Source: an uncultured Clostridia bacterium
GTDB lineage: Bacteria; Bacillota; Clostridia; TANB77; CAG-465
NCBI GenBank assembly: GCA_944388575.1
Contig: CALXJF010000002.1
Span: 10,163-74,162, forward strand
Length of the DNA stretch: 64,000 nt
Direction: 5' to 3'
The translations under genes were made by a program, and so were the position numbers. This document shows positions 1 to 64,000 of this stretch, one piece after another (within the stretch, counting starts at the first letter, position 1; the number at the start of each line of letters is the position of its first letter). Below the pieces are notes generated by a model, which saw nothing but the letters and a program-made list of their open reading frames with translations, ran no database searches and was not told the origin of the DNA.

Positions 1-117
1 TCACCAAAGATTGCAAAAATCGAAGTGAAAAGACAAAGTAAAGTTAGAAGAGCAAAATTATATTATTTAAGAGATAGAGTTGGAAAAGCTGCTAAGACTA
101 AAGAAAAGCTTAATTAA
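1..117 (+). CDS. rplS: 50S ribosomal protein L19, C-terminal end (5' part outside window)
   Basis: Frame 1 reads ...[23 protein letters not shown], which is the conserved L19 C-terminal motif. Stop at 115-117. Confidence 0.8.
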
Positions 118-123
118 TAATAG

Positions 124-163
124 ATAAACTGCGAGAAAGTTTAGATATTTTCTTGCAGTTTAT
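124..163. terminator. Bidirectional hairpin terminator between convergent rplS and the Ham1-like gene
   Basis: ataaactgcgagaa (124-137) pairs with ttcttgcagtttat (150-163) with one G:U pair. The hairpin is flanked by A/T runs. Confidence 0.55.
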
Positions 164-175
164 TGCTTTTAGTTA

Positions 176-748
176 TTAGATATTTTGTATCCAATTAGCA
201 AATTGCTCTATTGTTTCGGGGGCTGAGTTTTTTTTCCTTTCTATACGCTCTTTTTCAGTCATTTGAGCAATTGTTTTTTCATATCCTTTTGGAATGAATA
301 CTTTCCAAAGTTCACTCCATGAATTCTTAGGTAGTGTTCCAATTTTTTCATAAGTTAATGTTCCAGGAATTTTACTAGTAAAAATTTTTTGCTTTTTACC
401 GTCATAAAAAGCTAAGGCTTCATAAAAATAGCATTCCCTATTTGTACTATCTTCCATTAATTTAAGTATTCCATCTATTCCTATTGTATCAAGTACAAAA
501 TTTACAAATGTTTTAGGAAAACCATTAAGTTTTAGAATATAAAATCCTACATCAATAGCAAAACAAGGTGATTTAACTTTGTCATATGCTTGGAGTACTT
601 TTGATTTGGATATTTCTACAACATCATAAGATCTAGGTTCTACTAGCTCATAATTATAGCCTTTTAATAAGATAGGTGTATTTTCAAATACTTTTTTTGC
701 ACTAGCTAGTTTCCCTTCATTCGAAGTGACAAAGATTATTTCTTTCAT
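176..748 (-). CDS. Ham1/ITPase-family non-canonical purine NTP pyrophosphatase-like protein
   Basis: 190-aa ORF. The N-terminus IIFVTSNEGKL resembles the Ham1/RdgB start motif and the length is typical of the family. RBS aggagg lies upstream on the minus strand. Confidence 0.55.
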   Translation of the reverse strand: MKEIIFVTSNEGKLASAKKVFENTPILLKGYNYELVEPRSYDVVEISKSKVLQAYDKVKSPCFAIDVGFYILKLNGFPKTFVNFVLDTIGIDGILKLMEDSTNRECYFYEALAFYDGKKQKIFTSKIPGTLTYEKIGTLPKNSWSELWKVFIPKGYEKTIAQMTEKERIERKKNSAPETIEQFANWIQNI

Positions 749-970
749 GATTTTTCCTCCTTACAAATTGGTTAAGAATATTCTTTTATTATTTTTATTA
801 TATCATTAATGTCAATATTTGTAATATATAAATTGTATTATGAAATTAGTTGAAAAAATGAGATACTTATAGTACAATTATATACATAAATAATGTTATA
901 TTAAAGGAATATATAAGTAAATCACTTTTTATTTTAATATTGGTATAAAATAAAAAAGGAGAAATAATAG

Positions 971-1501
971 ATGAAAGTATATATAGTTAGACATGGAGAA
1001 GTGTCTTTCAATGTGTTAAAATGTTATAGCACAATAGATGAAGATTTAACTGATGTTGGAGTAATACAAGCTCGAAATTTGAGACAAAAAATCAAGGATA
1101 TAAAATATGATATTATAATATCATCTCCTTTAGTTAGAGCAAAACATACTGCAGATATTATTAATTTTAATAGAAAAGAAATTGTTACTGATGAAAGAAT
1201 TAAAGAAAGAGATTGTGGGGATTTATCTGGAAAACCATTAAATGCGATTGATCGTGATGAATATTGGAATTATAATACAAGTATTAAATATGGAACTTCA
1301 GAAGATATACAATTATTTTTTAGAAGAATTTATAGTTTTTTAGATGAATTAAGAACAAAAGAATATAGCAGTGTATTAATTGTTGCTCATAGTGGAGTTT
1401 CAAAGGTTTTTAGTGCATATTTTGAAGGAATAAACGAGGGGATGTTTTTAGATAGAGGACTTAAAAATTGTGAAATAAAAGAATATAATTTAAAAAAATG
1501 A
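971..1501 (+). CDS. Histidine phosphatase (phosphoglycerate mutase-like) family protein
   Basis: Has the N-terminal VRHGE (RHG) catalytic motif and a later VAHSG histidine motif. RBS aaaggag lies upstream. Confidence 0.75.
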   Translation: MKVYIVRHGEVSFNVLKCYSTIDEDLTDVGVIQARNLRQKIKDIKYDIIISSPLVRAKHTADIINFNRKEIVTDERIKERDCGDLSGKPLNAIDRDEYWNYNTSIKYGTSEDIQLFFRRIYSFLDELRTKEYSSVLIVAHSGVSKVFSAYFEGINEGMFLDRGLKNCEIKEYNLKK

Positions 1502-1519
1502 ATGGAGTGTAAATAAATT

Positions 1520-1981
1520 ATGAAAATAGTAGTACCAGCAATTAATGATTTAAAGATAATAGATAAAATAGCAGTGCAAGTTCATGAATGTCATGTTAAT
1601 TGGAGACCAGATATTTTTAAGCATACAAAAAGTATTATGAATGAGGAAAAATTGTCAAATTTGATTAAAAATAATGAAATATTTGTAGCAATAATAAATA
1701 AAGAGATTGTAGGATATGTTATTATATCTTCAAGAGAGATGAAAATGGAGGGGTACATATATAGAAAACAGATTAAAATTGAAGCAATAGGAGTAGATGA
1801 AAATTATAGAAATCAAGGTGTTGGAAGTAAGTTACTAGAATTTATGAAAGAATATGCTAGAGAAAATAATTATACTGATATAAAACTAACAGTTAATGAA
1901 GAAAATGAAAGTGCTAAGCATCTTTATGAAAAAGTAGGTTTTAAAGTAGAAAATATTGCATATTCAATGCCTATTAAATAA
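1520..1981 (+). CDS. GNAT family N-acetyltransferase
   Basis: Acetyl-CoA binding motif RNQGVGSKLLE (R/Q-x-x-G-x-G/A) in a protein of ~150 aa. Confidence 0.8.
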   Translation: MKIVVPAINDLKIIDKIAVQVHECHVNWRPDIFKHTKSIMNEEKLSNLIKNNEIFVAIINKEIVGYVIISSREMKMEGYIYRKQIKIEAIGVDENYRNQGVGSKLLEFMKEYARENNYTDIKLTVNEENESAKHLYEKVGFKVENIAYSMPIK

Positions 1982-2084
1982 TTAAAAACTAAAAGAGAAC
2001 TTGTCCTATGATGAGTATTTAAAATACAATACTGTAAAAAATCAAAAAGTAAAAAATAATTAATTATTAGAAGGAGATATTAAA

Positions 2085-2999
2085 ATGGTATATCTAAATA
2101 ATAAGGATCAAAATGATTATAAAAAAAGACCAGGAGCTTATGCTATTATTGAAAATGACAATAATGAAATAGCAGTTGTAAAAGATGACACAAATGACCT
2201 ATTTTATTTTGGTGGAGGCGTTGAAGTTGGTGAAAGTAGTATTGAAGCATTAAATAGAGAGATGTTAGAAGAGGCAGGTTATACTTTATCTAATATATCA
2301 TATTTTACTGAAGTTGGAGAATTTTTAAAATCAACAAGTGGAAAATACATAGAGGTAATGGCAACAATTTATACAGCTAAATTAGACAAAAAGGTTACAG
2401 AACCTGTTGAAAAGGATCATCATATTTTATGGATAAATCCATCAGAATATCAAAATAAATTATTTAGAAATTGGCAAAATTATGTTTTAAATCTATATAT
2501 TAATTATAAAAAGAGTTATGACGGGGCGATTTCAAGAGATATATTAAGGAATAAATTTGTATTTTGGGATATAGATGGTACTTTAGTCCCATATAGGTTT
2601 AATAATCATGTTACAGCATCAGATAGTTATGAAAATGGCATGTCTATTAAAGAAATAGAGGAAGGAATATTTTTAAAACGCAAGCCCTCAAGATTTATGC
2701 AAAGAGTGTTAACAGATGCAAATGTAACTAATAAAAATATTGTAATTGGACATTTTATCAACGATAAAGAAATTAGGGATAAACAAGAATGGTTAAATAT
2801 TTATTTTCCAATGATTGAAGAAAGAATTTGGGTTTATAATAATAATTCTAAAGCGGATTATATTATAGAATATTGTAAAAAAAATAATATTAATTTAAAA
2901 GATGTTGTTTTTATTGATGATGTAATAAAATTTTTAAGAGAGGCAGAAAGTAAAGGAATAGAATCATGGCATATTAGTAGTTTCTTAGATTTTAATTAA
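2085..2999 (+). CDS. NUDIX hydrolase fused to a HAD-like (5'(3')-deoxyribonucleotidase-like) domain
   Basis: Nudix box GGGVEVGESSIEALNREMLEEAGY in the N-terminal half. HAD motif I FWDIDGT and the late FIDDV motif in the C-terminal half. Confidence 0.6.
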   Translation: MVYLNNKDQNDYKKRPGAYAIIENDNNEIAVVKDDTNDLFYFGGGVEVGESSIEALNREMLEEAGYTLSNISYFTEVGEFLKSTSGKYIEVMATIYTAKLDKKVTEPVEKDHHILWINPSEYQNKLFRNWQNYVLNLYINYKKSYDGAISRDILRNKFVFWDIDGTLVPYRFNNHVTASDSYENGMSIKEIEEGIFLKRKPSRFMQRVLTDANVTNKNIVIGHFINDKEIRDKQEWLNIYFPMIEERIWVYNNNSKADYIIEYCKKNNINLKDVVFIDDVIKFLREAESKGIESWHISSFLDFN

Positions 3000-3136
3000 T
3001 GTAATTCTAGAAGGTAATGTTTAAAAGATGATATACCACTTATACCAAATTTTAAAATATATTTATATAAAAATAAATAAGGAAAGGAGAGTTATGATAT
3101 ATTTAAGTTGTTAGATATATTATACAAGTGTAATAT

Positions 3137-3697
3137 ATGAAAAATGAATTTTTAGAAAAATTACAAGAGGATGAAAACTTATTATTTTATGGAGTTGCAG
3201 ATGTTAGTAGAACTAGTAAACACTTTGGTAGATTTATTTTAGGATTTATAGTATTAACAATCTTTTGGATTTTAATTATAGCAAGCATGAGAAATATGGG
3301 AGGGTTAAGCTTTGATAGGATAATAATTATGCTCGTTCTAGGCATAATTACATTACTATTATTTTATGGATTAATTCATAACATATGTTTGAAATTTAAA
3401 AATAGTAATAATGAATATTTTGTTACAAATAAACGTATTGCGAAGTATAATTTAAAGGCTGGTTTTAGAATAGAAAATATAGACAATATAGAACATATTG
3501 GGATAGCTAGAGAAAAGAATAATTATGGAGATATAATGTTTAATTTTTATAATAATAATTTGCTGGAACAAATGAAAAACGGGATGACTTTTGAAGGGAT
3601 AGAAAATCCTAGAGAAATTATTAGATTAATTACTAGTATTAACAAAAATGTTCATGTATATGATGATAGACCTACAATATTAGGAAAAAGAATTTAA
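3137..3697 (+). CDS. Membrane protein with a bacterial PH-like C-terminal domain
   Basis: Two hydrophobic helices follow the N-terminus. The segment YFVTNKRIAKY...IENIEHIGI resembles bPH (YdbS/T-like) domains. Weak call. Confidence 0.4.
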   Translation: MKNEFLEKLQEDENLLFYGVADVSRTSKHFGRFILGFIVLTIFWILIIASMRNMGGLSFDRIIIMLVLGIITLLLFYGLIHNICLKFKNSNNEYFVTNKRIAKYNLKAGFRIENIDNIEHIGIAREKNNYGDIMFNFYNNNLLEQMKNGMTFEGIENPREIIRLITSINKNVHVYDDRPTILGKRI

Positions 3698-3738
3698 ACA
3701 TAAATTAAGTAAAACAATGTGAATAAGAGTAATGAAAA

Positions 3739-3887
3739 TTTTTTGTAGATATTAAATAGTCCAATCTTTTTATATTTTAATGTTTAGAATAAACAAATAG
3801 TAAATTATAAGGAGATGTAAATGCTAGATTTAATAGAAATAGATATTAAGGAATTTGAAAAATATAGGATTATAGAAAATATGTTTT
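3739..3887 (+). repeat. Copy A of a ~150-nt near-identical duplicated segment (partner 4695-4850)
   Basis: Direct comparison: ttttttgtagatatta(a/g)atagtccaatctttttatattttaatgtttagaataaacaaata(g/t)taaattataaggagatgtaaatgctagatttaatagaaatagatattaaggaatttgaaaaata. Confidence 0.9.
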
Positions 3888-3901
3888 ATAGAAGTAGGTA
3901 A
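3821..3901 (+). CDS. Mini-ORF (26 aa, MLDLIEIDIKEFEKYRIIENMFYRSR) inside repeat copy A
   Basis: ATG lies 8 nt after aaggag. The first 18 codons are conserved in copy B. Expression is unproven. Confidence 0.3.
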   Translation: MLDLIEIDIKEFEKYRIIENMFYRSR

Positions 3902-3914
3902 AGGAGAAAAATGT

Positions 3915-4526
3915 ATGGAATATATAGAAGAGATTTTATCAAAAGGCTCAAAAGATAATAAAATAGATATTGTTGGTATTATAATATCTGGAATTATGTT
4001 TTTTACTACAATTCCTATAATTGTTATATTTTTTAATGGTTCAGATTTGTTAGTATTAATGTTTTTTTTAGGATTTTTTTTGATGCCAATTATAGGATAT
4101 ATAATGGGAACAAAATTAGGAAAGCTTTTAATTAAACCTAAAAGAGTAAATTTTAATAAAACAAAACTATATAAGAAATTAGAAAAAAAGGGATATTTAA
4201 GAGAATTTATAGATACAATTAATAGAGAAATTGATAAGGAAAATACAATAAAGTATTATAATGAGGGAAATGGAGTTGGATTACTTATAACAGAAACGTG
4301 GTTTGTTGTTTTAGATACAATGTATCCTGAATTTGTAAAAGTAAGTGAAATAATAAAAATAAGCGAGGAACTTTATTATAAATCATCACAACATTTTATG
4401 TGTTTAGAACTTAAGAATAATGAATATATACATATAAGAAGATATTTATCCTGTGATGAAATTAAAGATGAAATTAAAATTAAATATCCAAATATACAAA
4501 TAGGTACAAGCATAATAGATAAATAA
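3915..4526 (+). CDS. Hypothetical membrane protein
   Basis: 203-aa ORF with RBS aaaggag upstream and two N-terminal hydrophobic helices. No recognisable family. Confidence 0.5.
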   Translation: MEYIEEILSKGSKDNKIDIVGIIISGIMFFTTIPIIVIFFNGSDLLVLMFFLGFFLMPIIGYIMGTKLGKLLIKPKRVNFNKTKLYKKLEKKGYLREFIDTINREIDKENTIKYYNEGNGVGLLITETWFVVLDTMYPEFVKVSEIIKISEELYYKSSQHFMCLELKNNEYIHIRRYLSCDEIKDEIKIKYPNIQIGTSIIDK

Positions 4527-4694
4527 GTAAATTATTAGATATATGAATGCTTAAATATGTTATTACTTTAAGAAACAATAGGGATTCAATATTTATCATG
4601 AAAGAGCAATGAAATAATTACAAGAGCATAATAAAAAAGGGTTTTTATAGGTGGTGTTTTTATTGAAAAATTTTATAGATTAATTCATAACATA

Positions 4695-4850
4695 TTTTTT
4701 GTAGATATTAGATAGTCCAATCTTTTTATATTTTAATGTTTAGAATAAACAAATATTAAATTATAAGGAGATGTAAATGCTAGATTTAATAGAAATAGAT
4801 ATTAAGGAATTTGAAAAATATAGAATTATACAAGATAAAAAATATGTTTT
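4695..4850 (+). repeat. Copy B of the duplicated segment (partner 3739-3887)
   Basis: Same sequence as copy A with a few substitutions and a 6-nt indel near the 3' end. The preceding 4672-4700 resembles 3362-3390 inside the ORF 3137-3697. Confidence 0.9.
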
Positions 4851-4887
4851 TTCTATGGATGAATTTTATAAGAAATATTTAGAATAG
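4777..4887 (+). CDS. Mini-ORF (36 aa, MLDLIEIDIKEFEKYRIIQDKKYVFSMDEFYKKYLE) inside repeat copy B
   Basis: Paralog of 3821-3901 with the same RBS. Its C-terminus is longer. Confidence 0.3.
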   Translation: MLDLIEIDIKEFEKYRIIQDKKYVFSMDEFYKKYLE

Positions 4888-4917
4888 AATAACAAAAATT
4901 AAAATAGGAGGTGTAGT

Positions 4918-5349
4918 TTGAAGATATTAATAATATGTAGTAAAAGATTTTATAGTAGTATTCCTAATATAAAAAGTGAATTGGAAAATAACAATATAGA
5001 AGTATTTTTGCCAAATTGTTATGATGACCCAACTACAGAAGAAAAAATGTGGGATTTAGGAAAAGAAGAACATCAAAAATTTAAAGCGAGAATGTATAAA
5101 CAAAGCGAAGATACAATAAAAAATATGGATGCTGTTTTAGTTCTAAATTTTGATAAAAATACTGGTGATAAAATTGAAAAAAATTATATAGGAGGAGCGA
5201 CTTTTTTGGAAATATATGATGCATTTAGATTAAATAAAATGATATATTTATATAATGACATCCCAAAAGGCATGCTGTATGATGAAATTCAAGGCTTTGA
5301 TCCTATTATAATAAATGGAGATTTATCAAAGGTAAAGGAGGAATTCTAA
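4918..5349 (+). CDS. Nucleoside 2-deoxyribosyltransferase-like superfamily protein (weak)
   Basis: 143-aa ORF with a TTG start after aggagg. The alternating beta/alpha pattern (KILIICSK...AVLVLNF...GGATFLEI) is reminiscent of the NDT-like fold. Low certainty. Confidence 0.35.
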   Translation: MKILIICSKRFYSSIPNIKSELENNNIEVFLPNCYDDPTTEEKMWDLGKEEHQKFKARMYKQSEDTIKNMDAVLVLNFDKNTGDKIEKNYIGGATFLEIYDAFRLNKMIYLYNDIPKGMLYDEIQGFDPIIINGDLSKVKEEF

Positions 5350-5356
5350 TTAGTGA

Positions 5357-5544
5357 AAATATAAAAAAAGCTCTGTTAGTATTAGAAGAATGAGAAAGTT
5401 TTATGAATTATATCCAATATGGTGGGCAGTGCCGACCGAATTATCTTGGTCTCATTTTCAAGATTAGTTAGGATTAATAGAAAAGAGGAAAGAGATTTTT
5501 ATGAACAAGAAGCTATTAAATCTAATTGGGGTATAGAGAGTTAA
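5357..5544 (+). pseudogene. Relic of a DUF1016/YhcG-type (PDDEXK nuclease) gene, N-terminal part only
   Basis: One frame gives RMRKFYELYPIWWAVPTELSWSHFQ and then a stop. The +1 frame continues LVRINRKEERDFYEQEAIKSNWG and then a stop. This matches the YhcG N-terminal region and the remainder is absent. Confidence 0.6.
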
Positions 5545-5665
5545 ATAGACAAATCTTGCTTACAAAATAGCATATGAAGGATTAGTAAAAAACTAAGCTA
5601 TTAAAAAAACTAAGCTATGAGGAAATACAAAAAGAATGTAAGAAAATTTAAGTTTTGCAAGTAAT

Positions 5666-6088
5666 ATGAGAAAGAATTTAGTAGAGATGTTAGATGAATT
5701 AAATCTGAATAAAAAAATTTCTATTGATTTCTGTTCAGAATTGTTTGAAAATAAAGATGAATTGATTCATACTACTTTAGATATCCCGTATTCAGTTTTT
5801 ATAAAAAATAAAAACTACACTGGATTCGGGCCTAAAATATTAGGCAATGAAATTCTAAAAAGTTATTTTGAAAAATATTTTTATAAAGAAGTTAAAAAAT
5901 TACCCAATACTTTTATAATACCTTTAGGAAAAGCGTTTGAAGAAGTTTTGGGATTGATGATAAGCAAAAAATTGATAAAAAAGGAACAATGCCTTTTAGG
6001 ATTCCCTCATCTATTGGATGCCAACGGACATAGAAAAATACAATTTAAAGATAACAAAGAAAATTTGATAAATATAGTTAATGAATAA
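5666..6088 (+). CDS. Hypothetical protein
   Basis: 140-aa ORF. The C-terminal ...IIPLGKAFEEVLG...LLGFPHLLDANGHR is faintly reminiscent of the uracil-DNA glycosylase superfamily end. Not assignable. Confidence 0.4.
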   Translation: MRKNLVEMLDELNLNKKISIDFCSELFENKDELIHTTLDIPYSVFIKNKNYTGFGPKILGNEILKSYFEKYFYKEVKKLPNTFIIPLGKAFEEVLGLMISKKLIKKEQCLLGFPHLLDANGHRKIQFKDNKENLINIVNE

Positions 6089-6147
6089 TTTAAATGAGAA
6101 GTTAAAAGTATTTACATCTAATTTAGAAAAATAATTGGAGGAATAAT

Positions 6148-6648
6148 ATGAGATATAAATTAATCAGACAAGAACCATATTGTTGTGTTCCTAGATGTTT
6201 ACAAATGATATTTGATAGAAGACATATTTCTTTTGAGTCGCAAATAGAGATAGCCAAAGAATTAGGGCTTAGAAATGACAAAGAGTATAAGGGGACGCAA
6301 GTAAACAAAGAAGAATATTCTATAACAAATTACCTAAAAAAACATAAAATACCTCTTAGTTTTAAATATTTTTTTATTACAGATTATAATGAAGCTAAAC
6401 ATTTTTTAAATAAGTATATAGAAGATGATATAATAGTATGCTATAAACGTGGTGTGATGTTTGACAAAAAAATGGAAGGCGGGCATGCAACTTTAATAGA
6501 AAAAGTCGAAGGCAATTCTATTATATTAATATATCCTGAGGACGAAAAAGGATATAGAGAAGTAACTTTAGAAAAAATGTTAGAAGCAATAAAATGTCAT
6601 AGTAAAGAAAATATGGCTGGTTTCTGGCTATTTCAAGATATAAGATAA
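6148..6648 (+). CDS. Papain-fold (C39-like) cysteine peptidase-like protein
   Basis: Q-x5-C arrangement (RQEPYCCVPRCLQMI) near the N-terminus and a later GGHATLI histidine, as in C39-like domains. RBS ggagga upstream. Confidence 0.4.
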   Translation: MRYKLIRQEPYCCVPRCLQMIFDRRHISFESQIEIAKELGLRNDKEYKGTQVNKEEYSITNYLKKHKIPLSFKYFFITDYNEAKHFLNKYIEDDIIVCYKRGVMFDKKMEGGHATLIEKVEGNSIILIYPEDEKGYREVTLEKMLEAIKCHSKENMAGFWLFQDIR

Positions 6649-6804
6649 ATAATAAGTGATAAAATGAAAGAAAAAGAAAAAAGTATGGCATCACAGCGTA
6701 TTGGGTGGGCGAGCCACATTTATGCTAAACCATATCCAAAACCTTATAAAATAAGGAATTTAGAAAATTGATTTTTTACATACTTAAGAGAAAAAGGTGA
6801 GATT

Positions 6805-7299
6805 ATGGCAATTATAATAGCAGGGTTTGCAACATGTGGAAAAAGTGTTTTGGGTAGAAAATATAGAAATGTTATAGATATAGAGTCTAGTTCATATAAG
6901 CATAAGAATTTTGATACTGATTTAACTGTTGAGCAAAGAAAAGGAACTAAACGTGAAATAAATGATGAATGGCCACAAAATTATTATAATGCTATAGATG
7001 AAGCATGTAAAAAATATGATGTTGTGTTGGTTCAATTAAAACCAGAACATTTTAATTATTTTGATGAAAATAATATAAAGTATTCAATTGCATATCCAAG
7101 CATTGATAATTGGAGTGAAGTGGAAAAAAGATGCATAGAAAGAGGGAATAATGAAGATTTTATAATTAGATTAAAACAAGTGTTTAAACCTTATTATGAA
7201 GATTCATTAAAAAGAAAATATGAAAAAATGTATATATTAAATAATACGGAAACGTTAGAAGATTGCTTAATAAAAGATAATATAAAGTTGATTAAATAA
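6805..7299 (+). CDS. Small P-loop NTPase / kinase-like protein
   Basis: N-terminal Walker A GFATCGKS in a 164-aa protein. RBS aaaggtga upstream. Confidence 0.5.
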   Translation: MAIIIAGFATCGKSVLGRKYRNVIDIESSSYKHKNFDTDLTVEQRKGTKREINDEWPQNYYNAIDEACKKYDVVLVQLKPEHFNYFDENNIKYSIAYPSIDNWSEVEKRCIERGNNEDFIIRLKQVFKPYYEDSLKRKYEKMYILNNTETLEDCLIKDNIKLIK

Positions 7300-7359
7300 A
7301 GGAAGTGATAAAAATGAATGAAAATAATGATAAGGAGTTGCATAAAAGCGTAATCAACT

Positions 7360-7381
7360 GGTATATACCGACTTTAGTTAA
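7360..7381 (+). repeat. Direct repeat 1 upstream of the RhuM-like gene (partner 7473-7493)
   Basis: ggtatataccgactttagttaa versus ggtaataccgacttaagttaa, about 110 nt apart. Confidence 0.6.
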
Positions 7382-7472
7382 CTTTTAATCAACCCTTTTG
7401 TTTATAAGCAATTTAATAGATTTGCTTTTTACATTTTTATAAATATAAATGATAATTTTTTATAAAAATAGT

Positions 7473-7493
7473 GGTAATACCGACTTAAGTTAA
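7473..7493 (+). repeat. Direct repeat 2 upstream of the RhuM-like gene
   Basis: See 7360-7381. This copy lies ~30 nt before the start codon at 7522. Confidence 0.6.
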
Positions 7494-7521
7494 TCAAATA
7501 TATAAGGAAAGGAGAATAGTA

Positions 7522-8529
7522 ATGCAAGAAAATGACTTAATTATATATAAAAATAGTGATGGCAATATTATAGTAGATGCAATATACAAAGATGAAACAT
7601 TATGGTTATCGCAAAAAGGAATGTCCAAGGTGTTTGAAGTAGGTGTTCCGGCAATATCAAAACATTTAAAAAATATATTTGAAGAAAACGAATTAGATAA
7701 AAACTCAGTTATTTCCAAAATGGAAATAACTGCGGATGATGGCAAAAACTACAATACAGAAGTATATAGTTTAGATGCAATAATAGCAGTAGGCTATCGT
7801 ATTAATTCAAAAAAGGCAACAGAATTTAGAATATGGGCAACTAAAATATTAAAAGAATATATGACAAAAGGTTTTGCATTAAATGATGAAAGATTTATAA
7901 AAGGTAATAAATATGATTCAAAATATTTTGATGAATTATTAGAACGTATTAAAACAATTAGAGTAAGTGAAAGAATGTCTTATCAAAAAATTACAGATTT
8001 ATTTATAGCAACTTCAACTGATTATAATCCTAAGTCAGAAGAAGCATATACTTTTTTTAAAATAGTTCAAAATAAACTGCATTATGCAATTAGTGGACAT
8101 ACTGCAGCTGAATTAATATATAGTAGAGCTAATTCAGAAAAAGAACATATGGGCTTGACTTCTTGGAAAAATTCTCCTGATGGTTTAATATATAAATATG
8201 ATGTAACGATTGCTAAAAATTATTTAAATGAAAAAGAATTAAACAAATTAAATGATTTAACAAATATGTTTTTAGTATTTGCAGAAGATGAAGCAAAAGA
8301 AAGACATATTATGACAATGAAAGATTGGATTAATGCAACAGATGATTTATTAAAATTCAGAAGAAAAGAAGTGTTACAAAATAGTGGCAATATATCTCAT
8401 AAACAAGCAGTAGAAAAAGCAGAGAGTGAATACGAAAAATATAGAATAATACAAGATCAACAATATATATCTTCAATGGATGAATTTTATAATAAATATT
8501 TAGAAGAAAGTAAAGGAGAACAAAATTAA
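7522..8529 (+). CDS. RhuM-family protein
   Basis: The N-terminal region ...ETLWLSQKGMSKVFEVGVPAISKHLKNIFEE.EL...YSLDAIIAVGYRINSKKATEFRIWATKILKEY is characteristic of RhuM-like proteins. Confidence 0.75.
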   Translation: MQENDLIIYKNSDGNIIVDAIYKDETLWLSQKGMSKVFEVGVPAISKHLKNIFEENELDKNSVISKMEITADDGKNYNTEVYSLDAIIAVGYRINSKKATEFRIWATKILKEYMTKGFALNDERFIKGNKYDSKYFDELLERIKTIRVSERMSYQKITDLFIATSTDYNPKSEEAYTFFKIVQNKLHYAISGHTAAELIYSRANSEKEHMGLTSWKNSPDGLIYKYDVTIAKNYLNEKELNKLNDLTNMFLVFAEDEAKERHIMTMKDWINATDDLLKFRRKEVLQNSGNISHKQAVEKAESEYEKYRIIQDQQYISSMDEFYNKYLEESKGEQN

Positions 8530-8819
8530 TGATAGGAGATGTATTATTAGGAATAGTATCATTATGTACATTAATTTCCTACTTACCACAAGCAATTAAA
8601 CTAGTTAAAACAAAAAAATCAAATGACTTAAGTACAACTTCTTGGATAATATGGGTTGTAAGCAGTTTTTCATATTCATTATATGCATTTTTATGTTCTG
8701 ATGAATTTATGTTAAAATTTGAAACAACACTAGAATTTTCTTTTTGTTTACTAATACTATTATTGACGATAAAATATAGAAAAAATAATAAAAGAGAAGG
8801 TGATAAAAATGATAAATAA
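8529..8819 (+). CDS. SemiSWEET / PQ-loop family transporter
   Basis: 96 aa with three hydrophobic helices and the PQ motif (ISYLPQAIKLVKTKKS). The start overlaps the RhuM stop (TAATG). Confidence 0.7.
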   Translation: MIGDVLLGIVSLCTLISYLPQAIKLVKTKKSNDLSTTSWIIWVVSSFSYSLYAFLCSDEFMLKFETTLEFSFCLLILLLTIKYRKNNKREGDKNDK

Positions 8820-9699
8820 CAATGAAAAGTTAACTAAAGTTGGAATTAACTGGTATCCAGGACATATGGTAAAAGCACAAAATGAGATAAAGGAAAATTT
8901 AAAATTAATAGATATTGTAGTAGAAGTATTAGATGCAAGAATTCCTTTTTCAAGTAGAAATCCTTTAATTACAGATTTAAAGAAAGATAAACCTGAAATT
9001 GTAGTTTTAAATAAATCAGATATTTCAGATAAAGATCAAAATTTAAAATGGAAGAAATATTTTGAAGAACAAGGAAATACTTGTATATTAACATGTGCTA
9101 ATATTAATGATAATATAAAAAAAATAATAGAAGAGATAAATAAAAAAGGAAAAGAAATATATGATAAAAAATATGAAAATAAAAGTGTTAATATCAGGCC
9201 TATTTATAGAGTTCTAATTGTTGGAATACCAAATGTAGGCAAGTCTACGATAATTAATAAAATCGCAAATAGACAAGCTGCTAATGTTGGAAATAAGCCA
9301 GGTGTGACAAAGAAAAAACAATGGATTAGGGTTAATGGAAATATTGATTTATTAGATACACCGGGATTATTATGGCCAAGACTTGATGACAAAGATGTTG
9401 GACTTAAACTTGCACTTACAGGAAATATTAAACAAGAAATTTTAGATGTTGAAGAATTAGCAGTAAGAGGTATAGATTTTTTAATAAGTAATTCTTGTTA
9501 TAAAGAGATGTTTATACAAAAATATAAATTAGATTTATCTGATTTAGATAATAATGTTTATGATATACTAGAAGTAATCGGAAGAAAAAGGGGATGTTTA
9601 GTGTCTGGAGGAAAGATTGATTTAGAAAAGGCAGCAAATATATTTTTTGAAGATTTTAAGAGTGGAAAAATAGGAAGGATAACCCTAGATATTATATAA
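8809..9699 (+). CDS. rbgA: Ribosome biogenesis GTPase A (YlqF/RbgA)
   Basis: WYPGHMVKAQ motif and circularly permuted GTPase order NKSD (G4), GIPNVGKST (G1), DTPG (G3). ATG 8809 is preferred over GTG 8800 because of RBS spacing. Confidence 0.85.
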   Translation: MINNNEKLTKVGINWYPGHMVKAQNEIKENLKLIDIVVEVLDARIPFSSRNPLITDLKKDKPEIVVLNKSDISDKDQNLKWKKYFEEQGNTCILTCANINDNIKKIIEEINKKGKEIYDKKYENKSVNIRPIYRVLIVGIPNVGKSTIINKIANRQAANVGNKPGVTKKKQWIRVNGNIDLLDTPGLLWPRLDDKDVGLKLALTGNIKQEILDVEELAVRGIDFLISNSCYKEMFIQKYKLDLSDLDNNVYDILEVIGRKRGCLVSGGKIDLEKAANIFFEDFKSGKIGRITLDII

Positions 9700-9720
9700 G
9701 GAGAGAATGTTATAGAAGAA

Positions 9721-10536
9721 ATGATTTTTATATGGCTTTCAAGAATGAAAGAGTTTGATATCTTTAAATTTATAAAATTTTTGAAAGCCTTTAATTCTAT
9801 TGAAAATATTTATAAATTTTCAAACAATAGTTTTTTATTTAAGAGTATTTTAATTCAAAATAGTTTAAAAATTTCTGATAGTTTATTTAATGAATTTACT
9901 AGTAAAATATTTAAAGAGGAAAGTGTACAAATATATAGAAATTTAGTAAATCAAGATATTAAGTTTATTACTTTTTTTTCAAAATTTTATCCAGTTGAAT
10001 TAAAAGGAACTATAAATGCACCATTACTATTGTTAGTTAGTGGTGATTTAAATATATTAGAAACAGAACGTAAAAAGATATATATGTATAGTTCTAATAT
10101 TGAATATGTTAAAAATAATAAGTATCTATATAGCTTATATAGATATATACAAGAAAATCAAAATATAGTAAAGGTTAATATTAATGCAAATAAAAGCATA
10201 ATTATAAATGATGACGTGGATATTTTTGATAAAGATTTTACCTTAAAAAATAGTGATATAAAAGATAATAAGTTATGTTTTTTTATCCCTAGAAAATCTC
10301 TATATAAAGAGGAATTAATTTGTAGTTTATATGATTATTTATTTATACTTAATTCTAATTTTAATATATATATGTGTGAAATAGTTTCGTTAACTCTTGA
10401 TTTTGGTAAAAATATACTTACAATTCCAGGAAATATTAGTGACAAAAACTGTTCTTTTTCTAACTATTTATTAAGAGATGGGGCAAATGTCATTTTAAAT
10501 AAAAAAGATTTAGATTTTTTTATAAATAAGAACTAA
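9721..10536 (+). CDS. DprA/Smf-like protein, strongly divergent
   Basis: FYPVELKGTINAPLLLLVSGD and the C-terminal LTIPGNISDKNCSFSNYLLRDGANVI match DprA landmarks (YP..L...PP.L...G and .PG.i....s.G.N.LI..GA). The central Rossmann motifs look degenerate. Confidence 0.45.
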   Translation: MIFIWLSRMKEFDIFKFIKFLKAFNSIENIYKFSNNSFLFKSILIQNSLKISDSLFNEFTSKIFKEESVQIYRNLVNQDIKFITFFSKFYPVELKGTINAPLLLLVSGDLNILETERKKIYMYSSNIEYVKNNKYLYSLYRYIQENQNIVKVNINANKSIIINDDVDIFDKDFTLKNSDIKDNKLCFFIPRKSLYKEELICSLYDYLFILNSNFNIYMCEIVSLTLDFGKNILTIPGNISDKNCSFSNYLLRDGANVILNKKDLDFFINKN

Positions 10537-10657
10537 ATAATAGTAAAAATAATTGGCAAAAATTTGTTTGAAAATGTCGTTACAAAACATTTACAAATGC
10601 TAAAAACTAGTATATAATATTGGTGATGAAAACTAAAGATGAAAGGAGTTGAAAAAT

Positions 10658-11803
10658 ATGCAAAGATTACAACTTGGTGAAGATGAAAAAATTACGAGAA
10701 AAGAATACTTAAAAAGAAAGAAAAAACAGGCAAGTAATTTAAAACAAAGAAGTAAAATTACATATATTATGATATTTTGCATAGTAGTTATTAGTATATA
10801 TTTAGCAACTCAAATTTATGTATATAGTAAAGAAAATAATTTTAAATATGTAGAAGGTGATCAATTAAAATCTCAAAAAGTATATAATGTATATTATGTT
10901 ACCGAAGGATATACATATAATCCTGTATATACTTTAAATAGTATTTATTCTAATGGATTTGAGGATAAAATTGTTTATTCAAATAGTGGACTTACAAATA
11001 TAACAGTGAGTGGAGATTATATATATGGTACAAAAGAAAGTGGTTTATATAGAATAAATAAAAATGATAGTAATGAAATAGAGCCTTTAGTGGAAAAAGA
11101 TTTAATAAAATTTACTGTAGATTCTGATATTGTTTATTTTACTCAAGGAAGTGATAATAGTTTAAAGAGCTTAAATGTTAATACAAAGGAAATTAAAGAG
11201 TTAGGCATTGATAATATTTCGGAAATTATCTATGATGAAACTAATATTTATGTTGTTAAAGATGAGAAGACTAAAAAAACTTTGTATAAAGTAAATAAAG
11301 AAAGTAATGAAAAAAGTGAACTTACTAAAGATTCAAATGTTTCATATATAACAGAAAGTGGCGATAATTTATACTATGTTAACAAAAAGGATGGAAATAA
11401 AATATACTCTATTAGTAAAAATGGTGAAAATGAATCTAAAGTAGCAGATATTGTTACTGTATCTGATAAGGGTGAGATTAAAGAAGTAGATGGTTCAAAG
11501 TACATGTTTGTTAATAATGGATTTTTATTCTATGTTAATGTTGAAGATTCTAATTCTTTGTGGAAAATAAATTTGGACACTAAACAAACAGAGAAGGTTA
11601 TACCTGTGGCAGTAGAAATCCTTCAAGATATTGGTGGAACAGTTTTTTATAAGGTAAAAGGTGAGATGGGAGTATATTTGTACAATTATGAAACTAACTT
11701 TATGTCTCAAGTTACAAAGAGAAAAATAAAAGAGTTTTTTGTAGATAAATCTGTTGAGATTCAAAATAGTACTCAAAATACAGAGGGATTAAGTAAAAAT
11801 TAA
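10658..11803 (+). CDS. Membrane-anchored repeat protein (DUF5050-like beta-propeller)
   Basis: One TM helix after a basic N-terminus, then repeated units of the type D.IYY/VYF......LY(K/S)(I/V)NK. ATG 10658 is preferred (9 nt after aaaggag). Confidence 0.5.
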   Translation: MQRLQLGEDEKITRKEYLKRKKKQASNLKQRSKITYIMIFCIVVISIYLATQIYVYSKENNFKYVEGDQLKSQKVYNVYYVTEGYTYNPVYTLNSIYSNGFEDKIVYSNSGLTNITVSGDYIYGTKESGLYRINKNDSNEIEPLVEKDLIKFTVDSDIVYFTQGSDNSLKSLNVNTKEIKELGIDNISEIIYDETNIYVVKDEKTKKTLYKVNKESNEKSELTKDSNVSYITESGDNLYYVNKKDGNKIYSISKNGENESKVADIVTVSDKGEIKEVDGSKYMFVNNGFLFYVNVEDSNSLWKINLDTKQTEKVIPVAVEILQDIGGTVFYKVKGEMGVYLYNYETNFMSQVTKRKIKEFFVDKSVEIQNSTQNTEGLSKN

Positions 11804-11811
11804 TAAATTAG

Positions 11812-11845
11812 AGTAACAGAATATTAAGGTATTTTGTTACTTTTT
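11812..11845 (+). terminator. Rho-independent terminator
   Basis: agtaacagaata / tattttgttact hairpin followed by tttt. Confidence 0.6.
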
Positions 11846-12026
11846 CATACTTGATATAAAAAATAACAATAAATATGATAGTAAATCTTTTGTTTAGTAT
11901 ATATAAAAAATGATAAATTTGGCGTTTAAATTAGCTTTATTTTTAATATTTTTCTTGATATTTGAGTATTTATATAATATAATATGATTATTGTATTATA
12001 CCTAAAAGAAAGGTTAAAGATAAAGT

Positions 12027-12911
12027 ATGAAGAAGATAAAACTAATATATAATTCTGGCGCAGGTCAAAGTAAATTTAGATATTTTTTGGATACAATTAT
12101 AGAGAAGTTTATGCAAAATGGAATTGAGGTTTCTGTATTTAGGGCAGGAAAGAAAACAAATCTCTATGAATTTTTAAAAGATGTTGATAAGGAAAATTGT
12201 TATGGTATTATAGTTGCTGGTGGAGACGGGACTATAAATAGGGTAGTTAATGTTATGATGCAAAATAATATAAAAACGCCGTTGGGAATAATACCTGCTG
12301 GTACATCAAATGATTTTGCTAAACATATAAAAATGCCAGCAAATTTTTCTGAATGTATAGATAGAATTTTAACTGGTAATGTACAACAAGTGGACGTTGG
12401 ACTGGCAAATAATAAGTATTTTATAAATGTCTGTTCTGCAGGACTATTTACAAATGCTTCACAAAAGGCAGATAAGAATTTAAAAAATGCCATAGGTAAA
12501 TTATCATATTTTATTACTGCCGGTGAACAACTTGTAAAATTTAGACCTTTTAGTGTAAAAATTGAGACTGAAAAAGATATTATAATTGAAAAGATTAATC
12601 TTTTTTTAGTGTTTAATGGAAGTAGTGTTGGTGGTATAGATAAATTTACATCTAATTCTAGTATACAAGATGGATTACTCGATGTAGTTATATTAAAAAA
12701 TTGGAAATTTTATCAAGTTCCATCAATTGTTACAAATGTTCTTAGAGGTAACCATTATGAAGATGAGAATATAATTTATTTAAAAGAAAAATGGATAAAA
12801 ATAAATAAAATAAAAGGGAAATGTGATAGACCAGATGTTGATGGTGATGAAGGTCCAAATTTTCCATTACATATAAAATGTATTGAAAAAGGAATTAATT
12901 TATTTTTATAA
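12027..12911 (+). CDS. Diacylglycerol/lipid kinase family protein (YegS/DagK-like)
   Basis: Catalytic-domain motif VAGGDGTINRV and GIIPAGTSNDFA. Confidence 0.8.
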   Translation: MKKIKLIYNSGAGQSKFRYFLDTIIEKFMQNGIEVSVFRAGKKTNLYEFLKDVDKENCYGIIVAGGDGTINRVVNVMMQNNIKTPLGIIPAGTSNDFAKHIKMPANFSECIDRILTGNVQQVDVGLANNKYFINVCSAGLFTNASQKADKNLKNAIGKLSYFITAGEQLVKFRPFSVKIETEKDIIIEKINLFLVFNGSSVGGIDKFTSNSSIQDGLLDVVILKNWKFYQVPSIVTNVLRGNHYEDENIIYLKEKWIKINKIKGKCDRPDVDGDEGPNFPLHIKCIEKGINLFL

Positions 12912-12935
12912 TTATTAATAAAAGGAAGGATATAT

Positions 12936-15425
12936 ATGTATAATAAAAAGATAGATGAAAAATGGCAAAAAAAATGGGAAGAAACTAATATTGCTAAATT
13001 TAATAAAGAGAATATAGGAAAAAAATATTATTGCTTAGAAATGTTTTCTTATCCTTCAGGTGCAAAATTACATGTTGGCCATTGGTATAATTATGGACCT
13101 GTAGATACTTTTGCTAGGTTTAAGAAAATGCAGGGATTTGAAGTTTTTCAACCTATGGGATTTGATGCTTTTGGACTTCCAGCGGAAAATTATGCAATAA
13201 AAACAGGTATTCATCCTTATGATTCAACTATGAAGAATATAGAAACTATGGAAAAACAATTAAAAGAAATGGGAGCTATGTTTAACTGGGATAGTGAAGT
13301 TATAACTTGTAAAGAGGATTATTACAAATGGACACAATGGCTTTTTTTAAAACTATATGAAAGAGGACTAGCTTATAGAAAAAAAGCTAATGTTAATTGG
13401 TGTCCAAGCTGTAATACTGTTCTTGCTAATGAACAAGTTATAGATGGATTATGTGAAAGATGTAGTAGTGTTGTAACAAAAAAAGATTTAACCCAATGGT
13501 TTTTTAAAATAACTGATTATGCTGAGGAGTTACTTAGTGGATTAGACGAACTAGATTGGCCTGAAAAAACGAAAAAAATTCAAACGAACTGGATAGGAAA
13601 ATCAACTGGTTCTATAGTAACATTTGATGTGGAAAATAGTGATTTATCTTTTGATGTATTTACTACAAGAGTTGATACTTTGATGGGAGTTACTTACGTA
13701 GTGGTAGCACCTGAGCATGAAATTGTACCTAAAATAACTACAAAATCATGTGAAAAAGAAGTAAATGAGTATATAGAGAAATGTAAACTTATTAAAGAAA
13801 TAGACAGATTAGCTGAAAATAGAGAAAAAACAGGAGTATTTACAGGAAGTTATGCTATTCATCCTATAACTAAAGCAAGAGTTCCTATTTGGATTGCAGA
13901 TTATGTATTAGCTACATATGGAACTGGTTGTGTGATGGCTGTTCCTGCACACGATGAGAGAGATTTTGAGTTTGCCAAAAAATATAAGTTAAATTTAAAG
14001 CAAGTTATTATACCCAAAATGATAGGTGAAGAAAAATCTGATTTAAAGGATAAATTTAAGTTTGAAGAGTTATTAGATAAAAAAGCGTATACAGAAAAAG
14101 GTATACTAATTAATTCTGGTGAGTTTGATTCTTTAACTTCTGAAGAGGCTAAAGAAAAAATAACAAAAAAATTAAAAAGCATAAATAAAGGAGATTTTAA
14201 GGTAACATATAGACTTCGTGATTGGTTGGTTTCTCGTCAAAGATATTGGGGAGCTCCAATTCCAGTTGTCTATTGTGAAAAATGTGGTGTTGTACCAGTA
14301 CCCGAAAAGGATTTACCAGTAAAGTTGCCATACAATGTAGAATTTAAACCAGACGGAAAAAGTCCACTTGCAAAGTCTGAAGAGTTTGTAAATACAGTTT
14401 GTCCTCATTGTGGAGGAAAAGCTAAAAGAGAAACAGATACATTAGATACTTTTGTATGCTCATCTTGGTATCAGTTTAGATATCCTGATAATAAAAATAG
14501 TGAAAAAATATTTGATACAGATTGGATCGATAAGATGCTGCCTGTAGATAAATATGTTGGTGGACCAGAACATGCAGCAATGCATTTATTATATGCTAGA
14601 TTTATAACTAAAGTTTTAAGAGATGCAGGGCTTACAAAAGTGAGCGAACCTTTTAAATCTCTTGTTCATCAAGGATTAATACTTGGTCCTGATGGAAATA
14701 AAATGAGTAAGTCAAAAGGAAACGTTATATCGCCAGATGATTATGTTGAAAAATATGGTTCGGATGTATTTAGAATGTATTTAATGTTTGGATTTAGTTA
14801 TGTTGAAGGTGGACCTTGGAGTGAAGAAGGAGTCACTTCTATGTCTAAATTTGTATCAAGACTTCAAAGGATATTGGAAACAATAAATTCATTAGGGAAT
14901 AATGAAAAAACAGAATATACAAAATCAGATAAAGATTTGTTATACGTTTTTAATTTCTCTTTAAAGGGAATTATAGCAGACTTAGAACAAATGCAATTTA
15001 ATACGGCAATAGCTAAAATAATGGAAATAACAAATGCTTTATATAAATATGTTGCTAATGTAAAAGAACAAGAGCAAAATGTTAAGTTGTTAAAAGAAAT
15101 AGCTATAAAATTTATACAAGTAATATCTCCTTTTATGCCTCATTTTGCCGAAGAAATGTGGAGTATATACAATATGCCATTTTCTGTATTTAATACTAGC
15201 TATCCAATAGTAGAAGAAAAATATTTGATTTCAGATACAATTGAGCTTGCGGTACAGGTAAATGGTGTAGTAAGATACAAAATAATAGTTCCATCTTCTG
15301 CAGATGAAACAGAAATCGAAAAAATTGCTTTAGAGCATGAAAGACTAAAGGATTATTTGGTTAACAAAACTATAAAGAAAGTCATTGTAGTAAAATCTCG
15401 AATTGTAAATATTGTAATAGGATAG
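12936..15425 (+). CDS. leuS: Leucine--tRNA ligase
   Basis: 829 aa. HIGH region (LHVGHWYNY), KMSKSKGN, and an editing-domain insertion. The overall layout is typical of bacterial LeuRS. Confidence 0.95.
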
Positions 15426-15441
15426 AAAAAGGAAAGAGGTT

Positions 15442-16905
15442 GTGAGTTTGAATATTGATGCAAATCTAATATATACATACTTAGTATATTTGCTAGAAGT
15501 TTCAGCTTTAATTATCATTGGAATGCTTGTTTACAAGTTATTTGAATTTGATAAAAATAAAGAGAATAAAATTGTAAAGAAACAAGCTTTAACAGATCAA
15601 CTTACAGGACGTGGTAATAGATATATGTTTCAAGCTGTTTTAGATAAATTGATTGCTAAGAAAAAAAAGTTTGCAGTATGTTTTATGGACCTTGATGGCT
15701 TTAAACAAATAAATGATACCATGGGACATGATGCAGGAGATGAACTGCTAGTAGCTTTGTCTAATACTTTTGAAAGTAAATTACCAAAAAATGCTACAGC
15801 TTATAGACTTGGTGGTGACGAATTTTCTATAATAATTGAAGATATAAAAACCGTTGCTGATATTACAACTTTGTTAGATAATCTAAAAGAAGAGCTAAAT
15901 GTTCCTTTTACAATTGAAAACACAAATATTACTTTACAATATAGTTTAGGGGTGGCAATTTATCCTGAAGATGCAGATAATAGACAAGATTTATTAACTT
16001 ATGCTGATGATGCTATGTATTATATAAAAGAACATGGTAAAAATGGTTATTATTTTCATAATAAGTCATTAAAGGCTAAACTTGAAAATGATACTAAAAT
16101 GCAAGCGGATTTAAAAAAAGCTTTTGAAAATAATGAATTTAATTTTTCTATGCAACCAAGAATTGATACTAAAGATATAAATAAAATTTGTTTTGAAGCA
16201 TTACTTTACTGGTCACATCCGGTTCTTGGCAAGTTAACATCAGAGTATTTTATAAAACAAGCGGATGAAATTGCTTTAACTATTAAGCTAGATCAATACA
16301 TATTAGATAAAGTTTGTACTAAATTAGAAGATTTAAAACAAAAGGGTTTTAAAAATATTCAAATGGCTGTTAACATATCTAATAGGCATATGGTAAAGAA
16401 AGAATTTATAGATAAGTTATGTGATATTTTGAATAAACATAATATCGAAAAAGGTGAGATTGTAATTGAACTTACGGATACTATAGAGGTAAGTAAAATA
16501 GAGAATTATAAAGTGATGTTTGAAAGATTAAAAACAAGTGGAGTTGAAATTGTTGTTAATAATCTTGAGGTTAAGTATGAATCTTTAGCTTTATTTCAAG
16601 ATTTACAAATTGATGCAATTAAGCTTTCATCAATATATGTTGCAGAAAATAGTAAATTTTCAGTAGATATATTAGAAAATATTGTGAAGGTATGTAAGAA
16701 TTTGAATTATAATGTGATAATTGGTAGAATTGATGAAGAATGTGAACTAGAAAATTCTATTAGAAGTGGAGCAGATAGTATACAAGGAAATTTAATATTT
16801 AAATCTATGGATGAAGAACTTGTTGAAACTTTTTTAAATGAATATGGAAATTATAAAAATAGAATAGAAAACATAATTATAAACGCAAAGAATACAAAAA
16901 AATAA
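15442..16905 (+). CDS. Membrane-anchored diguanylate cyclase (GGDEF) with a degenerate EAL domain
   Basis: GTG start. RLGGDEFSII motif is present. The C-terminal half begins QPRID...FEALLYW (EAL present). The DDFGTG position reads VNNLEVKY and the ELTE position reads ELTD. Confidence 0.8.
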   Translation: MSLNIDANLIYTYLVYLLEVSALIIIGMLVYKLFEFDKNKENKIVKKQALTDQLTGRGNRYMFQAVLDKLIAKKKKFAVCFMDLDGFKQINDTMGHDAGDELLVALSNTFESKLPKNATAYRLGGDEFSIIIEDIKTVADITTLLDNLKEELNVPFTIENTNITLQYSLGVAIYPEDADNRQDLLTYADDAMYYIKEHGKNGYYFHNKSLKAKLENDTKMQADLKKAFENNEFNFSMQPRIDTKDINKICFEALLYWSHPVLGKLTSEYFIKQADEIALTIKLDQYILDKVCTKLEDLKQKGFKNIQMAVNISNRHMVKKEFIDKLCDILNKHNIEKGEIVIELTDTIEVSKIENYKVMFERLKTSGVEIVVNNLEVKYESLALFQDLQIDAIKLSSIYVAENSKFSVDILENIVKVCKNLNYNVIIGRIDEECELENSIRSGADSIQGNLIFKSMDEELVETFLNEYGNYKNRIENIIINAKNTKK

Positions 16906-16922
16906 ATAATTAATTAATAGAT

Positions 16923-16961
16923 AAAGAACTGGTTTAGTTATATGAACCAGTTCTTTCTTTT
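16923..16961 (+). terminator. Rho-independent terminator
   Basis: aaagaactggtt / aaccagttcttt perfect 12-bp stem followed by a T-rich tail. Confidence 0.75.
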
Positions 16962-17044
16962 GTGCTGAAAATAAATGTTTTACAGATTGTGTAATAAATA
17001 TGAAAAAAAAGTGAAATATTAGTGTAAAAAAATGTCTAAAATCG

Positions 17045-17073
17045 TTGACAACTAAATATAAAAATAATATAAT
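17045..17073 (+). promoter_or_regulatory. Sigma-A-type promoter candidate
   Basis: TTGACA (17045-17050), 17-nt spacer, TATAAT (17068-17073). Confidence 0.5.
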
Positions 17074-17115
17074 AGTTTTACATTCTAAACTTGTTATATG
17101 TAATAAGGTGGTTAA

Positions 17116-18159
17116 ATGAGAAAAATAAAAATAAGCAGAAAGAGTATACTTTTAACGATTTTAATAGTTATTTTAATTTTAATATTAGTTTTAGTTACTA
17201 TTGGAGTTGTAAGTATATTTATGGGAAGAAGAACTGTAATTTCAATTAATGGTGTAAATTATTCGCAAAATGATTATATGATGTATTTAAGATTAGCTAA
17301 AAATAATTTATTTGATGAAGAAACAACAAGATTACCCAAGGCTACTTTGAATACTATAGTTGATAGCGATACTAATTTAAATACGGAGCAGTATTTAAGA
17401 CAAAAAACAGAGGAAAATTTAAAAATTGCTGGAGCAATTGAAAAGATTGCTTCTGAGAATAATATAGTTTTATCTAGTGAAGATGAACAACAATTAGAAA
17501 AAGACAAACAGGAATATATAGATAAGCTTGGAGGAAAGTTAAAGTTTTGTAAATTTTTATATGATAATAGAACATCAGAAGAGGCATATGATAAAATTGC
17601 AAGATTAGATAAATTATATACAAAAGTTTACGATGAACTGTACGCAAGTGGAAAAGAAAAAGATTTAACAGAAAAAGAAATAAGAGAAGCTGAGTCTACC
17701 TATCAGATAGAATATAAAAAAGCAAGACAGATTTTTCTTTTAACTGTAGATCCTACAACTAAAGATGATTTATCAGATTCGGTGATTGAACAGAAAAAAT
17801 TGTTGGCACAAACTATTAGAAATGAGTTGAATGAAAATAGTGATTTTGACGAGTATATAAAGAAATATAGTGATGATGCAATTGATAAAGAGCCACCGTA
17901 TGATATGTATTTTAAATCTGGTCAAATGATAGAAGAGATTGAGGATGCAGTTAATGAATTGCAAGTTGGTCAAATTAGCCCAGTAATAAAATCGGAATAT
18001 GGTTTTCATATTATAAAACGTGATGAACTAGATGATGGATATTTTCAAAAGTATTTAGATAGTAAAAGAGAGAATAAATTTTTGACAGAGATATATGATA
18101 CAGTCAAGGAATGTAAAATAATTATTCAAGATAGTTTTACTACTCTTAGAGTAGATTAA
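17116..18159 (+). CDS. PrsA/SurA-like peptidyl-prolyl isomerase (PpiC-type), membrane anchored
   Basis: N-terminal TM helix and a C-terminal parvulin motif (VGQISPVIKSEYGFHIIKRD). Confidence 0.7.
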   Translation: MRKIKISRKSILLTILIVILILILVLVTIGVVSIFMGRRTVISINGVNYSQNDYMMYLRLAKNNLFDEETTRLPKATLNTIVDSDTNLNTEQYLRQKTEENLKIAGAIEKIASENNIVLSSEDEQQLEKDKQEYIDKLGGKLKFCKFLYDNRTSEEAYDKIARLDKLYTKVYDELYASGKEKDLTEKEIREAESTYQIEYKKARQIFLLTVDPTTKDDLSDSVIEQKKLLAQTIRNELNENSDFDEYIKKYSDDAIDKEPPYDMYFKSGQMIEEIEDAVNELQVGQISPVIKSEYGFHIIKRDELDDGYFQKYLDSKRENKFLTEIYDTVKECKIIIQDSFTTLRVD

Positions 18160-18191
18160 CTATAAATATTATATTAAAAGGAGGAGCAGAT

Positions 18192-20306
18192 ATGGCTGAA
18201 AACATGTCAAATAAAAGTAAAAAAACAAAAGTTATTTTTGGCTCAATTTTGACAGTCTTTGTAATTGTTCTGATTATTTTAATCTTTTTATATGCAGGAC
18301 ATTCAAAGAAGTTAGATAATTTGGCTGGAAATGTAGCAAAAGATGAAGAAGTACAAAGTTTGAAAAAGTTAGCTGATGAAACTGATGAAAAAGTTGAATC
18401 ACTTTCTGCTTTAAACACAAAAGTTGCTGATTTAGGTGATGATATTGAAAATGTAAAAATAGACTTAACAAATCAAGGAGTTGCTAATACTTTAGAGATT
18501 AAAGAACAAATATCTAGCTTACAATCAGAGTATACACAACTTATGAATGATTTAGAAAGCGTTGTGGCTAAAGAGGCAACATTAGATAAAAAAGCTAATG
18601 AAGCTACAGTTATAGAATTAGCAAACAACCTAGAAATTGTTTATAACTCATTAATGGAAAAATTAGACTCTGTAAAAGAGCAAGTAAATAATAATACAAA
18701 CAATGTAGTAAACACAGCAAAAGAGCAAATAAACAATAATATAAACAATGTAGTAAACACAGCAAAAGAACAGGTAAACAATAATACAAATAATGCGATA
18801 GATACAGCAGTGACTATAATGAAAGATTATATAAAAGCAAATGTAGAAACTGCTATAAGCAATATAAACAATAATACAAACAATGTAGTAAACACAGCAA
18901 AAGAGCAAATAAACAATAATACAAATAATGTAGTAAACACAGCAAAAGAACAAGTAAACAATAATATAAACAATGTAGTAAACACAGCAAAAGAGCAAGT
19001 AAACAATAATACAAATAATGTAGTAAACACAGCAAAAGAGCAAGTAAACAATAATACAAACAATGTAGTAAACACAGCAAAAGAGCAAGTAAATAATAAT
19101 ACAAATAATGTGATAGATACAGCTGTGGCTATAATGAAAGATTATATAAAAACAAATGTAGAAATTGCTATTGAAAATATAAATACTAACACAAAAAATG
19201 TAGTAGCAAATGCAAGAGAGAATATTAACACTAATACAAAAAATACAGTAGCAAATGCAAGAGAGAATATAAATACTAATACAAAAAATGTAGTAGCAAA
19301 TGCAAGAGAGAATATAAATACTAATACAAAAAATGTAGTAGCAAATGCAAGAGAGAATATAAACACTAATACAAAAAATGTAGTAGCAAATGCAAGAGAG
19401 AACATAAATACTAACACAAATAATGCAGTAACAAATGCAAAACAAGAAATAGATAAACAGTTGGCTGTTGGATTTGCTGATTTAGAGACAGCAGTTGGTG
19501 AAAATAAAAATCTTATTGAAGAAGTATATAAAAATATAGATAATAGATTAACTACTGAATTTGATGAAGTTGCTAGTACTTTAAGCTCAAATTATAGTAA
19601 CTTATTTAATAATCTTACAAGTACTGAAACAAGAATAATTGAAGCAAATAGTAGGATAATTGAAACAAATTCTAGATTAATAAATGTTGAAACTAGACTA
19701 ATTGAAGCTAATAATAGATTAATTAGTACAGAAAATAGAGTTATAGAGTCAAATAATAGACTTATTAATTTAGAAGGAATTGCTAGTACACAATCAACAA
19801 CTATCTCTAATGGTTTTTCAGGTATTAATACTAATCTTTCAAATATTGAAGGAAATTTAGCAAAAGCATCTGAAACAGTTGGAAATAATGTTGTTAATGC
19901 ATTATCTAAAAAAATTGATAACTTAAAACTTGAAATAATGGGAACTGATAGTTCAAAGACTTTAACATATATAGCTAGTCAAAATCAAAATAATCTGGCT
20001 AATACAAAATCTTTAGTAGATCTAATGGGTAAATCTAGTGATACTGAAACTACTGATACTGTATTTGGTAGATTAAGTAAGATCACTAGTGATGTTGCTA
20101 GAGTAGAAAATAAGATTGATACTATAGATGATAATGTTGATGAAATATTAAATAGAGTTACATCAACTAGCCTATTTAGTGGATATCGTCAGGATCAACT
20201 AGAGGAAATAATTGCAAATGGTATAACAAATAGTAAAACTACTGAAGAAATTGTTAATGAAGCATTAGGTTTCATGGTTCAACATAACCTTATAAAAATA
20301 AATTAA
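18192..20306 (+). CDS. Membrane-anchored coiled-coil / tandem-repeat surface protein
   Basis: 704 aa. One N-terminal TM helix, an Asn/Thr-rich low-complexity body with three in-frame repeat families, and RBS aaaggagg upstream. Confidence 0.7.
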   Translation: MAENMSNKSKKTKVIFGSILTVFVIVLIILIFLYAGHSKKLDNLAGNVAKDEEVQSLKKLADETDEKVESLSALNTKVADLGDDIENVKIDLTNQGVANTLEIKEQISSLQSEYTQLMNDLESVVAKEATLDKKANEATVIELANNLEIVYNSLMEKLDSVKEQVNNNTNNVVNTAKEQINNNINNVVNTAKEQVNNNTNNAIDTAVTIMKDYIKANVETAISNINNNTNNVVNTAKEQINNNTNNVVNTAKEQVNNNINNVVNTAKEQVNNNTNNVVNTAKEQVNNNTNNVVNTAKEQVNNNTNNVIDTAVAIMKDYIKTNVEIAIENINTNTKNVVANARENINTNTKNTVANARENINTNTKNVVANARENINTNTKNVVANARENINTNTKNVVANARENINTNTNNAVTNAKQEIDKQLAVGFADLETAVGENKNLIEEVYKNIDNRLTTEFDEVASTLSSNYSNLFNNLTSTETRIIEANSRIIETNSRLINVETRLIEANNRLISTENRVIESNNRLINLEGIASTQSTTISNGFSGINTNLSNIEGNLAKASETVGNNVVNALSKKIDNLKLEIMGTDSSKTLTYIASQNQNNLANTKSLVDLMGKSSDTETTDTVFGRLSKITSDVARVENKIDTIDDNVDEILNRVTSTSLFSGYRQDQLEEIIANGITNSKTTEEIVNEALGFMVQHNLIKIN
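18675..19181 (+). repeat. 45-nt (15-aa) tandem repeats KEQ(V/I)NNN(T/I)NNVVNTA arranged in two super-blocks
   Basis: Units start at 18675, 18720 and 18765. A 57-nt spacer (VTIMKDYIKANVETAISNI) is followed by a second array and a near-identical spacer (VAIMKDYIKTNVEIAIENI). The units are nearly identical at the nucleotide level. Confidence 0.9.
19182..19451 (+). repeat. Second 45-nt tandem repeat family, NTNTKNVVANARENI x6
   Basis: Six consecutive in-frame 45-nt units. The last one is divergent (NTNTNNAVTNAKQEI). Confidence 0.9.
19623..19769 (+). repeat. 21-nt heptad repeats (x-x-x-R-[ILV]-I-[ENS]) x7
   Basis: TETRIIE ANSRIIE TNSRLIN VETRLIE ANNRLIS TENRVIE SNNRLIN. Confidence 0.8.
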
Positions 20307-20391
20307 AATATTAATTTGAAACGGTTTAATGTTGCTCTGGATACATAAGTTTTTCTATGGTAAAAAATAATAAGAAAATGTAAAAAAACTG

Positions 20392-20420
20392 TTGACAAAT
20401 ATTAATATATCGGTTATAAT
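20392..20420 (+). promoter_or_regulatory. Sigma-A-type promoter for the tRNA cluster
   Basis: TTGACA (20392-20397), 17-nt spacer, TATAAT (20415-20420), about 20 nt before the first tRNA. Confidence 0.6.
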
Positions 20421-20441
20421 AATACTTGTCAACAGATAAGT

Positions 20442-20517
20442 GGGCGCTTAGCTCAGTTGGGAGAGCATCTGCCTTACAAGCAGGGGGTCACAGGTTCGAG
20501 CCCTGTAGTGCCCACCA
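20442..20517 (+). tRNA. tRNA-Val (anticodon TAC)
   Basis: The cloverleaf folds by hand. Acceptor gggcgct/agtgccc, anticodon loop cTTACaa, T-arm ggttcgagcc, encoded CCA. Confidence 0.85.
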
Positions 20518-20534
20518 CTTATTTTTATATCTGT

Positions 20535-20611
20535 GGCCTGGTAGTTCAGTTGGTTAGAACGCTAGCCTGTCACGCTAGAGGTCGTGGGTTCGAGCCCCAT
20601 CCAGGTCGCCA
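20535..20611 (+). tRNA. tRNA-Asp (anticodon GTC)
   Basis: Acceptor ggcctgg/ccaggtc, anticodon stem ctagc/gctag with loop ctGTCac, encoded CCA. Confidence 0.9.
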
Positions 20612-20643
20612 TTTTTTTGTATAATATATAATTTAATAATTAT

Positions 20644-20719
20644 GGCTTGATAGCTCAGTTGGTAGAGCAGGGGACTGAAAATCCCCGTGTCCGTGGTTCG
20701 ATTCCGCGTCAAGCCACCA
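20644..20719 (+). tRNA. tRNA-Phe (anticodon GAA)
   Basis: Acceptor ggcttga/tcaagcc, anticodon stem gggga/tcccc with loop ctGAAaa, encoded CCA. Confidence 0.9.
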
Positions 20720-20795
20720 GCGGGAGTAGCTCAGTTGATAGAGCGCCGCCTTGCCAAGGCGGAGGTCGCGGGTTTGAGCCCCGTCTCCCGCTCCA
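20720..20795 (+). tRNA. tRNA-Gly (anticodon GCC)
   Basis: Acceptor gcgggag/ctcccgc, anticodon stem ccgcc/ggcgg with loop ttGCCaa, encoded CCA. It starts immediately after the CCA of tRNA-Phe. Confidence 0.9.
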
Positions 20796-20870
20796 TTTAT
20801 TTATATGAAAAATATAAATATTATATTTAGTTTGTCATTTTTTTTGTTATAAATAATATAATGTAGTAAT

Positions 20871-20944
20871 GGCGCCATAGCCAAGTGGTAAGGCACGGCT
20901 CTGCAAAAGCCTGATCATCAGTTCAAATCTGATTGGCGCCTCCA
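20871..20944 (+). tRNA. tRNA-Cys (anticodon GCA)
   Basis: Acceptor ggcgcca/tggcgcc, loop ctGCAaa, short D-arm (agccaagtggtaaggc), encoded CCA. Confidence 0.85.
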
Positions 20945-20983
20945 ATTTTTTTAATAGTGCTAGGTTATTAGTATAATAAATAA

Positions 20984-21020
20984 AAAAGATAGAATGTTTG
21001 CTATTAACATTCTATCTTTT
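20984..21020. terminator. Bidirectional hairpin terminator after the tRNA cluster and the convergent ORF 21025-21471
   Basis: aaaagatagaatgtt / aacattctatctttt 15-bp stem flanked by A and T runs. Confidence 0.75.
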
Positions 21021-21024
21021 GGTT

Positions 21025-21471
21025 TTATAAATTGTTTCTTATACACTTTATAAAGTTTGACTTGGTGTTAATTTTTGTTGATATCCACTCATTTTTTGGG
21101 CTATTGAAAATATCAAATATATTGGAGGTAAATGGTGTATTTTTGCTTACACGTATATATTTTATTTCGCCATTTTCTCTCCATATATCAAAGAAAAGAG
21201 TTTGTTTACCATTTATTAGGTATTCACTCATTTTTTCAAAACTTTGCTTTATATATTGTATGTTAAAATTAGGTACATATAAGAAACAATAAAAAATCTC
21301 TTGTATAAATTGTTTCCTTGGGTAGTAGATTTTGTGATTTTTGCCATTAGAGTCTTCATATACAATCATATATTTTGACTGGCCATTGATGAATTGAAAC
21401 CAATTTCTTACAAATTTTATAGATATAATCTTATAAGAGGTTATTGTTGCTTCATTTTCATAATTTAACAT
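21025..21471 (-). CDS. Hypothetical protein
   Basis: 148-aa ORF with aaggag 7 nt upstream on the minus strand. No recognisable motifs. Confidence 0.5.
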   Translation of the reverse strand: MLNYENEATITSYKIISIKFVRNWFQFINGQSKYMIVYEDSNGKNHKIYYPRKQFIQEIFYCFLYVPNFNIQYIKQSFEKMSEYLINGKQTLFFDIWRENGEIKYIRVSKNTPFTSNIFDIFNSPKNEWISTKINTKSNFIKCIRNNL

Positions 21472-21576
21472 AAAATCATTCTCCTTCTTTCAATTTTGAA
21501 AAGATATTTATTAATAATTCGAATAATATTATAACATATATATCGATAATTGTCAAAAGTTAACTTCGATATTATG

Positions 21577-21605
21577 TTGACTTTAAACTTTTAGAGTGGT
21601 ATAAT
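21577..21605 (+). promoter_or_regulatory. Sigma-A-type promoter with extended -10
   Basis: TTGACT, 17-nt spacer, TGgTATAAT (21597-21605). Confidence 0.55.
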
Positions 21606-21628
21606 ATATAAATATAAGGGAGGTATTT

Positions 21629-22366
21629 ATGGCACGTAGATTTATTGTAGATGAGAAGGATATAACTGATTTAAAAGATAATAATATTGTAATACATGGT
21701 AGTGAGGTAAAACATATACAAGTTTTGAGACATAATATTGGTGATGAAATAATAATTAATGAATTTATTTGTAAAATTTTAAAAATTGAAAGAGAACATA
21801 TTGTATTAGAAAAAATTGCTATATCTCCTAGAATTGGTGAACCAAACATTAATTTAAACTTATATATGGCTATGTTAAAAGGCAATAAAATGGATTTTGT
21901 AGTACAAAAGGCTGTTGAATTAGGAGTAAAACAAATAACACCTTTTATGTCTAAAAACGTAGTTGTTAAATTGGATGACAAATTAAAAAGTAAAAAGCAG
22001 GAAAAATTTCAAAAAATTGCTGATGAGGCATGTAAGCAATGTGGAAGAAGTGATAAAGTCATTGTAAATAATATATTAGAATTCAATGAATTGTTTCAAA
22101 GCATTTCAAGTAAGAGTATAACTATTTTTGCATACGAAAAAGAGGATAATAAAACATTAAAGGATATACTTAGTACTTGTGATACATTTAATGTGAAGGA
22201 CATAGCTATTATAGTAGGAGCAGAGGGAGGTTTTACTGAAGGAGAGGCTGATGCACTTAAATTTACAGAGAATGTAGAATGTATTAGTTTAGGAACAAGA
22301 ATTTTAAGGGCTGAAACGGCGGCGATTAGTTTAATATCAATAATTATGTATGAATTAGATAAGTAA
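21629..22366 (+). CDS. rsmE: 16S rRNA (uracil1498-N3)-methyltransferase
   Basis: N-terminal ARRFIV. The C-terminal GAEGGFTEGE...LGTRILRAETAAI is characteristic of RsmE. Confidence 0.85.
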   Translation: MARRFIVDEKDITDLKDNNIVIHGSEVKHIQVLRHNIGDEIIINEFICKILKIEREHIVLEKIAISPRIGEPNINLNLYMAMLKGNKMDFVVQKAVELGVKQITPFMSKNVVVKLDDKLKSKKQEKFQKIADEACKQCGRSDKVIVNNILEFNELFQSISSKSITIFAYEKEDNKTLKDILSTCDTFNVKDIAIIVGAEGGFTEGEADALKFTENVECISLGTRILRAETAAISLISIIMYELDK

Positions 22367-22463
22367 AAATATAATGTTAATTTTTAGCATTATATTTTTT
22401 CTTGTAAAAAAAATAATAATAGTATATAATTAGATGAGTATTTAGTTAAAAGGAGATAAAAAT

Positions 22464-23480
22464 ATGGTGTATCCTAACAGTTTAAAAAAAGGAGATACAA
22501 TAGGTATAGTTGCTCCAAGTGGTGGAGCTAATTTGGAATATATAGATTATGCAATACAAAATTTAAATTCTCTAGGATTAAATGTAATTGAAGGAAAGAC
22601 GATAAGAAATATGGAATACCTAGTTAGTGCAAGTGCAAAAAGAAGAGCGAGTGAGTTAATTGAATTTTTTCTAAATAAAAATATAAAATATATATTTTCA
22701 GCTAGAGGAGGAGAATTTTTAATTGATATACTTCCTTTTATACATGATAAAAAAGAAGTATTTGAAGATAAAAATAATTTAAAATATTTTCATGGGTATT
22801 CTGATAATTCTTTATTAAACGTATATCTTACAACTAATTTTTTTATTCCTACAGTTAATTCCTTGACAGTTACTGAGTTTTGTATGAAAGAGTTTGATGA
22901 GAGTATAAAGAATAATCTGGACTTTATGTTCTTAAATGAAGATAAAGAGTTTAAGCAGAAAAATTTTGAAAAATATCAAATAAAAGAATTTGAAGATAAA
23001 AGAGATGGATTTAATTTAACTGAGAAGGTACAATATAAATTATTAAATTTAAATAATAAAAAAATACAAATAAAAGGAAGATTAATAGGAGGATGTTTAG
23101 AAACAATAGTGCAACTTATTGGAACTAAATTTGATAATGTAAAAAATTTTTGTAAATCTCAAAAAGAAGGTATTATTTGGTATTTTGATATATATGAAGA
23201 TAATGCACCTGAGGTATATAGGAAAATAAATCATATGAAAAATGCTGGTTGGTTTGAAAACATAAAAGGAATATTAATTGGAAGAACCTATGGGGGAAAA
23301 GCACTTGGTGATTTTGACTTACATTATGCATATGAGAAAGCTTTAGGAAACCTTGAAGTTCCAGTAATTTATGATGTAGATATAGGGCACGTCCCACCAC
23401 AATTAGTTTTAGTTAATGGAAGTTTGGCAAGTGTGATATTTGATAATGAAAATTTTGAAATAAAACAGGAATTTATATAA
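22464..23480 (+). CDS. S66 family LD-carboxypeptidase / MccF-like peptidase
   Basis: GDTIGIVAPSG near the N-terminus, nucleophile motif HGYSDNS, and the late DIGH histidine. Confidence 0.75.
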   Translation: MVYPNSLKKGDTIGIVAPSGGANLEYIDYAIQNLNSLGLNVIEGKTIRNMEYLVSASAKRRASELIEFFLNKNIKYIFSARGGEFLIDILPFIHDKKEVFEDKNNLKYFHGYSDNSLLNVYLTTNFFIPTVNSLTVTEFCMKEFDESIKNNLDFMFLNEDKEFKQKNFEKYQIKEFEDKRDGFNLTEKVQYKLLNLNNKKIQIKGRLIGGCLETIVQLIGTKFDNVKNFCKSQKEGIIWYFDIYEDNAPEVYRKINHMKNAGWFENIKGILIGRTYGGKALGDFDLHYAYEKALGNLEVPVIYDVDIGHVPPQLVLVNGSLASVIFDNENFEIKQEFI

Positions 23481-23496
23481 ATAAGCAAAAAAAAAA

Positions 23497-23525
23497 TTGA
23501 ATTTAAAACTTATGTTTGTTATAAT
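23497..23525 (+). promoter_or_regulatory. Sigma-A-type promoter with extended -10 upstream of ruvB
   Basis: TTGAAT, 17-nt spacer, TGtTATAAT. Confidence 0.5.
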
Positions 23526-23554
23526 AGTTTTAGAGTTTATGAGGAGGAATAATT

Positions 23555-24559
23555 TTGATAGAAGATAGAGTTGTGTCTCCAGAATATATTGAAGATGAAG
23601 AGATAATAGAAGAAGTTTCATTGAGACCAGATAATTTTTCAGAGTATATTGGTCAAGATAAAGTAAAAGAAAACTTAAAAGTATATATTGAAGCAGCAAA
23701 AAATAGAGGAGAAGCTTTAGATCATGTATTATTGTATGGTCCTCCTGGACTTGGTAAGACTACACTTGCCACTATTATTGCAAATGAGATGGGAAGCAAT
23801 ATAAAAATAACATCAGGACCAGCAATTGATAAGGCTGGAGATTTAGCTGCTATATTAACTAATTTACAACCAAATGATATTTTATTTATAGATGAAATAC
23901 ATAGACTTAATAAATCAGTAGAAGAGGTATTGTATCCAGCTTTGGAAGATTTTAACTTGGATATTGTTATAGGTAAGGGACCATCTGCAAGGTCAATTAG
24001 ATTAGATTTACCAAAGTTTACATTAGTAGGGGCGACAACTAAAGCTGGATCACTTTCAGCACCACTTAGAGATAGATTTGGAATTATACATAAACTTGAA
24101 TTATATAGTGAGAAAAATCTTGCTAAGATTATTACAAGAAGTGCTGAAATATTAAATATTAAGATAGAATATGACGCAGCAATTGAAATTGGTTCAAGAT
24201 GTAGAGGTACTCCAAGGATAGCTAATAGATTACTTAAGAGAGTTAGGGACTTTGCGGAGGTTGAAAATTTAAATATTATAGATTATAATATTGCTAAGAA
24301 GGCTTTAGATAGATTAGAAATAGATGAGCTAGGACTAGATTTAACTGATAGGCAGATGCTTAATACGGTTATAACAAAGTTTAATGGTGGGCCAGTTGGA
24401 TTAGATACTTTAGCTGCTTCAATTGGTGAGGATAAAGATACGATAGAAGATGTATATGAACCTTACCTTATGCAAATTGGTTTTTTAAGTAGATCACCTA
24501 GAGGAAGAATTGCTACAAAACTTGCTTATGAACATTTAGGAATATCATTTGGTGAATAA
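23555..24559 (+). CDS. ruvB: Holliday junction branch migration helicase RuvB
   Basis: TTG start 7 nt after ggagga. Walker [10 protein letters not shown], Walker [20 protein letters not shown]. Confidence 0.95.
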
Positions 24560-24577
24560 AAAATTGGAGGATTAAAT

Positions 24578-24841
24578 ATGGAAAGAGAAGTGAAAATTGG
24601 AATATATAGACATTTTAAATCTTTAGATATGTTATATGAAGTTAGTGGAATAGCTATTCATACAGAAACAGGAGAGGAACTTGTTATATATAAAAGTTTG
24701 TATGAAAAGGGAAATGTAAAAAGAGGCCAAATGTTTGCTAGACCTAAGAAAATGTTTTTATCTAAAGTTCCGGATGATAGAGATAATCCAAATAATCAAG
24801 AATATAGATTTGAATATATAGGAGAGAAGATAAATGCGTAA
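24578..24841 (+). CDS. DUF1653-like small protein
   Basis: 87 aa. The pattern YRHFK...LYEV.G.AIHTETGEELVIYKSLY is typical of DUF1653. It overlaps the queH start by 8 nt. Confidence 0.55.
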   Translation: MEREVKIGIYRHFKSLDMLYEVSGIAIHTETGEELVIYKSLYEKGNVKRGQMFARPKKMFLSKVPDDRDNPNNQEYRFEYIGEKINA

Positions 24842-25412
24842 ATTATTAATGCATGCTTGTTGTGCGCCGTGTTTTGTATATATAGAAAATGATTTAAGAA
24901 AAAATGGATTATTACTTGATGGAAAGTATGAAAAGGTTGAGTATACTGCTTGTTTTTATAATCCAAACATACATCCTAAAGTTGAATATGAAAGGAGAAA
25001 AAATACTTTTAAGGATTTTTGTGCTCAAAAAAAATGTGATTTCATAGTTATAGATGAATATGATTTAAATGGCTATATTAAATATGTAGTAGAAAATGTG
25101 GGAAAAGGTAAAAAGTACAGTTATAGATGTGAGTATTGCTATTATATGAGATTAAAAAAAGTTTTTGAATATGCAAAAGAAAATAACTTCGATATCGTTT
25201 CAACGACACTAACTATTAGCCCTTATCAAAATCATGACATCATAAAAAAGGTTGGAAAAAAGTTAGAGGAAGAGTTTGGTATTGAATTTATATATATAGA
25301 TTATAGAGAACATTTTAGAGAAGGGCAAAAAATGGCTAGAGAATTTGGATTATATATGCAAAAATATTGTGGTTGTGTATTTTCTTTTGATGATGGAAAG
25401 TGGGTTTATTAA
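24834..25412 (+). CDS. queH: Epoxyqueuosine reductase QueH (DUF208)
   Basis: N-terminal LLMHACCAPC cluster and C-terminal YCGCVFS cysteines in ~190 aa. Confidence 0.8.
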   Translation: MRKLLMHACCAPCFVYIENDLRKNGLLLDGKYEKVEYTACFYNPNIHPKVEYERRKNTFKDFCAQKKCDFIVIDEYDLNGYIKYVVENVGKGKKYSYRCEYCYYMRLKKVFEYAKENNFDIVSTTLTISPYQNHDIIKKVGKKLEEEFGIEFIYIDYREHFREGQKMAREFGLYMQKYCGCVFSFDDGKWVY

Positions 25413-26287
25413 TGAAAAAATATTCTAAGAATAATAGTAAAAAAAGAAGTTTACTAAAATTTTTGATAGTTATAGTTGGGATTATTGTGGTATTAAGTAT
25501 AGCGTTATTTATTTATGTCTTATTAAATAAAAATGTTGTATATGAAAAAATAGATGATTCTGCTAAATTTGTATCAGATGATGTGGCAAGTAATTCCACA
25601 CCTATTATAATTGATAATGTACTTATTGGTGCTGTATATGACAAAAAATGGGTAAGTACAGAAAAGTATTATTTAAAATCCAATAATAAGTCAAATATAG
25701 AAATTGATGTATATAATGATGTAGGGAAAAAAGGTACATATGAGTTGCAATCTGTATCTCAAGGAGATTCTACCACTGTATATTCTGCAACCACAAATAC
25801 TAATATGGTTGATGAATATTTTGCTATTGCTAAAAATGAAAATTTTGATGCAATGAAGCAAGTGGCTCTAAAGAAGAAAAATATAACAGAAAAAGAAGTA
25901 GATTATGTAGAAAAAGCTTTAGGAATATTTAGATTATTTAATACTTCGGTAAAAGTAACAGAAGCTTATGATATATCTCTATCACAGGGAGATAATGGAG
26001 TATTAATATTTGCTACAAACCAAGTTGGTAAGTCAATAGGTGTGTTTAGTGCAGTAGTTTATGTTGATAATAATGAAAGAGTTAGTTTATTAAAATATAA
26101 TTATATAAGAGATACAAAAGATGCATCGAATTGGCCAATATATTCATTTAAATTTATAGGTGATTTAAATACTGATGGCGTTAGTGAAATAATTATTCAA
26201 GAAACTAAAGAGTTTGAAGTAAAATATGATGTTATAGAATATAAAGACAATAAATTTAATGAAGTATTAAGTACTGTTATTAAATAA
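25412..26287 (+). CDS. Hypothetical membrane-anchored protein
   Basis: Basic N-terminus plus one TM helix. ATG 25412 overlaps the queH stop (TAATG). No family recognised. Confidence 0.5.
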   Translation: MKKYSKNNSKKRSLLKFLIVIVGIIVVLSIALFIYVLLNKNVVYEKIDDSAKFVSDDVASNSTPIIIDNVLIGAVYDKKWVSTEKYYLKSNNKSNIEIDVYNDVGKKGTYELQSVSQGDSTTVYSATTNTNMVDEYFAIAKNENFDAMKQVALKKKNITEKEVDYVEKALGIFRLFNTSVKVTEAYDISLSQGDNGVLIFATNQVGKSIGVFSAVVYVDNNERVSLLKYNYIRDTKDASNWPIYSFKFIGDLNTDGVSEIIIQETKEFEVKYDVIEYKDNKFNEVLSTVIK

Positions 26288-26304
26288 GTTAGAGGTTGAT
26301 ATAT

Positions 26305-27285
26305 ATGAAAAATAAACAAACTGGAATAAGTTTAATTGTATTAATGATAACAATATTAGTTATGACTATTTTAGCAGCTGCAGTTATATTAAGTGTAGGT
26401 AATAATAATTCTATTTCTAATGCAAATAAATTAAAATTTCAACAAGATTTAAGTACTATGCAAGATGAGGTCAATAAATATACTTCAGAAAAACAAGTAG
26501 AAAATCTTGGTCAATATAGTGAGGAAAGTTTTGATTCAGATGAGATGGTAAAACTGTTCCCTTCCACTAAAAATTATAAAGATATTGTAAAAGTAGTAAA
26601 AGGTAAAATAGTATTAACAGATGCTGCAACAGATAATGAAGTAGCTTGGGCTTTAGAACTTGGTATAGAAAAAGAAGGTACTCAGATAACAGGTGATTTA
26701 TATACAGATGTTAGTATAGGAGATTATGTAGCGTATCCTGTTTCATATAGTAATATTACATTAGATGGTCAAACTGAGACTAAAACTGGTTGGAGAGTAA
26801 TTGTAAAAGATGATAATACAAAAACATTAAAGTTAATAAGTGCAGGAGTACCACAATCAATATATTTATATGGAGTAGATGGGACTAGAAGTAATGTCTT
26901 TAATAGTTTAATTAATAAATATTTAGATAGCAATTATGCTACTAATGTAGGTTGTTTGTCTTTGAATGAAATGAAACAATTTATAGAGATAAACTATAAG
27001 AAATATAGTGTGGAAATAGAAAATACGTATGTTAGTACATCTGATCCATATTATGATTTATTGGTAACCTCTGTTGGATATTGGTTTAAGGATAATGTTA
27101 ATGAAACCGGGGCTAAATATAGATATTTCGTAAATAACAATGCATCTTTAGGAAGTATTTACTTAGCTTGGGAGGATCAAGACAAAGATGGAGCTACTTA
27201 TGGGATAAGGCCGGTTGTAACATTACAACAAGGATTAAGAACTACTGGTAAAACAGAAAAAGGTGTTTGGACAATAGTTAAGTAA
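26305..27285 (+). CDS. Hypothetical protein with a pilin-like hydrophobic N-terminus
   Basis: N-terminus KNKQTGISLIVLMITILVMTILAAAV resembles a class III (prepilin) signal but lacks Glu at +5. Globular C-terminal domain. Confidence 0.4.
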   Translation: MKNKQTGISLIVLMITILVMTILAAAVILSVGNNNSISNANKLKFQQDLSTMQDEVNKYTSEKQVENLGQYSEESFDSDEMVKLFPSTKNYKDIVKVVKGKIVLTDAATDNEVAWALELGIEKEGTQITGDLYTDVSIGDYVAYPVSYSNITLDGQTETKTGWRVIVKDDNTKTLKLISAGVPQSIYLYGVDGTRSNVFNSLINKYLDSNYATNVGCLSLNEMKQFIEINYKKYSVEIENTYVSTSDPYYDLLVTSVGYWFKDNVNETGAKYRYFVNNNASLGSIYLAWEDQDKDGATYGIRPVVTLQQGLRTTGKTEKGVWTIVK

Positions 27286-27418
27286 ATATAATTTAAGAAT
27301 AATATGTATACTGCTTTAATAATTATGTATTTATCTACTAATATCGTTAATTTGATATTAGTAGATTTTTTAATATCTATATGGTATAATATTATAAATT
27401 TGAAAGGATGAAGTGACA

Positions 27419-28444
27419 ATGAAAACTAGTGATTTTTATTATGATTTACCACATGAACTTATTGCTCAAACTCCATTAAAAGAAAGGCAAAAATCAAGAA
27501 TGATGGTACTTGATAAAGTAACAGGGAGTATAAAGCATGAAGTATTTGAAAATATAGTTGACTATATAGAAAAAGGAGATACAATAGTTTTAAATGATAC
27601 TAAAGTTTTACCAGCAAGACTTTTTGGACATAGAGAAAAAAAAGATGAAGTAATAGAAGTACTTCTTTTGAAACAAAGAGAGGATGATATATGGCAAACT
27701 TTAGTAAAACCTGGAAAAAAATTAAAGATAGGTACAGAAATAATATTTGATGATGAATTGTTAAAGGCACAAGTAATAGATATTTTGGAGGATGGGCAAA
27801 GAGTAATAAAATTTGAATATAAGGGTATATTTAATGAAATATTAGATAAGCTTGGCACTATGCCACTACCACCATATATAACTGAAAAACTTAAGGATAA
27901 AGACAGATATCAAACTGTATATAGCAAAAATTTAGGTTCTGCAGCCGCGCCAACCGCTGGACTACATTTTACTCAAGAAATTTTAGGAAAATTAAAAAGA
28001 AAAGGTGTAAATATAGTCTACGTTACTTTGCACGTTGGACTTGGAACTTTTAGACCAGTGAAAGTCGAAAATGTAGCTGAGCATAAAATGCATAGTGAAT
28101 ATTTTGTAATTAATAAAGAGGCATGTGATGTTATAAATAGGACAAAAAGTGAGGGGAAAAAAGTATATTGTGTGGGTACTACTTCGTGTAGAGTATTAGA
28201 AAGTGCTACTGACGAAGATGGGATAATACATGAAATGGCTAAGGAAACAAATATATTTATATATCCTGGATATAAATTTAAAATGATTGATGCACTTCTT
28301 ACTAATTTCCATTTACCAGAGTCAACACTTATAATGCTAGTAAGTGCGTTTGCTTCAAAAGAAAATATTATGAATGCATATAATGTCGCAGTTAATGAGA
28401 AATACAGATTTTTTAGCTTTGGAGATTGTATGTTAATAAAATAG
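27419..28444 (+). CDS. queA: S-adenosylmethionine:tRNA ribosyltransferase-isomerase
   Basis: [20 protein letters not shown] start, then [17 protein letters not shown] and [10 protein letters not shown]. Confidence 0.95.
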
Positions 28445-28480
28445 TTTGGAAAAAATAATTAATAAATTTAGGAGGCAAGA

Positions 28481-29380
28481 ATGTTACAAGTAAAAAGTTT
28501 AGTTAAAAGTTTTGGTGAGATTAAAGCAGTTAATAACATTTCTTTTGAGGTGAAAAATGGAAGAATATTTGGACTGCTTGGAAGAAATGGGGCAGGAAAA
28601 TCTACTATTTTTAGGACAATTCTTAATATAATATCTCCAGATTCTGGAAAAATACTATATAATAATAAAATAATCGATGATAATATATCTAATGAAATTG
28701 GATATTTACCAGAAGAAGGTAGTCTTATTTTACAATATACAGTTTTAGAGCAATGTATTTATTATGGATGCTTAAAACAGATGAGTCAAAGTAGAATAAA
28801 AGAGGAATTGCTTAAATGGCTTCAAAGATTTAATATTACACAATATATGAATACAAAATTAAAAGATTTATCAAAAGGAAATAGACAGAAAATCCAATTT
28901 ATAATAGCTATACTTCATGATCCAAGTTTACTTATACTTGATGAACCTTTTTCGGGTTTAGATCCAATTAGCGTAGAAGAACTTAAAAGTGTAATTTTAG
29001 AGCAAAAGGCTTTAAATAAAATGATTGTGTTTTCTTCGCATAGAATGGATCATGTTGAACAAATATGCGATGATATATTAATTTTAGATAAAGGAAATGA
29101 AATTATATCAGGAGATTTACATGAGATAAAAAAACAATATTCGAAGCAAAATATTAGTATTGTAGGTGATTTTGATATTCATAAGTTAAAAAGTGTATCA
29201 GGCATAGAAGATATATCTATTATAGATAAAAATGAATATGTTATAAAAATAAATGATGAAAAAGCTATAAATAAGATTTTAAATGTTATAAAAGACGATA
29301 AGGTATTAAAATTTTCATTACTTGATATATCTCTTAATGATATCTTTATAGAAAGGATAGGAAAAGGCTATGAAGAGTAA
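28481..29380 (+). CDS. ABC transporter ATP-binding protein
   Basis: Walker A GRNGAGKST, signature LSKGNRQK, Walker B LILDEP. Confidence 0.9.
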   Translation: MLQVKSLVKSFGEIKAVNNISFEVKNGRIFGLLGRNGAGKSTIFRTILNIISPDSGKILYNNKIIDDNISNEIGYLPEEGSLILQYTVLEQCIYYGCLKQMSQSRIKEELLKWLQRFNITQYMNTKLKDLSKGNRQKIQFIIAILHDPSLLILDEPFSGLDPISVEELKSVILEQKALNKMIVFSSHRMDHVEQICDDILILDKGNEIISGDLHEIKKQYSKQNISIVGDFDIHKLKSVSGIEDISIIDKNEYVIKINDEKAINKILNVIKDDKVLKFSLLDISLNDIFIERIGKGYEE

Positions 29381-31595
29381 AATTTTTAATGTGGTAAGAT
29401 ATACTGTAGAAAAAAATATTAGAAATAAATGGTTTATAATTCTTAATATATTGTTATTATTAGTTACTATAGTTGCCTTTAATTTTAATACGGTTAAAAA
29501 TATACTTAAGAATAATAATATTTCTTTTGGAGATAAAACACAGATAATTGTATTAGATAATAATAATTTAATATATGATTATTTAAATGAAAAATTTACT
29601 TTAAATAGTGATATTGAATTAATACAAGAAACTGAAAATAAAGAATATACAAAAGATAATGTAGAAAATAATCAAGTAATTGTTACTGTAGAAGAAGATG
29701 ATTTGGATGTAAAAGCTAAAGTTATATCACAAGAAGGAGTTAATGCAAATTATATACAAATAATAGAAGATGCTTTAAAAGAGGCAAAAGAGAAAAAGTA
29801 TGCATCTACTTATAATATTGATTTAGATACTTTAAATAAATTAAAAGAACAGCCTGAAATAGAGAGAATTATGTTAGGCGTAGACAACAATAATACAGAT
29901 AGTAAATATGCTATGCAAACGGTATTTAATTATATTATATTTTTTATTTTATTGTTAATATTATCTAAAATAGCTAACGATATATCACAAGAAAAGATAA
30001 ATAAAAGTATTGAATATGTCTTAACAAGTATTAGTGCTAAGGGATATTTAATAGCAAAGGTATTAAGTATTAATCTAACATTTATAGTTCAAATTGTATT
30101 TACTATGCTATATTTCTTAGTTGCCATGCTTATTAACTCTATACTAAATATGTATATATTAGGGCCAAGTTTAGACATACAAACAGTAGATTTAACGAGT
30201 ATATCTACTTTTGTAGATACAAATTTAATTATATATTGTATAATAGCGTTTATATATTTATTATTAACTATATTTATTCTTTGCATTATACAGGCTATTT
30301 TCTCTTCAAAAACAACAAATATAACTGAGGCTGGTAATGCAACTGTTATATTAATAACAGCAAACTTAATAATATATATGTTATCTACTTTTTTAGTTAC
30401 ACCTTTAAAGGCCCCAACTATAATTTCATATATAGTATCTTGTATTCCAATTGCTTCGATGTATTTTGTACCTACTATGGTACTTTTAGGACAGGCAAAT
30501 ATAATACAAGTAATAATAGCTACTATATTGTTAATTCTATCAGGAATTTTACTTGTAAGATATGGTGCTACATTTTTTAAAAATGGAGTACTTGATTATA
30601 GTAATAAAAAATCTAAAAAAAATAAAGAAGATGAAGATGTTATTGAAGTACAAAAGCAAAAGATTGCTAAAACAGAATATAGTAAGATAGGATATGTTTT
30701 AGGTTTTTCTGTAATATTATTTATATTATTACAGTTAATATTTACATATATATTACAGATTTTAAATGTTCCATTATATAATATTTTAAATAAAAGTATA
30801 TCTTTAGAAACAATAGAAACTATTACACGTATGATATCTTTTGTTATATCTTTGATTGTTCCAGCTTTATTTGTGATGTCATATAGTGAAAAAGAAAAGA
30901 TAGAGAAATGTAATAAAAAGAGTTATTTTAAATATGTTTTAATTGCTTTACCACTAGTATTAATAGTTCAAATCGTTGTTGGAATTATACTTGAGAGAAT
31001 TGGTCTTAATTACGACGTACTAGATAAAGTTAATATGTTTAATGATAAAACTATAATTGGTAAAGTGTTATTCTTTATTGAAGTAGCAGTCCTTCCTGCA
31101 ATTTTTGAAGAATTTTATATAAGAAAAGCAGTATTAAATTATACTAAAAAGTATGGAATATGTTTTGCTGTAATTGCATCGTCGTTACTTTTCTCTGTTG
31201 TTCATTTTAATTTATCACAAATGTTATTTGCATTTATAATGGGAGTAATACTATCAATTATAACATTAAAAACAAATAGTATAGTTCCATCAGGTATGAT
31301 ACACTTACTTAATAATGGGTATGCTGCTTTGGTTATGATATTTGAAAGTAATAATATTGTTTTAGGAATTATAAACATTATATACTTTTCTTTAATATTA
31401 ATTGGAATAGTATTAATCATTATTGAATTAGTCAAAAATAAAGGGAAGTTTATAAAGATAAAAAACACAGTAAAAAAAGAAAGTAACATTATGAAAAAAT
31501 ATAGATATATTTTTTGTGATTATACTTTTATAATTGGTATTATAACTTGTGCAGTTTTATTAGTTGCAACCCAAAAGTTACTCATGATTTTATAA
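29370..31595 (+). CDS. ABC-2-type permease fused to a CPBP (CAAX/Abi) intramembrane protease domain
   Basis: 741 aa and polytopic. The N-terminal half has an ABC-2-like layout (TM1, large loop, then 5 TM helices). The C-terminal part carries CPBP motifs EEFYIRK (EExxxR), FSVVHF (FxxxH) and HLLNN. Overlaps the ATPase gene by 11 nt. Confidence 0.65.
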   Translation: MKSKIFNVVRYTVEKNIRNKWFIILNILLLLVTIVAFNFNTVKNILKNNNISFGDKTQIIVLDNNNLIYDYLNEKFTLNSDIELIQETENKEYTKDNVENNQVIVTVEEDDLDVKAKVISQEGVNANYIQIIEDALKEAKEKKYASTYNIDLDTLNKLKEQPEIERIMLGVDNNNTDSKYAMQTVFNYIIFFILLLILSKIANDISQEKINKSIEYVLTSISAKGYLIAKVLSINLTFIVQIVFTMLYFLVAMLINSILNMYILGPSLDIQTVDLTSISTFVDTNLIIYCIIAFIYLLLTIFILCIIQAIFSSKTTNITEAGNATVILITANLIIYMLSTFLVTPLKAPTIISYIVSCIPIASMYFVPTMVLLGQANIIQVIIATILLILSGILLVRYGATFFKNGVLDYSNKKSKKNKEDEDVIEVQKQKIAKTEYSKIGYVLGFSVILFILLQLIFTYILQILNVPLYNILNKSISLETIETITRMISFVISLIVPALFVMSYSEKEKIEKCNKKSYFKYVLIALPLVLIVQIVVGIILERIGLNYDVLDKVNMFNDKTIIGKVLFFIEVAVLPAIFEEFYIRKAVLNYTKKYGICFAVIASSLLFSVVHFNLSQMLFAFIMGVILSIITLKTNSIVPSGMIHLLNNGYAALVMIFESNNIVLGIINIIYFSLILIGIVLIIIELVKNKGKFIKIKNTVKKESNIMKKYRYIFCDYTFIIGIITCAVLLVATQKLLMIL

Positions 31596-31669
31596 CAAGT
31601 TAATAAAAAAGCAATAAAGCTATTGTATCAAATGTTTAATATATATTATAAATCGTAGGGGGATTGGTC

Positions 31670-32263
31670 ATGGAAATTGTAGGTTTTATATTAAGTCTTA
31701 TTGCACTTATTTGCTCTTTTATACCTTTTCTTGGAATTATTATTGCTATAGTAGCATTAATAATTTCAATTGTTGGTCTAGTAAAAAATAGAGAAAAAGG
31801 AAAAAAAGCATTAAAAATAGCAGGAATAGTAATTTCATCTATTGCGATGATTATATGTACTGTTATGACTATTGCAACATTTAGTTTTGTATATATGAAT
31901 CAAAAAAATGTTGAAGTTATAGATGGTGTTAAACTATCTTTACTAAAAAGTGAAGTATACGAGTTAAATCAAGAAGTTGCATTATATATAGATTATGAAA
32001 AAACATTAGATGAAAATATTACTATAGAAGAAATCATAAAAAGAGATTTATTATCTTTAAGAGAAGAAAATATACTATATGATAGTAATTCTGTAAAAGA
32101 TATAGAAGATGAAGAACTAAGAGAAAGTATAGCTTTAAATGATGTTGATAAATTATATTATAAAATAAACAATGAAAAATTAAATGTTTCATCTAGTATA
32201 AATTTGGATGATTATGTTATAGACTTAGAAGGAAAAGTATATATAAATTCACAAATTGATTAA
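31670..32263 (+). CDS. Hypothetical membrane protein
   Basis: Two or three N-terminal TM helices and an acidic C-terminal domain. ATG 31670 lies 8 nt after aggggga. Confidence 0.5.
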   Translation: MEIVGFILSLIALICSFIPFLGIIIAIVALIISIVGLVKNREKGKKALKIAGIVISSIAMIICTVMTIATFSFVYMNQKNVEVIDGVKLSLLKSEVYELNQEVALYIDYEKTLDENITIEEIIKRDLLSLREENILYDSNSVKDIEDEELRESIALNDVDKLYYKINNEKLNVSSSINLDDYVIDLEGKVYINSQID

Positions 32264-32270
32264 AAATAGA

Positions 32271-32311
32271 TCCTAAATGTAATCTTTTGGTATACATTTA
32301 GGATTTGTTTT
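32271..32311 (+). terminator. Rho-independent terminator
   Basis: tcctaaatgt / acatttagga stem followed by tttgtttt. Confidence 0.7.
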
Positions 32312-32537
32312 AACTTTAAACTATTACATAATTAGTTTAGAGGACAAATATGTATAAATAGGGGGACTAATGAAGTATATTAAAAAATTTTAAAAAACTC
32401 ATTGCTGTGTGGATACATGTGTTGAAATGGTGTTGAACAGACATAAAATTAAAAATTCGGGGTAGGCTTTTATTTAATTACAAAAGGTAACTAAATAAAA
32501 TAAATATATGCGAAGCATATAAATATCACATTTGCAC

Positions 32538-32565
32538 TTGACATAAATAAAAAGAATGATATAAT
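32538..32565 (+). promoter_or_regulatory. Sigma-A-type promoter with extended -10
   Basis: TTGACA, 16-nt spacer, TGaTATAAT. Confidence 0.5.
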
Positions 32566-32631
32566 ATCTAGTATAACAATATAGGTTATACAGTATATTA
32601 GCTGTATTGGTAAAAAGAAAGGAGTAAATTT

Positions 32632-33312
32632 ATGCCTGGATATTATATTCATCTTGCATCATGTAATACGGAAGCACTTAGCAATCGTAGATTTGTTTTA
32701 GGCGTAGAGGCACCGGATTTATTAAAAAAGTATTACAAAACTTATGGTGAAGTTGAGAAAGTTTTTGCTAAGTATGAAAGCCTTCTTCTTTATCGTTTTC
32801 CAGATTTGATCAGACTTAAGCAACGTATTTTGCAAAAAGAGAAATCAGGTTGTACAGACGGTTTACATTATGGATTGAGTAGTACTCCAAATGTTATAGC
32901 TTTTTGGTGTAGTTTGAATAAAAATGAAAAGATAGATCCATTTTGGAGAGGGTATGCTTGGCATCTATTGACTGATGCGATTATGTATGGTAGACTCAAT
33001 ATTGATGATAAGTTTCGAAAAGCTTTAGAAATTAATAAAGATGCTCCTAATATTGAGCAACTTAAGATAATCGAAGTAAATAGGCTACATGAAGACTGGG
33101 ATAGAACTAACGCAAAAGTTCGTAACACTTATCCTGAAGTTACTTTGCCTAAAGAAATTGAGGAACTTAGCATTGTTAAGTTTATTGAAGAGGGAGATTT
33201 GGTTTATGTTGATTGGCATATAGTTAAAAGTACTATTGAATATTTAAGATCCTTTGACCAGATGTACGGAAATATGGATTCTATTATTGTTGAGGTATTA
33301 AATAACATCTAA
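32632..33312 (+). CDS. Hypothetical protein
   Basis: 226-aa ORF with RBS aaaggag upstream. The N-terminal GYYIHL and later WHLLTD histidines hint at a metal-dependent hydrolase. Not assignable. Confidence 0.45.
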   Translation: MPGYYIHLASCNTEALSNRRFVLGVEAPDLLKKYYKTYGEVEKVFAKYESLLLYRFPDLIRLKQRILQKEKSGCTDGLHYGLSSTPNVIAFWCSLNKNEKIDPFWRGYAWHLLTDAIMYGRLNIDDKFRKALEINKDAPNIEQLKIIEVNRLHEDWDRTNAKVRNTYPEVTLPKEIEELSIVKFIEEGDLVYVDWHIVKSTIEYLRSFDQMYGNMDSIIVEVLNNI

Positions 33313-33348
33313 TTAATACAGAATCTTTGAGAATTTTATGAATAAAAA

Positions 33349-33385
33349 AAAGACACTATATAAATTATAAAAATATAGTGTCTTT
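33349..33385. terminator. Bidirectional terminator between convergent genes
   Basis: aaagacactatat / atatagtgtcttt 13-bp stem flanked by A and T runs. Confidence 0.75.
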
Positions 33386-33408
33386 TGGCTATTTAAATGT
33401 ATATCTTA

Positions 33409-34707
33409 TTATTCCGTTTTATTATCTTCTGTTTTTGCAAAGACTTCATCCTTGTTAAAACATTCGACGATTTGACACATTGCATTAATATGATATTTCA
33501 TATTAACTATTTGAGATAAGTACTCTGGATAATATAACTTCCCATAAGTACAAAGAGGATCAATAAAGTTATGTCCTTCGTCAAGATATTCTGCTAATTC
33601 GTCTAGAGAATAAGAAGTTAAAATAGTACAAGTATTAGCTCTATTAGATAATTTTATTAATAAAGCTTGAGGATTTTTTTTCAAATTCTCATAGTATATT
33701 TCCTTGCTTATTGCTTCATCACGCGATACAAGTTTAATTAATTCTAAAACTTCTGGATCAAGTTTATATGTTTCAATTAATTCATTACCGCCATTTGGAA
33801 GATCACATTTTTTTAATACTTCGTGAAGAAGAGCTGCCGCACAAGTAACATCGTTACTTAAATTCAAAGAAATCAAGTAGGAACATACTCTAAGTGGATG
33901 TATTATAAAGGGATCTCCACTTTTTCTAAGTTGGCCTTGATGAAAGCGCTCTGCAAGAGCTAATGCAATTAAAGTGTTATGCATTTTTCTGGCAGTAGCA
34001 AATCCTCTAATAAACAATAATGTCTTTTTATATCTATTCGGATTATATGAAGTATGTTTATTAAATAATGAGGATATTGTTTCACAAATGGATACTATAT
34101 GGTATTTTATAATAGTAACAGCATTTGAAAGTTCAGGATAATATTCTTTTGCATAAGCACATAAAGGATATATAAGGTCAACTGTTTCTTCAACGTAAGA
34201 TATTAGCTTGTCCTTAGTAAAAGCTTCAACCATAGTGGAACAATTATTTGTTCTGTCAGCTAGTTTTATAATAAGGGCCCTTTTGTCTTCTTTAATTTTA
34301 TCGTAATAAATATTTTCTGGTATACCTTTTTTCTTAGTCAATAATAAAACGATATCAACTACTTCTTTTGGAAGATTATAATGATCAATAAATTCTTTTC
34401 CGTCATATGGAAGATTACAATCTTCAATAACATCATGAAGAATAGCTGCAGCGCAAGTAATATCGTCATCTATTTTAAGATTGATAAGGTATGAAGTTAC
34501 TTCTAAAGGATGAATTATATAAGGTTCACCACCTTTTCTAAATTGCCCTTTATGATAGTGCTTAGCAATACCAAGTGCTATTAGTGTATTATTCATTCCT
34601 TTTCCGATTGCGTATCCTTTGATAAAATTATAAGTTTCTTCCCAGTTATTAAAAGAGCTAGCATGAACTGATAACGTTACATTTTTTTTAGAATCTTTAT
34701 TGTTCAT
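33409..34707 (-). CDS. Protein with two tandem SpoT/RelA-type HD (pyrophosphohydrolase) domains and no synthetase domain
   Basis: The two halves are clearly paralogous: HKGQFRKGGEPYIIHPLEVTSYL...CAAAILHDVIED...LIIKLADRTNN and HQGQLRKSGDPFIIHPLRVCSYL...CAAALLHEVLKK...LLIKLSNRANT. Confidence 0.7.
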   Translation of the reverse strand: MNNKDSKKNVTLSVHASSFNNWEETYNFIKGYAIGKGMNNTLIALGIAKHYHKGQFRKGGEPYIIHPLEVTSYLINLKIDDDITCAAAILHDVIEDCNLPYDGKEFIDHYNLPKEVVDIVLLLTKKKGIPENIYYDKIKEDKRALIIKLADRTNNCSTMVEAFTKDKLISYVEETVDLIYPLCAYAKEYYPELSNAVTIIKYHIVSICETISSLFNKHTSYNPNRYKKTLLFIRGFATARKMHNTLIALALAERFHQGQLRKSGDPFIIHPLRVCSYLISLNLSNDVTCAAALLHEVLKKCDLPNGGNELIETYKLDPEVLELIKLVSRDEAISKEIYYENLKKNPQALLIKLSNRANTCTILTSYSLDELAEYLDEGHNFIDPLCTYGKLYYPEYLSQIVNMKYHINAMCQIVECFNKDEVFAKTEDNKTE

Positions 34708-35458
34708 TTTTATACCCCTTTCTTACTAAAGATTGGCTATATGTTTCTTTTGCACATATTATATAATTTATAATTATTATAGTCAACTAAAATTTGGAAA
34801 AATATATTAAATTTTTAACTAATTTCTTAATTATAAAAAGTATATATGCCTTAAAATTATTCTAAAAGTTGTATATAAAGTAAAAATATATTGTGAATAT
34901 GTTATACTGAAAGTGTAATTATTTATGCAGTGTTATATTAATTAAAAAAGAAAATAGTAAGTACAAAATTAAAATAAATTCCAAGACAAAAAGTAGAAAT
35001 AAAAAATGTATAAGATTTATCTATTTTAATATTTATTTATATTTTGGTACCGTCTAACATATTTATTATTTTATGTATATTTTTATTATTTTATTTCAAT
35101 TTCATCTTCTTATATAGGCTTTTCAATTGCTTTAGCTATTAATTCTTAAGCAAAATATTTTTAAGCATTTTTATTACACTTTAGATTTTTTTAGTCATAG
35201 TAGAATATATATTTTTTTAGTTGTTTCTTAAAATCATTTTTTTATTAATACATCAAAAAAGTGATGTATGTGATCTTGAATAAAAAATTAACTGATTATT
35301 TTTTTTAACATAGTTACAGCAGTTTTTTCAACTATATTTATTATTTAAGTATATAAAAATATTGAACCAAAAATTATTTTTCTATTTAATATTTTTTTAC
35401 TTCTTTTTCAGCAATCTAAAATTAAAATTGATTTTTTTATGTTAGTATATTATAATAT

Positions 35459-36020
35459 TTGAGTAAAATAGAAATTCATTTAGATAGATTGGAAAAACAT
35501 TATGGAAAATATGATTTTTATAGATTATTTAATTTTACATGTATAATAAGAAAGAATGGTATATGTAAAACAATAAAAAAAGAAAATATAGAAATTATAA
35601 TATTTGAAAATTTATATGATAAAAATTTTAAAAAATATAATCTGGAGGATATATATAATCTTTATAATAATTATGGGGAAAATATTTATTATTTAGATGT
35701 AATCTATTCATTAATTATAATAGATTATAAATTAAATAGATTATTTATTTATCAAGATTTTTTTGGCGTAACCAAAATATATATTTCTTTTATAATCAAA
35801 ATAAATTATTCATTTCTAATAAATTAAAAGAAATTATTAATCAAAATGAATATGAATTTAGAATTAATTATAAAGTTATAAGACAGTTTTTAAAAAATGG
35901 TTATATTGTAGGTAAAGAGACTTTAGTAAAAAATATATATAAAGTTCTAAATAAAAAATATTTAGTAATAAATTTAAAAACTAAATTTATAAATTTAAAA
36001 AATTTTTTTATAACATATTA
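35459..36020 (+). pseudogene. Relic of an asparagine synthase (AsnB-like) gene
   Basis: LEDIYNLYNNYGENIYYLDVIYSLIIIDYKLNRLFIYQDFFGVTKIY follows the AsnB glutaminase-domain pattern (D.E.i..lY...G....l.G.Fa..i.D.....l...RD.fG.KPLYY). It continues in another frame as ...IRQFLKNGYIVGKETLVKNIYKVL. The catalytic N-terminus and the synthetase domain are missing. Confidence 0.55.
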
Positions 36021-36148
36021 AAAAGATTTTTATTGTAGAACAAAAAAAATATTTGAATGGGAATTTTAACGGTTATAATTTAAAAGATTATTTTACTGAT
36101 ATAAAAAATGTAAAAAATAACAGTAGAATTAAACAAGGAGGCAAGTAA

Positions 36149-37420
36149 ATGAAAGTTATAATTATTGGATTAGGATATGTAGGATTGCCTATAGCAATTT
36201 CTTTTGCCAAAAAATATGATACTTATGGTTTTGATATTAATGAAACTAAAATACAAAAATATAAAGAGGGGATTGATTTAACTGAAGAGGTGGGAAGTGA
36301 TGAATTGAATAATACACATTTACACTTTACAAGTAATTCTGAAGATATAAAAAAAGCTGATGTTATTATCATTACAGTACCAACCCCAATTGATAAAAAT
36401 AATAAACCTAATTTAAGTGATTTAAAAAATGCAACAAATATGGTAGCAATGAATTTAAAAAAAGGTAGTATAATTATTTACGAATCAACAGTATATCCAG
36501 GAACTACAGAAGAAGTTTGCGTTCCTATTATAGAAAAAGTTTCTGGATATATATACAATAAAGATTTTTTTGTAGGTTATTCTCCAGAAAGAATTAATCC
36601 TGGTGATAAAAAACATAAGTTTGAAAATATCAAAAAGATAGTATCTGGATCTAATTATGAAGTTACTGAAAAGATTGCTGATTTATATCAAAAATGTTTA
36701 GTACGTAAACCTGTTAAAGTTTCATCTATAAAGGTTGCTGAAGCAGCAAAAATAATTGAAAATTCACAAAGAGATATAAATATTGCTTTTATAAATGAGA
36801 TATCAAAAATATTTCATATTATGAATATTGATACTTATGAAGTTTTAGAAGCAGCTTCTACAAAATGGAATTTTTTAAATTTTAAACCTGGTTTGGTAGG
36901 TGGACATTGTATAGGAGTTGATCCATATTATTTAGCCTATAAAGCAAGAAAAATGAATTTTAATCCAAAGGTAATTCTCTCAGGAAGAAAAATGAATGAT
37001 TCTATGGGATATTATATAGCTGAAAATATAAAAGAGAAGATACTGGCTCATGATTTATCTCTTGAAAATTCTAATGTTTTAATAAAAGGTTTAACTTTTA
37101 AAGAAAATGTAAATGATATAAGAAATTCAAAAGTTATGGATATCATAAAATATTTAAAAAAAGAAAATATAAATGTATATTTAGAAGACAAGCATGTAAA
37201 TAATTTTGAATTAAAAAAAATGTATAATTATTCATTGAGTAACAATATACCAAAAGTTGATGTAGTTGTTTTTGCTGTTAAGCATAAAGAATATTATAAT
37301 ATGAATATAGAAGATTTAAATAATTTATATGATAATAAATACAAAATAGTATTTGATATACACGGGATATTTAATAAAAATGAATTATTAGAAAGGGGAT
37401 TTGAAGTATGGAGATTATAG
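36149..37420 (+). CDS. UDP-N-acetylhexosamine 6-dehydrogenase (TviB/WbpO-like nucleotide-sugar dehydrogenase)
   Basis: N-terminal Rossmann IIGLGYVGLP. The catalytic-Cys motif GGHCIGVDPYYL is typical of the TviB/WbpO subgroup. 423 aa. Confidence 0.8.
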   Translation: MKVIIIGLGYVGLPIAISFAKKYDTYGFDINETKIQKYKEGIDLTEEVGSDELNNTHLHFTSNSEDIKKADVIIITVPTPIDKNNKPNLSDLKNATNMVAMNLKKGSIIIYESTVYPGTTEEVCVPIIEKVSGYIYNKDFFVGYSPERINPGDKKHKFENIKKIVSGSNYEVTEKIADLYQKCLVRKPVKVSSIKVAEAAKIIENSQRDINIAFINEISKIFHIMNIDTYEVLEAASTKWNFLNFKPGLVGGHCIGVDPYYLAYKARKMNFNPKVILSGRKMNDSMGYYIAENIKEKILAHDLSLENSNVLIKGLTFKENVNDIRNSKVMDIIKYLKKENINVYLEDKHVNNFELKKMYNYSLSNNIPKVDVVVFAVKHKEYYNMNIEDLNNLYDNKYKIVFDIHGIFNKNELLERGFEVWRL

Positions 37421-38379
37421 ATATAGATCAAAAATATAATGTTTTAATAACAGGAGTTGCAGGTTTTATTGGTTCAAATTTAGCTGAAGCATGTTTAGAG
37501 TCGGGATTTTATGTTAGAGGGATTGATAATTTTTATAATGGAAGAAGAGAGAATATTACAGAATTATTAAAAAATGAAAAATTTGAATTTGTTGAAGGAG
37601 ATATTTGTGATTATAAATTATGTGAGAGTATTTGTAAAGATATTGATTTTGTATTTCATGAAGCTGCATGGGGAGCGGTTCCAAAATCAATTATACAACC
37701 GTTAGACTATACAAAAAATAATATATTAGGTACACATAACATTCTGCATTCTGCTTATATGAATAATGTAAAAGGTGTAATATATGCTTCATCTGCTTCA
37801 GTTTATGGTGATAATGATGATAAAGTTAAAATTATTGGAAATGAAGGTAATGTATTATCTCCATATGCACTTAGTAAAAAGGCAAATGAAGAAACAGCTT
37901 TATTATATTATAACTTATATGGATTAAAAACGGTAGGATTGAGGTACTTTAATGTTTTTGGTAGGAAGCAAAATCCATATTCTGAATATTCTGCAGTTAT
38001 ACCAAAGTTTATAAAAGCTATTTTAGAAAATAAAGAAATAAAAATAAATGGTGACGGAGAACAAAGTAGAGATTTCACATATATTGATAACGTTATTGAG
38101 GCTAATTTGAAAGCATGTATGTCTATAAATAATGCTGCTGGACAAGTTTTTAATGTAGGTTTTGGTGAAAGCACATCTGTTAATAAATTATATAATTTAA
38201 TAAGCAATTTATTAAGAAAAGAGACAAATGTAAAATATGTCCCTGAAAGAAAAGGAGATATAAAAAATTCATTATCAGATATAAGTAAAACTAAAATGGT
38301 TTTAGAATATAATCCAAAATATAGTATACAAGATGGTTTGGAAAAAACAATTGAGTGGTACTTAAAGAATTTAAATTAA
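37408..38379 (+). CDS. NAD-dependent nucleotide-sugar 4-epimerase (TviC/WbpP-like)
   Basis: ITGVAGFIGSNL Rossmann motif and YALSK (YxxxK) catalytic motif. Overlaps the dehydrogenase gene by 13 nt. Confidence 0.8.
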   Translation: MEIIDIDQKYNVLITGVAGFIGSNLAEACLESGFYVRGIDNFYNGRRENITELLKNEKFEFVEGDICDYKLCESICKDIDFVFHEAAWGAVPKSIIQPLDYTKNNILGTHNILHSAYMNNVKGVIYASSASVYGDNDDKVKIIGNEGNVLSPYALSKKANEETALLYYNLYGLKTVGLRYFNVFGRKQNPYSEYSAVIPKFIKAILENKEIKINGDGEQSRDFTYIDNVIEANLKACMSINNAAGQVFNVGFGESTSVNKLYNLISNLLRKETNVKYVPERKGDIKNSLSDISKTKMVLEYNPKYSIQDGLEKTIEWYLKNLN

Positions 38380-38412
38380 AAAAATTTTTAATATTAATAA
38401 AGGAGTAGTTTT

Positions 38413-39504
38413 ATGAAGATTTTAATTGGAGTATGTGGAATAGGCAAAGGTCACTGTATTAGACAATATGAATTGAGTAGAGAACTAATAAAGAATGGGC
38501 ATGAAGTAAGAATATTTACTTATGGTGAAGGAATAAATTTTTTTTCGAATAGTAAAATGAAAGTTTATGATGTATATGTGCCTATGATTACATTTAAGGG
38601 AGATAAAATTAATGTATATGATTGTATAAAAAGAAATTGGTTAAAAATTATTCCTGGAAAAATACATAATAATAATATTTATAGAGAATTATTAAGAGAA
38701 AATTTTTTGCCCGATTTATGTATTAGTGATTACGAACCAACTGTTGCAAAAATCGCATATAAATTAAATAAACCATTAATAAATATTGATCAACATAGTA
38801 AATTTATTTATATGAATGATACTATAAATGGTTATTCAAATATAGAAGAAAAAAGAAGATTACAATTCTTCTTTCCTAAATCAGATAAAAAATTTGTTGT
38901 TTCTTTTTATGATTTACCTAAAGGCATGTTACCTAATAATATTGAGCTTTTGTATCCTATAATAAGAAATGACTTAAAAGAAATCTCCAAACAAGTAAAT
39001 AGTAAGAAAAAACAAATTTTAGTATATTTCTCAAAATATATAGATATTCCTATAAAACAGAGTATGGAGGAAATAATAAAGATATTTAATAGTTTTAAAA
39101 ATTATAATTTTATAATTTTTTCAACAGAATATGCTAAAAGTGGTGAAAAAATAAAAGAAAATGTTACTATATTGAAAAATCAAAGAGAAAGATTTGTTAA
39201 GGAATTAATAAATTCATGTGCTGTTATTAGTACAGCAGGTCATACTTTAATATCAGAGGCATTATATTGCAATATTCCTTTGTTTGTAATCCCTTTGCCA
39301 ACATATGATCAAAACTATTGCGGTAAATTTATAAATGATAACCAAATAGGTTATTCTTCAGATTTGATTACTATTAAAAATTTAAGTAAATTCTTAAATA
39401 ATATAGAAATGTATAGAAATAATATAAAAAAATGTGAAAATTTAGTTAAGGAAATGAATACCTTGAAATATTTGGTATCAAAAATTGAAGAATATGAAAA
39501 ATAA
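38413..39504 (+). CDS. GT-B fold glycosyltransferase (MurG/GT28-like, MJ1255-type)
   Basis: N-terminal GIGKGHCIRQ..L...L...GHEV. The C-terminal STAGHTLISEALYCNIPLFVIPL......Q..C matches the GT28/GT1 donor-binding region. Confidence 0.65.
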   Translation: MKILIGVCGIGKGHCIRQYELSRELIKNGHEVRIFTYGEGINFFSNSKMKVYDVYVPMITFKGDKINVYDCIKRNWLKIIPGKIHNNNIYRELLRENFLPDLCISDYEPTVAKIAYKLNKPLINIDQHSKFIYMNDTINGYSNIEEKRRLQFFFPKSDKKFVVSFYDLPKGMLPNNIELLYPIIRNDLKEISKQVNSKKKQILVYFSKYIDIPIKQSMEEIIKIFNSFKNYNFIIFSTEYAKSGEKIKENVTILKNQRERFVKELINSCAVISTAGHTLISEALYCNIPLFVIPLPTYDQNYCGKFINDNQIGYSSDLITIKNLSKFLNNIEMYRNNIKKCENLVKEMNTLKYLVSKIEEYEK

Positions 39505-39524
39505 AAATATAAAGTAATGAAAAA

Positions 39525-39793
39525 GTAATTTTTTTGATTAGTAATTTATGTAGTTTTAGATGTAAAAGATGCTTTGCATATACTGGTAAAAAAAGAAAAA
39601 ATAAAATAACTATATAGTAAAAAAACAAGTCCATAGATAGTTTTAAAAATTAGGTGCAGAAATAATATCTTTTAGTGCTGGTGAACCATTAATGGGTAGA
39701 AATCAATATATAGAATACTCTAAAAAGAAGAATATAAAAATTGGGTTCTTAACTAATGTTGTATTATTAGATAGAGAAAAAAGGTTGGAATGA
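39525..39793 (+). pseudogene. Relic of a radical SAM gene (paralog of the N-terminus of 39855-41741)
   Basis: VIFLISNLCSFRCKRCFAYTG (CxxxCxxC) is followed by stops. Another frame gives GAEIISFSAGEPLMGRNQYIEYSKKKNIKIGFLTNVVLLD (decayed GGEPL and TNG motifs). Confidence 0.6.
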
Positions 39794-39854
39794 GATTGGT
39801 ATGTCCAATCGTTTATGAGAAAATTAGAAAGTAAAAATTTAAAGGGGGTAATTT

Positions 39855-41741
39855 ATGAAATTAGAATATAAATCAAAATACTATTATACTGATTATGCTA
39901 AAATATATAGAGAAAAGGGAAGTTTTTATAATGTTAATGAAAACCCAACACTTGTTGTTCTAAAGCCAACACTAAATTGTATTGCTAATTGTAAGCATTG
40001 TAATCCTAGAAGTAAAAAATTTTCTACTAATAAAAGAATATCTTTACTAGAATATGATAAATTGTTAAAGAAATTAAAAATTATGGGAACAGAGCAAATT
40101 TGTATTAGTGGTGGTGAACCTTTAATATATAAAGATATTGTAAAACTAGTTAGATTAATTACTAAAAATGGTCTTAAAGCATCTTTAAATACTAATGGTT
40201 GGTTTTTAAACTTTAATATGTTTAAAGAATTAATGAATGCTGGTCTTTTATGTATAAATTTATCAATTGATTCTCCTAGAGCAGAAGAACATGATAAATT
40301 ACGAGCTTTAGATGGCTTATTTGATAGAGCTATAAGCCAAATAAAAGAATGTAAGGAAAGTGACATTCCTTTTAAATTAAATTTAAGAATGGTATTATCA
40401 AAATATAATTATAAAGAAATATCTGAAATGATAGATTTAGCAAATAATATAAAATCAGATATTTTGAGCATTGATATGATAGAGGCAGATTCAAAAGAAA
40501 AGAATTTTTTATTAGATTCTAATCAAATAAATGACTTTAAAAATAATTATGTACCAGAATTAATAAAAAAAATTAATAGTTTAGATATAAACGAAAATTT
40601 AAAGTCTTATAATATTAAACAAGTTAAAGATTTTTTTAATACAGAATTTAATAATATTAAAAATTTTGAGAATGGTTTTTATTGGCCAGATGATACAATA
40701 AAAAGAAAGTGTGATATTCCAAGTTCATTTATGATAATTGAAGGTGATGGTATGGTGTTGCCTTGTAATGCAGTAGAATATAATAGAGAATATATAATAG
40801 GAAATATATTAGAAACAGAAATAGAGGAATTATGGAAATCTGAAGAATGGAAGAATTTTAGAAATAAAAAGATGGACTTTTGTAGAGAGTGTCCAATGAA
40901 TATGAGTTATATGATAGTTTTTAATGATGATAAAATAGAAAGAGATTGTAAAATAGAAAAATTTACTACTAAAAAAATAGAAAATATGATAAAAATTAAT
41001 AAAAATAATGACTATTATGAGGAACGTAAAGAAGAATATTTTAAATTTTTTAACAAAGGAAACGAATTTATAGATAAAATAAGTAAAAAATATCCAATTG
41101 ATTCTTTAGAATATAAAACAGAATTTTTATATCCTAACTTTTTTGATAAAATGGATTCTAATAAAATAATATTTGAAAGTTATAGTAATGCATCTGAATA
41201 TTATTCATTAAGACAATTATTAGGAAGACCAGAAAAGTTTGAAAAACAACTTGAAATATTTGATTTTATGGAAGAAAATTTATCAAAAAATTCAATTGTT
41301 ATGGATTATGGATGCTGTGTTGGTGATTTTTCTATATTATTTGCAAGAATGGGATATAAAGTATTAGCGATTGATTTAGATATTGATACTTTTAATTTTG
41401 CAAAAAAAAGATTCGTTGATAGAAATTTAGATATTACATGCTATAGTGTTTTAGAAGATATGAAATTACCAAAATTATTTCAAAAGGTTAATTTTATATT
41501 TTGCAGAGATGTTTTAGAACATACTGTCAACCCACTAGAAGTGTTAACGTTCTTTTATAAAACTTTAACAGAGGATGGATATATGTATATTTCTACAATG
41601 AATCCAGGTGAGGAAATATATATAGGAGCTGAACATCTAGAAGATACAATAAAAAAAGCACAGAGTAGGGAATATAAAGAATTTTTTGAAAAGCACTTTA
41701 TTAGCTTAGGAATACACGGATTATATAAAAAAAGAATTTAG
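39855..41741 (+). CDS. Radical SAM (SPASM/twitch-like) enzyme fused to a class I SAM-dependent methyltransferase
   Basis: LNCIANCKHC (CxxxCxxC), ISGGEPL and NTNG. Auxiliary Cys region CDIPSSFMIIEGDGMVLPC...FCRECP. The C-terminal part has MTase motif I VMDYGCCVGDFS...VLAIDLD. Confidence 0.7.
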   Translation: MKLEYKSKYYYTDYAKIYREKGSFYNVNENPTLVVLKPTLNCIANCKHCNPRSKKFSTNKRISLLEYDKLLKKLKIMGTEQICISGGEPLIYKDIVKLVRLITKNGLKASLNTNGWFLNFNMFKELMNAGLLCINLSIDSPRAEEHDKLRALDGLFDRAISQIKECKESDIPFKLNLRMVLSKYNYKEISEMIDLANNIKSDILSIDMIEADSKEKNFLLDSNQINDFKNNYVPELIKKINSLDINENLKSYNIKQVKDFFNTEFNNIKNFENGFYWPDDTIKRKCDIPSSFMIIEGDGMVLPCNAVEYNREYIIGNILETEIEELWKSEEWKNFRNKKMDFCRECPMNMSYMIVFNDDKIERDCKIEKFTTKKIENMIKINKNNDYYEERKEEYFKFFNKGNEFIDKISKKYPIDSLEYKTEFLYPNFFDKMDSNKIIFESYSNASEYYSLRQLLGRPEKFEKQLEIFDFMEENLSKNSIVMDYGCCVGDFSILFARMGYKVLAIDLDIDTFNFAKKRFVDRNLDITCYSVLEDMKLPKLFQKVNFIFCRDVLEHTVNPLEVLTFFYKTLTEDGYMYISTMNPGEEIYIGAEHLEDTIKKAQSREYKEFFEKHFISLGIHGLYKKRI

Positions 41742-41750
41742 GAGATAAAT

Positions 41751-42353
41751 ATGGAAAATAAAAAATTGATTGTTCTAGAAGGAATTTCTGGCGCCGGAAA
41801 AAGTACAAATATACAGCTTCTTACAAGTAATGAAAGAAAAATAGATGGTATCAATATAAAAATTAGTAAATTGATGGAAAATATTGAAAAAACTAATTAT
41901 ATAGATTATACTAATACTAAATACTTTTTGTTATTAGAAAATTTAAAAACTATATTATATGAGGATTCAAAGAAAAATTTCGTATTATTTGAGAGGTATT
42001 ATCTATCGACACTAGCGCATGTATATGCAATGAGTATTTTAAATAATGATAAAAAAATATATAAAGATATATTAGAATGGTACCAAAACAATATAGGTAA
42101 TACAATAAAAAAACCTAATGCTTATATATTTTTTAATGTTCCTATTGAAGTTTCTATGCAAAGAATAAAAAAAAGAAATGAGAGTGTTGTTAATGATATT
42201 TGGATAGAAAGACAATATATGCAATTATGTGAAGAGTATAAGAGAAGTTTTATAAATCAATATGAAAAAGATGTAAAAATATTTAATATAGATGCTACTA
42301 GAAGTATTTTAGAAGTGTATAATGAAGTATTAGAAATTATAAAAAATATATAA
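41751..42353 (+). CDS. Thymidylate/deoxynucleoside kinase-like P-loop protein (divergent)
   Basis: LEGISGAGKST Walker A, ERYYLSTLAHVYA (compare Tmk DRY..S..AYQ) and a late MQRIKKR. It lacks the REPGGT substrate motif of true Tmk. Confidence 0.5.
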   Translation: MENKKLIVLEGISGAGKSTNIQLLTSNERKIDGINIKISKLMENIEKTNYIDYTNTKYFLLLENLKTILYEDSKKNFVLFERYYLSTLAHVYAMSILNNDKKIYKDILEWYQNNIGNTIKKPNAYIFFNVPIEVSMQRIKKRNESVVNDIWIERQYMQLCEEYKRSFINQYEKDVKIFNIDATRSILEVYNEVLEIIKNI

Positions 42354-42378
42354 AATATAAAAAATATAAGGAGGTATT

Positions 42379-43962
42379 ATGAGTAGGAAAATTATTATAG
42401 GTGGTGCATGGCCTTATGCAAATAGTTCTTTACATTTAGGACATTTAGCAGCTTTAATATCTGGTGATATTTTGGCAAGATATCACAGACTAAAAGGCGA
42501 TGAAGTCATTTTTGTATCTGGTACTGATTGTCATGGAACACCGATTACTGAGACTGCAAAGAAAGAAAAAGTAAGTCCAAAAGATATTGCCAATAAATAT
42601 CATAAAGAGTTTTTTGAAGTATTTAAAAAAATGAATTTTTCATATGATTTATATACTAGTACTGAAGATGAATATCATAAAGAAAAAGTAATGGATTTGT
42701 TTAGAAAAATATATGATAATGGTTATATTATAGAAAAGATAGACGAGGATAATTATTGTGAGAAGTGTAAGAAATTTGTTGCTGATAGAGAACTTAAATT
42801 GAAATGTCCTAATTGTGGTAATGAAACAAAAGGAGATCAATGTGATTGTGGTTATGTACCTACAAAAGAGGATTTAAAAAGAGCATTTTGTAACGAATGT
42901 GGTAATTTAACAACTACTAGAGAAAATAAAAATCTATATTTAGAATTACCAAAGTTACAATTAGAAATAGAAAAGTATGTAAATAAAAATAAAAATAAGT
43001 GGAGAAAAAATGCCCAGAATGAAACTGATAAGTATTTAAAAGAAGGATTGAAAGAAAGAGCAGTTACAAGAAATTTAGATTGGGGGATAGATATACCAGT
43101 AAAAGGCTTTGAAGATAAAAAAATGTATGTGTGGATAGATGCCGTTTTTGGGTATTTAACAGCTACAATGAAATATTGTGAGAATAATAATTTAAACTTT
43201 GATGAATGGTGGAAAGGAAATAGTGAAAAAAATATAATTTATATGGTACATGGAAAAGATAATATTGTTTTTCATTCAATAATTTTTCCAGCTCTACTTA
43301 TTGGATTAAATGAAAATATTCACTTACCTGATATAATGGTTTCAACTGAGTATTTGAACTTTAATGATCAAAAATTTTCTAAAAGTAAAGGTATAGGACT
43401 AACTATTATAGAAGCGTTAGATAAATTTGATACTGAAACTTTAAGATTTCATTTAATAAAAAATGGACCAGAAACTAAAGATGCTAATTTTACAGAAGAA
43501 GATTATATATTAACACATAATGAAATTACTAATAAATTAGGTAATTTCGTTAATAGAACATTGAAATATAAAGGTTTATCTATACTTCCTCATGGAAAGT
43601 TAGATTTAAATGTTGAAAGCTATATTAAGAAAAAATATTTGGAAATTTCAGGCTTTATAGAACATATAGAATTTAGGAAAGCAGCACTTAGTATAATAGA
43701 ATTATTAGACTTTGCTAATAAATATTACGATGACCAGAAACCATGGATACAAATTAAAGAAGATATAAATAAATTTAATGATACAATATATACATGTGCA
43801 ATTATAATAGCAAATATAGCTAATTTAATCGAACCTTTTATGCCTATAACAGCTCAGAAGATAAGAGGATATTTACAGTTAAAAGAAAACAATTGGGAAT
43901 ATATAAATTATATATATAATGTTAGTTTAACTGATATTTATCCTTTATTTGAGAGAAAATAA
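42379..43962 (+). CDS. Methionine--tRNA ligase-type class I synthetase, short form without a C-terminal tRNA-binding appendix
   Basis: PYANSSLHLGH (HIGH), GTDCHGTPI, zinc-knuckle cysteines, YVWIDAVFGY, HGKDNIVFHSIIFPALL, KFSKSKG (KMSKS), GNFVNRTL and DDQKPW. Confidence 0.85.
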   Translation: MSRKIIIGGAWPYANSSLHLGHLAALISGDILARYHRLKGDEVIFVSGTDCHGTPITETAKKEKVSPKDIANKYHKEFFEVFKKMNFSYDLYTSTEDEYHKEKVMDLFRKIYDNGYIIEKIDEDNYCEKCKKFVADRELKLKCPNCGNETKGDQCDCGYVPTKEDLKRAFCNECGNLTTTRENKNLYLELPKLQLEIEKYVNKNKNKWRKNAQNETDKYLKEGLKERAVTRNLDWGIDIPVKGFEDKKMYVWIDAVFGYLTATMKYCENNNLNFDEWWKGNSEKNIIYMVHGKDNIVFHSIIFPALLIGLNENIHLPDIMVSTEYLNFNDQKFSKSKGIGLTIIEALDKFDTETLRFHLIKNGPETKDANFTEEDYILTHNEITNKLGNFVNRTLKYKGLSILPHGKLDLNVESYIKKKYLEISGFIEHIEFRKAALSIIELLDFANKYYDDQKPWIQIKEDINKFNDTIYTCAIIIANIANLIEPFMPITAQKIRGYLQLKENNWEYINYIYNVSLTDIYPLFERK

Positions 43963-43976
43963 GGAAAATTTATAAA

Positions 43977-44879
43977 ATGAAAATAATAATAAATGCTGAT
44001 GATTTTGGTATTGACATAGATAGAGATTTAGGAATTTTTTATGGTGTTATAAAAGGATATGTTACTAGTGTTAGTATAATTGTAACCAATAAAATTGGAT
44101 GGTTTAGAAAATTATTAGTTTGCATTATGAAAAAAAAAGCTAGTATAGGAATTCATATTAATTTAACAGACAATCCATTATTAAAATATACTATGGAGGA
44201 ACTTTGTTTAAAAAATTACAATTATGAACGCAGAAAGTTTTCTTTTTGGAGAAATTCAATTGATAGTACATTGAATTTTAAAATGATTGATGAAGAAATA
44301 AATATGCAATTTGAAAAATTTATTAAGGAATATGGGTTTATACCAAATCACATTGATGGCCATAATCATTGTAATATTTTTAATAAAAAAGTCGAAGAGT
44401 TATTTGAAAATATTTCTATTAAATATAAAATTCATTTAAGAATACCATATGAAGATTTGGAAAAGTTTGATAAGAAACTTTTAAGTAAAAATACTTTTTT
44501 TAAAGACTTTAAAATATTGGATGATAAAATGGATATAAATTATATAAGAGATAGATTAGATTATTTTTTTAAATATGATATGAATTTAAATAATTATATG
44601 TGTATTATGAATTGTCAAAAAGATAAAATATATTATATAGGTACTATGTATGGATATTTTAGAAACTCTAATGTTTTATTAAAACAATTATCTAATATTG
44701 GAAATATTGATTGTGTACAAATAATGACACATCCTGGATTTTATTGGAAGAATATGAAGCATAAGACTGTATTTTCAAATTATGATAGAAAAACGGAATT
44801 GGATAGTTTAAGGGATTTTAAACTAAATTCTATATATTTACAAATAGATTATACAAATTATAATTTTTATCAAAATTAG
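43977..44879 (+). CDS. YdjC/ChbG/HpnK-family carbohydrate deacetylase
   Basis: N-terminal IINADDFGI and the later HIDGHNH motif are typical of YdjC-like proteins. Confidence 0.7.
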   Translation: MKIIINADDFGIDIDRDLGIFYGVIKGYVTSVSIIVTNKIGWFRKLLVCIMKKKASIGIHINLTDNPLLKYTMEELCLKNYNYERRKFSFWRNSIDSTLNFKMIDEEINMQFEKFIKEYGFIPNHIDGHNHCNIFNKKVEELFENISIKYKIHLRIPYEDLEKFDKKLLSKNTFFKDFKILDDKMDINYIRDRLDYFFKYDMNLNNYMCIMNCQKDKIYYIGTMYGYFRNSNVLLKQLSNIGNIDCVQIMTHPGFYWKNMKHKTVFSNYDRKTELDSLRDFKLNSIYLQIDYTNYNFYQN

Positions 44880-45040
44880 GTGCTATGTTTTATTTAGAAA
44901 TTTTCCCCTCCAACTATTGACATTGAACACTAAATTAAAAAGAATATAATGCCTAGGCTTTGACAAGGTACTAAAAAATTAATATTTTTGTGATTTTTTC
45001 TAATATTATTTGCATTGTTGTTGAAAAAGTAACACAAAAA

Positions 45041-45076
45041 AGTGAATCGTAAAATAATTTTTGATTCACTTTTTTT
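45041..45076 (+). terminator. Orphan rho-independent terminator
   Basis: agtgaatc / gattcact stem followed by a T7 run. No intact ORF lies directly upstream. Confidence 0.55.
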
Positions 45077-45599
45077 ATATACTTAATGATATAATAAACA
45101 TAATTAAAAGAGTGAATATAACTATGTTAAAAGAAAATAATCATTTTTTTGTTTAAGCTCACATGCATTATTTGTTTGATTTATTAATAAAAATATAATT
45201 TCTGGAAACTACTAAAAGATATGAGTGATTTTTCTTTTGTGTATTACGAATTAAAAAGTAAATATCCTTCTACAACTGTTATAAAAATCAAAGAAGTTAT
45301 AAAATATGTTTAAATATTTTGCTTAAAAATTAATAGCTAAAACAGTTGAAATGTGTATACTATAAGAGAAATTTTAAATAAGATAGTATACTTAAAAGCG
45401 TGAAAGTATAGAAGATGTAATAGTTTTTACAATAAAAATATAAATGAAATAATAAATATATTATAAGAAACATGAACAATACTAAGAAATAAGCAATTAT
45501 ATTGTATTATAGAAAATGTGAAAAATTAAATTTTAATATTTATGTAATATACATAATTAATGGCGAATTTATTCTTTATAAAAAAAGGAGATTATTAGA

Positions 45600-46063
45600 A
45601 TGAATATACGATTAGCAAATAGCAATGATATAGAAAAAATAAATGCTATTATAAATGACCTAAATAATGTAAAAAAATTTTGCAAATTTGAAAGTGATAT
45701 TTTAAATAAAGAAATGTATATTATGTAAGAAAATAATTATATAATTGGCATTTTGTATTAAGTAAGCTTGATTACCCAGATTATAAAGATATAGAATGGA
45801 CTTCTAATAATAAGAGTTTTTTTTATTTAAATAGATTAGCAATACTTCCTTTGATATAGGGAAAAGGTTTTGCAAAGAAGGCAATGGAGTTTATTATAAA
45901 GTATGCTATCGATAATAGATATGACTGTATTAGATTAACAGTTTATAATAAAAATAAAAGTGCTGCTATTGGATTGTATGAAAGACTTGGATTTAAAAAA
46001 ATAGCAAATGGTTATTGGCAACTTGAAGACAAAGTATTTGTTGGCTATGAAAAATATGTATAA
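45600..46063 (+). pseudogene. GNAT acetyltransferase pseudogene (two in-frame stops and one frameshift)
   Basis: MNIRLANSNDIEKINAIIN...YIM*ENNYIIG, then a frameshift, then FVLSKLDYPDYKDIEWTSNNKSFFYLNRLAILPLI*GKGFAKKAMEFIIKYA...LGFKKIANGY. Confidence 0.8.
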
Positions 46064-46321
46064 AATCAAATGTCTAGTAATAACAGATTGTTAATTTTAA
46101 TCTATTTTCTTTGATGTTTAAATTTTTTATATGAGCTATGTGAATATATATTAGAGGGAATTAAACTAAAACATATTGTAAATTGTAACTTTTATTTGCA
46201 AATAAATCATATTTTAAAATGATATTTCTTTATTTAAGTCGAAGTACTTTTTTATTTCTATATATTGATAATAAAAAATAACACAGTTTATATATTTTTT
46301 TGTCAAAAAGTATAAAACGAC

Positions 46322-46350
46322 TTGATTTTTTATTTGTATTTATATATAAT
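46322..46350 (+). promoter_or_regulatory. Promoter candidate upstream of spoVS
   Basis: TTGATT, 17-nt spacer, TATAAT. The responsible sigma factor is not determinable from sequence. Confidence 0.35.
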
Positions 46351-46407
46351 TTAAATGTGTAAAGTGATATATGCACTAACAAATGATAAATTCATAGGAG
46401 GTAAGAA

Positions 46408-46671
46408 ATGGATATATTAAAAATTTCAGCAAAATCTAGCCCAAATTCAATTGCAGGAGCAATAGCTGGACTTGTAAAAGAAAATGGTAGAGCAGAAATG
46501 CAAGCAATTGGGGCAGGTGCAATAAATCAAGCAGTAAAAGCAGTAGCTATTGCAAGAGGATTTGTAGCACCATCTGGAGTAGAACTAGTATGTTCACCAG
46601 CATTTACAGCTGTTAATATTGATAACGAGGATAAAACTGGAATAAAATTTGTAGTTGAACCAAAGTTATAA
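46408..46671 (+). CDS. spoVS: Stage V sporulation protein S
   Basis: The 87-aa MDILKISAKSSPNSIAGAIAGLVKENG.AE.QAIGAGAINQAVKAVAIARGF sequence is the highly conserved SpoVS sequence. Confidence 0.95.
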   Translation: MDILKISAKSSPNSIAGAIAGLVKENGRAEMQAIGAGAINQAVKAVAIARGFVAPSGVELVCSPAFTAVNIDNEDKTGIKFVVEPKL

Positions 46672-46689
46672 TATTTATGATATATTTAA

Positions 46690-46725
46690 GCTTCAAAGAA
46701 TAGTTGTTTTTCTTTGAGGCTTTTT
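46690..46725 (+). terminator. Rho-independent terminator of spoVS
   Basis: gcttcaaaga / tctttgaggc stem followed by ttttt. Confidence 0.75.
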
Positions 46726-46842
46726 CTATACCTAAAAAGTAAAAATCAGAAAAAAAATAAAAAACTTTTTTTTTAATGTTTAGTATGATATAATTAGAGT
46801 AAAATAATATTAGTAAGACTAGAAGAAAGTGGGTGATACTTT

Positions 46843-48567
46843 TTGAGTGCTAAAATTATAGATTCACATAGATATAAAAAGATTAGTAGAAAAGAATTAG
46901 AAAATAAAAAAAAGAGTAATAAAATTAGATATAGCACAAAGACAAAAAAATCTAATGATTTAAAATATAAAAGAGAAAAATTAAGTAAAATAAAACAAAA
47001 AAATAAATTAAATAATACTGTAACTCTGAAAATGGACAAAGATAATGAAAAAATAAAATATAAAAAAAATAAAATATATATTCCCACAATCTTTAAGGTT
47101 TTAGTTATTATTGTGGCGGTTTTTTTAATAGGTATAATATCAAGAAAGATTGTAAATTTTGAGAATATGGATATACTCAATGTTTTTTCAAATAAAGAAA
47201 AAGATGTTAAGTTAGAAAAAGACTATGCATTAAGACTTGGCATATCAAAACTAGATACTACAGATGTATCAAAAACTAGAAATATTATTTTAAATGAATT
47301 GTATTTAAATTCAACACTTAGATTATTAGAAATCAATAAAGATTATACTATAAATTATATGTCAGCAAGTAAAATTGAGAAAATAAGTAATAAAGAATAT
47401 TTAGTATATTTAAATGAAGAATATGATTTAACTTATGAGGATTTAAATCAAGCTATTAACAAAATAAAATCAGCTGGAGAAACTAATTCATATTATAAAA
47501 ATGTAGCAAATATTAAAGAGATAACAAAAGAAAATGATTATATAAGAATATTACTCAATAATGAAGATCCATACTATGTATATAAACTTGATTTTCCGAT
47601 TAATATAGATAGCAGTTCATTAGCTTTCAAAGTGCAAAATGTGTCTGATAGTATGATATCATTTAATAGATTAAAATCTAATTCAAATATAAAAAGTATT
47701 ACACTAACAAATTATTCAGATACTGATGATATGGTAGCAGATTTTAGGGATGATAAGATTGATATGTTTTTTGCATCATCGGATGGTATTATGCAAATGA
47801 TTGGTAAGCACGAATATAATATAAAGAAATATAGAGATGGTGAAAATATATTTTTGTTTGGAAATAAAGATTCTAATGTGTTTAAGTTAAAAGAAATAAG
47901 GAAAGCCTTAGTTTATTCATTAAAAAGAGAAGACATCATAAAAGAAATAAATAATTCCTTTTCAGAACTTATAGATCTACCTTTTATATATTCAGAAATT
48001 AAATATAAATATGATATTTATGGTGCAGAAAATGAATTACTTTCAAATGGTTGGAAAAAAGAAAACGGAATATATACTAAAAATATTGATGGGAAGAGTA
48101 TAAAAGCAGAATTAAATATTTTAGTTAATGAAGAAGATTCTACCAAAACACAAATAGCTAACTTGATTAAAGAGATGGCACAAAATGTTGGGATTAAGAT
48201 AAATGTTAATATAGCAAAAAGTAAAGATTTTACAACTAAACTTACAAACAAAGAGTATGATATAATATTAGCAGATGTATATTTTAATCAATATCCGGAT
48301 ATTGATTATTTAAAAGAATATGTTAATATAAATGAAAATGTAAATAATGCTTTTAATAATGTATATCAAAGCAGTAATGTAGATGAATTAACTTCAAATA
48401 TAGCAAAATTACAAGAAACATTATCTTCAGAAGTGGCTTGTATTGGTATACTTGCAAGAAATACTAATATTGTTTATCAAAAATATATAACTGGTTTTGA
48501 TTACACAAATTACTTAAAAGTATTTTCAGATTTTACAAATATTGGTAAAATATTAAGTGAAGAATAA
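46843..48567 (+). CDS. Membrane-anchored family-5 (peptide/nickel type) solute-binding-like protein, divergent
   Basis: TTG start. Lys-rich N-terminus, one TM helix, then a ~480-aa domain with the general layout of SBP_bac_5 proteins. Weak recognition. Confidence 0.45.
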   Translation: MSAKIIDSHRYKKISRKELENKKKSNKIRYSTKTKKSNDLKYKREKLSKIKQKNKLNNTVTLKMDKDNEKIKYKKNKIYIPTIFKVLVIIVAVFLIGIISRKIVNFENMDILNVFSNKEKDVKLEKDYALRLGISKLDTTDVSKTRNIILNELYLNSTLRLLEINKDYTINYMSASKIEKISNKEYLVYLNEEYDLTYEDLNQAINKIKSAGETNSYYKNVANIKEITKENDYIRILLNNEDPYYVYKLDFPINIDSSSLAFKVQNVSDSMISFNRLKSNSNIKSITLTNYSDTDDMVADFRDDKIDMFFASSDGIMQMIGKHEYNIKKYRDGENIFLFGNKDSNVFKLKEIRKALVYSLKREDIIKEINNSFSELIDLPFIYSEIKYKYDIYGAENELLSNGWKKENGIYTKNIDGKSIKAELNILVNEEDSTKTQIANLIKEMAQNVGIKINVNIAKSKDFTTKLTNKEYDIILADVYFNQYPDIDYLKEYVNINENVNNAFNNVYQSSNVDELTSNIAKLQETLSSEVACIGILARNTNIVYQKYITGFDYTNYLKVFSDFTNIGKILSEE

Positions 48568-48580
48568 AGAAGGAGGATAT

Positions 48581-49603
48581 ATGGAAAAATATACAGGGAT
48601 ATTAGAGAAAATAATAATGAAGGCACAATCTGATTTAAAAACAATTGTATTACCTGAAAGTAAGGATATAAGAGTTTTAAAAGCAGCTAATATAATAGTT
48701 AAAAATAATATTGCTAATATTATTATAATTGGGGAAAGAAGTATTATAGAAAATATATGTAAAGAAAATAATATTGTTTTAGATAGTAATATTAAAATCA
48801 TTGATAATAAAAAAAGTAATAAACTTGAAGAATATGCTTTAAATCTATATGAATTGAGAAAAAATAAAAACATTACTTTAGAAAAGGCAAGAGTACTTTT
48901 GGAGGATGAAGTATATTTTGCAACCATGATGGTAAAGTTAGAAGAGGCAGATGGAATGGTAAGTGGTGCTTGCCATTCTACTTCAGATACTTTAAGACCA
49001 GCTTTACAAATTATAAAAGCAAAAGAGGAAATAAATACTGTATCCGCATTTTTCTTAATGGAAAGTCCCAAAAAAGAATATGGAAGTGATGGCGTATTTA
49101 TTTTTGCAGATTGTGGTTTGGTTGAATTTCCAACTAAAGAACAATTATATGATATTGTAAAATCATCTGTTGTTTCGTTTAAAACGTTAGTTGATTATGA
49201 TTCACCAAGAGTTGCAATGTTATCTTATTCTACTAAAGGAAGTGCTAAAAACGAACGTATAGATAATATTATTAATGTAACAAATAGATTGAAAAGTGAA
49301 AATATAGATTTTGATATTGATGGAGAGTTACAACTTGATGCGGCAATAGTAAAGGAAGTGGCTAGATTTAAAGCACCAGAGTCAAATGTGGCAGGTAGAG
49401 CTAATATATTAATATTTCCTGATTTACAAGCTGGAAATATTGGATACAAGCTTGTACAAAGATTTGGTGATGCATTAGCTCTTGGTCCAATAACGCAGGG
49501 GTTAAATAGACCTATAAATGATCTATCCAGAGGATGTGATGTAAAAGATATAGTAGGAGCAGTTGCTATTACATCAGTGCAGGCACAAAATAATAACATG
49601 TAA
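48581..49603 (+). CDS. pta: Phosphate acetyltransferase
   Basis: Pta family sequence (IVLPES.D.RVLKAA, GMVSGA.HST.DTLRPALQIIK, ANILIFPDLQAGNIGYKL). ATG 48581 lies 8 nt after aaggagga. Located directly upstream of ackA. Confidence 0.85.
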   Translation: MEKYTGILEKIIMKAQSDLKTIVLPESKDIRVLKAANIIVKNNIANIIIIGERSIIENICKENNIVLDSNIKIIDNKKSNKLEEYALNLYELRKNKNITLEKARVLLEDEVYFATMMVKLEEADGMVSGACHSTSDTLRPALQIIKAKEEINTVSAFFLMESPKKEYGSDGVFIFADCGLVEFPTKEQLYDIVKSSVVSFKTLVDYDSPRVAMLSYSTKGSAKNERIDNIINVTNRLKSENIDFDIDGELQLDAAIVKEVARFKAPESNVAGRANILIFPDLQAGNIGYKLVQRFGDALALGPITQGLNRPINDLSRGCDVKDIVGAVAITSVQAQNNNM

Positions 49604-49655
49604 AAAAGTATAGATGTTCTATACTTTATATAAATAATAAAAGGGGGAGTTTAAA

Positions 49656-50861
49656 GTGAAGATTTTAGTTATAAATTGTGGAAGTTCTACGGTTAAATTT
49701 CAAGTTATTGATATGGATAACGAAAATGTAATTGCAAAAGGGAGATGTGATAAAATAGGATATGAAGATTCAAATCTTATATACAAAAATATAGAAAATG
49801 GTAAATCAATTGATGAGGTATTAATTCCAATGCCAGATCATAGTGAGGCAATGAAGGTATTACTAGAGAAGTTAATGGATAGTGAACTTGGAGTTATAAA
49901 AGATTTAAGTGAGATTTATGCTGTAGGACATAGAATAGTTCATGGAGGTGAGAAGTTTTCAAGTTCAGTTCTTTTAACAGATGAAGTATTGAAGGAAGTT
50001 AAAGAATTGTCTCCTTTAGCACCATTACATAACCCAGGTTGTATAATGGGAGTTGAAGCTATTATAAAAATTGCACCAAGTTTAAAAAATGTTGGAGTTT
50101 TTGATACAGCTTTTCATCAAACAATACCAGATTTTAATTATATATATCCGATACCTTATAGATATTATGAAGAATATAAAATAAGAAGATATGGATTTCA
50201 TGGTACTTCATATATGTATATTTTAGATAGATTAGTTGAATTACTTCAAAAGAAAAAAGAAGATATCAATGCCATTGTTTGTCATTTAGGTGGTGGAGCG
50301 AGTGTTTGTGCTATAAAAAATGGTAAGTCATATGATACTTCGATGGGATTTACACCACTTGAAGGACTAGTTATGGAAAGTAGATGTGGAGATATTGATC
50401 CTGCTATTGTTATAAAGATCATGAAGGAGGAATCATTAACAGCAGATGAGGTAGATAAAATATTAAATAAAAATTCTGGACGTATAGGTTTAACTGGAAT
50501 AGGTGATTTTAGATTAATGAAAGATGCAGCTAATGCTGGAAATGAAAGAGCTATACTAGCTAGAAAAATACAATCAAATAAAACAAAGAAATATATTGGC
50601 TCATATATGGCAGAGCTTAATAGAGTAGATGCAATAGTATTTACAGGAGGAGTACTTGAAAATAATGCTGATGAGATAGAAATGACTATATCAGACATGG
50701 AACATCTTGGAGTAAAACTTGATAAAGAGAGAAATGAAAAAGGAAGTAGAAAAGAATCTTTAGTTTCTAGTGATGATTCTAAAGTTAAATTATTTGTTAT
50801 TCCAACAAATGAAGAGTTACAAATTGCTAAACAAACTGTGGAAGTGTTAGAAAAATGTTAA
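49656..50861 (+). CDS. ackA: Acetate kinase
   Basis: GTG start after aaggggga. ILVINCGSSTVKFQV, GHRIVHGG, RYGFHGTSY and HLGGGASV. Confidence 0.95.
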   Translation: MKILVINCGSSTVKFQVIDMDNENVIAKGRCDKIGYEDSNLIYKNIENGKSIDEVLIPMPDHSEAMKVLLEKLMDSELGVIKDLSEIYAVGHRIVHGGEKFSSSVLLTDEVLKEVKELSPLAPLHNPGCIMGVEAIIKIAPSLKNVGVFDTAFHQTIPDFNYIYPIPYRYYEEYKIRRYGFHGTSYMYILDRLVELLQKKKEDINAIVCHLGGGASVCAIKNGKSYDTSMGFTPLEGLVMESRCGDIDPAIVIKIMKEESLTADEVDKILNKNSGRIGLTGIGDFRLMKDAANAGNERAILARKIQSNKTKKYIGSYMAELNRVDAIVFTGGVLENNADEIEMTISDMEHLGVKLDKERNEKGSRKESLVSSDDSKVKLFVIPTNEELQIAKQTVEVLEKC

Positions 50862-52072
50862 GAAAAATACAACAAGCTATATCTAAATATAACAAAAAAG
50901 TATGGGTGATGTATAATGTAGAGAATTTAGATAAATATTTTTGTAAATATATATCAAGAAATTTAGCAACAAATAGTATTTCTATTATATCTAAAAATTC
51001 TATTTATATTTTGGTATCAAGTTTAGATGCAGAAAATGTTAATAAACTTAAATATAATCACTCGAAAATACATATACTAGTTTATGAAAATAGAAAAAAA
51101 TTAGAGGAATATATTGAAGATATAATTGCTGAATTGAAATTCCCAGATGAAATATCTTTATCGTATTCTACTATGGGGGATAAAAATACTGACGTTTTAA
51201 CTCATGGTGAATATGTAACAATAACTAAATTGTTAAAAGCACCTTATTTGAAATATTCAAAAAAGATAAAGTTTACTTCTGCAGAAAATATTATTTATGA
51301 TATAGAAACTCAAAAAACTATAAAGCAACTAGAACGTTTAAAATATATTGCTAAAATTACAAATGACATATTATTTGAAACTTTTAAAAGATTAAAAGTG
51401 GGCGTTACTGAAATCCAAATAGTAGATTTAACAACAAATATTACAAATGAGATTATGAAAAAGTATATTGGTAAGAATGAAATAGTTTCATATGGTATGG
51501 CATGGGAAAATTGTCCTATTGTACTTACAGGTGAAAATTTCTTAAAAGGTGGTCATGCTTTACCAACAGAAAAAAAGTTGAATAGAGGCGATACTGTATA
51601 TTTTGATTTTGGTATTGAAGTAGAATTTTCTGACAAAGAAAAACTTTATTCTGATATTCAAAGAATGGGATATGTTTTAAAAACACAAGAAATATCTGCT
51701 CCACCTGAAGTTCAAAAGGTATTTAATACGCTGGTTGAAGCAATAGAGGATGGGATAGAAGAACTAAAACCTGGGGTTAAAGCATTTAAAATCGATAATA
51801 TTGTTAGAAGCAGGATTCAAAAAGCAGGCTATCCTGATTATAATCATGCTACTGGTCATCCTGTAGGATGCAAAGTACATGATATTGGAGCAATTATTAG
51901 TTTAAAAAATTCTAAAAGAGCACGACTTGAGTTGATAGAAAATGGCGTTTATACATTAGAACCAAGAATAAGTATTGCAAATGGTGGGTCAATTGAGGAA
52001 ATGATACAAGTAACAAAATTTGGAGGAATACCATTATGTAATACACAAAAAGAAATTTATTTAATTAAATAG
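50855..52072 (+). CDS. M24 family metallopeptidase (Xaa-Pro aminopeptidase-like)
   Basis: C-terminal pita-bread motifs: DTVYFDFG, HATGHPVG, YTLEP and GGSIEEM. Confidence 0.7.
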   Translation: MLRKIQQAISKYNKKVWVMYNVENLDKYFCKYISRNLATNSISIISKNSIYILVSSLDAENVNKLKYNHSKIHILVYENRKKLEEYIEDIIAELKFPDEISLSYSTMGDKNTDVLTHGEYVTITKLLKAPYLKYSKKIKFTSAENIIYDIETQKTIKQLERLKYIAKITNDILFETFKRLKVGVTEIQIVDLTTNITNEIMKKYIGKNEIVSYGMAWENCPIVLTGENFLKGGHALPTEKKLNRGDTVYFDFGIEVEFSDKEKLYSDIQRMGYVLKTQEISAPPEVQKVFNTLVEAIEDGIEELKPGVKAFKIDNIVRSRIQKAGYPDYNHATGHPVGCKVHDIGAIISLKNSKRARLELIENGVYTLEPRISIANGGSIEEMIQVTKFGGIPLCNTQKEIYLIK

Positions 52073-52101
52073 TTATTATATATAAATTAGGGGGTATATA
52101 T

Positions 52102-52257
52102 ATGGAGCTTGCAAAATTATTAGCATTAATTGTTGCAGGAATTTGGATTTTATTATTACTAATATATCTAATAATGAAGGATATTAAAGATAGAAAGTAT
52201 AATAAATTATTAAAAACTAAGGAACAAATGATAAAAGAAGATAAAGATAAATTTTAA
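52102..52257 (+). CDS. Small membrane protein (51 aa)
   Basis: ATG lies after aggggg. One TM helix (LLALIVAGIWILLLLIYLI) and a Lys-rich tail. Confidence 0.4.
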   Translation: MELAKLLALIVAGIWILLLLIYLIMKDIKDRKYNKLLKTKEQMIKEDKDKF

Positions 52258-52271
52258 GAAAGGATGATAAT

Positions 52272-53657
52272 ATGGAGTTAATTTATAAAAAAGAAGATAT
52301 ATATAGCAAGTTAGATGATGATAAATTAGAAAAAGTAGATACTTTTTCTAATGAATATATTGATTTTTTAAATACAGCTAAAACTGAGTATATATGTGTA
52401 GAAAAATTTACTAAAATGTTGGATGCAAATGGATTTATAGATATAAATAAAAAGGAAGAACTAAAAGAGGGTGATAGAGTTTATTTTATAAATAAAGAGA
52501 AGGCTTTATTTGTAGCTGTTATAGGTAAAGAGGATTTAATAAAAGGGGTCAATATAATTGGAGCACATATTGATAGTCCTAGACTCGATCTAAAACCAAT
52601 GCCAATGTATGAAAATAAAGATATATGTCTTCTTAAAACTCAGTTTTATGGAGGAATAAAAAAATATCAATGGATGTCTATACCATTAGCAATGTATGGA
52701 GTTATATATAATGAAAAAGGTGAGAAGATAAAGATTTCAATTGGTGATGATAATGATGATCCTTGCTTTACAATTGCAGACTTATTACCACATTTAGCTA
52801 AAGATCAAATGAAAGCAAACGCAAATGAATTTATTGATCCAGAAAAAATGTCTATACTATTTGGATCGATAAAGGACAAAGAAGCAAAAGATAATAAAGT
52901 AAAAACAAATGTACTAAAAATATTAAATAAAAAATATGGTATTAAAGAAATAGATTTTGCAAGAAGTGAAATTTCTTTTGTACCAGCATTTAAAGCAAAA
53001 TATGTTGGAATAGATTCTTCATTTATTGGTGGATATGGTCAGGATGATAGAGTTTGTTCATATTCTACTATTAGAGCAATGATTGATATTGTAAATGAAG
53101 AAAAAGAAATTAATAAAACTATGGTAGCAATGGTCGTTGACAAAGAAGAAATTGGTAGCATAGGTAATACTTCGATGAATACAGAAGCTTTTGATATGTT
53201 TATAAATAAGATAATAGAAAAAAGAGGGGCTACTAGTGTAGATAAATTAGAATTATATTATAATTCTCAAATGTTATCAGCTGATGTGTCAACTGGAGTT
53301 GATCCTGTTTTTGAAGAAGTTTCTGATGTGCAAAATGGTAATATGCTAGGTTGTGGTATCGCTGTTGAGAAGTATACTGGTAGCGGAGGAAAATATAATG
53401 CTTCTGATGCTAATGCAAAATATGTTTCTCAAGTTATGAGTATATTTGATAAAAATAAAGTTATGTATCAATTTGGAACTTTGGGAAAGATAGGAAAAGG
53501 AGGAGGAGGAACTATTGCATATATACTAGCAAATAAAGGTGTAGATGTAATAGATTGTGGTACTCCTGTTCTAGCTATGCATTCTCCTTTTGAGATTACA
53601 TCAAAATTTGATGTATATATGACATATTTAGCATATAAAACGTTTTTTAAAGCTTAA
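52272..53657 (+). CDS. M18 family aminopeptidase
   Basis: IIGAHIDSPRLDLKP, GYGQDDRVC, DKEEIGS and AMHSPFE motifs, 461 aa. Confidence 0.8.
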   Translation: MELIYKKEDIYSKLDDDKLEKVDTFSNEYIDFLNTAKTEYICVEKFTKMLDANGFIDINKKEELKEGDRVYFINKEKALFVAVIGKEDLIKGVNIIGAHIDSPRLDLKPMPMYENKDICLLKTQFYGGIKKYQWMSIPLAMYGVIYNEKGEKIKISIGDDNDDPCFTIADLLPHLAKDQMKANANEFIDPEKMSILFGSIKDKEAKDNKVKTNVLKILNKKYGIKEIDFARSEISFVPAFKAKYVGIDSSFIGGYGQDDRVCSYSTIRAMIDIVNEEKEINKTMVAMVVDKEEIGSIGNTSMNTEAFDMFINKIIEKRGATSVDKLELYYNSQMLSADVSTGVDPVFEEVSDVQNGNMLGCGIAVEKYTGSGGKYNASDANAKYVSQVMSIFDKNKVMYQFGTLGKIGKGGGGTIAYILANKGVDVIDCGTPVLAMHSPFEITSKFDVYMTYLAYKTFFKA

Positions 53658-53670
53658 AAGAGTATATAAA

Positions 53671-53706
53671 AATATGAGATAGATTATTTTTATCTCATAT
53701 TTTTTG
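53671..53706 (+). terminator. Rho-independent terminator
   Basis: aatatgagata / tatctcatatt stem followed by ttttt. Confidence 0.75.
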
Positions 53707-53770
53707 TATCAAATTTTACTTAAATAACATAGTATATATTAGCGTTAAAAAACGCATAAAAAGGAGGAAA

Positions 53771-53956
53771 ATGTATATGTGTTGTAATAACAATAATAAT
53801 TGGGGACACAATAACTGTTTTTGCTGTTGCCAAAAACAAGAACCTAAAATTATATGTAAATGCTGTAAAGAAGAACCAAAAATATCTTGTTGTTGCCAAA
53901 AACAAAACAATCAATGTGGATGTTCTAACATTGGCTCTGGTTGTAATAAATGGTAA
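53771..53956 (+). CDS. Cysteine-rich small protein (61 aa, 15 Cys)
   Basis: Strong RBS aaaaggagga 6 nt upstream. Sequence MYMCCNNNNNWGHNNCFCCCQKQEPKIICKCCKEEPKISCCCQKQNNQCGCSNIGSGCNKW with internal CCCQKQ / EPKI.C repeats. Confidence 0.55.
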   Translation: MYMCCNNNNNWGHNNCFCCCQKQEPKIICKCCKEEPKISCCCQKQNNQCGCSNIGSGCNKW

Positions 53957-53962
53957 AAAATG

Positions 53963-53982
53963 GAAAGCTTTTATAGCTTTTC
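53963..53982. terminator. Weak bidirectional hairpin between the Cys-rich ORF and the convergent SDR gene
   Basis: aaagct / agcttt 6-7 bp stem with a 5-nt loop. Confidence 0.3.
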
Positions 53983-53994
53983 ATACATATAAAA

Positions 53995-54802
53995 TCACAT
54001 ACCAAATATTCTTCCAAGTTGTATAAAAAATGCTTGAGATTTTGGAGCAGTATATCTATGCTTTAATTTTTTATCTTCCACAGCTTTAATATATTGTTTT
54101 ACAATAGAGTTAAAATTCTTCTTTTCAATAAAATTAAAAACTTTTTCCTCCTTATTTTTTATATCCTGCCATTTATACTTAAAATAGGATTTATTTTGCA
54201 TCCATTCAAATTTTTTATTAAAATTCTCTTGGTTAAAACCTGTTGCATATGCACCAGGTTCTATTATTGCTATTTGTATATTTACTCCATCTAAAGATTT
54301 CATTTCTTTTCTTAAAGATGAAACAAAACCTTCAATAGCAAATTTTGAGGCACAATATGGAGCAAGGAAGGGATAGGATATTCTGCCAAAAAGGGAGGAA
54401 ATAAAAATTATTTTTCCGTTTTTTCTCTTCTATAAATTTTTTTAAGGCCACTTGGGTTATTTGTATGTTTGAAAATACGTTAGTTTCAAATACATTTTTA
54501 AATCTATCAATTCTTATTTCACTTACAGAACCAGAATCTCCAATAGCAGCATTGTTTATTAAAGTATTAAAATCATAGTTTAATATTTTATTTCTATCAT
54601 CTTCAAGTAGTATATCTACTTTAAATGCTTGTAAGTCAATTTTATTCTCTTTAGCGATGTTATTTAATATACTAGCTTCGTTTTCATATCTTGTTGTAGC
54701 ATATACTTTATGTCCCTTTTTAGCCAGAGCTATTGCAGCCTCTTTTCCAATTCCTGTACCAGATCCGGTAATTAATATCTTTTGTTTATTCATAAAATTC
54801 AC
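53995..54802 (-). pseudogene. Short-chain dehydrogenase/reductase interrupted by a single +1 frameshift
   Basis: The N-terminal frame gives TGSGTGIG and NNAAIG up to ...KKFIEEKK-CGG(54418-54416). The +1 frame continues GKIIFISSLFGRISYPFLAPYCASKFAIEG... (Ser and YxxxK) to the stop at 53995. Confidence 0.8.
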
Positions 54803-54982
54803 CTATTTTTATTATTTCTTAAATATTATCGATTATACTAAATAAATTAGTTATAAATAATAAACTCAAAATTGACATACTGTTTTATATAGTGCTATAA
54901 TATGCAATGAGTATATTTGTGATACTTTTTTAATGTAAGGTATGTGTAAACTAAAAAATATTAGATTTAGGAGGGGATTATT

Positions 54983-55666
54983 TTGAATTTATTTAATTTT
55001 GTTATTTATGTCACTGTAACTTTTTTATGTACTTCTTTGGGTACTCAGTTGTTGAAGAAATATTTTAGAGCTATTACAATAAAAAAAATAAGTTTTAAAG
55101 ATTTAACACAAGATGGTGGTTTTCCTTCGTCTCATACAGCTTTTTCTATATCATGGACTGTAATTTCTATTTTTGCAACTATTCATTTTTATATAGAAGG
55201 TAGTTCTAAAGATATAGTTTTGCTTTCTGCAATAGTTTCTACAATTGCAATTGGAAATATGAGTATTGTTATAAGGGATGCACTGGGGGTAAGAAGAATA
55301 GTACAAATATTATGTGATGCAGTAAAAAAAGCTGCTAAGTCAAATAGTGAATTGTTTGATAATCTAAATTTAAAAGAGGTTAATAATGAAGCAACAGCAA
55401 GAATTCAAAGTAATTTTGAAGATATCGCTAATAAAATGAATATTAAATCAGGACATTTACCACATGAAGTAATAGGTGGAGCTTTTTGGGGGACTTTAGT
55501 TTCTGGAGCTGTTTCATCATATTATTATTCATTAAACACTTTGTTTATATTATTTTTAATAGGTATAATGTTGTATATACTTACAATCTCCATATTTATT
55601 AAATATAGTGTAAGTATATTAGAATGGAGAATTGTAAAATTAATTATATCAAAACGGGTACATTAA
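54983..55666 (+). CDS. Divergent PAP2 / DUF212 (acid phosphatase-vanadium haloperoxidase-related) membrane protein
   Basis: TTG start after aggagggg. GGFPSSHTAFS and the later SGHLPHEVIGGAFWG motifs. Confidence 0.65.
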   Translation: MNLFNFVIYVTVTFLCTSLGTQLLKKYFRAITIKKISFKDLTQDGGFPSSHTAFSISWTVISIFATIHFYIEGSSKDIVLLSAIVSTIAIGNMSIVIRDALGVRRIVQILCDAVKKAAKSNSELFDNLNLKEVNNEATARIQSNFEDIANKMNIKSGHLPHEVIGGAFWGTLVSGAVSSYYYSLNTLFILFLIGIMLYILTISIFIKYSVSILEWRIVKLIISKRVH

Positions 55667-55683
55667 TTTATGTACTCGTTTTA
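55651..55683 (+). terminator. Rho-independent terminator overlapping the stop codon of the DUF212 gene
   Basis: aaaacgggtacat / atgtactcgtttt stem (one G:U pair) followed by T-rich sequence. Confidence 0.6.
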
Positions 55684-55751
55684 TATTTACTTTAAAAAAA
55701 TATTGAATAGAATGAATATGTAGTACGTATCTAGTTATAGATGAATTTCTA

Positions 55752-55780
55752 TTGACATATATTGTAAATTAAAGTATAAT
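55752..55780 (+). promoter_or_regulatory. Sigma-A-type promoter of the gat operon
   Basis: TTGACA, 17-nt spacer, TATAAT. Confidence 0.6.
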
Positions 55781-55818
55781 TATAGACATAAATTAAATAT
55801 TTAAGGAGGTCTTTTTTT

Positions 55819-56106
55819 ATGAGTGTTTCAAAGGAAGAAGTATTGCATATAGCAGCGTTATCAAGATTAAATTTGACTGATAAGGAGCTTGAAAAATATA
55901 CAACGGATTTATCTAATATAGTGAATTATGCAAATGAACTTGCTAATATCGATATTGAAGGAGTAAAGCCAACAGCACATATACTAGATATAAAAAATGT
56001 GTTTAGGAAAGATGAAGTAGAAGGTTCTTATGATAGAGAAAAAATATTACAAAATGCTCCAACAAAGGCTGCAGGATGTATAACTGTGCCTAAAGTAGTA
56101 GAATAA
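55819..56106 (+). CDS. gatC: Asp/Glu-tRNA amidotransferase subunit C
   Basis: 95 aa. The sequence ...[36 protein letters not shown] matches the GatC pattern. Confidence 0.9.
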
Positions 56107-56119
56107 AAAGGAGGCAAAT

Positions 56120-57580
56120 ATGGATTTATATAGTTTAAGTTTAAAAGATATAGCTCAAAAAATTAAGAGTAAACAAGTTACTATAAAAGAAGTTTTAGAT
56201 AGTGTTTATAGTAGAATAGATGAAAAGGAAGAAGTATTAGGTGCATATGTTACTTTAACTAAAGAAGCAGCGTATAAAAAAGGAGAAGAATTACAAAAGA
56301 AATTAGATGCAGGAGAAGCTATTGGAGCTCTTGGTGGTGTTCCAATAGCTATTAAAGATAATATATGTACAGATGGAGTTAAAACAACATGTGCATCACG
56401 TATGCTTGAAGATTTCGTGCCTATATATAATGCAACAGTAGTTGACAGATTAGAAAAACAAGGTGCTATTATACTTGGAAAGACAAATATGGATGAATTT
56501 GCAATGGGCTCTTCTACTGAGACTTCGTATATAAAGAAAACAAAAAATGCTTGGAATACTGAACATGTACCAGGAGGATCTAGTGGAGGAAGTGCTGTAG
56601 CAGTTTCAGCAGATATGGCATATGCTGCTCTTGGGAGCGATACTGGTGGTTCGATTAGACAACCAGCTTCATATTGCAGTGTAGTTGGATTAAAACCTAC
56701 ATATGGTTTGGTATCCAGATATGGATTAATAGCCTATGCATCTTCTCTTGATCAAATTGGAACTTTTGCAAAAAATGTTGAAGATACGGCTTTAATGTTA
56801 AATGTTATAGCAGGTCATGATAAAAAAGATACAACATCTGCTTGTATTAAAGAAAAGGATTATACCAAAGCTTTGTTAAATGATATTAAAAATAAAAGAA
56901 TTGGGGTGCCAGATGCTTTTGTAAAAGATGGAATAAATGAAGAGGTAAAACAAGCATATGATAATGGAATAAAAACTTTAGAAGATTTAGGAGCAAAGAT
57001 TGTTCATATAGACTTAGATTATGCAAAATATAGTTTGGCTACATATTATATAATTGCTACAGCTGAGGCTTCTTCAAATTTAGGACGTTATGACGGGATA
57101 AGGTATGGACATAGATCAGAAGATTTTGAAGATTTAATTGACTTATATAAAAATTCGAGAACAGAGGGATTTGGAGAAGAAGTAAAAAGAAGAATAATGC
57201 TTGGAACTTATGTATTATCTTCTGGATATTATGATGCTTATTATAAAAGAGCACAATGTGTTAGGACTTTAATTATTGAAGATTTTAAAAAGGCATTTGA
57301 AAAGTGTGATGCAATTGTTATACCAACTGCCCCACATACAGCTTTTAAGTTTGGTGAAAAATCAACAAATCCACTTGAGATGTATTTAGAAGATATTTAT
57401 ACAGTACCTGTAAATATTGCAGGCTTACCTGGTATATCTATACCCGCTGGTTTTGATAGTAAAGGTATGCCTATTGGTATTCAATTCATTTCTAATTATT
57501 TTACAGAGGAGAATTTACTTCAAATTGCGTATACATTTGAGCAAAATACAGAATTTAATAATATAAAACCAAATATATAA
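56120..57580 (+). CDS. gatA: Asp/Glu-tRNA amidotransferase subunit A
   Basis: Amidase signature [11 protein letters not shown]...[13 protein letters not shown], 486 aa. Confidence 0.95.
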
Positions 57581-57594
57581 AGGGAAGTGAAAAT

Positions 57595-64000: not shown

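Follow-up and report, generated by a model that had tools for sequence, protein, structure and literature searches.

The window, a 64,000-nucleotide stretch of DNA, carries a partly decayed member of a conserved family of biosynthetic gene clusters (islands) that has not been described before and belongs to low-GC and gut Firmicutes; in most lineages of this family the cluster is linked to a gene for a complete methionyl-tRNA synthetase (MetRS). The window comes from a Clostridia lineage of the gut, within the CAG-343/CAG-273 group. We consider the chances somewhat better than even that the family makes a small molecule in the cytoplasm and that MetRS supplies activated methionine to this pathway, gives immunity, or does both, after the model of AbmK in albomycin biosynthesis.

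Organization and state of the locus

Seven co-directional open reading frames span positions 36149-44879, exactly where the initial annotation had placed them. The first two overlap by 13 nt and the gaps that follow are, in order, 33, 350, 9, 25 and 14 nt. The set sits between flanks of 1.44 kb and 1.53 kb, both very AT-rich (GC content 14.7% for 35001-36000 and 19.8% for 45001-46000), so that the tight packing and AT-rich surroundings described earlier are borne out. The genes and pseudogenes are as follows.

35609..36054, + strand, AsnB-like glutamine amidotransferase pseudogene (tblastn with L014:1443-2975)
36149..37420, + strand, UDP-N-acetylhexosamine 6-dehydrogenase, TviB/WbpO-like (three UDPG_MGDP_dh domains)
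37408..38379, + strand, SDR 4-epimerase, TviC/WbpP-like, overlapping the dehydrogenase gene (PF01370, E 1e-56)
38413..39504, + strand, GT-B glycosyltransferase of the MJ1255/VC2487 family (PF13528, E 6e-39)
39519..39862, + strand, second radical-SAM pseudogene, within the 350-nt gap (tblastn with L014:6413-7420)
39855..41741, + strand, radical-SAM/SPASM enzyme fused to a class I SAM methyltransferase (Radical_SAM, SPASM and Methyltransf_23 domains)
41751..42353, + strand, dTMP-kinase/deoxynucleoside-kinase-like P-loop kinase (PF02223, 39 bits)
42379..43962, + strand, canonical MetRS of the PRK00133, archaeal/eukaryotic-like type, within the cluster
43977..44879, + strand, YdjC-family (ChbG-like) carbohydrate de-N-acetylase (PF04794, E 3e-31)
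45582..46060, + strand, GNAT N-acetyltransferase pseudogene (three broken frames, GNAT motif A 'GKGFAKKAM' retained)

Domain and profile-model searches agree with the families first assigned. The same gene set is found again in other species at 57-80% identity; the arrangement is thus not a matter of chance. The proposal of a coherent, undescribed pathway is supported, and that pathway is conserved.

The three relics reported previously are real, the first two being recovered by tblastn with intact relatives and the GNAT from its broken frames and motif. The AsnB-like relic is split by frameshift into two pieces, which match the query at 63% and 43% identity (E 3e-31); the intact gene (496-510 aa, Asn_synthase and GATase_7 domains) heads the cluster in L014, L015 and L093-95. 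The second radical-SAM relic, also in two pieces, covers residues 7-96 of its query with 50-57% identity (E 2e-15) and has intact counterparts of 333-335 aa, without a SPASM match, in L014, L047, L093, L098 and L106. For the GNAT relic, the gene call on an identical contig gives a weak FR47 match, and intact GNATs lie downstream of the cluster in L102, L110 and L096. The dehydrogenase gene is frameshifted in a population variant, L002. Given this frameshift and the three pseudogenes, the cluster copy in the window may no longer be functional.

Sugar-nucleotide and glycosyltransferase genes

The dehydrogenase fits the TviB model best, with 428 bits where the equivalog cut-off is 592, although the cut-off of TIGR03026 is passed (392 bits); the epimerase matches TviC best, with 263 bits where the cut-off is 760. 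The dehydrogenase would be expected to yield a UDP-HexNAc-uronic acid. It is an accessory part of the cluster family, absent from several versions (L096, L103 and L110).

Enzymes of the TviB/TviC type are best known in surface polysaccharides, which counts against a small-molecule reading. The locus might instead make a surface glycan or glycolipid by the UDP-GalNAcA chemistry of Vi antigen and Pseudomonas aeruginosa O6, with metG a housekeeping neighbour that is linked through shared ancestry or serves as a homology arm for locus exchange, as do the flanks of capsule loci. We regard this as unlikely. The top-ranking models of the first two genes favour it, yet genes for a flippase, a polymerase, a priming transferase or any other membrane protein are lacking: Wzx, Wzy and a priming transferase are missing from all the cluster loci examined, and no transmembrane segment was found in any island protein, all of which look soluble from their sequences. 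The glycosyltransferase, a core gene of the family, also argues against it. The AF2 model of this protein (pLDDT 94, pTM 0.91) has as its best PDB neighbours, by structure comparison, natural-product or UGT-type GT1 enzymes (UGT109A1, YjiC, the kitacinnamycin glycosyltransferase, SpnP, GtfD, CalG1-3, LanGT2 and OleD), and its acceptor is, to judge from the model, probably a small molecule. On these grounds the earlier opinion, which set the locus apart from ordinary capsule or O-antigen loci, stands.

Radical-SAM, kinase and deacetylase genes

The radical-SAM/SPASM enzyme and methyltransferase are likewise core components. The fusion protein in the window carries a CX3CX2C motif at residues 42-49, and the closest solved relative of its radical-SAM/SPASM part is the cytosylglucuronate decarboxylase BlsE (7VOB, E 1e-14, 57 bits); TIGR04466 gives 70 bits where its cut-off is 400. 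The substrate of BlsE is a hexuronic-acid nucleoside (PMC3715490). Elsewhere the radical-SAM/SPASM and methyltransferase parts are encoded by separate genes, or it is the kinase to which the methyltransferase is joined (L106), whilst in P0162 and P0166 the glycosyltransferase is fused to the radical-SAM/SPASM enzyme. Such fusions, together with that in the window, point to functional coupling of the parts.

The kinase accompanies the cluster in L014, L047, L093, L099 and L106. Judged by score it is not the housekeeping Tmk, since it reaches 50 bits with TIGR00041, whose cut-off is 83. The YdjC protein, a further core component, scores 94 bits with the ChbG model (cut-off 227). A parallel drawn initially with HpnI/J/K of hopanoid synthesis goes no further than resemblance, with 35 bits for HpnK (cut-off 233) and 61 for HpnH (cut-off 225).

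Linkage of MetRS to the cluster

With the radical-SAM/SPASM gene or else the glycosyltransferase gene as anchor, about 10 of the 14 lineages that have the island show a co-directional MetRS gene inside the cluster or next to it. These comprise the window, L014/L015/L099, L047, L093-95, L098, L100/L101/L108, L102, L109, L110 and L112. MetRS is absent at the cluster in L096, L103, L106 and L111, the L106 contig stopping nearby; these four lineages are a point against the pathway that we prefer. At least six gene orders occur: kinase-MetRS-YdjC; kinase-YdjC-MetRS (L093, with an 8-nt overlap); IucA-like-YdjC-MetRS; glycosyltransferase-YdjC-MetRS; YdjC-MetRS-methyltransferase-GNAT; and ATP-grasp-MetRS-Ugd. 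The surrounding genes vary by lineage (CotJ, RecU, PgsA, RelA, ValRS with the str operon, restriction-modification systems, recombinases).

The linked genes derive from three MetRS lineages. That of L109 is a non-orthologous PRK12267-type enzyme (887 bits, with tRNA_bind), only 25-28% identical to other island MetRS sequences, when the island proteins of L109 are 41-55% identical to their counterparts. The L112 enzyme shares 57-63% identity with a plasmid-borne Bacillus metG and 40-43% with other island MetRS. In L109 the cluster and MetRS adjoin conjugation genes (TraG/VirD4 coupling protein, Toprim protein and MobL relaxase), and in the cultured Mammaliicoccus sp. I-M36 the contig that bears the cluster is plasmid-like and also encodes ParA and a resolvase. 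Among the genes of the latter version are those for an MFS transporter, two ATP-grasp ligases and a 982-aa NRPS module (A-T-C), and the opposite strand encodes a third protein that weakly resembles an ATP-grasp enzyme. L106 and L111 have ABC exporters in their flanks.

The link between MetRS and the cluster is real. Co-occurrence of the gene set with MetRS had been suggested as a check and, with the linkage retained across three MetRS lineages and so many gene orders, the placing of MetRS among the cluster genes holds; metG adjacency is conserved. Shared ancestry, as the surface-glycan explanation would have it, fails for the MetRS genes of L109 and L112. Three arrangements place MetRS within the cluster, conservation of the other flank is never seen, and the ligases, NRPS module and transporter of the Mammaliicoccus version also speak against a glycan locus. 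What that explanation does account for is a canonical MetRS interleaved with orthologues from species lacking the island, its persistence where the island is lost, and the comparison of L100 with L102, in which island proteins are 52-60% identical and MetRS 75%, the pattern of a glycan locus that diverges quickly while its address stays fixed.

Linkage irrespective of MetRS type would also suit a glycosyl or amino-sugar hypermodification of tRNA-Met, or of another translation-apparatus substrate, that called for co-expression with MetRS. Nucleotide-kinase-like, nucleotidase-like and NUDIX genes in the pan-cluster and weak matches of the methyltransferases to CmoB/CmoM-type tRNA methyltransferase models are in keeping with this idea, but searches of the cluster proteins turned up no domain for RNA binding (PUA, THUMP, TRAM and similar), the clusters are mobile and patchily distributed, and the exporters, NRPS module and ATP-grasp ligases of some versions do not fit. 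We know of no sugar-uronate tRNA modification in bacteria, and hold this explanation to be highly improbable.

Identity and ancestry of MetRS

Is the enzyme in the window a true MetRS? It scores 442 bits with TIGR00398 (cut-off 336), possesses the Anticodon_3 domain, lacks a C-terminal tRNA_bind domain, and retains the HLGH and KFSKS motifs, the zinc/Cys knuckles and the 'KPW' region of anticodon binding. The closest solved structures are those of Pyrococcus abyssi (1RQG) and the human cytoplasmic enzyme (5GL7). The initial annotation had called it a MetRS-type ligase in the sense of MshC, a description that these features contradict, and had proposed a phylogeny against housekeeping MetRS; in a tree of 84 sequences its sister is an orthologue in a species that lacks the island, and the linked enzymes form no paralogous clade. 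No island-specific substitutions are present in the MetRS of the window's clade, which tracks the phylogeny of MetRS in relatives lacking the island. Such a canonical, housekeeping-like phylogeny is what a plain housekeeping gene would show, and it weighs against our preferred pathway.

Sister lineages without the island have kept MetRS alongside island pseudogene fragments, a kinase relic 24 nt upstream of metG in L013 and a YdjC C-terminal relic upstream of metG in L023. Most likely, on sequence evidence, MetRS in the window's lineage doubles as that of the cell. The cluster-borne MetRS has apparently become the working enzyme there as well, which would explain why the gene is intact while three accessory genes of the window's copy have decayed.

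A MetRS homologue that has left translation and joins methionine to a deacetylated amino sugar, giving a conjugate like mycothiol or bacillithiol, is a further explanation to weigh. MetRS-like domains do act as small-molecule ligases in hydrazine synthetases (PMC12376268), and the pan-cluster has functional analogues of all five mycothiol steps, namely the glycosyltransferase, a phosphatase (His_Phos or NT5C-like), the deacetylase, the aminoacyl-tRNA synthetase-type enzyme and GNAT. Set against this, the anticodon-binding domain and catalytic motifs are complete in every linked MetRS, one of which has the C-terminal tRNA_bind domain, the linked enzymes are not a paralogous clade, relatives retain the gene after island loss, and the MshC model scores just 17 bits (cut-off 485). 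A dedicated ligase is therefore very unlikely.

Proposed pathway

The invariant core of the family is the GT1-like glycosyltransferase, YdjC de-N-acetylase, BlsE-like radical-SAM/SPASM enzyme, SAM methyltransferase and SDR epimerase. Frequent additions are the UDP-HexNAc 6-dehydrogenase, AsnB-like or IucA/IucC-like carboxylate-amidating enzymes and the nucleotide-kinase-like protein; others are phosphatases, GNAT and, in most lineages, the complete MetRS. A small-molecule product is favoured by the lack of transmembrane segments, the GT1-like model and BlsE as nearest solved radical-SAM relative.

From this inventory we infer the following chemistry. UDP-GlcNAc would be oxidized and epimerized to a UDP-HexNAc-uronate, and the soluble glycosyltransferase would then transfer the sugar to a small cytoplasmic acceptor, which the accessory genes hint may be a nucleoside or nucleotide. 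YdjC would free the 2-amine, and the radical-SAM/methyltransferase pair would remodel and methylate the sugar. Complete versions of the cluster might add carboxylate amidation and amine acetylation. MetRS, as a genuine tRNA-charging enzyme belonging to the cluster, would provide the activated methionine with which the freed amine is acylated; alternatively or additionally, it would keep translation going despite a product mimicking methionyl-adenylate. The presence of a complete MetRS in most lineages suggests that the product is a methionine-linked amino-sugar compound or a natural MetRS inhibitor. Among the conserved cluster genes none recognizably encodes an AbmF-like ligase or a transferase that uses aminoacyl-tRNA, which leaves the methionine-using step with no candidate enzyme.

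Comparison with known systems

The tunicamycin (tun) cluster is alike in inventory, with SDR epimerases, a radical-SAM enzyme, glycosyltransferase, N-deacetylase, GNAT, histidine phosphatase, NUDIX protein, methyltransferase and ABC exporter (PMC6105854, PMC6965331). The likeness is limited to this inventory, as tun has no aminoacyl-tRNA synthetase and neither TunD (450-470 aa) nor TunE (232 aa) is YdjC-sized.

The first two genes are of the same type as TviB/TviC of Vi antigen and WbpO/WbpP of P. aeruginosa and should yield UDP-GalNAcA. The AsnB-like amidotransferase parallels the uronamide formation of WbpS type. Both proteins here nevertheless score under the equivalog cut-offs, and genes for polymerization and export are absent.

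In the blasticidin S/gougerotin class, carboxylate amidation and aminoacylation of a sugar amine both occur. As proposed here, a soluble GT-B enzyme (BlsD) moves a UDP-uronic acid to a small acceptor and the uronate is then acted on by a radical-SAM enzyme, BlsE (PMC3715490). The similarity to BlsE is distant, however, the CMP hydrolase and aminotransferase are not conserved, and the sugar would here be an N-acetylated amino-uronate, deacetylated by YdjC.

Mycothiol synthesis (MshA, MshA2, MshB, MshC, MshD) runs from HexNAc glycosyltransfer through dephosphorylation, de-N-acetylation and aminoacylation by a class I synthetase-type enzyme to a GNAT, and the pan-cluster has a candidate for each step. 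Differences are that MshC is a dedicated CysRS paralogue where here MetRS is canonical, that the deacetylase is of YdjC rather than LmbE type and the glycosyltransferase PF13528 rather than GT4, that mycothiol synthesis has no counterpart of the radical-SAM/SPASM enzyme or methyltransferase, and that methionine would furnish no thiol. Of the logic proposed at the start (glycosyltransfer, deacetylation, aminoacylation, GNAT) the order of steps stays viable, with albomycin as precedent (PMC9032320), and MetRS as a dedicated ligase is the part to be given up.

By analogy of gene content, the closest documented precedent is albomycin. In several respects it differs: the synthetase there is a class II SerRS and here a class I MetRS, AbmK is a divergent second copy where the present enzyme looks like the ordinary MetRS of its lineage, the AbmF-like ligase, PLP transaldolase and siderophore NRPS are missing here, and our sugar chemistry would begin with UDP-HexNAc and employ YdjC and a GT1-like glycosyltransferase. 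The abm cluster of Streptomyces encodes a dCK-like kinase (AbmG), a radical-SAM enzyme (AbmJ) and a methyltransferase (AbmI), and its SerRS, AbmK, serves both seryl-adenylate supply for acylation of an amino-sugar nucleoside and immunity (PMC9032320). The likeness, judged by gene inventory, is that the gene of a complete aminoacyl-tRNA synthetase has its place in a cluster for sugar/nucleoside biosynthesis, and that the acylation fed by AbmK targets an amino-sugar uronic-acid nucleoside.

Gene content and state of the cluster

The initial annotation described seven ORFs at 36149-44879. All are present at those positions and with that spacing, and the family assignments are upheld: a TviB-like dehydrogenase, a TviC-like epimerase, a PF13528 glycosyltransferase, a radical-SAM/SPASM enzyme fused to a methyltransferase, a dTMP-kinase-like protein, a MetRS (42379-43962) and a YdjC protein. 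The three gene relics reported with them are also real:

35609-36054, AsnB-like amidotransferase, located by tblastn with intact genes of related loci
39519-39862, second radical-SAM enzyme, located in the same way
45582-46060, GNAT, broken into three frames

The window's own copy of the cluster has lost these three functions, and in one population variant of the island the dehydrogenase is frameshifted. The product of this copy may be simpler, or there may be none. Identical MetRS and near-identical island genes occur on contigs from several metagenomes. The DNA has a GC content of approximately 25% with a strong GC skew and elsewhere carries ordinary chromosomal genes (LeuRS, a five-tRNA cluster, RuvB, QueA, QueH, pta-ackA, gatA and gatB). 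A promoter and terminator scan is uninformative at 25% GC, with 124 sites against 121 expected and zero terminators. Rfam searches of the window and eight related loci gave no Met T-box or SAM riboswitch before the cluster or metG, and regulatory coupling of that type was dropped from consideration; in L102, one of the related loci, the sole T-boxes precede TyrRS and the next gene.

Other features of the window are as follows:

7522-8529, gene for a RhuM-family virulence/Fic-associated protein amid a housekeeping stretch
28481-31595, DrrA-like ABC ATPase, then a 741-aa ABC-2 permease fused to a CPBP/Rce1-like intramembrane protease, some 4.5 kb upstream of the island
33409-34707, minus strand, 432-aa RelA/SpoT-family protein with matches to the HD hydrolase domain only, upstream of the island
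56120-57580, gatA
57595-58257, ProRS, class II core
58205-59317, ProRS, editing domain, rest of the core and anticodon domain
59305-60756, gatB

The CPBP/Rce1-like domain is often linked to bacteriocin immunity. A DrrA-like ABC-2 exporter also lies upstream of the island at L106, and at L102 a RelA/SpoT protein with HD, synthetase and TGS domains (404-1900) overlaps the first island gene by 4 nt. The ProRS between gatA and gatB (57595-59317) is read as two ORFs that overlap in different frames, and the frameshift represents either a pseudogene or an assembly error.

Comparison with loci from relatives defines a cluster family with a core of PF13528 glycosyltransferase, YdjC, radical-SAM/SPASM enzyme, SAM methyltransferase and SDR epimerase. 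Gene fusions bind the cluster genes together: glycosyltransferase to radical-SAM enzyme (proteins P0162 and P0166), radical-SAM enzyme to methyltransferase (the window) and methyltransferase to kinase (L106). The variable parts include the UDP-HexNAc dehydrogenase, the AsnB-like amidotransferase, the second radical-SAM enzyme, NT5C-like or histidine phosphatases, NUDIX and APH-like proteins and GNATs. With or instead of the AsnB-like protein there may be a 404-409-aa protein with weak similarity to IucA/IucC and FhuF; both would be carboxylate-activating amide formers.

Two loci mark the extremes of content. L103 is a minimal four-gene version (radical-SAM enzyme, methyltransferase, glycosyltransferase and YdjC) between two copies of tRNA-Ser(TGA), at 34-121 and 6690-6779, and looks like either a tRNA-gene-integrated island or a circular contig. 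The high-GC (54%) locus L097 (7819-22277), related to the core at a distance and far more elaborate, has a glycosyltransferase::radical-SAM/SPASM fusion, three further radical-SAM genes, a B12-binding radical-SAM gene, a sulfotransferase, a methyltransferase and a PIG-L::glycosyltransferase fusion.

Does the cluster make a surface glycan or a small molecule? Neither the window's island nor 13 related loci contain a flippase, polymerase, ABC export gene or priming transferase, and the island proteins are all predicted to be soluble, with no transmembrane segments. The earlier view that this is no ordinary capsule or O-antigen locus is therefore borne out. In the PDB, the structures closest to the AlphaFold model of the glycosyltransferase (pLDDT 94) are GT1 enzymes of the natural-product and UGT types; polysaccharide or lipid-carrier transferases are not among them. 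L112 comes from the cultured Mammaliicoccus sp. I-M36. Its 28-kb contig bears ParA and resolvase genes, and the core is grouped there with an MFS transporter, a 982-aa A-T-C NRPS module, ATP-grasp ligases, a dehydrogenase and a MetRS. In L109 the cluster and MetRS adjoin a TraG/VirD4 coupling protein, a Toprim protein and a MobL relaxase, while ABC exporters flank L106 and L111. Such exporter, NRPS/ligase and mobility genes are present in relatives alone, with none within the window's island. The soluble proteins, the GT1-like fold, kinship with BlsE (see below), the NRPS and exporter genes and the mobile context point to a mobile specialised-metabolite cluster acting on a small cytoplasmic acceptor, and we consider a cytoplasmic small-molecule pathway the probable one, rather than a surface glycan.

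Linkage of MetRS to the cluster

The linkage survey was anchored on the radical-SAM/SPASM gene and the glycosyltransferase, and the neighbourhoods were then read. In about 10 of the 14 lineages a co-directional MetRS lies within the cluster or at its end, and between them these cover at least six orders and three MetRS lineages (the window; L014/L015/L099; L047; L093-95; L098; L100/L101/L108; L102; L109; L110; L112). It is absent from four: Shimazuella (L096), L103, L106 and L111. The co-occurrence that the initial annotation had raised thus recurs across taxa and in several gene orders.

Gene order at MetRS-linked loci (kin, dTMP-kinase-like protein; GT, glycosyltransferase; MT, methyltransferase)
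kin-MetRS-YdjC: window, L014, L015
kin-YdjC-MetRS: L047, L093-95 (8-nt overlap in L093)
IucA-like-YdjC-MetRS: L098, L109
GT-YdjC-MetRS: L100/L101/L108, L102
YdjC-MetRS-MT-GNAT: L110
ATP-grasp-MetRS-Ugd: L112

The outer flanks of the cluster differ at every locus. The hosts belong to at least two classes, RNase P RNA being of class A in L047 and of class B in L100. The L109 MetRS is a full-length PRK12267-type enzyme (887 bits) sharing only 25-28% identity with the PRK00133-type MetRS of other islands, unlike the other L109 island proteins, which are 41-55% identical to their counterparts. The L112 MetRS is closest to plasmid-borne Bacillus metG (57-63%) and shares 40-43% identity with other island MetRS. 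Since three MetRS lineages have been recruited into one cluster family, inherited synteny is insufficient as an explanation; the non-orthologous MetRS types and varied gene orders rule out chance adjacency as well as pure synteny. The pattern indicates selection for a MetRS within the cluster. That the family is real and the MetRS functionally tied to it we regard as highly probable.

Is the linked MetRS additional to a housekeeping enzyme? Staphylococci normally use a PRK12267-type MetRS; the Mammaliicoccus cluster MetRS is PRK00133-like and sits on the ParA/resolvase contig. In Mammaliicoccus, and in L109 where it lies beside conjugation genes, the MetRS is likely an extra copy. In the window it probably is not.

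MetRS related to that of the Mammaliicoccus cluster is carried in 35 Bacillus records of PLSDB. On the B. cereus plasmid pRML02 (L114, NZ_CP011157.1 87742-113358) the metG is 60% identical to the Mammaliicoccus cluster MetRS and lies beside, in divergent orientation, a different biosynthetic-looking gene set (adenylate-forming enzyme, PLP decarboxylase, ACP, aminotransferases, acetyltransferase and ABC transporter). Megablast found no close relatives of the cluster on PLSDB plasmids, and a protein search of that database gave only Streptomyces radical-SAM genes of approximately 27% identity, in unrelated sugar clusters.

The MetRS is a canonical enzyme

The initial annotation viewed the MetRS as a ligase of the MshC kind. 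This fails, as the protein scores above the metG cut-off (TIGR00398, 442 bits against 336; PF09334, E 4e-127), its tRNA-recognition elements are intact and there is no separate paralogous clade. It carries HLGH at residue 19, KFSKS at 332 and CxxC pairs at 127, 143 and 171, and the anticodon-binding domain is matched by PF19303 and PF08264. It aligns end to end with Pyrococcus abyssi MetRS (1RQG), the segment DDQKPWIQIK containing the conserved KPW region. The other linked MetRS likewise retain class I motifs and zinc knuckles, save that the strict KMSKS pattern is unmatched in L047 and L112, the latter reading KISTS. The anticodon domain is kept in every linked MetRS, with tRNA_bind in addition in L109, and among these enzymes there is no loss or degeneration of tRNA-recognition elements. 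Neither are there island-specific substitutions from which an altered function could be read; the differences are conservative and explained by phylogeny, which rules out that argument.

In a neighbour-joining tree of 84 sequences, built without bootstrap, island-linked MetRS are scattered among island-less orthologues, and the window MetRS is sister to that of L013, an island-less locus. Relatives of the window MetRS come from MAGs that bear the labels Clostridia, Clostridium sp. CAG:343 or CAG:273, and Candidatus Scatovivens, which places the host in an uncultured gut clostridial lineage of low GC content.

MetRS without the island

Orthologues sharing 86, 79, 78, 75, 70 and 63% identity with the window MetRS occur in unrelated housekeeping contexts with zero island genes, their neighbours including MreB and YchF, or LeuRS, ArgRS and IleRS. 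Two island-less sister species retain traces. In L013 a kinase fragment, IEKTKYIDYTSTKYF (9903-9977), lies 24 nt before the metG start codon and in L023 a YdjC C-terminal fragment with the pattern DDT..I...GFY.N (8017-8130) is immediately upstream of metG. These relics beside metG imply that the island was ancestral in those sub-clades. Judged from the sequences, recent loss is shown in L013 and L023; the island would have been lost repeatedly in these sub-clades and metG kept every time, which is how an essential gene behaves. We caution that island-protein identities plateau at 50-60%, so that vertical descent with loss is not cleanly separable from horizontal exchange.

In the reduced genomes of the window's clade the cluster-borne MetRS seems now to be the working MetRS, which would explain why it looks ordinary and why it is kept once the island is lost.

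At L010 (MetRS 70% identical) metG stands amid unrelated glycan genes (1682-9963 and 11808-15320) encoding a pyruvyl transferase, GT2 and GT1 enzymes, an ABC-2 exporter and YfhO. In each of the MAGs Lapin-022__bin14 and Lapin-005__bin118, MetRS of one type occurs at two loci on separate contigs (L020/L036 and L042/L059). In one MAG the pair are 71% and 62% identical to the window MetRS, in the other 61% each; real duplication or bin contamination could explain this.

A proposed pathway and the role of MetRS

We propose that oxidation and epimerization of UDP-GlcNAc would give a UDP-HexNAc-uronate, from which the glycosyltransferase would move the sugar onto a small acceptor, perhaps a nucleoside or nucleotide as hinted by the kinase, nucleotidase and NUDIX genes. 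YdjC would uncover the 2-amine of the sugar, and the radical-SAM/methyltransferase pair would remodel and methylate it. In complete versions of the cluster the carboxylate may be amidated and an amine acetylated.

The MetRS could be a donor of activated methionine, an immunity copy against a methionyl-adenylate-like product, or both, a reading that follows the precedent of AbmK in albomycin biosynthesis. By that analogy we hold a role in immunity, methionine donation or both to be an evenly balanced proposition; no enzyme for use of activated methionine was identified in the cluster. That the product is a MetRS inhibitor is possible but rather doubtful. Equally tentative is the fuller suggestion that the family makes an amino-sugar/nucleoside antibiotic mimicking methionyl-adenylate, with the embedded MetRS as its immunity gene and possibly methionine donor.

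Among genomic signs of an antibiotic whose target is defined, none is more reliable than an essential-enzyme copy inside the gene cluster, a pattern that mupirocin, borrelidin, indolmycin and albomycin fit. MetRS is a pursued drug target, and we know of no natural product aimed at it. If our suggestion is correct, this would be the first natural-product class against MetRS, from gut and animal-associated Firmicutes. In that case the foreign-type 'second' MetRS that plasmids and mobile elements carry in Bacillus, Staphylococcaceae and clostridia, and the reliance of reduced-genome gut lineages, such as the window's host, on a cluster-derived MetRS, would be explained in part by the cluster's spread and by selection through its product. 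In the window itself the cluster is decaying, and its essential gene has stayed behind. If the MetRS donates methionine to an amino sugar then an enzyme that has not left translation would catalyse an MshC-like reaction, a snapshot of how MshC-like ligases arise. Many uncultured gut Clostridia and Bacilli harbour the family, which is also present on a plasmid-like contig of a cultured Mammaliicoccus; the latter makes it directly testable.

Comparison with known systems

Full-text searches of the literature brought up no account of the cluster. The island differs from a Vi-type capsule locus, since its proteins do not reach the TviB and TviC equivalog models (428 bits against 592 and 263 against 760) and it has no polymerase, flippase or priming transferase. 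A parallel drawn earlier with the hopanoid enzymes HpnI, HpnJ and HpnK does not stand either; scores are 35 bits against 233 for HpnK and 61 against 225 for HpnH, and the hopanoid glycosyltransferase is a GT2 enzyme whereas that of the island belongs to PF13528.

A tunicamycin-like cluster has a similar inventory but differs in its deacetylase family and in how large TunB, TunD and TunE are; this was judged by inventory and size rather than by sequence. The kinase and nucleotidase genes, and the Shimazuella locus adjoining prophage tail genes, gave rise to the idea of a phage-borne DNA-hypermodification module. This was rejected as no relative was found in IMG/VR and the remaining loci have chromosomal or conjugative surroundings. 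In L014 (14688-18304), L015 and L047 (12237-13947), metG or the island is followed directly by large serine recombinases, as if these bounded an excisable element, but the same recombinase follows metG in the island-less L052 (11936-13615), and this too was rejected. In L014 and L015, cotJA and cotJB are immediately upstream of the island; cotJC was not seen.

The closest solved relative of the island radical-SAM domain is BlsE, which decarboxylates a hexuronic-acid nucleoside (PMC3715490). The island enzyme scores 70 bits against the TIGR04466 (BlsE) cut-off of 400 and, from this similarity, may work like BlsE without being a member of that family. The albomycin cluster contains AbmK, a complete SerRS that supplies seryl-adenylate to an amino-sugar uronic-acid nucleoside and also gives the producer immunity, together with a dCK-like kinase, a radical-SAM enzyme and a methyltransferase (PMC9032320). 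The island resembles it in having an aminoacyl-tRNA synthetase embedded in the cluster, the AbmK/MupM pattern, here a MetRS where albomycin has the SerRS AbmK.

Follow-up and report, generated by a model that had tools for sequence, protein, structure and literature searches.

Gene content of the MetRS locus

The window, i.e. the whole 64,000-nucleotide stretch of DNA analysed here, which comes from an uncultured Clostridia bacterium, a low-GC gut Firmicute, contains a methionyl-tRNA synthetase (MetRS) gene among the genes of a sugar operon, in agreement with the non-housekeeping context given in the initial annotation. The genes and gene remnants at the locus are as follows.

35609..36054, + strand: remnant of an AsnB-like (asparagine-synthase-type) amidotransferase gene; residues ~37-186 of 510 left, in two frames
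36149..37420, + strand: NDP-sugar 6-dehydrogenase, TviB-like (Pfam UDPG_MGDP_dh N, central and C domains)
37408..38379, + strand: NAD-dependent sugar-nucleotide epimerase, TviC-like (Pfam Epimerase, 192 bits)
38413..39504, + strand: GT-B glycosyltransferase of the uncharacterised MJ1255/VC2487 family (PF13528, 134.6 bits)
39519..39781, + strand: remnant of a second radical-SAM gene; residues ~7-96 left, in two frames
39855..41741, + strand: radical-SAM/SPASM enzyme fused to a class I SAM-dependent methyltransferase (rSAM-MT; Pfam Radical_SAM, SPASM, Methyltransf_23/31/11)
41751..42353, + strand: divergent thymidylate-kinase/deoxynucleoside-kinase-like P-loop kinase, Tmk-like (Pfam Thymidylate_kin 38.6 bits, dNK 33.3 bits)
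42379..43962, + strand: methionyl-tRNA synthetase, short form, type 2 (profile scores, structure matches, residue alignment)
43977..44879, + strand: YdjC-family carbohydrate N-deacetylase (PF04794, 109.6 bits)
45600..46063, + strand: two ORFs of 42 aa and 59 aa resembling N- and C-terminal pieces of a GNAT acetyltransferase (ORF translations); operon membership uncertain

The TviB-like product exceeded the cut-off of the general NDP-sugar dehydrogenase subfamily model (TIGR03026, 391.8 bits), scored 427.8 bits against the equivalog cut-off of 592 of the TviB model, and probably converts UDP-GlcNAc to UDP-GlcNAcA. In some strains the TviB gene is split. The TviC-like gene overlaps the TviB-like gene by 13 nt, and its product scored 262.6 bits against the equivalog cut-off of 760 of the TviC model. 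The glycosyltransferase scored 129 bits against the TIGR00661 cut-off of 195.9, and no PDB relative was found for it by sequence; a literature search showed the TIGR00661/PF13528 family to be essentially unstudied, and in the proteins P0162 and P0166 the PF13528 domain is fused to a radical-SAM/SPASM domain. The rSAM/SPASM family has few members, with 46 proteins found at E <= 1e-30, and the solved structure closest to rSAM-MT is the cytosylglucuronate decarboxylase BlsE (7VOB, E = 1e-14), with the match covering the core only. The Tmk-like kinase scored 49.9 bits against the TIGR00041 cut-off of 83, and its orthologues lie within the matching cluster in four other loci (L013, L014, L046 and L096).

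The operon is eroding in the window, with two of its genes present as pseudogene remnants. The AsnB-like remnant, which overlaps the ‘hyp122’ ORF (35459-35827), was detected by tblastn with the intact proteins of L013 and L096 (63% and 43% identity in two frames; E = 1.5e-32), and in both of these loci the intact gene is located immediately 5′ of the TviB-like gene. The second radical-SAM remnant showed 50-57% identity to the L013 protein (tblastn, E = 8e-17); the gene encodes 335 aa at the equivalent position in L013 and L014 and is intact in L013, L014, L046 and L096. With these two genes reduced to remnants and, in some strains, a split TviB, the operon pathway may not work in the window. 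The reading frame of the GNAT-like pieces at 45600..46063 is broken by stop codons. In L006, a GNAT-like fragment with a 58-aa product generated a weak FR47 match. Homology of the window pieces to the GNATs encoded 3′ of MetRS in L101, L102 and L100 was considered and rejected, as no similarity was detectable.

Sequence features of the MetRS

The 42379-43962 ORF starts with ATG and encodes a 527-aa product. Residues 6-395 generated a hit on tRNA-synt_1g (PF09334, 424.6 bits) and residues 412-507 on Anticodon_3 (PF19303, 47 bits) in Pfam, and residues 7-526 matched the NCBIfam metG model TIGR00398 with 441.8 bits against its curated cut-off of 336.35, which places the protein in this family. 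The motifs SLHLGHLA, KFSKS, YVWIDAVFGY, HGKDNIVFHS, GNFVNRTL and QKPWIQ were found, the HIGH and KMSKS signatures being HLGH and KFSKS. These motifs and the three models bear out the initial annotation of a complete MetRS with class I catalytic elements and an anticodon-binding bundle. In the alignment with E. coli MetG, every residue of the Met pocket (E. coli Y15, D52, W253, A256, Y260 and H301) was kept, and the residues for the CAU anticodon (N391, R395, N452, D456, P460 and W461 in E. coli numbering) were identical in the window MetRS and in all 13 relatives compared. Positions 13, 229, 257, 297 and 305 of the same alignment were occupied by W, R, V, N and F; N at 297 and F at 305 follow the archaeal/human-enzyme pattern, as does position 257 by its variability.

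Type 2 MetRS is defined by a two-knuckle insertion in the connective peptide (PMC8165550). The connective peptide of the window MetRS contains the corresponding zinc-knuckle Cys pairs (YCEKC...CPNCG...CDCG...CNECG), in which four cysteines align with the E. coli zinc cysteines and the outer CxxC/CxxC pair is additional. The top whole-length model was PRK00133 (E. coli type, 490 bits), above the Bacillus/Staphylococcus-type (type 1) model PRK12267 (287 bits), and the best PDB matches were the P. abyssi and human cytoplasmic MetRSs (E = 8e-96 and 2e-95). Judged by these features, the window MetRS is a canonical, fully equipped, two-knuckle enzyme (type 2, archaeal/eukaryote-like). In Gram-positive-type lineages, type 1 MetRS is usually taken as the rule.

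The Pfam profile search detected no tRNA_bind/Trbp111 domain in the 527-aa product, consistent with the lack of a C-terminal Trbp111-like domain noted initially. The short form had been read as a pointer to a special role, but this is a weak argument because the short form is the norm for the clade: the C-terminal domain is missing in 118 of the best 120 homologues, and it is still present in P0059 and P0068 (66% identity to the window MetRS). A short type 2 MetRS is the form used by a large clade of MAGs of gut Clostridia/Bacilli, a point that bears on the spectrum of inhibitors specific for type 1 MetRS, such as CRS3123.

Spacing and transcription of the MetRS gene

The stop codon of the Tmk-like gene (42351-42353) and the MetRS ATG (42379) are separated by a 25-nt spacer containing the Shine-Dalgarno sequence AAGGAGG 4 nt 5′ of the ATG, and the MetRS stop codon (43960-43962) is followed after a 14-nt spacer by the ydjC ATG (43977). 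The coordinates, together with the PF04794 match, agree with the initial annotation, which had placed MetRS 25 nt past a kinase-like gene, here the Tmk-like gene, and a YdjC deacetylase gene 14 nt after MetRS. Searches of Rfam generated no match to the T-box or any other family at the gathering score in the whole 64-kb window, and none even at E <= 5 across 34.6-46.9 kb. The absence of a T-box leader before MetRS was thus confirmed, and control of MetRS by a T-box or riboswitch was rejected. The missing T-box is nevertheless a weak argument for a special role of this aminoacyl-tRNA synthetase (aaRS) gene, as the entire window is devoid of T-boxes and leuS, located in the same window, is packed equally tightly, starting 24 nt after an unrelated kinase gene; the absence is therefore uninformative.

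No terminator-like site was found at 34.7-46.9 kb, promoter-like sites in the MetRS operon region were not more common than in shuffled sequence, and no obvious separate promoter or terminator was found before MetRS. The terminator and promoter scans are consistent with a single transcription unit and uninformative beyond that. Judging only from the spacing and the missing terminators, MetRS appears to be transcribed within a polycistronic accessory operon. A chicken-gut metatranscriptome (n = 1) gave only short contigs, which lie within the TviC, rSAM-MT and MetRS genes, and the remaining RNA runs behaved like DNA metagenomes.

Relatives of the window MetRS

A total of 6674 MetRS homologues were found; L015, L020 and L024, whose ORF calls were truncated or artefactual, were excluded from the comparisons. 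An orthologue with 57-86% identity was present in 80 GTDB species representatives, in variable, often housekeeping contexts (e.g. SpoU/MreB/YchF/GlyRS; LeuRS/ArgRS/IleRS; TatD, as at B. subtilis metS). The closest MetRSs (L012, 86%; L016, 79%; L007, 75% identity) lie in housekeeping contexts lacking the sugar genes, that of L007 adjoining SpoU/MreB/YchF/GlyRS. In the phylogeny, which had been proposed as a check in the initial annotation, the window protein grouped with these MetRSs of close relatives; the operon-bearing MetRSs were polyphyletic, and the sister of the window protein, L012, is without the operon. No operon-specific substitution was found in six sister contrasts, in which at most three contrasts converged per column and residue and just two columns were weakly enriched (350 F and 480 I), and no rate acceleration was found in the window MetRS. 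Most probably, as far as sequence comparison can tell, the window MetRS is the clade's resident orthologue with a housekeeping role, and not a neofunctionalised paralog. Of the two explanations offered initially, capture of the essential MetRS by a sugar operon fits best, because the protein is nested among operon-free orthologues and every anticodon determinant is retained; a recruited, MshC-like paralog found no support, given the kept tRNA determinants and the lack of operon-specific substitutions.

The MshC-like explanation supposes a MetRS-derived, tRNA-independent ligase that acts outside translation and joins an amino acid directly to a deacetylated sugar. The gene set does resemble MshA/MshB/MshC/MshD, with a glycosyltransferase, a deacetylase, an aaRS homologue and, in some versions, a GNAT: glycosyltransferase and YdjC genes occur in the MetRS operon of nine loci, with a GNAT gene 3′ of MetRS in L101 and L102. 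However, the whole anticodon-binding domain is kept with all recognition residues conserved, whereas degenerate anticodon recognition is expected of an MshC-type enzyme, and the cut-off of the metG equivalog-domain model is passed. As the nearest relatives, among which the protein nests, are non-operon orthologues in housekeeping contexts, and neither rate acceleration nor a specific substitution pattern accompanies the operon, such a ligase is very improbable.

A different possibility is that the type 2 MetRS is an operon-dedicated second copy beside a type 1 enzyme encoded elsewhere, which would confer self-resistance against a Met-AMP-mimicking or aminoacyl-nucleoside product or boost the Met-tRNA supply. 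The presence of aaRS genes in clusters for aaRS-targeting compounds is a known pattern (mupirocin, albomycin and agrocin 84). To our knowledge, this cluster has no known natural product directed at MetRS. Some gut Firmicutes encode both MetRS types (PMC7187627). Nucleoside-antibiotic-like features are also present, as BlsE is the closest solved rSAM enzyme and the kinase is Tmk-like, and other versions of the cluster have RimL/MccE-type GNAT, NUDIX, APH and cytidine-deaminase-family genes within or beside them. In L066, two genes of the MetRS family are separated by 4 kb, and the second belongs to an rSAM-HAD operon. Two family members were seen, however, in only two MAGs among the 80 loci, both with short contigs and thus possible binning errors, and the likeness to BlsE is weak (70 bits with the NCBIfam BlsE model against its cut-off of 400). 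The 86% identity to the MetRS of the operon-free sister, the occurrence of the clade, in contexts of housekeeping type, in nearly all related species, and the absence from the six sister contrasts of the convergent operon-specific substitutions predicted for a resistance allele all speak for a resident enzyme, and we regard a dedicated second copy as quite unlikely.

Conserved linkage of MetRS to YdjC and the operon

When the search was started from the radical-SAM/SPASM enzyme, its gut-Firmicute orthologues (five looked up, 52-71% identity) showed without exception the arrangement ...GT/rSAM...YdjC-MetRS, with MetRS identities of 44-70% across these operon-bearing loci. The YdjC-MetRS arrangement was also seen in L013, L014, L046 and L092. 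An aaRS gene of essential type has therefore remained tied to an accessory operon. YdjC directly adjoins MetRS in 9/9 operon-bearing loci (L001, L013, L014, L046, L096, L098, L101, L102 and L104); the internal operon order varies by lineage, and MetRS lies sometimes inside the operon, as in the window and L101, and sometimes at the operon end, but the MetRS-YdjC adjacency is constant. Among locus pairs with 40-65% MetRS identity, the adjacency was common to 27/27 operon-positive pairs, and a flanking gene was shared in 12/2444 (~0.5%) operon-negative pairs. An rSAM-side metagenome scan yielded four loci, three of which were too short to reach MetRS, the fourth (L092) showing rSAM-Tmk-MetRS. 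The operon was lost from most relatives, and its Shimazuella version carries one GNAT and no MetRS. Repeated independent insertion or horizontal mobility of the operon was considered, as pairwise identities looked incongruent, and dropped, as the trees of GT+rSAM+YdjC(+TviC) and of MetRS were broadly congruent.

Taken together, these observations showed that the linkage of MetRS with YdjC and the operon is ancient, has co-diverged with MetRS and has been kept in every operon-bearing gut-Firmicute genome examined, and that its persistence far exceeds what chance would permit. The unusual feature is a translation gene of essential type that stays next to a single accessory operon in lineages with MetRS identities of only 44-60%, while its other neighbours are all reshuffled. 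With the linkage conserved at this depth, a functional connection between MetRS and the operon stays on the table. In the literature search, no paper tying MetRS, YdjC, radical SAM and the PF13528 glycosyltransferase family together was found.

The linkage of a housekeeping MetRS could also be biochemically meaningless, the metG flank being a preferred cassette site or the transcription of the essential gene having become entangled with that of the operon. In the latter case MetRS would depend on the operon promoter, rearrangements separating the two would be lethal, and only the linked copies of an easily lost operon would survive. Such a history would suit a generic MetRS with no operon-specific residue and with neither a terminator nor an obvious promoter of its own in front, an operon that is gone from most relatives and decaying in the window, and a window in which leuS likewise follows an unrelated kinase gene closely. 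The RelA/SpoT-[...]-MetRS slot is filled with different cassettes in L102 and L106, and the MetRS of L009 is surrounded by other, unrelated wall-glycan genes; both contexts would be explained equally well by function and by a hot spot of recombination or insertion. In contrast, none of the marks of a hot spot (integrase, tRNA gene or repeat) was found beside MetRS, and the constant partner is specifically YdjC, whatever the operon order and the position of MetRS. Moreover, two unrelated MetRS-side cassettes share radical-SAM enzymes and an amine-forming step, with the same GNAT family in some loci of both, a recurrence that suggests a biochemical theme rather than random cargo. Linkage without biochemical meaning is possible but somewhat unlikely. 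Should transcriptional entanglement be the only tie, the locus would still show cleanly, in a natural setting, how an accessory operon can persist by ‘holding an essential gene hostage’.

Proposed role of MetRS in the operon

The reading preferred here, to which we assign a probability of roughly 0.45, is that a canonical resident MetRS lies in an accessory operon and that the linkage is held by the supply of methionine to an amine freed by YdjC. The transcript would carry the TviB-like, TviC-like, MJ1255-type glycosyltransferase, rSAM/SPASM-methyltransferase, Tmk-like kinase, MetRS and YdjC genes in this order, with MetRS translated from its own strong Shine-Dalgarno sequence. The encoded enzymes would build and tailor a 2-acetamido-hexuronic-acid unit (GalNAcA type) on an acceptor, and YdjC would expose the 2-amino group of the sugar. 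MetRS would charge tRNA in two steps (Met + ATP to Met-AMP, then Met-tRNAMet), and methionine activated in this way, as Met-tRNA or Met-AMP, may N-acylate the exposed amine, after which a RimL/MccE-type GNAT would N-acetylate the product in some versions only. The functional connection thus formed would maintain the linkage, and the glycosyltransferase-deacetylase-aaRS-GNAT logic would be that of mycothiol synthesis, with an unduplicated canonical synthetase.

Acylation of an amine is hinted at by YdjC being the constant neighbour of MetRS and by the GNATs, which are encoded 3′ of MetRS in the two loci named above and also in the Shimazuella cluster. In addition, an unrelated amine-making cassette (PLP decarboxylase, aminotransferase and rSAM) adjoins MetRS in two deep clades, and its loci, where long enough, contain the same GNAT family as is found 3′ of MetRS in L102. 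Against acylation, the window encodes no aminoacyl-tRNA-dependent transferase of the Fem, MprF, CDPS or PEARL type, its sole GNAT is fragmentary and not demonstrably related to those of the other loci, MetRS is without adaptation to a second substrate, and the Shimazuella cluster lacks MetRS; the cassette exchange between L102 and L106 and the surroundings of the L009 MetRS also count against it.

In a broader and more speculative form, which we consider unlikely, the unduplicated canonical MetRS would be the amino-acid-activating step for a family of gut-Firmicute accessory pathways, comprising the GalNAcA-type/YdjC operon and the PLP-decarboxylase/aminotransferase/rSAM cassette with a GNAT family shared in some loci, in which new amines would be N-methionylated and then N-acetylated. 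If so, these pathways could yield a new metabolite class, of methionyl-aminosugar or aminoacyl-nucleoside-like type. A biochemical tie would make a canonical, unduplicated aaRS gene integral to a glycan or small-molecule pathway, for which we know of no earlier case, and would point to a methionine-bearing sugar- or nucleoside-like metabolite from abundant uncultured gut bacteria.

Comparison with known systems

P. abyssi MetRS (1RQG), human cytoplasmic MetRS (5GL7) and E. coli MetG (1QQT/1F4L) agree with the window MetRS in the order of their domains and in every catalytic, zinc-knuckle and anticodon-recognition residue. The three enzymes differ from it in having the C-terminal Trbp111/dimerisation domain, and the host of the window type 2 enzyme, unlike theirs, belongs to a Gram-positive-type lineage.

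For the first two genes of the operon, the best-scoring named models are TviB and TviC of the Vi-antigen pathway (UDP-GlcNAc to UDP-GlcNAcA to UDP-GalNAcA), although both window scores are under the equivalog cut-offs and the TviD/TviE polymerase and export genes are absent here. In blasticidin-type pathways, as in the window operon, a UDP-sugar dehydrogenase, a glycosyltransferase and an auxiliary-cluster rSAM enzyme are encoded side by side, and the early steps proceed from a UDP-uronic acid through the CGA synthase BlsD to the radical-SAM decarboxylase BlsE (PMC3715490). The likeness of the window enzyme to BlsE is confined to the rSAM core, and the AhbD/NirJ models outscore the BlsE model; as the BlsE model is far under its cut-off, the BlsD/BlsE analogy is a weak lead only.

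A complete, active-looking aaRS gene embedded in a small-molecule or glycan biosynthetic operon and co-inherited with it is likewise known in the form of self-resistance or supply copies, e.g. MupM IleRS, AbmK SerRS, AgnB2 LeuRS and VlmL SerRS. These are second copies, whereas the window MetRS, by its phylogeny and its lack of operon-specific substitutions, would be the resident orthologue.

The mycothiol pathway (MshA-MshB-MshC-MshD) resembles the present operon in combining genes for a glycosyltransferase, an N-deacetylase and an aaRS-family protein, with a GNAT in some of the present versions, and in both systems the deacetylase would expose an amine open to aminoacylation. The families differ, the deacetylase being YdjC here and LmbE/PIG-L in mycothiol synthesis, and the glycosyltransferase PF13528 here and GT4 there. 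MshC (Cys:GlcN-Ins ligase), a dedicated paralog of CysRS, works without tRNA and is present alongside the genuine CysRS; the window protein, unlike MshC, is indistinguishable from the canonical MetRS of its clade.

The MetRS gene and its product

The ORF at 42379-43962 encodes a complete methionyl-tRNA synthetase (MetRS) of 527 aa, with matches to PF09334 (424.6 bits), the MetRS anticodon domain PF19303 and TIGR00398 (441.8 bits; curated cut-off, 336). PRK00133, the model of E. coli type, scored 490 bits and PRK12267, of Bacillus/Staphylococcus type, 287 bits, making the former the better fit; among solved structures, the MetRS of Pyrococcus abyssi (E 8e-96) and the human cytoplasmic enzyme (E 2e-95) come nearest. 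As the protein carries two zinc knuckles, it is a type 2 MetRS in the classification summarised in PMC8165550, where that number defines the type. In alignment with E. coli MetG (from NC_000913.3), the HIGH and KMSKS motifs, methionine-pocket residues, zinc cysteines and 6/6 anticodon-recognition residues were retained, and the Pfam search found no C-terminal tRNA-binding domain. The initial annotation, which described a complete enzyme with intact catalytic and anticodon elements and without that domain, is borne out by these results, and its spacings are exact: 25 nt, with AAGGAGG inside, from the stop of the preceding thymidylate-kinase-like (Tmk-like) gene to the MetRS start, and 14 nt from the MetRS stop to the ydjC start. 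With all tRNA determinants conserved, a ligase of MshC type that acts independently of tRNA is the least likely interpretation of the gene.

Two features earlier taken as signs of an odd context do not set the gene apart. The short form is the norm of the clade: among the 120 best homologues, 118 are 460-552 aa long and lack PF01588, and two at 66% identity keep it. The T-box leader is indeed missing, but this is uninformative about context, since none occurs across the whole window and leuS (12936-15425; 829 aa), also without a T-box, starts 24 nt 3′ of an unrelated DAGK/YegS-type (diacylglycerol-kinase-like) lipid-kinase gene. In the 12027-15425 region, leuS is thus a second aminoacyl-tRNA synthetase gene packed into a mixed operon of the window.

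The sugar operon and its decay

The window (G+C ~25%) comes from the chromosome of an uncultured Firmicute and is matched only in gut metagenome assemblies (ENA ERZ28614847 scaffold_371 and others) and one chicken-gut run. It carries the housekeeping genes leuS, ruvB, queA, queH, pta-ackA, gatA/gatB and spoVS and a tRNA cluster. The MetRS gene lies within an accessory sugar operon of GalNAcA type that has partly decayed; no terminator-like sites were found from 34.7 to 46.9 kb, and no Rfam elements around the operon even at E<=5.

Genes and remnants of the operon region (window coordinates for the remnants)
35609-36054: remnant of an AsnB-like amidotransferase, intact in the operons of loci L013, L014 and L096
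39519-39781: remnant of a second radical-SAM gene (335 aa when intact), intact in the same three operons
5′ of MetRS: TviB-like NDP-sugar dehydrogenase (Pfam/family models)
5′ of MetRS, overlapping the TviB-like gene: TviC-like epimerase
5′ of MetRS: GT-B glycosyltransferase (GT) of the unstudied MJ1255/VC2487 family (PF13528)
5′ of MetRS: radical-SAM/SPASM enzyme (rSAM) fused to a methyltransferase
directly 5′ of MetRS: divergent Tmk-like protein
directly 3′ of MetRS: YdjC-family deacetylase
45600-45728 and 45884-46063: short ORFs resembling the two ends (N- and C-terminal) of a GNAT acetyltransferase, with stop codons between

The GNAT-like pair 3′ of ydjC is probably a single broken gene. 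The AsnB-like and second radical-SAM genes are intact in the operon of a sister species and are remnants in the window, and in some strains a frameshift splits the TviB-like gene into 362-aa and 66-aa ORFs (L002 3772-5042, L003 17-217). By these lesions, the sugar pathway is eroding in the window's species, with the MetRS gene intact.

Just 5′ of the operon, 33409-34707 (minus strand) encodes a 432-aa protein with two tandem HD_4 (RelA/SpoT-hydrolase-type) domains; in loci L102 and L106, a RelA/SpoT-like gene likewise precedes the MetRS-adjoining cassette. Some strains (L004, L005; runs X2-X4) carry an 18-nt deletion at the 3′ end of the Tmk-like gene (window 42338), and their kinase ORF, of 214 aa, runs 8 nt past the MetRS start, suggesting that translation of the two genes is coupled.

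MetRS phylogeny

Scanning one genome from each GTDB species gave 80 loci that hold MetRS orthologues (57-86% identity), from MAGs labelled Clostridia, Clostridium sp. (CAG:343, CAG:273), Bacilli and Candidatus Scatovivens. Their neighbourhoods were highly variable and often of housekeeping type, with SpoU/MreB/YchF/GlyRS/AspRS, LeuRS/ArgRS/IleRS, UvdE and thymidylate-kinase-like genes, or TatD, the neighbour of metS in B. subtilis. The commonest immediate neighbour in operon-free loci was a divergent dTMP-kinase-like protein (225-231 aa, under equivalog cut-offs), directly 3′ of MetRS in L049, L054, L055, L057, L068, L075, L076, L083 and L087 and two genes 3′ in L086; it may echo the Bacillus tmk...metS region or be a further MetRS-kinase gene link.

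In the neighbor-joining tree, the window MetRS was sister to that of L012 (86%), which lacks sugar genes, and operon-bearing MetRSs were dispersed among operon-free ones. Six sister contrasts revealed no substitutions common to operon-linked copies. Of the refuting outcome that the initial annotation named for its proposal, this placement among operon-free relatives bears out the phylogenetic part. The window gene very probably encodes a canonical MetRS, an orthologue of the enzyme resident in the clade, and is probably the sole MetRS gene of its genome. Between the alternatives in the initial annotation, phylogeny and canonical residues favour a captured essential gene, and a recruited paralog is unsupported given the conserved tRNA determinants and the lack of operon-specific substitutions.

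For the window gene, phylogeny and the lack of operon-specific substitutions also argue against a dedicated second MetRS copy serving self-resistance or supply, which we regard as improbable. Its appeal lies in BlsE, an enzyme of blasticidin biosynthesis (PMC3715490) that is nearest to the rSAM domain among solved structures, in the nucleotide-handling and detoxification-type genes alongside some operon versions, and in locus L066, but the similarity to BlsE is weak (70 bits; cut-off, 400). In L066 (minus strand, 15236-20143), another MetRS-family gene, divergent and encoding 555 aa with catalytic and anticodon residues all intact, lies 4 kb from the regular one. It is the last gene of an operon that also encodes a radical-SAM protein (322 aa), a HAD hydrolase and an unknown protein of 442 aa.

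Conserved linkage of MetRS and the operon

Few of the species with a MetRS orthologue have the operon (4 of ~80), and the rSAM/SPASM family is narrow (46 proteins at E<=1e-30). Two members, P0162 (L103 10001-12277) and P0166, are natural fusions with the PF13528/TIGR00661 glycosyltransferase, which indicates that both domains act together. The L103 locus also holds four more radical-SAM genes, a sulfotransferase and a PIG-L/GT fusion. Genomic context was looked up for seven members: YdjC and MetRS were adjacent in the operon for 5/5 gut-Firmicute orthologues (52-71% identity), and the other two, from Shimazuella and a very distant GT-rSAM fusion locus, lacked MetRS.

Gene orders at rSAM loci
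L096/L097: AsnB-rSAM-hyp-TviB-TviC-GT-rSAM-Tmk-YdjC-MetRS, MetRS overlapping YdjC
L098/L099, L102, L104: TviB-TviC-rSAM-(IucA/C-like)-GT-YdjC-MetRS
L101: epimerase-rSAM-GT-YdjC-MetRS-methyltransferase-GNAT
Shimazuella (Bacillales isolate; rSAM 47% identity): rSAM-GT-YdjC-epimerase-APH-NUDIX-MT-GNAT, no MetRS

Four further loci were linked (L013, L014, L046 and the partial locus L092). Where operons of the first type have the Tmk-like and AsnB-like genes, those of the second encode a protein of 404-407 aa (L098 11100-12314, L102 11103-12317, L104 11094-12317) that weakly resembles IucA/IucC and FhuF and is, by that similarity, an NIS-synthetase-like amide ligase.

Operon-linked MetRSs share only 44-72% identity with the window MetRS and belong to two deep clades; the second is a very widespread lineage, present on contigs >1 Mb, with an operon-free member near the S10 ribosomal operon. 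As a control for shared ancestry, locus pairs with MetRS identity of 40-65% were compared: a flanking gene on either side was common to 12 of 2444 operon-free pairs, against YdjC adjacency in 27/27 operon-bearing pairs. Trees of GT+rSAM+YdjC(+TviC) and MetRS were broadly congruent, and an incongruence suspected from raw identities was dropped. The linkage of MetRS with YdjC and the operon is deeply conserved, a new and robust result. Given the pair control and the congruent trees, the simplest history is that of one ancient linked unit whose genes diverged together and of which most lineages lost everything but MetRS in a single block.

Possible basis of the linkage

Linkage without biochemical meaning is a less likely explanation, though not as improbable as a second copy. 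The metG flank may be a favoured site for accessory cassettes, as different cassettes lie between the same RelA/SpoT-like gene and MetRS in L102 and L106, and the MetRS of L009 lies amid unrelated wall-glycan genes; or the essential MetRS gene could rely on the promoter of the operon, in which case only operons that stay linked would persist.

Over both we favour functional coupling through activated methionine (probability about 0.45). YdjC enzymes strip N-acetyl groups from amino sugars; here YdjC would free an amine, the obvious acylation site, and methionine activated by MetRS would acylate it. A second, unrelated cassette, also amine-forming, directly adjoins MetRS in two deeply separated MetRS clades (3′ in L062, L066, L074, L078, L081 and L084; 5′ in L106/L107). 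Its genes encode a PLP-dependent decarboxylase, an aminotransferase that carries an unknown domain at its N terminus, a 341-aa radical-SAM enzyme and, where the locus reaches far enough, an Acetyltransf_3 GNAT of the family seen after MetRS in L102. The pattern suggests that a new amine and MetRS, with or without an N-acetyltransferase, recur as a theme. Against coupling stand the generic nature of the MetRS and the absence from the window of any recognisable aminoacyl-tRNA-dependent transferase; the one GNAT in the window is the fragment pair, which shows no detectable relation to GNATs of the other loci. The proposed coupling would follow the logic of mycothiol synthesis (MshA-MshB-MshC-MshD), which the combination of glycosyltransferase, deacetylase and aminoacyl-tRNA synthetase, followed by a GNAT 3′ of MetRS in L101 and L102, appears to echo.
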